This document shows positions 1 to 16,976 of a stretch of DNA of 16,976 nt, piece by piece. The number at the start of each line of letters is the position of its first letter. The stretch's first letter is position 1. This DNA comes from a virus (taxonomy: Duplodnaviria > Heunggongvirae > Uroviricota > Caudoviricetes), in the IMG/VR virus record IMGVR_UViG_2913112809_000005; one strand, written 5' to 3'. A program made the position numbers and the translations under genes. The notes beneath the pieces are model-generated. The model did not search any database. It had not been told where the DNA came from and saw only the letters and a program-made list of their open reading frames with translations.

Positions 1-1047
1 TCAATCAAACCAATTGCTAATTACAGTTTCAAACTTGTGAGTGACTTGCCACCATAAATAATTTTCCATGACAAATTGTTTTCCGTGATGGGCAACACTA
101 AGTAAATCAGGATTGTTAAGTGTTTTTTCTATATCCACAGCAATTGTTTCGGGTGTCATCGGTTCTTGCAGGTGATAGCCAGTATCTTTATCTTTTACAA
201 ATTCTATCATTCCACCTCGAGTACTCACCAGTACAGGTTTACCTGCGCTCATAGCTTCTATTGCCACCATACAAAATGGCTCCTGAAATTGAGATGGAAT
301 AACAACTAAATCAGCTAAAGAATAATATTGATGCATTTCCTCAGGAGTGACACCTCCTAACATATGGCAGTGTGAACCTGGTTGTTTTGCTAATTCTCGA
401 ATTTTCTGTTGGTAAATTCCTTTTTCACCCTTACTTTTGCTCGCATAATCTCCGATAACAACCAGTTCTATATCATCACGGGTTCTGATGAGTAGTTCAA
501 ACGCTTGTAGAAGTAACATCAATCCTTTTTCAGGAGATATCCTTCCCGCATAAAATATAATCTTCTTGTCAGGGGGGATGTTCAGATCAGATCTGTTTAT
601 TTTGGCATGGTGCTTGTCCGTATTATATGGATCTGTTCCATTTGGAACTATAGCGATATCTGCATCAGGAAGAAGCCTTTGATAATAGTCTTTTAAATAG
701 TTACTGGGGACGAGCATTTTGACATTGACATCCATTCCTTTTGGCTCATAAGCGTTATGCATATGCATCACTATTTTTGCATGAGGTGAACGCTCACGAA
801 TCTGGCGATATAATTTCATGCTATTATGCACAACGATTACACTGTTATCCGTAATATTGAAATCGTTAGCGACATTCAAAATTCGTTGAGAATAAGGAAA
901 GGGATCTATACGCGTCAATTTCTGAAATATGCGTTTATAAATTCGACCGAATCCGATGCGATGAATTGAACATCGTTCACTGACAGTGGTGATATCAGAA
1001 TAACCTTCTTCTTTTATACAAACAATTCTATTCGGTATTCTTGTCAT
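1..1047 (-). CDS. Glycosyltransferase, GT-B fold, family 4 (group 1 glycosyltransferase); complete 348-aa ORF
   Basis: 348-aa ORF with stop at 1-3. C-terminal half has the E-x7-E signature of retaining GT4 enzymes (EPFCMVAIEAMSAGKPVL) and a GT-B nucleotide-sugar-binding layout. Gene is visibly AT-rich compared with the adjacent tail cluster. Confidence 0.75.
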   Translation of the reverse strand: MTRIPNRIVCIKEEGYSDITTVSERCSIHRIGFGRIYKRIFQKLTRIDPFPYSQRILNVANDFNITDNSVIVVHNSMKLYRQIRERSPHAKIVMHMHNAYEPKGMDVNVKMLVPSNYLKDYYQRLLPDADIAIVPNGTDPYNTDKHHAKINRSDLNIPPDKKIIFYAGRISPEKGLMLLLQAFELLIRTRDDIELVVIGDYASKSKGEKGIYQQKIRELAKQPGSHCHMLGGVTPEEMHQYYSLADLVVIPSQFQEPFCMVAIEAMSAGKPVLVSTRGGMIEFVKDKDTGYHLQEPMTPETIAVDIEKTLNNPDLLSVAHHGKQFVMENYLWWQVTHKFETVISNWFD

Positions 1048-1492
1048 CTTAGCAACCTGATAAATCCAGGTTTCTACAGCAGCGGCGCAACGTGGAGGAA
1101 TGGAAAAAAATTGGCGTAACAGTGAAAATTATTTTATCAACCATGACGTATTATCCTTTCTTTTATTACCTTACTTTTCCAGAGGAGTGAGGCAGTAAAC
1201 ATGTGGTTTCCTCGCATCGTCTATGAGGGTACCCAAAGGACAAACTATATTTGAAGTGATTTATAACGCAATATATTTATGTTTAAAAATCGCTTCTTAT
1301 TCTTCACGTGAATGTTTTGTTTGGGATAATATTTTTTATAAATACGTTATAGCCTAATTATAAATAGCCAAGCGGAATAGTTCTCCATTTTCGGTCAGCC
1401 CTTTCGGGGTAAGGCGCAGAGGCCATTCTCTCTGTCTGACCGTGCTTGCATCGGGGAGGTGTACATATAAGCTATTTAGAGTATATAAGGAA

Positions 1493-1509
1493 CCGGGCAT
1501 TGTGCCCGG
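1493..1509 (-). terminator. Intrinsic terminator hairpin closing the tail operon
   Basis: Perfect 7-bp GC-rich inverted repeat CCGGGCA-ttg-TGCCCGG, 6 nt downstream (minus strand) of the TAA stop at 1516-1518, followed on the minus strand by a pyrimidine/U-rich stretch (TTCCTTATATACTC). Confidence 0.55.
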
Positions 1510-1515
1510 TGTTAT

Positions 1516-1971
1516 TTACGGATGGGATTGCCAGCTACTTACTAAGGCATACAAGTGATTTGGTGAGTATCGCCAGCTATCTTTTAATTGCAGGAATTCA
1601 GCACAAAACTCACTGCAAAACAGGCGATCGCGCTGTTCTTTATTGCCGGTGATAATTCCTAAGGCTCCGCGCCAGTCATAGCGTTTGCCATCATGTTTAC
1701 GGAAAAAAGCTTCCACATCCTGAAGATTGGCCTGGAGCGGTAGCATATCCCACTTGTCTGGAGGTAATGGCATTATCTTTCCCCGAACGCCTCGATCGCG
1801 CAGAGATGCGGAGTAACAAAGGTAACTCTTTTCGCCATGTACTACGGCTAATTCACAGTGGGAATAACTACCACGTGTGATTTTGCGTGTAAGCCAGTCA
1901 GCCAGTCTCGCAATACCCCGGTGCTCTGTTCGGCCCTTATAACAAGCGAGCCAGACAGTGGTTTTACTCAT
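1516..1971 (-). CDS. YiiX/YaeF-family (DUF830) permuted papain-fold protein, putative amidase/peptidase; no signal peptide
   Basis: 151-aa ORF translationally coupled to the upstream fibre-chaperone gene (4-nt overlap). Has the His-then-Cys permuted order with motifs SYSHCELAV, GKRYDWRGA and LFCSEFCAEF, matching from memory the YSH, KPYDF and CSE motifs of E. coli YiiX/YaeF. Last gene before the operon terminator. Confidence 0.55.
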   Translation of the reverse strand: MSKTTVWLACYKGRTEHRGIARLADWLTRKITRGSYSHCELAVVHGEKSYLCYSASLRDRGVRGKIMPLPPDKWDMLPLQANLQDVEAFFRKHDGKRYDWRGALGIITGNKEQRDRLFCSEFCAEFLQLKDSWRYSPNHLYALVSSWQSHP

Positions 1972-2573
1972 GGTTGCCAGCCTGTGGAGTAATCGTAGTC
2001 GAGCACCGCCTGAATATCGTCCAGAGCTTCCACTGCTGCGATATGGCGCTGGGCGTTGGCGAACAAGCGCATATCGTGATCCATTGTTACCGATTCAAAC
2101 TGGGCAGCGATTTCGTTGGTTAACTCGATCAGACCGTGGTTTTTGGTCTGCCACATTAAACCTGCCGGGATCTGCTTCGCCAGGCCCATTTTGGTTAACG
2201 ACATCTGCTGGATACGGCTGTTTGTATCACTGTGGAAGTGATGGTTATTGATGATGATGTAGTCTACCGTTATTTCATCTCGTCGATTTTTTATTTCCTG
2301 TGTAACCTGGGTCTTGGTATTCTCTAGTGCAATGGTAAATAACGTTTTGTCATATACCCATTTATCATTCTCTAAGATATAAAAGTTATCCGGAGGTGGT
2401 GTGGTGATAATTTTGAATGGGTCAAGACATATCCAGCAGATATTATCCTTTAATTTCCATTGCTCATCATTTACTGGTATTACCGAGTCCAGTAACACAA
2501 CATTTAATAAAGAATCGTCTATCCAGTCAATAACTTCAAAAGTTACTGGATTGTAATATGCATATTGTGTCAT
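1968..2573 (-). CDS. Putative tail-fibre assembly/chaperone protein (position-based call; C-terminal half possibly DUF4376-like)
   Basis: 201-aa ORF starting 4 nt after the tail-fibre stop on the same strand, the canonical position for a fibre chaperone. 5' half is visibly AT-rich and 3' half GC-rich, suggesting mosaic origin. Confidence 0.45.
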   Translation of the reverse strand: MTQYAYYNPVTFEVIDWIDDSLLNVVLLDSVIPVNDEQWKLKDNICWICLDPFKIITTPPPDNFYILENDKWVYDKTLFTIALENTKTQVTQEIKNRRDEITVDYIIINNHHFHSDTNSRIQQMSLTKMGLAKQIPAGLMWQTKNHGLIELTNEIAAQFESVTMDHDMRLFANAQRHIAAVEALDDIQAVLDYDYSTGWQP

Positions 2574-2577
2574 ATTT

Positions 2578-4131
2578 TCACCATGATATTTTTACAAAGC
2601 CATCTGAGCCGCGTCCGCCGGAAAAAGATGCTGATGTTTGATTATTTGCTGCACTACCACCAGCACCACCGGCACCATAACCAACGGCATTACCTCCGTT
2701 AGAAAGGGCTAAACCAATCCCCCCTAGGCCATATAGTGAATTCATTCCATTCCCACCAGGAGCAGAGTGTTGGTCAACCATGGTATTCCCACTACCGTTT
2801 CCACCTGTTCCCCCGTAAGCTACGCTGTCAGCAAATGATGAGTTCCCGCCTTGCATGCCATCTGAGGCATGAACATTCCAAAGAATACCTCCAGTTGATC
2901 CCATCTTTGATTCTAATTTTCCCCCTTGACCACCTACACCTCCCGCTCCGACAGTGACAGCGTAATTTGTTCCTGGAATGACTGTGACTATTGATAATTT
3001 TGTTTCTCCGCATTGACCGCCAAAACCCTGCGTACTATATGGAAAACCAGAGTTGCCTTTTGCGTATCCACCGCCACCGCCACCGCCTCCGCCACCGAGC
3101 ATTTCTATAAAAAGTAAGGACACCCCATCAGGAACAGTAAACGTTCCATTGGTGGTAAAGAACTGGATGTGAGAATTCGTTGACCTACTATATGCAGCAT
3201 TAGCCTTATCTATTGCCGCCTTCACCGCGCTCGGTGTCGCCGCCTCCGTCGTACTGTTGCTATCCGTCGCGTTATTAAGCTTCACAATCCCTTTTTGTGT
3301 CAGGGTACCATCCGGAACACCCGTAATCTGTCCCCAGGGATGCGTATGACTACCCGCAGCTTTACTATTCGCCAGGTCATACGCCGCCTTAACCGCGCTC
3401 GGTGTTGCCGCCTCTGTCGTGCTGTTGCTATTGGTTGCGTTATTAAGCTTCACAATCCCTTTTTGCGTCAGCGTACTATCTGGTATATCAGTAATCTGAC
3501 TCCAGGTATGACGATGATTTCGAGCCTCAATCATTGCCGCTTTCACCGCTTTTGGCGTAGCCGCTTTGGTTTCGTCATCACTGTCAGTGGCGTTACTCAA
3601 CTGTGTAAAGCCTTTTTGCGTTAACGTAGCATCAGGATGATTAGTCGAACGCTCATGTTCATCCAGTTGTGAATCAACATAATCCCGTGTTGCCAGTACA
3701 ATACTGGGGTCAACGGTGAGTGTTACCGCAGCCGTGTTGGACACTTCCATAATGAGACGAATGCAAACTTGCTTACCGCAGCCGCCGGGTAATAGCGGTT
3801 TATACGATTCCGGGAATTTACCGATAGCGATCAATTCACCATCAGTATCATAAACGCCAACTTCACGTACATACCAGCCGCCGATATTTTCGGGCAGCAC
3901 GAGTTCCGCAATTAACCAGTTAGGGTTATTTGGTGCAACTGTTAATGTATTTAAATCACCGCGCCATACTTCATGGCGTAATTTAGTTTGGCTGACGGTG
4001 GGTTCATAATATTGTCCTCCGCTGTCGCCAACAGCCATTTTTTGTAGATGAAGCTGTTTTTTATCCGCCAGAGCATTGGCAATTTTTGCCATTCCCCTGT
4101 CGGTGAGTAGAGTATAAAACTCATTATCCAT
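2578..4131 (-). CDS. Tail fibre protein (P2 gpH-like N-terminal baseplate-attachment domain, tandem fibre repeats, glycine-rich C-terminal tip)
   Basis: 517-aa ORF. N-terminus (MAVGDSGGQYYEP...HEVWRGDL...IAELVLPENIGGWYVREVGVYD...ESYKP) matches the conserved P2 gpH / Mu S N-terminal domain. Three tandem repeats of TLTQKG(I/F)..L.NAT.S...EAATP.AVKAA follow. C-terminal about 180 aa is extremely Gly-rich, including a run of 10 Gly. Confidence 0.85.
   Translation of the reverse strand: MDNEFYTLLTDRGMAKIANALADKKQLHLQKMAVGDSGGQYYEPTVSQTKLRHEVWRGDLNTLTVAPNNPNWLIAELVLPENIGGWYVREVGVYDTDGELIAIGKFPESYKPLLPGGCGKQVCIRLIMEVSNTAAVTLTVDPSIVLATRDYVDSQLDEHERSTNHPDATLTQKGFTQLSNATDSDDETKAATPKAVKAAMIEARNHRHTWSQITDIPDSTLTQKGIVKLNNATNSNSTTEAATPSAVKAAYDLANSKAAGSHTHPWGQITGVPDGTLTQKGIVKLNNATDSNSTTEAATPSAVKAAIDKANAAYSRSTNSHIQFFTTNGTFTVPDGVSLLFIEMLGGGGGGGGGGYAKGNSGFPYSTQGFGGQCGETKLSIVTVIPGTNYAVTVGAGGVGGQGGKLESKMGSTGGILWNVHASDGMQGGNSSFADSVAYGGTGGNGSGNTMVDQHSAPGGNGMNSLYGLGGIGLALSNGGNAVGYGAGGAGGSAANNQTSASFSGGRGSDGFVKISW
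3068..3097 (-). repeat. Imperfect hexanucleotide (GGTGGC/CCGCCA)n tract encoding a Gly10 run inside the tail fibre gene
   Basis: Plus strand reads ccaccgccaccgccaccgcctccgccaccg; on the coding strand this is GGT GGC GGA GGC GGT GGC GGT GGC GGT GGA. Confidence 0.8.
3185..3640 (-). repeat. Three tandem, diverged 150-170 bp repeats inside the tail fibre gene (phage tail-fibre repeat units)
   Basis: Near-identical DNA blocks are visible (e.g. ccgcgctcggtgtcgccgcctccgtcgt...ttattaagcttcacaatccctttttgtgtcag versus ccgcgctcggtgttgccgcctctgtcgt...ttattaagcttcacaatccctttttgcgtcag). The protein shows three copies of the TLTQKG...EAATPSAVKAA unit. Confidence 0.8.
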
Positions 4132-4133
4132 AA

Positions 4134-4781
4134 TTACTCCGGGTAAATAGATGTAATTTCAAGGCTCCATTGCCCTGTTCCGTAATAAATCGATGTGTTG
4201 TGCTGTACTTCCCGTATCTGGAAAGGTAAAACCGTCGTCAGTTCACCACCATAAAGTGCACAGCCAATAACAGGAATAGCACTTTGGTTAATGATCCAGA
4301 CGATTAATGCTTCCAGTTTTGAACGTGTGTTTTTATATTCATGAATGAGTTCTACCAAATCATTGAAAAGGTTTTCATCCATACCTTTATCCACCAGCTC
4401 TATATCCACCTTAAAAAAATAAGCCCTTCCCCCATATTCAAACCATTCTGAAATAGTTCCGGGTAATGAGAGTATTTCCAGCACCCGCCGCACCGCCCAA
4501 ATTGTTCCTTTATATTTATGCAGTTCAATGGCTTGTTTAATTAACTCGCGTTTCTCCCGCTCATCGGTGGTAAATAACCAACCTTCCAGCCCCTGAACGT
4601 GAAATTGTTCTGCAAGGGCTGGTAATGCCGAAGCATCAACCAGGTCGACCAGATAAACCATCAACGCCGTCAGATCGAGTTGGGCAAAACGCTCGGCGGC
4701 GATGTTTGCCAGAATGGAAAAACGCTCATCGCTGGCAAGCGGCGGCGGTGGCAGCAATTTATCCATCGCTGACTCCGGCAA
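4134..4781 (-). CDS. Baseplate protein, P2 gpI family (Mu gp48-like)
   Basis: 215-aa ORF with the characteristic N-terminal LLPPP..S....LA motif of gpI-family proteins; sits between gpJ and the tail fibre. True start may be the internal Met at about 4766 (MDKLLPPPP), which would remove the overlap with gpJ. Confidence 0.8.
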   Translation of the reverse strand: MPESAMDKLLPPPPLASDERFSILANIAAERFAQLDLTALMVYLVDLVDASALPALAEQFHVQGLEGWLFTTDEREKRELIKQAIELHKYKGTIWAVRRVLEILSLPGTISEWFEYGGRAYFFKVDIELVDKGMDENLFNDLVELIHEYKNTRSKLEALIVWIINQSAIPVIGCALYGGELTTVLPFQIREVQHNTSIYYGTGQWSLEITSIYPE

Positions 4782-5874
4782 TCGTGACGTCTATTGCGGT
4801 GCATTCCGCCCACTCATGCGCCTGCAAAATACGTTTTGTAGGCATATTCAGCGCAACGTCATAGACGCCATCGACCTGTAACACTTTGATTATCTGGTTT
4901 GGCACAATGTCCTGCCCCAGATGTTTCTGCCGCTGTTGCGTCCAGAGGCTAATCGCTTTACGCGCCGCAGCCAGCGTTGTCTCCTGATCGGCGGTGGTAA
5001 ACAGCATTAGCTGCGCACGGATCTCATACGGCACTCGAAGAGCGCATTTCGCACTCACTTTGTCGGTCAGCGGACGTTTTTTCTCCTTGCTAACCTCCTG
5101 TTCAATTTGCGCGAGCAGTTCCACTCCCGGCAGACCATTCAGCGTTAGCGGGTAGATCTCCACGCAGCCTTCTGGCAATCCCTCGTCCGGCCCCAGTACT
5201 GAAACGTCAATAATCGACTGGCTAACAGAAAGCGTATGGAAGCGGTATGCGCCATAGCTGCCCGCATTACTAAAGCTTTCTGGTGCCAGTTGGATACGCT
5301 GGCGCAATGCGTCATCGCTCTCTTCACCGCAGCCGCCCGTTGACGCAGTCAGGTTGGTTACGTTGATGTCATAATGACCAATCCTGTCGACCAGTGCGCT
5401 AATTTGTGCAGGCTGCCAGCCGTTACCCTGTTCACCTGCTGCGAGGCTGGTGGCAGGAACGGCGATATGCAAACTCCTGGCCGGAAGCAGAACATCTTCA
5501 TCGGTGGCGAACATCACGCTATCAGAGGCACTGGCCCGCGTCCCCTGGGGAATCAGGATATTGCTGGTATACGCACTGACGACCGAAAACTGCAACGTCG
5601 TTTTTGCCGGTTGTGCAGGCAAACGGTGAACGCCCACCAGCTCCCCTAAATAATCCAGCATTGGCGCGCGGGAATACGCGACCAGGTTTTGTTTCGCCGC
5701 TTCCTGAATGGCGATGCGTACAAGGTTTTCACGATAGGCAAACAGGTCGATGAGCAACCGCTCAGCCTGTGCAGGATAGAGTTTTTTACCGCTGGCATCT
5801 TCGTATTGCGCAATCATCTCACTGGTAATTTGCGCTGGATCGCGGTCAATAAAATTGGGTTCGGCTATCGCCAT
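4759..5874 (-). CDS. Baseplate protein, gpJ family (Mu gp47-like, T4 gp6-like wedge)
   Basis: 371-aa ORF in the conserved position between gpW and gpI; size and order match Baseplate_J proteins; overlaps both neighbours in the operon. Confidence 0.8.
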   Translation of the reverse strand: MAIAEPNFIDRDPAQITSEMIAQYEDASGKKLYPAQAERLLIDLFAYRENLVRIAIQEAAKQNLVAYSRAPMLDYLGELVGVHRLPAQPAKTTLQFSVVSAYTSNILIPQGTRASASDSVMFATDEDVLLPARSLHIAVPATSLAAGEQGNGWQPAQISALVDRIGHYDINVTNLTASTGGCGEESDDALRQRIQLAPESFSNAGSYGAYRFHTLSVSQSIIDVSVLGPDEGLPEGCVEIYPLTLNGLPGVELLAQIEQEVSKEKKRPLTDKVSAKCALRVPYEIRAQLMLFTTADQETTLAAARKAISLWTQQRQKHLGQDIVPNQIIKVLQVDGVYDVALNMPTKRILQAHEWAECTAIDVTIAGVSDG

Positions 5875-6224
5875 AACACCTCCGTTGAGTTGATTACGCC
5901 GTCAGCGGCGCGCCATTGCACACGTAACGTCAGATGTTCACCGTCGATTACAGGTGTCACCTTCAGCAACCGACAGCGCGGTTCCCACTGGCGAATGGCT
6001 TCCACCGACTCCCGTACCACATGCGGGATTGCCCGCTCGATGGGGTAATCGATGTAGTGCCACAAATTGCTGCCAAACAGCGGTCTGTGGGGATCACTGC
6101 CGCGCGGTGTACGCAGAATGATGTGTATTGCCTGGTGAATATCATCCAGTCCGCAGACGTATTTTTCAGGCCGCTGCAAGGCCGGTTGCCAGTGCAGCGT
6201 TGAGGGTCGTGTTTTTGTGTTCAT
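5865..6224 (-). CDS. Baseplate protein, GPW/gp25 family
   Basis: 119-aa ORF of the size and position of P2 gpW / T4 gp25 / Mu gp46 homologues, between the spike and gpJ. Confidence 0.75.
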   Translation of the reverse strand: MNTKTRPSTLHWQPALQRPEKYVCGLDDIHQAIHIILRTPRGSDPHRPLFGSNLWHYIDYPIERAIPHVVRESVEAIRQWEPRCRLLKVTPVIDGEHLTLRVQWRAADGVINSTEVLWR

Positions 6225-6297
6225 GAGGGTATTTTCGCCCTGAACGGGCTGCGGGGATATTAAAGCGATTTAGAAAACTGATTGATTAAAAAGAGAA

Positions 6298-6317
6298 AAC
6301 CCGCCATCAGGCGGGTT
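6298..6317 (-). terminator. Intrinsic terminator/attenuator between gpV and gpW
   Basis: 8-bp GC-rich stem AACCCGCC-tgat-GGCGGGTT, 5 nt downstream (minus strand) of the gpV TGA stop at 6323-6325, followed on the minus strand by TTCTCTTTTTAATCAATCAGTTTTCT. Confidence 0.6.
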
Positions 6318-6322
6318 AAACG

Positions 6323-7024
6323 TCAGTGTGAATGGTGGTTGGAGTTGCCACCGCTGTCCTGCAATGCGCCGCTGGCCTGAACGTTGCCGATCACGTTGAC
6401 ATTGCCAGTTATTGTGGCGGCGTTACCGATGCCTCCACTTCCTGCCATCCCGCCAAGCCAGGTGAGTTTTTTCATTACCGTCACGTTACCAGTAAAGGTG
6501 CTCATGGGCGCATCTACCGTCACTGCTGCCGCTTTAACATCGACCTTAGTGGCGTCGATGCTGACATCGGTCGCTTTAACATCGACAGTATCGGAAGTCA
6601 CGATGACCTGTTGGGCTTTAATCTCAACGTTGGGCGATGTCAGGCTGGTACGGTCGATAACCTCAATCACGATTTTCTCGATACCGCCGTTAATCGTCAG
6701 CTGGTGCGTGCTGCGGTCATATTCAAACGCTGCGCCATCAGAAAACTGGACGTAACGTTTATCGCGCGAGGCCACAGGCGCGGTGTCAACCGTAGAATAA
6801 ACTGCGCCCAGCACCACGCCATCTTCACCGTTATTGTCCAGCAGAACTTCCACTTGCTCGCCCATATCCGGTAGCCAGTAGTCTTTATTGTCCTGGGAAT
6901 TGCGTTGAAGTACCGCAAGCCAGTTGCTCTTCAGATTGTCACACTCCGGAAGCGTGACTCGCACCCGAACGCTGGTTTCGTCAATATCGCTGATAATCCC
7001 CGTTTGCCGGGTTACTCCTTTCAT
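6323..7024 (-). CDS. Baseplate central spike, gpV family (Mu gp45-like), with His-rich C-terminal tip
   Basis: 233-aa ORF with an N-terminal OB-fold-like region and a C-terminal repetitive beta-helix-like segment (VDVKATDVSIDATKVDVKAAAVTVDA), ending ...GGNSNHHSH. AGGAGG RBS 7-12 nt upstream. Confidence 0.8.
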   Translation of the reverse strand: MKGVTRQTGIISDIDETSVRVRVTLPECDNLKSNWLAVLQRNSQDNKDYWLPDMGEQVEVLLDNNGEDGVVLGAVYSTVDTAPVASRDKRYVQFSDGAAFEYDRSTHQLTINGGIEKIVIEVIDRTSLTSPNVEIKAQQVIVTSDTVDVKATDVSIDATKVDVKAAAVTVDAPMSTFTGNVTVMKKLTWLGGMAGSGGIGNAATITGNVNVIGNVQASGALQDSGGNSNHHSH

Positions 7025-7033
7025 ATTTCCTCC

Positions 7034-8074
7034 TTACTGGCTGGTCGCTGGCCCGCGCGACACGTCGATTTCAGTGGTATAGCCGCTGCGCACAAAACTG
7101 TGAGTCGATTTATCAATCAGCCACTGACCGGAAAGCACGCCAAAATCGGTCAGTTCAATTTTATTGCCCGCCGTCAGATCCGGGCAGCCCATCATTGTGA
7201 GCGTTCCGGTTTGCTGATATTCGTTGTGGCTGTCGAGTGCAGCGTTGGCCTTTGCCTGTGCTGCGCCAACGTCCGTCGCCCGACTGTTCAGTTTTAGCGT
7301 GTCGGCACTGGTGCCGACTCCACGGGCAGACGGTTTTTGCTGGCTGTCGTGAGTGTAGATAACCAGTTCTTTTTTCTTACTATTTTGATGCTGTACGGTG
7401 GCGTTTTTGTAGATACGGTTAATGGTATCTTTGAAGGTGAAATGCGAAACGTCTTTGCGGTTGATCTTTTTAACCGACGCCAGGCAGCGCAGCGTGGGTA
7501 AATGCGAAAAAATCAGCTCTTTGGTGCTCACCTTTACTGCATAGCCATATTCGCAGGCCAGGCGCTTGAGAAATCCAACATCGGTTTCGCCGTACTGTGT
7601 CACCCGGTCAATCGTCAGCGGCTCGATTTTGCCCACCAGCTTTAGGCCGTGAGTTTGTGCGATACGGCTGGCGATAGCCGAAAGCGTCGTTTCTTCAAAA
7701 CCCTGGCTGTTACGGGTGCGCAGCGCCTGATTGACGGAAGTGGCGATGCCATCAATATTTACCGTAGAAGGTGGCGCTGAAATGTCGATTTTATCAATAA
7801 TATACTGACCACAATCGAGCAGCTTTTCCCCCTGATAACCCATATGCAGCGCCAGCGTATCGCCTTTGCCGGGATACCACTCTTTTATCCAGCGTCCATC
7901 AGTGTCATCCAGTGTAATTGCGATGGTATCTGACTCGTTTTTGATGCTGTCGTGGTAACTGATGCTGGTGACATAGGGTGTGATGTCATAAGTGATATCT
8001 TTATGCCCATACCAGAGGGTAAAAATGGGCGTGAGTGTGGCAAAGACGCCACCAGTTACGCTTATCTCAGCCAT
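7034..8074 (-). CDS. Baseplate hub protein, P2 gpD family (late control gene D protein; Mu gp44-like)
   Basis: 346-aa ORF of the size and position of gpD/gp27-like hub proteins, directly before the spike. Confidence 0.8.
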   Translation of the reverse strand: MAEISVTGGVFATLTPIFTLWYGHKDITYDITPYVTSISYHDSIKNESDTIAITLDDTDGRWIKEWYPGKGDTLALHMGYQGEKLLDCGQYIIDKIDISAPPSTVNIDGIATSVNQALRTRNSQGFEETTLSAIASRIAQTHGLKLVGKIEPLTIDRVTQYGETDVGFLKRLACEYGYAVKVSTKELIFSHLPTLRCLASVKKINRKDVSHFTFKDTINRIYKNATVQHQNSKKKELVIYTHDSQQKPSARGVGTSADTLKLNSRATDVGAAQAKANAALDSHNEYQQTGTLTMMGCPDLTAGNKIELTDFGVLSGQWLIDKSTHSFVRSGYTTEIDVSRGPATSQ

Positions 8075-8274
8075 GGTGGGATCTCCGATAAGGTTTTATT
8101 GACGGAAATGACCGGAATAATGAGCTGAATACCGGAAGGCAGCACCGGGTAAATGGCGACATGTGGATTGGCGGCGATTATGCGTTCATAAGCCAGCGCA
8201 TCACCGTAGTAATGCCATGCCAGATTATCCCAGCGTTCGCTGTCGGTGGTGATATGTTCAAGGTATCGCATCAC
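8062..8274 (-). CDS. Tail protein X (P2 gpX family, LysM-like)
   Basis: 70-aa ORF containing the conserved gpX motif (WD.LA..YYGD....E.II.ANP); ATGA-type overlap with the upstream gpU-like gene. Confidence 0.75.
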   Translation of the reverse strand: MMRYLEHITTDSERWDNLAWHYYGDALAYERIIAANPHVAIYPVLPSGIQLIIPVISVNKTLSEIPPWLR

Positions 8275-9224
8275 CAGCTCCTCGTAATGGTCGCGGCAGC
8301 AAACTGGCTCACTGTGGGAGTGGTTTGTTGTACCGTTGTTCGTGCCTGATCAACCAACGTTGCGGCTTTATCGAACGTCGCTTGGGCGATGCCGCTGGTA
8401 ATGTCGTCGAAAAGCGCCTGAGCATGGTCAACCAGCGTACTGGCGTCATTGGCGCAGTCCCGGATACCTGGCATGTTACCCAGTAAAGCTTTAATCTGCG
8501 CCGACAACGCTTTTGGGAGTCCTGCCAGCGTTTGCAGATCCGTTGGCTGTTTAAACAGGGTTTCGATGGCGTCGATTGTCTTTTTCAATGACGTAATTAT
8601 CTTTTCACACTTTTCTTTTAACGCTTTGGCCTCTTTAATCATTGCTTTCACTTTTGCCACCGTTTTTTTAATATCTTCAATGGCTTGTGTCAGTTCATCC
8701 AGCATCTCTTTGGCCTTACGCATACCTTCTTCAATGGCGTTTAATATCTGATCAAACCAGGACTCCACCATGTCGGGAAAATTGCTCGCCTTTTCCTCAA
8801 TGTTAGGCTCCTGGGTGGTAATCGCCGGAGGTAAAAGTGGATTTTTAGGATCGCCGGTGTACTCCTGGAGCGACATCGTTCCGTTTTGGGCAATCACATT
8901 GCCCCAGGGATCGGTGTGCTGGTGGGTGGCGGTTAGCTCTGTAATTACAAACCAGCCGCGATAATCGCCATTGCCAAATACCAGTGCCATCGCCTTGTGA
9001 GCAAGCATGGCTTCACGCAGTCGATTCAGCTCTGTTGTGGGCTGGCAAAACTGGCTGTGCAGGGAAAATTCCAGCGCCAGTATATCCAGCTTATCGCCAA
9101 TAAACTGCACGCCGGGCTTGCCTTCTATACGGGCATGTGTGGCGTAATCCACGCCCATTGTGCTTTTAAAGCCGTCCCAGAATGTGACAACCTTAAATTC
9201 AATCTCTCCTAAAACGGCATACAT
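8271..9224 (-). CDS. gpU-like tail protein with a roughly 175-aa C-terminal alpha-helical/coiled-coil extension
   Basis: 317-aa ORF. First about 140 aa follow the P2 gpU pattern (M..LG...F......F..........G.P..QF.G...D...L...L......L..L...........G.G...G.FVITEL). The remainder is Lys/Glu/Ala-rich with heptad-like periodicity (KAKEMLDELTQAIEDIKKTVAKVKAMIKEAKALKEKCEKI...). Stop/start overlaps the tape measure gene. Confidence 0.7.
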   Translation of the reverse strand: MYAVLGEIEFKVVTFWDGFKSTMGVDYATHARIEGKPGVQFIGDKLDILALEFSLHSQFCQPTTELNRLREAMLAHKAMALVFGNGDYRGWFVITELTATHQHTDPWGNVIAQNGTMSLQEYTGDPKNPLLPPAITTQEPNIEEKASNFPDMVESWFDQILNAIEEGMRKAKEMLDELTQAIEDIKKTVAKVKAMIKEAKALKEKCEKIITSLKKTIDAIETLFKQPTDLQTLAGLPKALSAQIKALLGNMPGIRDCANDASTLVDHAQALFDDITSGIAQATFDKAATLVDQARTTVQQTTPTVSQFAAATITRSW

Positions 9225-11584
9225 CAGGCATACCCCCGGCGCTGTTGTTGCGCCATTACGTCGTTAATTATTCTTTCCAGTTCGCGTTTACTCATCGTCA
9301 ACACGTTCTGAATCTCTTTAGTATTGTTTGGTCCGTTACCCTGCACGGTAATCTGTGGCGAAAAAGTCACCTGGACTTTTCCAGGGGAACGGGAGGGTAG
9401 CGTCGCCGGTTTGGTTACGGATTTATCTGGTAAAGAGGTCGACGCGAGTTTTGCGGCAGGCACTGATGACGGCGTTGTCGTTTTGCTGGATGGCGCGAGT
9501 TGTTTCCCCACTGGAGGCGTTAAAATCGCACCGGCAACGCCTGGAACAACGGTCGCGGGGGAGACTGAGGCAGAATTAGTGGTGCCTGTAGCAGCCGCAG
9601 CCGATCCTTCTGTGCTGATACCCATTGTGGATTTTAGCCAGTCTGGTATGGCGTTTTTGACCTGGTCAATAATGCCTTTCAGAGCGGGAAAAGCATTCAT
9701 TATGCCGTCAGCCAGGCTACCCAGTATATTGCTGCCGAACTCGCTAAAACTCGCAGGCATCTCAACACCAAACCAATTCATCACTCCGGCAAAGGCGCTG
9801 TAGAACAGCCCCAGTGGCGACCAGTCGCAAATCAAACGGCTAATACCAGCAATACCGCCATTAAAGGCCGTTGTGATACGCAGCCAGATGGCGGAAAAGA
9901 ACCTGGAGATAGGTTCCCAGTTGCGATAAATCAGATAAGCAGCGCCCGCAATCGCAGTGATGACCAGACCAATGGGATTCATCAATAACACCCGGCCTAG
10001 CGAGAGAACGGTTCGACCAACCAGTTTCAATGCTCCGAGCAGGCTACGACCAAGCAGTTGCGTTAGCCATTTTGCGCCGCCACCCAATGACTTAACCGCC
10101 GATAACACCTTACTCGCTGCGCCGCCGAGCGCCAGACTTGCCCTGACTTTCAGGAAGATATCGACCAGACGAATTAACGGCGAGGCGATGAAGTTCGCGC
10201 CCAGCTTTAAAACATTCAGCGCGCCGTTAAACAGCCAAATCGCCCCGACGATTTTCGCAATGTTTTGCACCAGCGCCGGGTGTTCACGTAGCCATGCGCT
10301 GAACTGGCGAACAACCGGAGTAAGGCTTTGCGCCAGCTCGCCAATCAGCGGCATTAATTGCAAGCCAATGCTGAGCCATAAATCATTTAACGCCAGCTGT
10401 AACGCTTTAGTTTGTTCAATGGGCGAGGCCATCTGCGCAGAAAAGTCAGCGTCAATCAGATTCTTACTGCTGGCTTGCATGGCAGAGGCTTTTAACTGGC
10501 GATATTCCTCCATATTCGCCAGCACAGGTGCCAGGAATTCCACTGTTTGCGCATCGCCGAACATTTCGCCCAGATTAAACTGCGTCACCATCGATTGCAG
10601 CGCAGTGCTGCGAGCAGATAAATCTTCAATCTTCATGGTGCGTTTGAAGGTGTCGAGGATCGCCGGATTCATCTTCTCAAGCTGCATTTGCACGATATGA
10701 GTCATGGCTTCGCTAACACCCATACCGTTTTGCTGATGCTCAAGCAGAGAACCTTGCAGATCAACGCCCTGGCTGGCGAACCAGTTATCGGTTTTTTTCG
10801 AAAAGGTGGTTTGCAGAAAGTGGTCGAAATTCTCCGCCGCCGCACTGGCACTGGCCCCGTTTTTTATGGCGATCTGCATGGTGGCGGTCAGTTCAGCCAT
10901 ACCTTCCAGACCCTGAGCGCCGATTTTACCTGCAAATTTCTCTATCCACTGCGTTTGTTCGGCAACGGCAGGCCCACCGCTTTTGCTAATGCCATACATC
11001 ATGTTTTGCGCGGCGTGGAAATTTTCTGGGGCAATATTCAGTCGATCATGAGTCGCGAGCGCGGCATTCGCCCACGTTTCAGCACTTTCGCGCGTGGCGG
11101 TGGCAGCTTTGGCGATCTCCGGCATATAACGGTTGAGATCCTGCATCGACGACAAATTGCCTTCGATCAGCGTTTGGGCTGCGTTCTGTAAGGTGGTCTG
11201 CTGCTGGTTAAAATCCATGCTCCAGCCGCGCAGATTAAGGCTGAGCGTCTCGCGGGTTGTAGCATTCATCCCACCTTTGGTCGCCATATTGACCATGTTG
11301 TCCTGGAACTCATATGGCAACTTCCAGTCGGGGGCTTCAACATTGAATACCTTGCTAAATTGCCCGGCAAATGTTTGGGTTTTCTCCATTAGATCAGCGC
11401 GGTTCCGGCTATTTTCCTCCAGGCGGAGAGCAGAATCGGCAAGTTGCTGCGTTAGTTTGATTACTGTCGCTTGCTGAGAAGAGAGAGCTAACAAAGTTCT
11501 GGCGTTGAGTGAGCCGTAACGGGCTATTGCCTGCGTCAACGTCTCATTACGCGCCTGAAGCTGGGTAATAATATCGTTGGCCAA
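9224..11584 (-). CDS. Tail tape measure protein
   Basis: 786-aa ORF, largely alpha-helical with internal hydrophobic segments, between the chaperone gene and gpU as in all long-tailed phages. Apparent initiator is TTG at 11584; the first in-frame ATG is about 66 codons in, so the exact start is uncertain. Confidence 0.85.
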   Translation of the reverse strand: MANDIITQLQARNETLTQAIARYGSLNARTLLALSSQQATVIKLTQQLADSALRLEENSRNRADLMEKTQTFAGQFSKVFNVEAPDWKLPYEFQDNMVNMATKGGMNATTRETLSLNLRGWSMDFNQQQTTLQNAAQTLIEGNLSSMQDLNRYMPEIAKAATATRESAETWANAALATHDRLNIAPENFHAAQNMMYGISKSGGPAVAEQTQWIEKFAGKIGAQGLEGMAELTATMQIAIKNGASASAAAENFDHFLQTTFSKKTDNWFASQGVDLQGSLLEHQQNGMGVSEAMTHIVQMQLEKMNPAILDTFKRTMKIEDLSARSTALQSMVTQFNLGEMFGDAQTVEFLAPVLANMEEYRQLKASAMQASSKNLIDADFSAQMASPIEQTKALQLALNDLWLSIGLQLMPLIGELAQSLTPVVRQFSAWLREHPALVQNIAKIVGAIWLFNGALNVLKLGANFIASPLIRLVDIFLKVRASLALGGAASKVLSAVKSLGGGAKWLTQLLGRSLLGALKLVGRTVLSLGRVLLMNPIGLVITAIAGAAYLIYRNWEPISRFFSAIWLRITTAFNGGIAGISRLICDWSPLGLFYSAFAGVMNWFGVEMPASFSEFGSNILGSLADGIMNAFPALKGIIDQVKNAIPDWLKSTMGISTEGSAAAATGTTNSASVSPATVVPGVAGAILTPPVGKQLAPSSKTTTPSSVPAAKLASTSLPDKSVTKPATLPSRSPGKVQVTFSPQITVQGNGPNNTKEIQNVLTMSKRELERIINDVMAQQQRRGYA

Positions 11585-11675
11585 AATTGTTTCTCTTTAA
11601 TTATTGATAATGGCCCACTGGTTATTTTTCTAAAAAAGGGGCTGGGAAGAAATAAACCTGGCGGGCTTTGAAGAA

Positions 11676-11698
11676 CTCGCAGACATCAGGTCTGCGAG
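11676..11698 (-). other. Strong stem-loop in the gpE-tape measure intergenic region
   Basis: Perfect 9-bp inverted repeat CTCGCAGAC-atcag-GTCTGCGAG; on the minus strand it encloses the stop codon (11686-11688) of the +1 frame that overlaps the 3' end of the gpE gene. Confidence 0.6.
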
Positions 11699-11773
11699 CC
11701 ATATTCGATCTTTATTTGGTCGCTGGCTTCATCCAGCCAGTTGCTAAAGTCATCTATGGTGAGCGCGTCTATC

Positions 11774-12091
11774 TCACTGGGTGGAAAGCGAAACCATCTC
11801 GCCAGTAGCGCCATTGCCTGCCATAGCTGGGGAGGATTCTGTAACCACGGTAAGCATGGATTGAAATCGTTTCTGCAATGCCTGGTAATCCAGCAAATCC
11901 ATTTCAGCTAAATCTTCTGGCACCAGTCCGGTCATCGCCGCCATTAGCGGTTCATCCCACTCTTCGGGTTTTTCGCTGATCCGGCGCGCGTTGCGCATAT
12001 CTTTTACTTTCAGGCGACGTAATTGCAGCGAGTCGATAGTATTTCCTGCTGCCGACGTAAATGGGAACTGTAAGATATAATGCTCTTTCAT
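11774..12091 (-). CDS. Tail assembly chaperone, P2 gpE family
   Basis: 105-aa acidic ORF between the tube and tape measure genes, the conserved position of the frameshifted chaperone pair. An alternative reading frame stays open past its stop (see findings). Confidence 0.7.
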   Translation of the reverse strand: MKEHYILQFPFTSAAGNTIDSLQLRRLKVKDMRNARRISEKPEEWDEPLMAAMTGLVPEDLAEMDLLDYQALQKRFQSMLTVVTESSPAMAGNGATGEMVSLSTQ

Positions 12092-12117
12092 TTTGTATCC
12101 TTATTTATGTTGCGAAG

Positions 12118-12137
12118 TTCGGGGCCGTAGCCCCGAA
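12118..12137 (-). other. Stem-loop immediately downstream of the tail tube gene
   Basis: 8-bp GC-rich inverted repeat TTCGGGGC-cgta-GCCCCGAA between the tube stop (12141-12143) and the gpE start (12091); no clear U-tract follows, so more likely an mRNA-processing/stability or partial-attenuation element than a full terminator. Confidence 0.45.
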
Positions 12138-12140
12138 TAA

Positions 12141-12665
12141 TTAGCCACCGATGTTATTGCGATAGGTACTTAATTGATCCACGCCGTTAACCCGAAAAAT
12201 ATTCGCCATATAATCAAGTTCAAGCAGCGTTTCACCATCGACCACTTGCTTAATATAAGTACAGCCAAAGGCGCTGCTGAATTCCGGGTTTTCATTCTGT
12301 TTAAATGTGCCCAGTGGATTCTTTTTAAACATCACGGTTAAATGTGTCACTAACGCTAATTGATTCGCTTTCCCCTGGGAGTTATAGCAATCAATACTGG
12401 AGCGGCACTGTAATGCTACCGCCTGCCACGGGTTTGCCGTTTTACGCATTACGTCCTGATAAAAGGAGTTCCATTTAATTTCCCCCTCCAGTTTATCGAA
12501 ACCAGCCGGGAGTTCGATTTTGCCGACCATACCCAGTGCCTTATGCTCTTGCATAATTAAACTGACATCAGGCAATTTAATTTCGGTTGCACGACCTAAA
12601 AGGTTATTACCATCGAGATAAATATTGGCGTTGGTAATACGGTTAATTTGAATTTTTCCAGCCAT
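12141..12665 (-). CDS. Tail tube protein (P2 FII family)
   Basis: 174-aa ORF; size and N-terminal pattern (N.N.YLDG...LG...EIKLP) match FII-type tube proteins; start overlaps the sheath stop. Confidence 0.8.
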   Translation of the reverse strand: MAGKIQINRITNANIYLDGNNLLGRATEIKLPDVSLIMQEHKALGMVGKIELPAGFDKLEGEIKWNSFYQDVMRKTANPWQAVALQCRSSIDCYNSQGKANQLALVTHLTVMFKKNPLGTFKQNENPEFSSAFGCTYIKQVVDGETLLELDYMANIFRVNGVDQLSTYRNNIGG

Positions 12666-14095
12666 TAGCTATTGCTCTCCAGAGAGACTAAATATTCAGA
12701 AGTAATTTCAGTTTCAAACGTCAGACGTTCCAGCGGCGGCGGCGGGGTGAATTTATAGCTCAGCAATAAATGACCGGCGCTGAGTTCAGCCGGTGAATTT
12801 CGTGCCGGATCGTACCAGCACTCAAAGCCAAGCAGTGCGCCGTCGGCAATTAGTTTTCGGCCCCAGGTATTTACCGATTCGGTCAGTGCGTCAATAATTG
12901 CCTGATTAATAGGCATATCAATATACTGCTGACTGAAATAACGGATTGACTCATTGATTACATCGCCTGTCCGGCGGACGTTTTCAAAGTTACGCATATG
13001 GGTCACGGTAGGCCATGCCGCTGTGCGGTTACCCCACAAGCGCAGACCAGAACCGTAACTATTGAAAATAGTGGTAATGCCGTTTTCGTTGAGCTGATTC
13101 ACTTCGCTTTGTGGATCATCAATCATTGCGGAAAGCGAACGTTCAATACCGGTAATACCCTGAATTTCCTGGTTTGAGTTGCTCCACCAGAAACCTTTTT
13201 CGAGGTCTACTTTGGCACGTAGCCCGGCAGCGCGCGAAGAGAGTGGTTCGAGAACTTCCTGGTTAGTGATGCCATCGTAAACTTTGACGTGTGGGTAACA
13301 TAAACGCACACGATCAGAGCTGGTATTGAAGTTGATAGCCCCTTGCGAACCGCGTCCAGCCAATACCTGCTGGAATGTCGTCCCAATCGGAGCATCAATG
13401 TAGGTAATCGCACCGAGTTTTTCCGCTTGTGCAATCAGCTCAGTAGTTACTGATTTTTGCGTACAAAACACGGGAGCAAGCAGGATTTTGGCGTAGAAAC
13501 CGTACAGGTTATAGGTGTCCTGAAGGAGTTTCATCCCCGTGCGGTCGCCTGCGGTATTTAGGGCACCGATAATATCGGCTGCGGTGACCTTTGTAGGGTC
13601 GCACCAGGAATAATAGGCGCAAACTTTCGCTCCAGGAGGAATGTCGGCTCCTTTACGAGTGATTATGCCTGTTTGTTCATCTACGCTAAATGCTGTGGTG
13701 TTAAAGGTTGATGAATTTGATGAAGAGGGCTTTAGTACCACGTTACGCACATTGCGGTGAGCGAGCTTCGCCTGGTTGTTAGCATCAAAAGTGATACTCT
13801 CATTGCTGATGCTGGAGCTATGTTTTGCCGGATCCAGCACGTTAATCACCACCACCGTACCGGCACCGTGGTCATAAATCGCCTTCAGTGCCTGTGGGAT
13901 CGTAAAGTTAGCCAGAGTCGAGCCAAACTGCGCAGCATCGCTTTCAGAAAGACATAATGTTGGTTTATTTACCGGACCACAGGGGGCCGTACCGATTAAA
14001 GCGATGACGGCGGATTTTACCGCTTTAACCGGACGAGGGCCGGTTTCAATTTCAATGGTTTCTACACCGTGCAGGTAATTAGCTGCCATGTACAA
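12665..14095 (-). CDS. Contractile tail sheath protein
   Basis: 476-aa ORF directly upstream of the tube gene; size and position are typical of myovirus sheath proteins (P2 FI / Mu L class). Confidence 0.85.
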   Translation of the reverse strand: MYMAANYLHGVETIEIETGPRPVKAVKSAVIALIGTAPCGPVNKPTLCLSESDAAQFGSTLANFTIPQALKAIYDHGAGTVVVINVLDPAKHSSSISNESITFDANNQAKLAHRNVRNVVLKPSSSNSSTFNTTAFSVDEQTGIITRKGADIPPGAKVCAYYSWCDPTKVTAADIIGALNTAGDRTGMKLLQDTYNLYGFYAKILLAPVFCTQKSVTTELIAQAEKLGAITYIDAPIGTTFQQVLAGRGSQGAINFNTSSDRVRLCYPHVKVYDGITNQEVLEPLSSRAAGLRAKVDLEKGFWWSNSNQEIQGITGIERSLSAMIDDPQSEVNQLNENGITTIFNSYGSGLRLWGNRTAAWPTVTHMRNFENVRRTGDVINESIRYFSQQYIDMPINQAIIDALTESVNTWGRKLIADGALLGFECWYDPARNSPAELSAGHLLLSYKFTPPPPLERLTFETEITSEYLVSLESNS

Positions 14096-14276
14096 TTTCC
14101 TCTACGTTATTTTGTTCTTCCTGAGTGATGACAGGAGTCAGATGATTGCGGGCAATCATGGTTATGACCCACTCGTTGTCTTCTGGCAGATCAATTTCAC
14201 TGTTCGGCCACAATAAGATTTCTTGTCCGTCGGCAAGGGTGACGCCGCTTGCCGGGCCGTTGTAGATGTATTTCAT
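14079..14276 (-). CDS. Small conserved tail-region protein (Mu gp38-like position)
   Basis: 65-aa ORF, coupled by a 4-nt overlap to the upstream gene and overlapping the sheath start. Confidence 0.45.
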   Translation of the reverse strand: MKYIYNGPASGVTLADGQEILLWPNSEIDLPEDNEWVITMIARNHLTPVITQEEQNNVEEIVHGS

Positions 14277-14728
14277 TCAGTTTCCTCGTAATTAACTTCC
14301 GTAAGCAGGGGAAGATCCGTGCTTTCCTGTTCAGCGATAAACAGCGAGCTGGTCGCCATTTCCAGGATGTAGCGGCAGAAACCGCCGCTCTCACCCGTAT
14401 TAATTTCTTTTTCAAGCCAAAGCAGACGATCGCAATCAGGAAGCTGAAGGCCACCCAATGCTCTGCGTATGCGATCAAGAGCGTTTAACGCGTCACAATT
14501 TTTGCCAACAATAACGGTGGCGGTTAAGCGGAGTATTTGCTGTTGCACGATGGCATCACTGCTTTCGGGCGTGGCAAAGAAAGAACCGCTATAATTAATA
14601 ATCACTGCAACTTGCTGTGTCTGTGGAATATATTTCTGGGCATCCGTAGCTGAAATAAATACGTCCATTTCGGGGTTGTGTTCACGTAATCTGGTCACAA
14701 CAGAATTCATTACAGATAAAATTTCCAT
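14273..14728 (-). CDS. Putative tail completion/terminator-type protein (Mu gp37 / DUF1834-like); first gene of the tail operon
   Basis: 151-aa ORF with an AGG-containing RBS upstream; position and N-terminal pattern (ME.L..M...VV.RL) recall Mu gp37-family proteins. Functional call is tentative. Confidence 0.45.
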   Translation of the reverse strand: MEILSVMNSVVTRLREHNPEMDVFISATDAQKYIPQTQQVAVIINYSGSFFATPESSDAIVQQQILRLTATVIVGKNCDALNALDRIRRALGGLQLPDCDRLLWLEKEINTGESGGFCRYILEMATSSLFIAEQESTDLPLLTEVNYEETE

Positions 14729-14842
14729 ATGGGTTGTACCTTAATTACCGCTCACTTCGTTATCGTTGAAATATATTCTGAAGCAGTGAAGGTGAAGAAT
14801 CTTTTAATGTAATTTAGAGAAAAAATTGAATGGCTATAAAAA

Positions 14843-14870
14843 ATCCCCACACTTACGTAAAGGTGGGGAT
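14843..14870 (-). terminator. Intrinsic terminator after the lysis cassette (potentially bidirectional)
   Basis: 8-bp stem ATCCCCAC...GTGGGGAT with an internally palindromic loop, beginning 4 nt after the TAA stop at 14875-14877; followed on the minus strand by TTTTTATAGCC and on the plus strand by GTATTTAATA. Confidence 0.7.
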
Positions 14871-14874
14871 GTAT

Positions 14875-15189
14875 TTAATAGCTGCCACGTTGTAACAGCT
14901 CGATTTTGCTATATAAGGCATCCAGCTTTGCTTCTAATACTGCTTGCCCACGAAGATAATCTTCTCTGCGGACATAATGCAGCGGAAGCTCGGCACGAAA
15001 TTCAAGAAACTCTCTTTCCAGTTTCGACCAACTTGTTTCTGATTCCCTGCGGGCATTTTCCAGAGACTCAAAACGCTCATTAAGTCGTTTTTCAATTTGC
15101 GCTAACAGCAGTTTTCCGGCAGCAAACATTAATCCAACGAAGGAAAGCATAAGGGAGATCACTTCCCAAAAATCGATACTGAGTTTCAT
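14875..15189 (-). CDS. Membrane-anchored coiled-coil protein, candidate spanin-like/lysis accessory protein
   Basis: 104-aa ORF with one N-terminal hydrophobic helix (FWEVISLMLSFVGLMFAAGKLLL) followed by a charged helical region; GAGGGG RBS; directly downstream of the lysin gene. Confidence 0.45.
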   Translation of the reverse strand: MKLSIDFWEVISLMLSFVGLMFAAGKLLLAQIEKRLNERFESLENARRESETSWSKLEREFLEFRAELPLHYVRREDYLRGQAVLEAKLDALYSKIELLQRGSY

Positions 15190-15201
15190 CGGCCCCTCTG
15201 A

Positions 15202-15807
15202 TTAGTGAAGACAGCTTGCCTGTCCCCAGAGTAAATAGCGGGCGGCGTGTAGATAGAGGATCATCTTTGGATAGCGACGATTTTCTCGCCAGTTAGCAGC
15301 GCTGCGCCCGGCGTTGACTCGCTCGACATGACCAAACCAGCTAGTGGCATCTAACCCTTTGGATGCAGCTAGTTTTTTATCCCGGTTAACCCACCCCTGA
15401 CCGCCGTTATAGGCGCTTAGGGTAAACGCCATACGCTGACAGTCATTTTTCGCAGAGATGTTTTTCCACAAATGCTGGTCATATTGCACCAGCGCGCGAA
15501 TCGCCCAGGTTGGGTTATACGGTTTGTTTTCACGCAATTGTGGATACAACTGGCTTATCCATGTCGCTGTAGCAGGCATAAATTGCGCCATACCTTGTGC
15601 GCCAACGGGGGAACGTACCATTGGCTGCCAGGCGGACTCCAGGTGTAATTGCCCGGCAAAGTCGGCCACTGGGGCATTCAGCCCCCAGACTTCTCGAGCG
15701 GTACGAATTAGTTCGTTTCGCCATGCCAGAGAGGCTCGCGGCGGTTCAGAGGCGTTAAGCGGGAAAAGAACGAAAATAATCATAGACGCGATATATTTCA
15801 GCCACAT
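15202..15807 (-). CDS. Lytic transglycosylase (SLT domain) lysin with N-terminal signal/SAR-like hydrophobic leader
   Basis: SLT catalytic motifs LHLESAWQP and AQGMAQFMP. Best start is ATG at 15807 (MWLKYIASMIIFVLFPLNA...), 2 nt after the stop of the upstream membrane-protein gene; the longer ORF to 15885 would overlap that gene by 76 nt. Confidence 0.7.
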   Translation of the reverse strand: MWLKYIASMIIFVLFPLNASEPPRASLAWRNELIRTAREVWGLNAPVADFAGQLHLESAWQPMVRSPVGAQGMAQFMPATATWISQLYPQLRENKPYNPTWAIRALVQYDQHLWKNISAKNDCQRMAFTLSAYNGGQGWVNRDKKLAASKGLDATSWFGHVERVNAGRSAANWRENRRYPKMILYLHAARYLLWGQASCLH

Positions 15808-15809
15808 CA

Positions 15810-16097
15810 CTATAGCCCTAAGGCGACGGAAAGACAGACGGCGGCAACGATGATGGCGCGGCGAATCATTGCCGCCGCGCAGCAACGCGGTTCCTTCCAG
15901 GGGCTAAAAGAGTCAGGCCGTGCCCAGGGGAACAAACTGCGATCGAGCCAGTATCCCAGCACCGCGGAAAGCGAAACCAGGCTTAGTTTATAAATGACGA
16001 CCGGGATCTGTGCTGAAGAGGTCCAGCCGATCACGACAAACAGCGCGACGGAAGCGACCAGCCAGCCGGAAAGCCGGGGAAAAGTGACTTTTTTCAT
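15810..16097 (-). CDS. Small membrane protein with 2-3 transmembrane segments, holin candidate
   Basis: 95-aa ORF with AGGAG RBS 8 nt upstream of the ATG; hydrophobic segments LVASVALFVVIGW, IPVVIYKLSLVSLSAVLGYWL and AIIVAAVCLSVALGL; first gene of the lysis cassette, directly before the lysin. Confidence 0.5.
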   Translation of the reverse strand: MKKVTFPRLSGWLVASVALFVVIGWTSSAQIPVVIYKLSLVSLSAVLGYWLDRSLFPWARPDSFSPWKEPRCCAAAMIRRAIIVAAVCLSVALGL

Positions 16098-16393
16098 ACG
16101 ATATCTCCTGATAAGTGAGCGTTTAGTGTCGTCAGAACCCTCCAGTGAAGAATGAAAAAAGCTTTAATAAATAAGTTTAAAAAATAGATTCTCTATAAAT
16201 GAACAAGCCCGCTAATAAATCGACTCATCAATTAAAGAGCAAAAGGTGACCTGGCGAATAAGCGCGTCATTATGCAGGGGAAAGATGATGGTGGATCGTA
16301 GGAATAGTCTATAGTTATTTGATTTTTAAAGTTTGTTTAAGAAAGTCAGCTACTGTGAGGGAAACGATCTTTTAACACTACAGGTAAAAATAA

Positions 16394-16413
16394 TACTGTA
16401 TACGTATACAGTA
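16394..16413. promoter_or_regulatory. LexA (SOS) box, near consensus
   Basis: TACTGTATACGTATACAGTA, a perfect CTGT-N8-ACAG palindrome matching the gammaproteobacterial LexA consensus TACTGTATATATATACAGTA at 18 of 20 positions. Lies in the divergent intergenic region; a TTGACA hexamer sits 21 bp to its right (16435-16440) and a TATTAT hexamer overlaps its left end on the minus strand. Confidence 0.7.
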
Positions 16414-16634
16414 TAGTGTAAAATGATACTCCTGTTGACAAGAAACATAATGCAAACAATATATTTATTTCGTGAATTTATGGCGTTCATTAATACTAAA
16501 AATTTATATTTTGGGTGATTATTTATTTGTTTGTTGAATGTATTGAGTAGCAGTAATGACAACTGCTTAGCGTATATCCGTGGTTTTACACGCATCGGGT
16601 CTTATTCAGGATGCAAGATATATGGAGATGAAAA

Positions 16635-16976
16635 ATGATACGAAAATCAAAAGAGATGGCCCGGACACCGGAGATTATTAACGACCTGGCTTTTCATGCA
16701 TCGCAAGTTCTGATTGAAAGCATCATTCTCGACAGTTCATCGGCAGAAAATGTGGGTTTTGCCATTGCCGACCGAATGATGCGTAACTGGGGCGGACAAA
16801 GCATCTATTTCCCTAAGGGGATCTCCGGACGAGCATCGGAGCGTGACTACCAAATCTATAGCGAGTGCGATGGGCGCAACTACGCTGAATTAGCGAAGAA
16901 ATATAATCTGACGCTGCAATGGATTTATAAGATAGTCAAACGTGTACATACGGAGAAGCAGCAGAGTCGTATGTAG
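16635..16976 (+). CDS. Mor/C-family transcription activator (phage Mu middle/late activator family)
   Basis: 113-aa ORF with GGAG RBS. C-terminal region (GGQSIYFPKG...ERDYQIY.ECDGRNYAELAKKYNLTLQWIYKIVKRV) closely parallels the Mu Mor/C DNA-binding region (GGGQVYIPRG...RDLRIWNDFNGRNVSELTTRYGVTFNTVYKAIRRM). Complete ORF ending with TAG at the window edge. Confidence 0.7.
   Translation: MIRKSKEMARTPEIINDLAFHASQVLIESIILDSSSAENVGFAIADRMMRNWGGQSIYFPKGISGRASERDYQIYSECDGRNYAELAKKYNLTLQWIYKIVKRVHTEKQQSRM

Follow-up and report, generated by a model that had tools for sequence, protein, structure and literature searches.

A candidate LexA operator at the Mor/C-family activator gene of a headless BcepMu-like tail cluster in enteric bacteria

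The stretch of DNA analysed here (the window, 16,976 nucleotides) carries at 16394-16413 a palindrome, TACTGTATACGTATACAGTA, which by its letters is most likely a high-affinity operator for the host LexA protein, whose binding we infer. It lies between mor, the gene of a Mor/C-family transcription activator, and a divergent set of lysis genes. From this arrangement and its conservation we consider it rather likely that LexA represses mor, and that Mor in turn activates the lysis, tail and baseplate operons. Among complete E. coli genomes about 3.6% contain the cluster (some 200 loci), though K-12 lacks it; it is found as well in many serovars of Salmonella (STM4198-4219, several hundred loci), in E. 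albertii and in several other enteric genera. In the literature that could be searched, nothing was found on the regulation of this locus. Neither lysC nor LexA was found in a paper on an E. coli ST131 'tailocin', which is silent on regulation of the locus, and the single paper naming STM4219 does so in a motility screen only.

Results

A near-consensus LexA box in the spacer between mor and the holin gene

The 20-bp palindrome has no mismatch between its halves and reaches 22 bp when the flanks are counted. It contains the CTGT-N8-ACAG core of SOS boxes and agrees with TACTG(TA)5CAGTA at 18 of 20 positions, both mismatches being the two central positions; its outer 8+8 bases are presumably identical to those of the recA operator. 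A sequence-only reading had pointed to an almost perfect SOS box here, and both its letters and its position were found to be exact. When the whole window was scanned, this box was the sole match with three or fewer mismatches to the LexA consensus, and none of 200 dinucleotide shuffles of the window gave any match. At two mismatches or fewer, 1.2e-5 matches are expected in the AT-rich 537-bp spacer and 0.008 per 5-Mb genome. On an approximate weight matrix, made from E. coli operators, the box scored 24.3 and the second-best site of the window 13.6, while known LexA sites ranged from 12.8 to 27.1 with a median of 19.8, which the box exceeds. Its predicted strength is therefore in the upper range among known operators. 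A larger inverted repeat around the box (16367-16380 / 16414-16427) was dismissed, as it is off-centre and not conserved.

Gene content and phage ancestry

The genes flanking the spacer had been named as a Mor-family gene on one side and divergent lysis genes on the other, and Pfam matches (PF08765, PF13272) bear this out. The features of the window are as follows.

16635-16976, plus strand: mor, Mor/C-family transcription activator of 113 aa (PF08765, E=2.3e-37)
15810-16097, minus strand: holin (PF13272)
15202-15885, minus strand: SLT lytic transglycosylase (PF01464)
14875-15189, minus strand: small membrane protein of 104 aa, last gene of the lysis cassette (14875-16097)
14838-14868, minus strand: intrinsic terminator past the lysis cassette, CCCCAC..GTGGGG and a T run, read from the sequence and conserved in the alignment
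1516-14728, minus strand: complete contractile tail module, from Pfam matches, in the order of BcepMu gp37-gp52

The order of the lysis cassette is that of BcepMu gp21, gp22 and gp25, its annotation being taken also from the homologous RefSeq locus L001. The tail module comprises Gp37, a small protein, sheath, tube, chaperone, tape measure, gpU-like protein, X, D, V, W, J, I, a tail fibre (517 aa), a DUF4376 protein and a 151-aa protein. All genes of the window are intact, and no head, terminase, portal, transposase, integrase or repressor gene was found among them. In the annotated loci, which run from yjbD or STM4198 to lysC, no repressor gene was seen either, and their chromosomal borders hold no further phage genes. 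The holin-SLT...gp37-sheath...fibre order is common to the window, BcepMu and E. coli phage PhiKM, and the late region is collinear. In BcepMu and PhiKM the Mor/C gene comes after gemA, as the last gene of the early operon. No LexA box was found when these two phages were searched, the LexA-like matches being GC-rich and at chance level.

The protein encoded by mor matches Mu Mor (1RR7, 8.6e-8) and also Mu C, aligning with residues 59-120 of the former and 69-130 of the latter. Its identity to the closest phage Mor/C proteins (BcepMu, phiE255 and PhiKM, including PhiKM C and BcepMu gp01) is 44-48%. It is a small protein with a Mor profile, a C-terminal helix-turn-helix and the GG..Y.P.G linker, which is invariant; NWGGQSIYFPKG shows little or no variation. 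The same linker residues are given for the family in PMC2582627.

Judged by gene order, homology and the Pfam family of Gp37, the window is a headless, domesticated derivative of a BcepMu-like (Bcepmuvirus) transposable phage. On the same reading neither the repressor nor the operon for early transposition nor any head gene survives, and lysis, tail and the Mor/C activator have been kept. It has a contractile tail and lysis genes and no gene for capsid, packaging, replication or integration, which makes the element, known here from its genes, a candidate R-type tailocin. We also asked of the spacer itself whether it is a decayed gemA or other early-gene remnant; tblastn gave matches at chance level only, and an Rfam search of the spacer gave no match. 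An 81-aa open reading frame (16350-16595, minus strand) was rejected as a gene, having no family and lying in a region with frame-breaking indels.

Conservation of the box across syntenic loci

The synteny of mor with holin-SLT-membrane-gp37-small-sheath is common to all 32 loci compared. The CTGTAT/ATACAG arms are kept in 29 of them, at 220-292 bp from the downstream mor, while the surrounding spacer of about 540 bp is otherwise divergent, with a mean column identity of 59% and unalignable stretches. Loci with the box come from seven genera, namely Escherichia, Salmonella (STM4198-4219), Scandinavium, Phytobacter, Superficieibacter, Dryocola and one Enterobacter sp. They include 22 of the 25 IMG/VR loci as well as the genomes of Dryocola, Phytobacter and two Superficieibacter; in Salmonella Infantis the homologous position reads AACTGTATATATATACAGTA. 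In a blind alignment of seven loci from five genera, 15 of the 20 positions are invariant. Positions 6, 8, 13, 15 and 20 do not vary, and variation is confined to the four central bases (positions 9-12). It can be seen that this pattern, as far as the aligned loci go, is the information profile of LexA: the bases contacted by LexA are conserved in the orthologous regions, with the exception of the Enterobacter cloacae complex. In Escherichia and Salmonella the centre changes by transitions only, and the alternation of purine and pyrimidine is preserved. Some centre alleles are related by reverse complement (GTGT/ACAC, GTGC/GCAC). A flipping of the centre was nevertheless rejected, because 9 of the 16 possible alternating tetramers occur and such pairs are expected by chance. 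Among 43 loci with Pasteurellaceae homologues of Mor, which by the size of their contigs appear to be intact BcepMu-like prophages, neither the box nor the synteny was found.

In the lineage of the Enterobacter cloacae complex the box has decayed beyond recognition and the cluster is retained, from which it follows that LexA control is dispensable or replaceable. This loss also lends something to the view that the palindrome is a relic or a coincidence, where LexA may bind with no regulatory effect and the locus is a decaying prophage remnant or is controlled by H-NS, Dam or unknown repressors. The spacer has 28-30% G+C, a value typical of H-NS-bound DNA, and in at least one E. coli strain the genes for the tail fibre have become pseudogenes. 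H-NS-like proteins of Pseudomonas are reported to tune tailocin expression. Such a view is hard to reconcile, however, with arms that stay invariant over seven genera amid diverged neighbouring bases, with the intact genes of the window and with a chance expectation of 1e-5, and we regard it as quite improbable. An operator bound by LexA to regulatory effect is preferred.

Candidate Mor-type late promoters

Promoters that depend on Mor/C have a 16-bp dyad centred at -43.5 (PMC2582627). The following regions of the window were compared with this form.

14775-14824, minus strand: candidate late promoter of the tail operon, box TTTTTCTCTAAAT-TAC-ATTAAAAG (14824-14801), 20 nt, -10 CAGAAT (14780-14775), no -35
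6231-6316, minus strand: terminator after gene V (6316-6287), then candidate late promoter of the baseplate operon, read from the sequence; box TTTTCTAAAT-CGC-TTTAATAT (6280-6257), 20 nt, -10 GAAAAT (6236-6231), W ATG at 6224
16125-16187, minus strand: holin (lysis) promoter region, late-type box TTTTTAAAC-TTA-TTTATTAA (16183-16164), 31-33 nt, -10 GACACT (16130-16125)
16321-16368, plus strand: site 2, late-promoter-type box TTTTTAAAG-TTTG-TTTAAGAA (16321-16345) pointing at mor

The dyad of the tail-operon promoter is centred near -42.5. Upstream of gp37, ATTAAAAG and its spacing to nAnAAT are invariant in seven loci from five genera. The element upstream of W is present in Salmonella too, and its geometry is identical in PhiKM. 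Both the gp37 and the W promoter thus have a conserved dyad near -42.5 from an nAnAAT hexamer with the -35 absent, and the two are candidate late promoters of Mor/C-type architecture (dyad near -43, -10, no -35).

The holin promoter region holds the most conserved block of the spacer, 23 bp that are near-invariant, and its -10 GACACT is conserved as GATACT or CATACT in other genera. In the homologous holin promoter of PhiKM the distance from box to -10 is 20 nt; in the window this distance is about 11 bp greater than that of the other late promoters. Site 2 lies 19-20 nt from a -10-like AACGAT (16363-16368, which contains GATC). It is a phylogenetic footprint in all lineages, those without the LexA box included. 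Its late-box score reaches 16-17 in Dryocola and Enterobacter loci, which is significant; the window scores 11.7 against a null 95% point of 14.4. With a weight matrix from the gp37 and W boxes, the two further box-like sites, one upstream of the holin gene and one pointing at mor (sites 1 and 2), did not rise above the AT-rich null in the window, and their assignment therefore rests on conservation and the comparison with PhiKM, not on statistics. We put forward as a hypothesis that site 2 is a promoter through which Mor activates its own gene; the transcript from it would run across the LexA box. IHF sites in site 2 and in the mor leader were considered and dropped, the matches being partial and not conserved by eye.

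The palindrome might also be the operator of another dimeric protein, either Mor itself or a repressor encoded elsewhere, and be SOS-like in appearance only. It is indeed a perfect palindrome amid several further conserved sites that have no assigned ligand. Against this, its conserved positions are exactly the LexA-contacted CTGTAT/ATACAG with a centre free to vary, the boxes proposed for Mor have another motif, made up of A/T only, and host LexA would be expected on such arms anyway. We hold this to be very improbable, and continue with LexA as the protein that most likely binds the box.

Promoters at the box and the direction of control

The earlier reading had placed a TTGACA hexamer 21 bp to the right of the box and a TATTAT hexamer over its left end on the minus strand. 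Both are present, the former at 16435-16440 on the plus strand and the latter at 16395-16390 with a 2-bp overlap with the box. As parts of a regulated promoter they do not hold, being confined to the Escherichia lineage and badly spaced. At the position of TTGACA (16435-16440) other genera have GTGAAG or similar, so that the hexamer stands outside the conserved architecture. The only partners available to it are CAATAT at 16 bp or TATATT at 19 bp, and the nearest -35-like hexamer to TATTAT is 21 bp away. Just two promoter-like pairs are conserved in position, and both overlap the box.

16396-16424, plus strand: candidate sigma-70 promoter of mor that LexA would occlude, -35 CTGTAT (16396-16401) within the box, 17-bp spacer, -10 TAAAAT (16419-16424)
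16395-16422, minus strand: candidate leftward promoter, -35 TTTACA (16422-16417), 16-bp spacer, -10 TACAGT (16400-16395) inside the box

CTGTAT-17-TAAAAT is the only rightward prediction conserved in position (six of seven aligned genera-level sequences), and in these sequences no other conserved promoter was found in the interval from the box to mor. Its -35, CTGTAT, is a weak hexamer. In the Scandinavium lineage TAAAAT lies to the left of the box, 7 nt upstream, instead of to the right, which would again put the box on a rightward promoter. The putative mor leader from this promoter is about 205 nt. No conserved structure was found in it, the single predicted helix being broken in the window itself, and short open reading frames from a conserved ATG after TAAAAT were rejected, as those of E. 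coli and Salmonella are unrelated by eye.

A single operator can serve two back-to-back promoters, as at uvrA-ssb, and the operator might govern TTTACA-16-TACAGT, with a start near 16388 and a run of about 290 nt into the holin/lysis operon, besides or instead of mor. This pair is kept in position in all seven aligned sequences, has a better hexamer score than the rightward pair and is the top-scoring conserved prediction. The TGTAAA that adjoins the box, its -35 on the minus strand, is invariant in the seven-sequence alignment, and no terminator is predicted from the box to the holin gene. In the Scandinavium lineage, however, TGTAAA is replaced. Moreover, a conserved promoter region of its own lies close to the holin gene (-10 GATACT/GACACT and, upstream of this, an invariant box) and is homologous to the late promoter of the holin gene in PhiKM. 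The leader from the LexA box to the holin promoter is unconserved and variable in length. Lysis triggered by damage with no Mor-dependent tail synthesis would be pointless, and mor would be left with no conserved promoter at all. Control of the leftward promoter is accordingly a possibility that we rate as a minority one. Of the two targets we favour the activator, mor, on these positional data.

Proposed circuit

Sequence and comparison show the operator and how far it is conserved, which genes are present, their descent from a phage and a promoter architecture in common. LexA binding, the identity of the repressed promoter, the action of Mor at its boxes and the production of particles we infer, in the following order. 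In the undamaged cell LexA would sit on its box in the spacer and occlude the overlapping promoter, most probably the one toward mor, so that no activator would be made. Upon DNA damage, RecA-stimulated cleavage of LexA would free the promoter and Mor would build up. Mor may then bind A/T-rich dyads (TyTAAA-N3-4-WTTAA) near -43 at promoters lacking a -35, namely those in front of the tail genes (14824-14775) and of the baseplate/fibre genes (6280-6231), and probably that of the lysis operon (16187-16125). Tail particles would be produced and the cell would lyse. The box of site 2, upstream of the operator, may add a Mor-dependent positive feedback that would still be gated by LexA.

The sequence-only reading had also suggested that LexA couples the Mor/C module to DNA damage without a phage repressor. 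At the level of sequence the idea is supported by the arms kept in 29 of 32 loci, by a locus without a repressor gene and by intact phages without the box. The promoter assignment that went with it is not supported.

Discussion

The box resembles the SOS boxes of E. coli (recA, sulA, umuDC and the colicin operons) in being a 20-bp palindrome of the form CTGT-N8-ACAG with an alternating purine/pyrimidine centre and an overlap with promoter hexamers, which in the window are predicted ones. As in the colicin operons, the box in the tail cluster is predicted to gate a lethal, lysis-coupled weapon. Unlike in the E. coli LexA regulon, the adjacent gene is a Mor/C-family activator and not a repair gene or a toxin. 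Since the gene directly downstream is an activator, control of the structural genes would be indirect and two-tiered.

SOS induction is the rule for tailocins and colicins, so that the result on the tail cluster fits expectation. RdgB of Pectobacterium is Mor-like, and the damage sensor RdgA is a dedicated cI/LexA-like repressor; a homologue in a BcepMu-like phage carries the annotation 'RdgB'. The RecA-RdgA-RdgB circuit (pectin lyase, carotovoricin, cell lysis) is reported to pass damage induction through the activator RdgB, and the carotovoricin cluster to have no repressor gene of its own. The window likewise lacks a repressor of its own, and damage induction through the activator is predicted. 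The difference is that no RdgA-type gene is present in the window and that it is the activator gene which carries the operator for host LexA.

In the R/F-pyocins of P. aeruginosa (PrtR, PrtN) and in Stenotrophomonas (MpsR/MpsA/MpsH), a repressor controls a dedicated activator and this the tail and lysis genes, with induction by SOS. The order of repressor, activator and tail/lysis genes proposed here is like that of pyocin control. In contrast, pyocins have a LexA-like repressor of their own and an activator from outside the Mor/C family, whereas in the window the global repressor of the host would stand on top. With Mu Mor/C and the Bcepmuvirus proteins (BcepMu gp01, PhiKM C) the window shares the protein family, the form of the late promoters and the late gene order. 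In those phages the activator is last in the early operon, under the phage repressor and with no LexA box; in the window a LexA operator replaces the missing early region.

In coliphage 186 tum, the Gifsy antirepressors, GIL01 and CTXphi, host LexA bound inside a phage-derived element sets induction. These elements still use a phage repressor, and LexA controls an antirepressor or works with a phage cofactor. Unlike in such prophages, LexA seems to be the only repressor of the late activator in the window, an element that does not replicate. The cluster would be a new form of the known SOS-gated bacteriocin and tailocin cascades; the wiring is new, the principle is not.

A wider scheme can be offered tentatively, and we give it rather less than an even chance. 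Host LexA may be the sole 'immunity repressor' of the domesticated tail module, its operator having arisen at the late-activator gene upon loss of the early region. Read-through from site 2 would make an SOS-gated positive-feedback switch to tail production and suicide lysis, drift of the box centre would set lineage-specific thresholds, and the Enterobacter cloacae complex would have been rewired away from LexA.

If the proposed circuit is true, it explains how a widespread, uncharacterised tail cluster is silenced and fired without an element-encoded repressor, and it would be a compact case of domestication, in which the global damage sensor of the host is wired straight to a phage late activator. 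The prediction could be tested directly in Salmonella LT2, a genetically easy model. The operator and the Mor boxes would serve as defined promoter parts for engineered inducible tailocin production. The circuit also suggests that fluoroquinolones and other SOS inducers would cause these enteric bacteria to lyse and release tailocins.

A near-consensus LexA box upstream of the activator gene

The features of the spacer between the Mor/C-family activator gene (mor) and the divergent holin gene are listed here.

16394-16413, perfect palindrome: predicted LexA operator TACTGTATACGTATACAGTA
16396-16401 and 16419-16424, plus strand: candidate rightward promoter, CTGTAT-17-TAAAAT (sigma-70 scan)
16422-16417 and 16400-16395, minus strand: candidate leftward promoter, TTTACA-16-TACAGT (sigma-70 scan)

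The sequence-only reading had placed a near-consensus LexA box at 16394-16413, and this was confirmed. Compared with the LexA consensus TACTG(TA)5CAGTA, TACTGTATACGTATACAGTA is mismatched solely at two central positions. When the 16,976-bp window was searched for the consensus with up to three mismatches, the box was the sole match, and none of 200 dinucleotide shuffles contained one. From the AT-rich composition of the spacer, 20-mers with at most two mismatches are expected 1.2e-5 times in the spacer and 0.008 times per 5-Mb genome. The box is far beyond chance. The bare motif CTGT-N8-ACAG, which occurs once in the window, is weaker evidence because 25 of the 200 shuffles contain it. With an approximate LexA weight matrix trained on E. 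coli operators from the literature, the box scored 24.3, where the training sites had a median of 19.8 and reached at most 27.1; the runner-up in the window scored 13.6 and lacked the CTG. By sequence this is a textbook SOS box; it is very probably a functional LexA site, which would add a member to the LexA regulon.

Conservation and loss of the box

Loci were gathered through the Mor protein, independently of the box. The 32-locus set consisted of the GTDB and IMG/VR enterobacterial loci plus the window and a single genome each of E. coli and Salmonella.

GTDB representative genomes, 4 enterobacterial loci (Dryocola, Phytobacter, two Superficieibacter): box present
GTDB representative genomes, 13 Pasteurellaceae loci: no box
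IMG/VR, 25 enterobacterial-type loci: box in 22
IMG/VR, 30 Pasteurellaceae-type loci: gathered in the same way

All 32 loci share the synteny of Mor with holin, SLT, membrane protein, gp37, small protein and sheath, and in 29 of them a CTG-N10-CAG box lies 220-292 bp upstream of mor. By cluster look-up the lineages are E. coli, Escherichia sp., E. albertii, Salmonella, Scandinavium, Enterobacter sp., Phytobacter, Superficieibacter and Dryocola. Seven sequences from five genera, aligned blind, had the same base at 15 of the 20 positions of the box, while mean column identity over the whole spacer was 59%, with long unalignable stretches. Among 23 distinct box sequences, positions 6, 8, 13, 15 and 20, which the search did not demand, were also invariant, and positions 9-12 varied freely. 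Invariant arms around a variable centre are the information profile of LexA sites.

At all four central bases (window 16402-16405, box positions 9-12) the Escherichia loci (L001, L020-L034) show polymorphism of intermediate frequency, whereas nearly all flanking polymorphisms near the box are singletons. In Escherichia and Salmonella the centre shows transitions only, so that purine/pyrimidine alternation is preserved, and 9 of the 16 possible alternating tetramers were seen. Constraint on the centre could be relaxed to DNA shape alone; alternatively, the variation could tune LexA affinity.

Among the syntenic loci, the three that lack the box come from the Enterobacter cloacae complex and E. 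cancerogenus. They carry decayed palindromes, e.g. CTATAATTATTATAAG, at the aligned position, and in these loci (L039, L043 and L044, about 4740-4790) the decayed palindrome is of non-LexA type while synteny and both candidate Mor boxes of the spacer (sites 1 and 2, below) are retained. In this lineage the predicted regulation is lost or rewired. Neither box nor synteny was found at the 43 Pasteurellaceae-type Mor loci, which look like intact BcepMu-like prophages, as judged solely from contigs of about 35-42 kb.

The probable target promoter

A sigma-70 weight matrix was scanned over seven aligned spacers. Only two promoter predictions were positionally conserved, and both overlap the box; the hexamers are better in the leftward than in the rightward pair. 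Dual control by the box of two back-to-back promoters is a real possibility. The hexamers named in the sequence-only reading, TTGACA (16435-16440) and minus-strand TATTAT (16395-16390), are present but confined to the Escherichia lineage, and do not stand as conserved promoter elements.

The mor-directed promoter would be the biologically important target, because in the same scan the stretch from the box to mor held no further conserved promoter. Two further arguments concern the holin gene: close to it lies a conserved promoter region of its own, a homologue of the late holin promoter in phage PhiKM, and the stretch from the box to this region is unconserved and variable in length. Scandinavium lacks the TGTAAAAT block to the right of the box but has a TAAAAT 7 nt to the left of it, which would put the box at around +1 to +20 of a rightward promoter. 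Finally, lysis genes fired by damage without the activator needed for the tail genes would make no sense. Together these observations make it likely that the box controls mor.

The putative 205-nt mor leader had no Rfam match and no conserved structure. A 19-nt direct repeat (79% identity, window 16312-16330 and 16520-16538) links the upstream half of site 2, the candidate Mor box pointing at mor, with a conserved A/T block (TATTTATTTGTTTGTTGAA) in this leader.

The Mor protein and its candidate promoters

[quoted passage not shown] It aligns to the Mu Mor crystal-structure sequence and to Mu C, and retains the invariant GG..Y.P.G linker, whose residues are listed for Mor/C proteins in PMC2582627. 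Promoters activated by Mor/C lack a good -35; they have a -10 element and, centred at -43.5, an imperfect dyad of 16 bp (PMC2582627). This layout is matched exactly at two intergenic gaps within the tail cluster.

14824-14801, minus strand: candidate late promoter upstream of gp37, box TTTTTCTCTAAAT-TAC-ATTAAAAG, 20 nt, -10 CAGAAT (14780-14775)
6280-6257, minus strand: candidate late promoter upstream of W, box TTTTCTAAAT-CGC-TTTAATAT, 20 nt, -10 GAAAAT (6236-6231)
16183-16164, minus strand: site 1, holin-proximal block TTTTTAAAC-TTA-TTTATTAA, more conserved than any other element of the spacer
16321-16345, plus strand: site 2, a fourth box TTTTTAAAG-TTTG-TTTAAGAA, pointing at mor

An intrinsic terminator precedes each of the gp37 and W promoters. 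Box half-site, spacing and nAnAAT of the gp37 promoter are conserved across five genera, and the W element is also found in Salmonella and, with identical geometry, in PhiKM. The -10 of the W promoter ends 6 nt before the W start codon (window 6222-6236), with no Shine-Dalgarno sequence visible, and the same geometry is seen in PhiKM (L076, about 17415-17425) and Salmonella (L002, about 5155-5170). It predicts a W mRNA that is leaderless or nearly so.

In PhiKM the holin promoter carries this same box at the 20-nt spacing. In the window, site 1 lies 31-33 nt from a conserved -10 (GACACT 16130-16125; GATACT elsewhere), about one helical turn more than in the other late promoters, and this longer distance might make lysis-gene activation weaker or later than that of the tail genes. 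The extra turn (window 16125-16187 versus 2385-2440 of PhiKM) is filled by the semi-conserved TTTTCnTTCTTC. Site 2 is followed after 19-20 nt by AACGAT (16363-16368) and is conserved in all lineages, the box-less Enterobacter included. A late-box matrix trained on the gp37 and W boxes gave 7-12 for sites 1 and 2 in the window, within the AT-rich null (95% point 14.4), and they are therefore regarded as plausible, unproven Mor boxes; in Dryocola and Enterobacter loci site 2 scored 16-17, above this point.

A conserved block, GTGAGG.AA.CGATCTTTT (window 16352-16376), lies just upstream of the LexA box, with a GATC inside the -10-like AACGAT. At this region Salmonella (L002, 18565-18615) has three GATC sites within 35 bp and Phytobacter two. 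Dam methylation could affect the putative site-2 promoter. The early region of PhiKM encodes a DNA adenine methylase.

An island derived from a transposable phage

Leftward from mor the genes form three groups, the first two each closed by a terminator:

divergent holin, SLT transglycosylase, small membrane protein
Gp37, small protein, sheath, tube, chaperone, tape measure, gpU-like, X, D, V
W, J, I, tail fibre, accessory genes

No head, terminase, portal, transposase, integrase or repressor gene was found in the window. A chromosomal island 95-99% identical to it occurs in 197 of 5,426 complete E. coli genomes; in E. coli the island lies between yjbD and lysC. The Mor protein of the window is identical to one from Escherichia sp. 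E4742. The homologous Salmonella island, STM4198-STM4219 of LT2, likewise adjoins lysC.

The closest phage relatives of the Mor protein (44-48% identity) are late activators from BcepMu-like transposable phages, namely BcepMu gp01, phiE255 and 'C' of E. coli phage PhiKM. In these phages the genes follow the same order as in the window, with the head genes between holin-SLT and gp37-gp38-sheath and with fibre last; the Mor/C gene lies at the far end of the divergent early operon, directly after gemA. Loss of the early region (repressor to gemA) and of the head block would yield exactly the window arrangement. The 537-bp spacer showed no detectable trace of gemA or of the further early genes that were tested. 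BcepMu and PhiKM lack a credible LexA box, their matches being chance-level, GC-rich and intragenic.

Where the head genes (BcepMu gp26-gp36 equivalents) are missing, a clean 146-bp spacer (14729-14874) carries the lysis-cassette terminator and then the gp37 late promoter, and is not scar-like. The tail fibre gene of the window (2578-4131) is intact, with 517 aa comprising collar, fibre repeats and a glycine-rich domain; in E. coli 23CRST029 (L001, 6985-8232) it is annotated as two pseudogene fragments, and not all carriers of the island can make functional particles. Beyond the tail cluster, a family-1 (GT4) glycosyltransferase gene is cut by the left end of the window (1-1047, minus strand), on a flank where E. 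coli 23CRST029 instead has slipin-family and nucleotidyltransferase genes; the border cargo is therefore variable. In Salmonella (L002, 5157-8480) the gene V terminator and the late promoter of W are separated by an inserted gtrABC operon for O-antigen glucosylation, with a repeat of about 40 bp (ccggcccggtaagcgcagaagcgccaccgggcaaa) at both ends of the insertion.

Proposed circuit and its relation to known systems

The earlier proposal of a LexA-coupled Mor/C module without a phage repressor is supported by comparative evidence, namely conservation of the box and absence of a repressor gene from the window. In this element, a phage derivative that does not replicate, the late activator appears to be under the host repressor alone. 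Should site 2 act as a Mor-dependent promoter, transcription from it would run across the LexA operator at about +20 to +39, and LexA-gated positive feedback would follow. The full cascade, from LexA to mor to the late operons, is on balance favoured.

The wiring resembles the Pseudomonas PrtR-PrtN pyocin cascade, Stenotrophomonas MpsR/MpsA/MpsH and Pectobacterium RecA-RdgA-RdgB, which drives pectin lyase, carotovoricin and lysis. RdgB is a Mor-like activator, and a BcepMu-like phage homologue is annotated 'RdgB'. However, PrtR-PrtN and RdgA-RdgB have a private LexA-like repressor on top, where host LexA is predicted here; and in colicin operons LexA acts directly on toxin and lysis genes, whereas here it is predicted to act on the activator gene. 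The LexA-controlled prophages 186, Gifsy, GIL01 and CTXphi still depend on a phage repressor or cofactor, in contrast to the host repressor apparently alone in this element. In the searchable literature, which omits most subscription journals, we found no description of LexA alone on a late activator, nor any account of how STM4198-4219 or the E. coli island is regulated.

SOS-induced tailocins are to be expected. The points of interest here are the predicted direct LexA-to-Mor/C wiring, its probable origin when a transposable phage was domesticated, a possible feedback promoter and the lineage that has lost the box.
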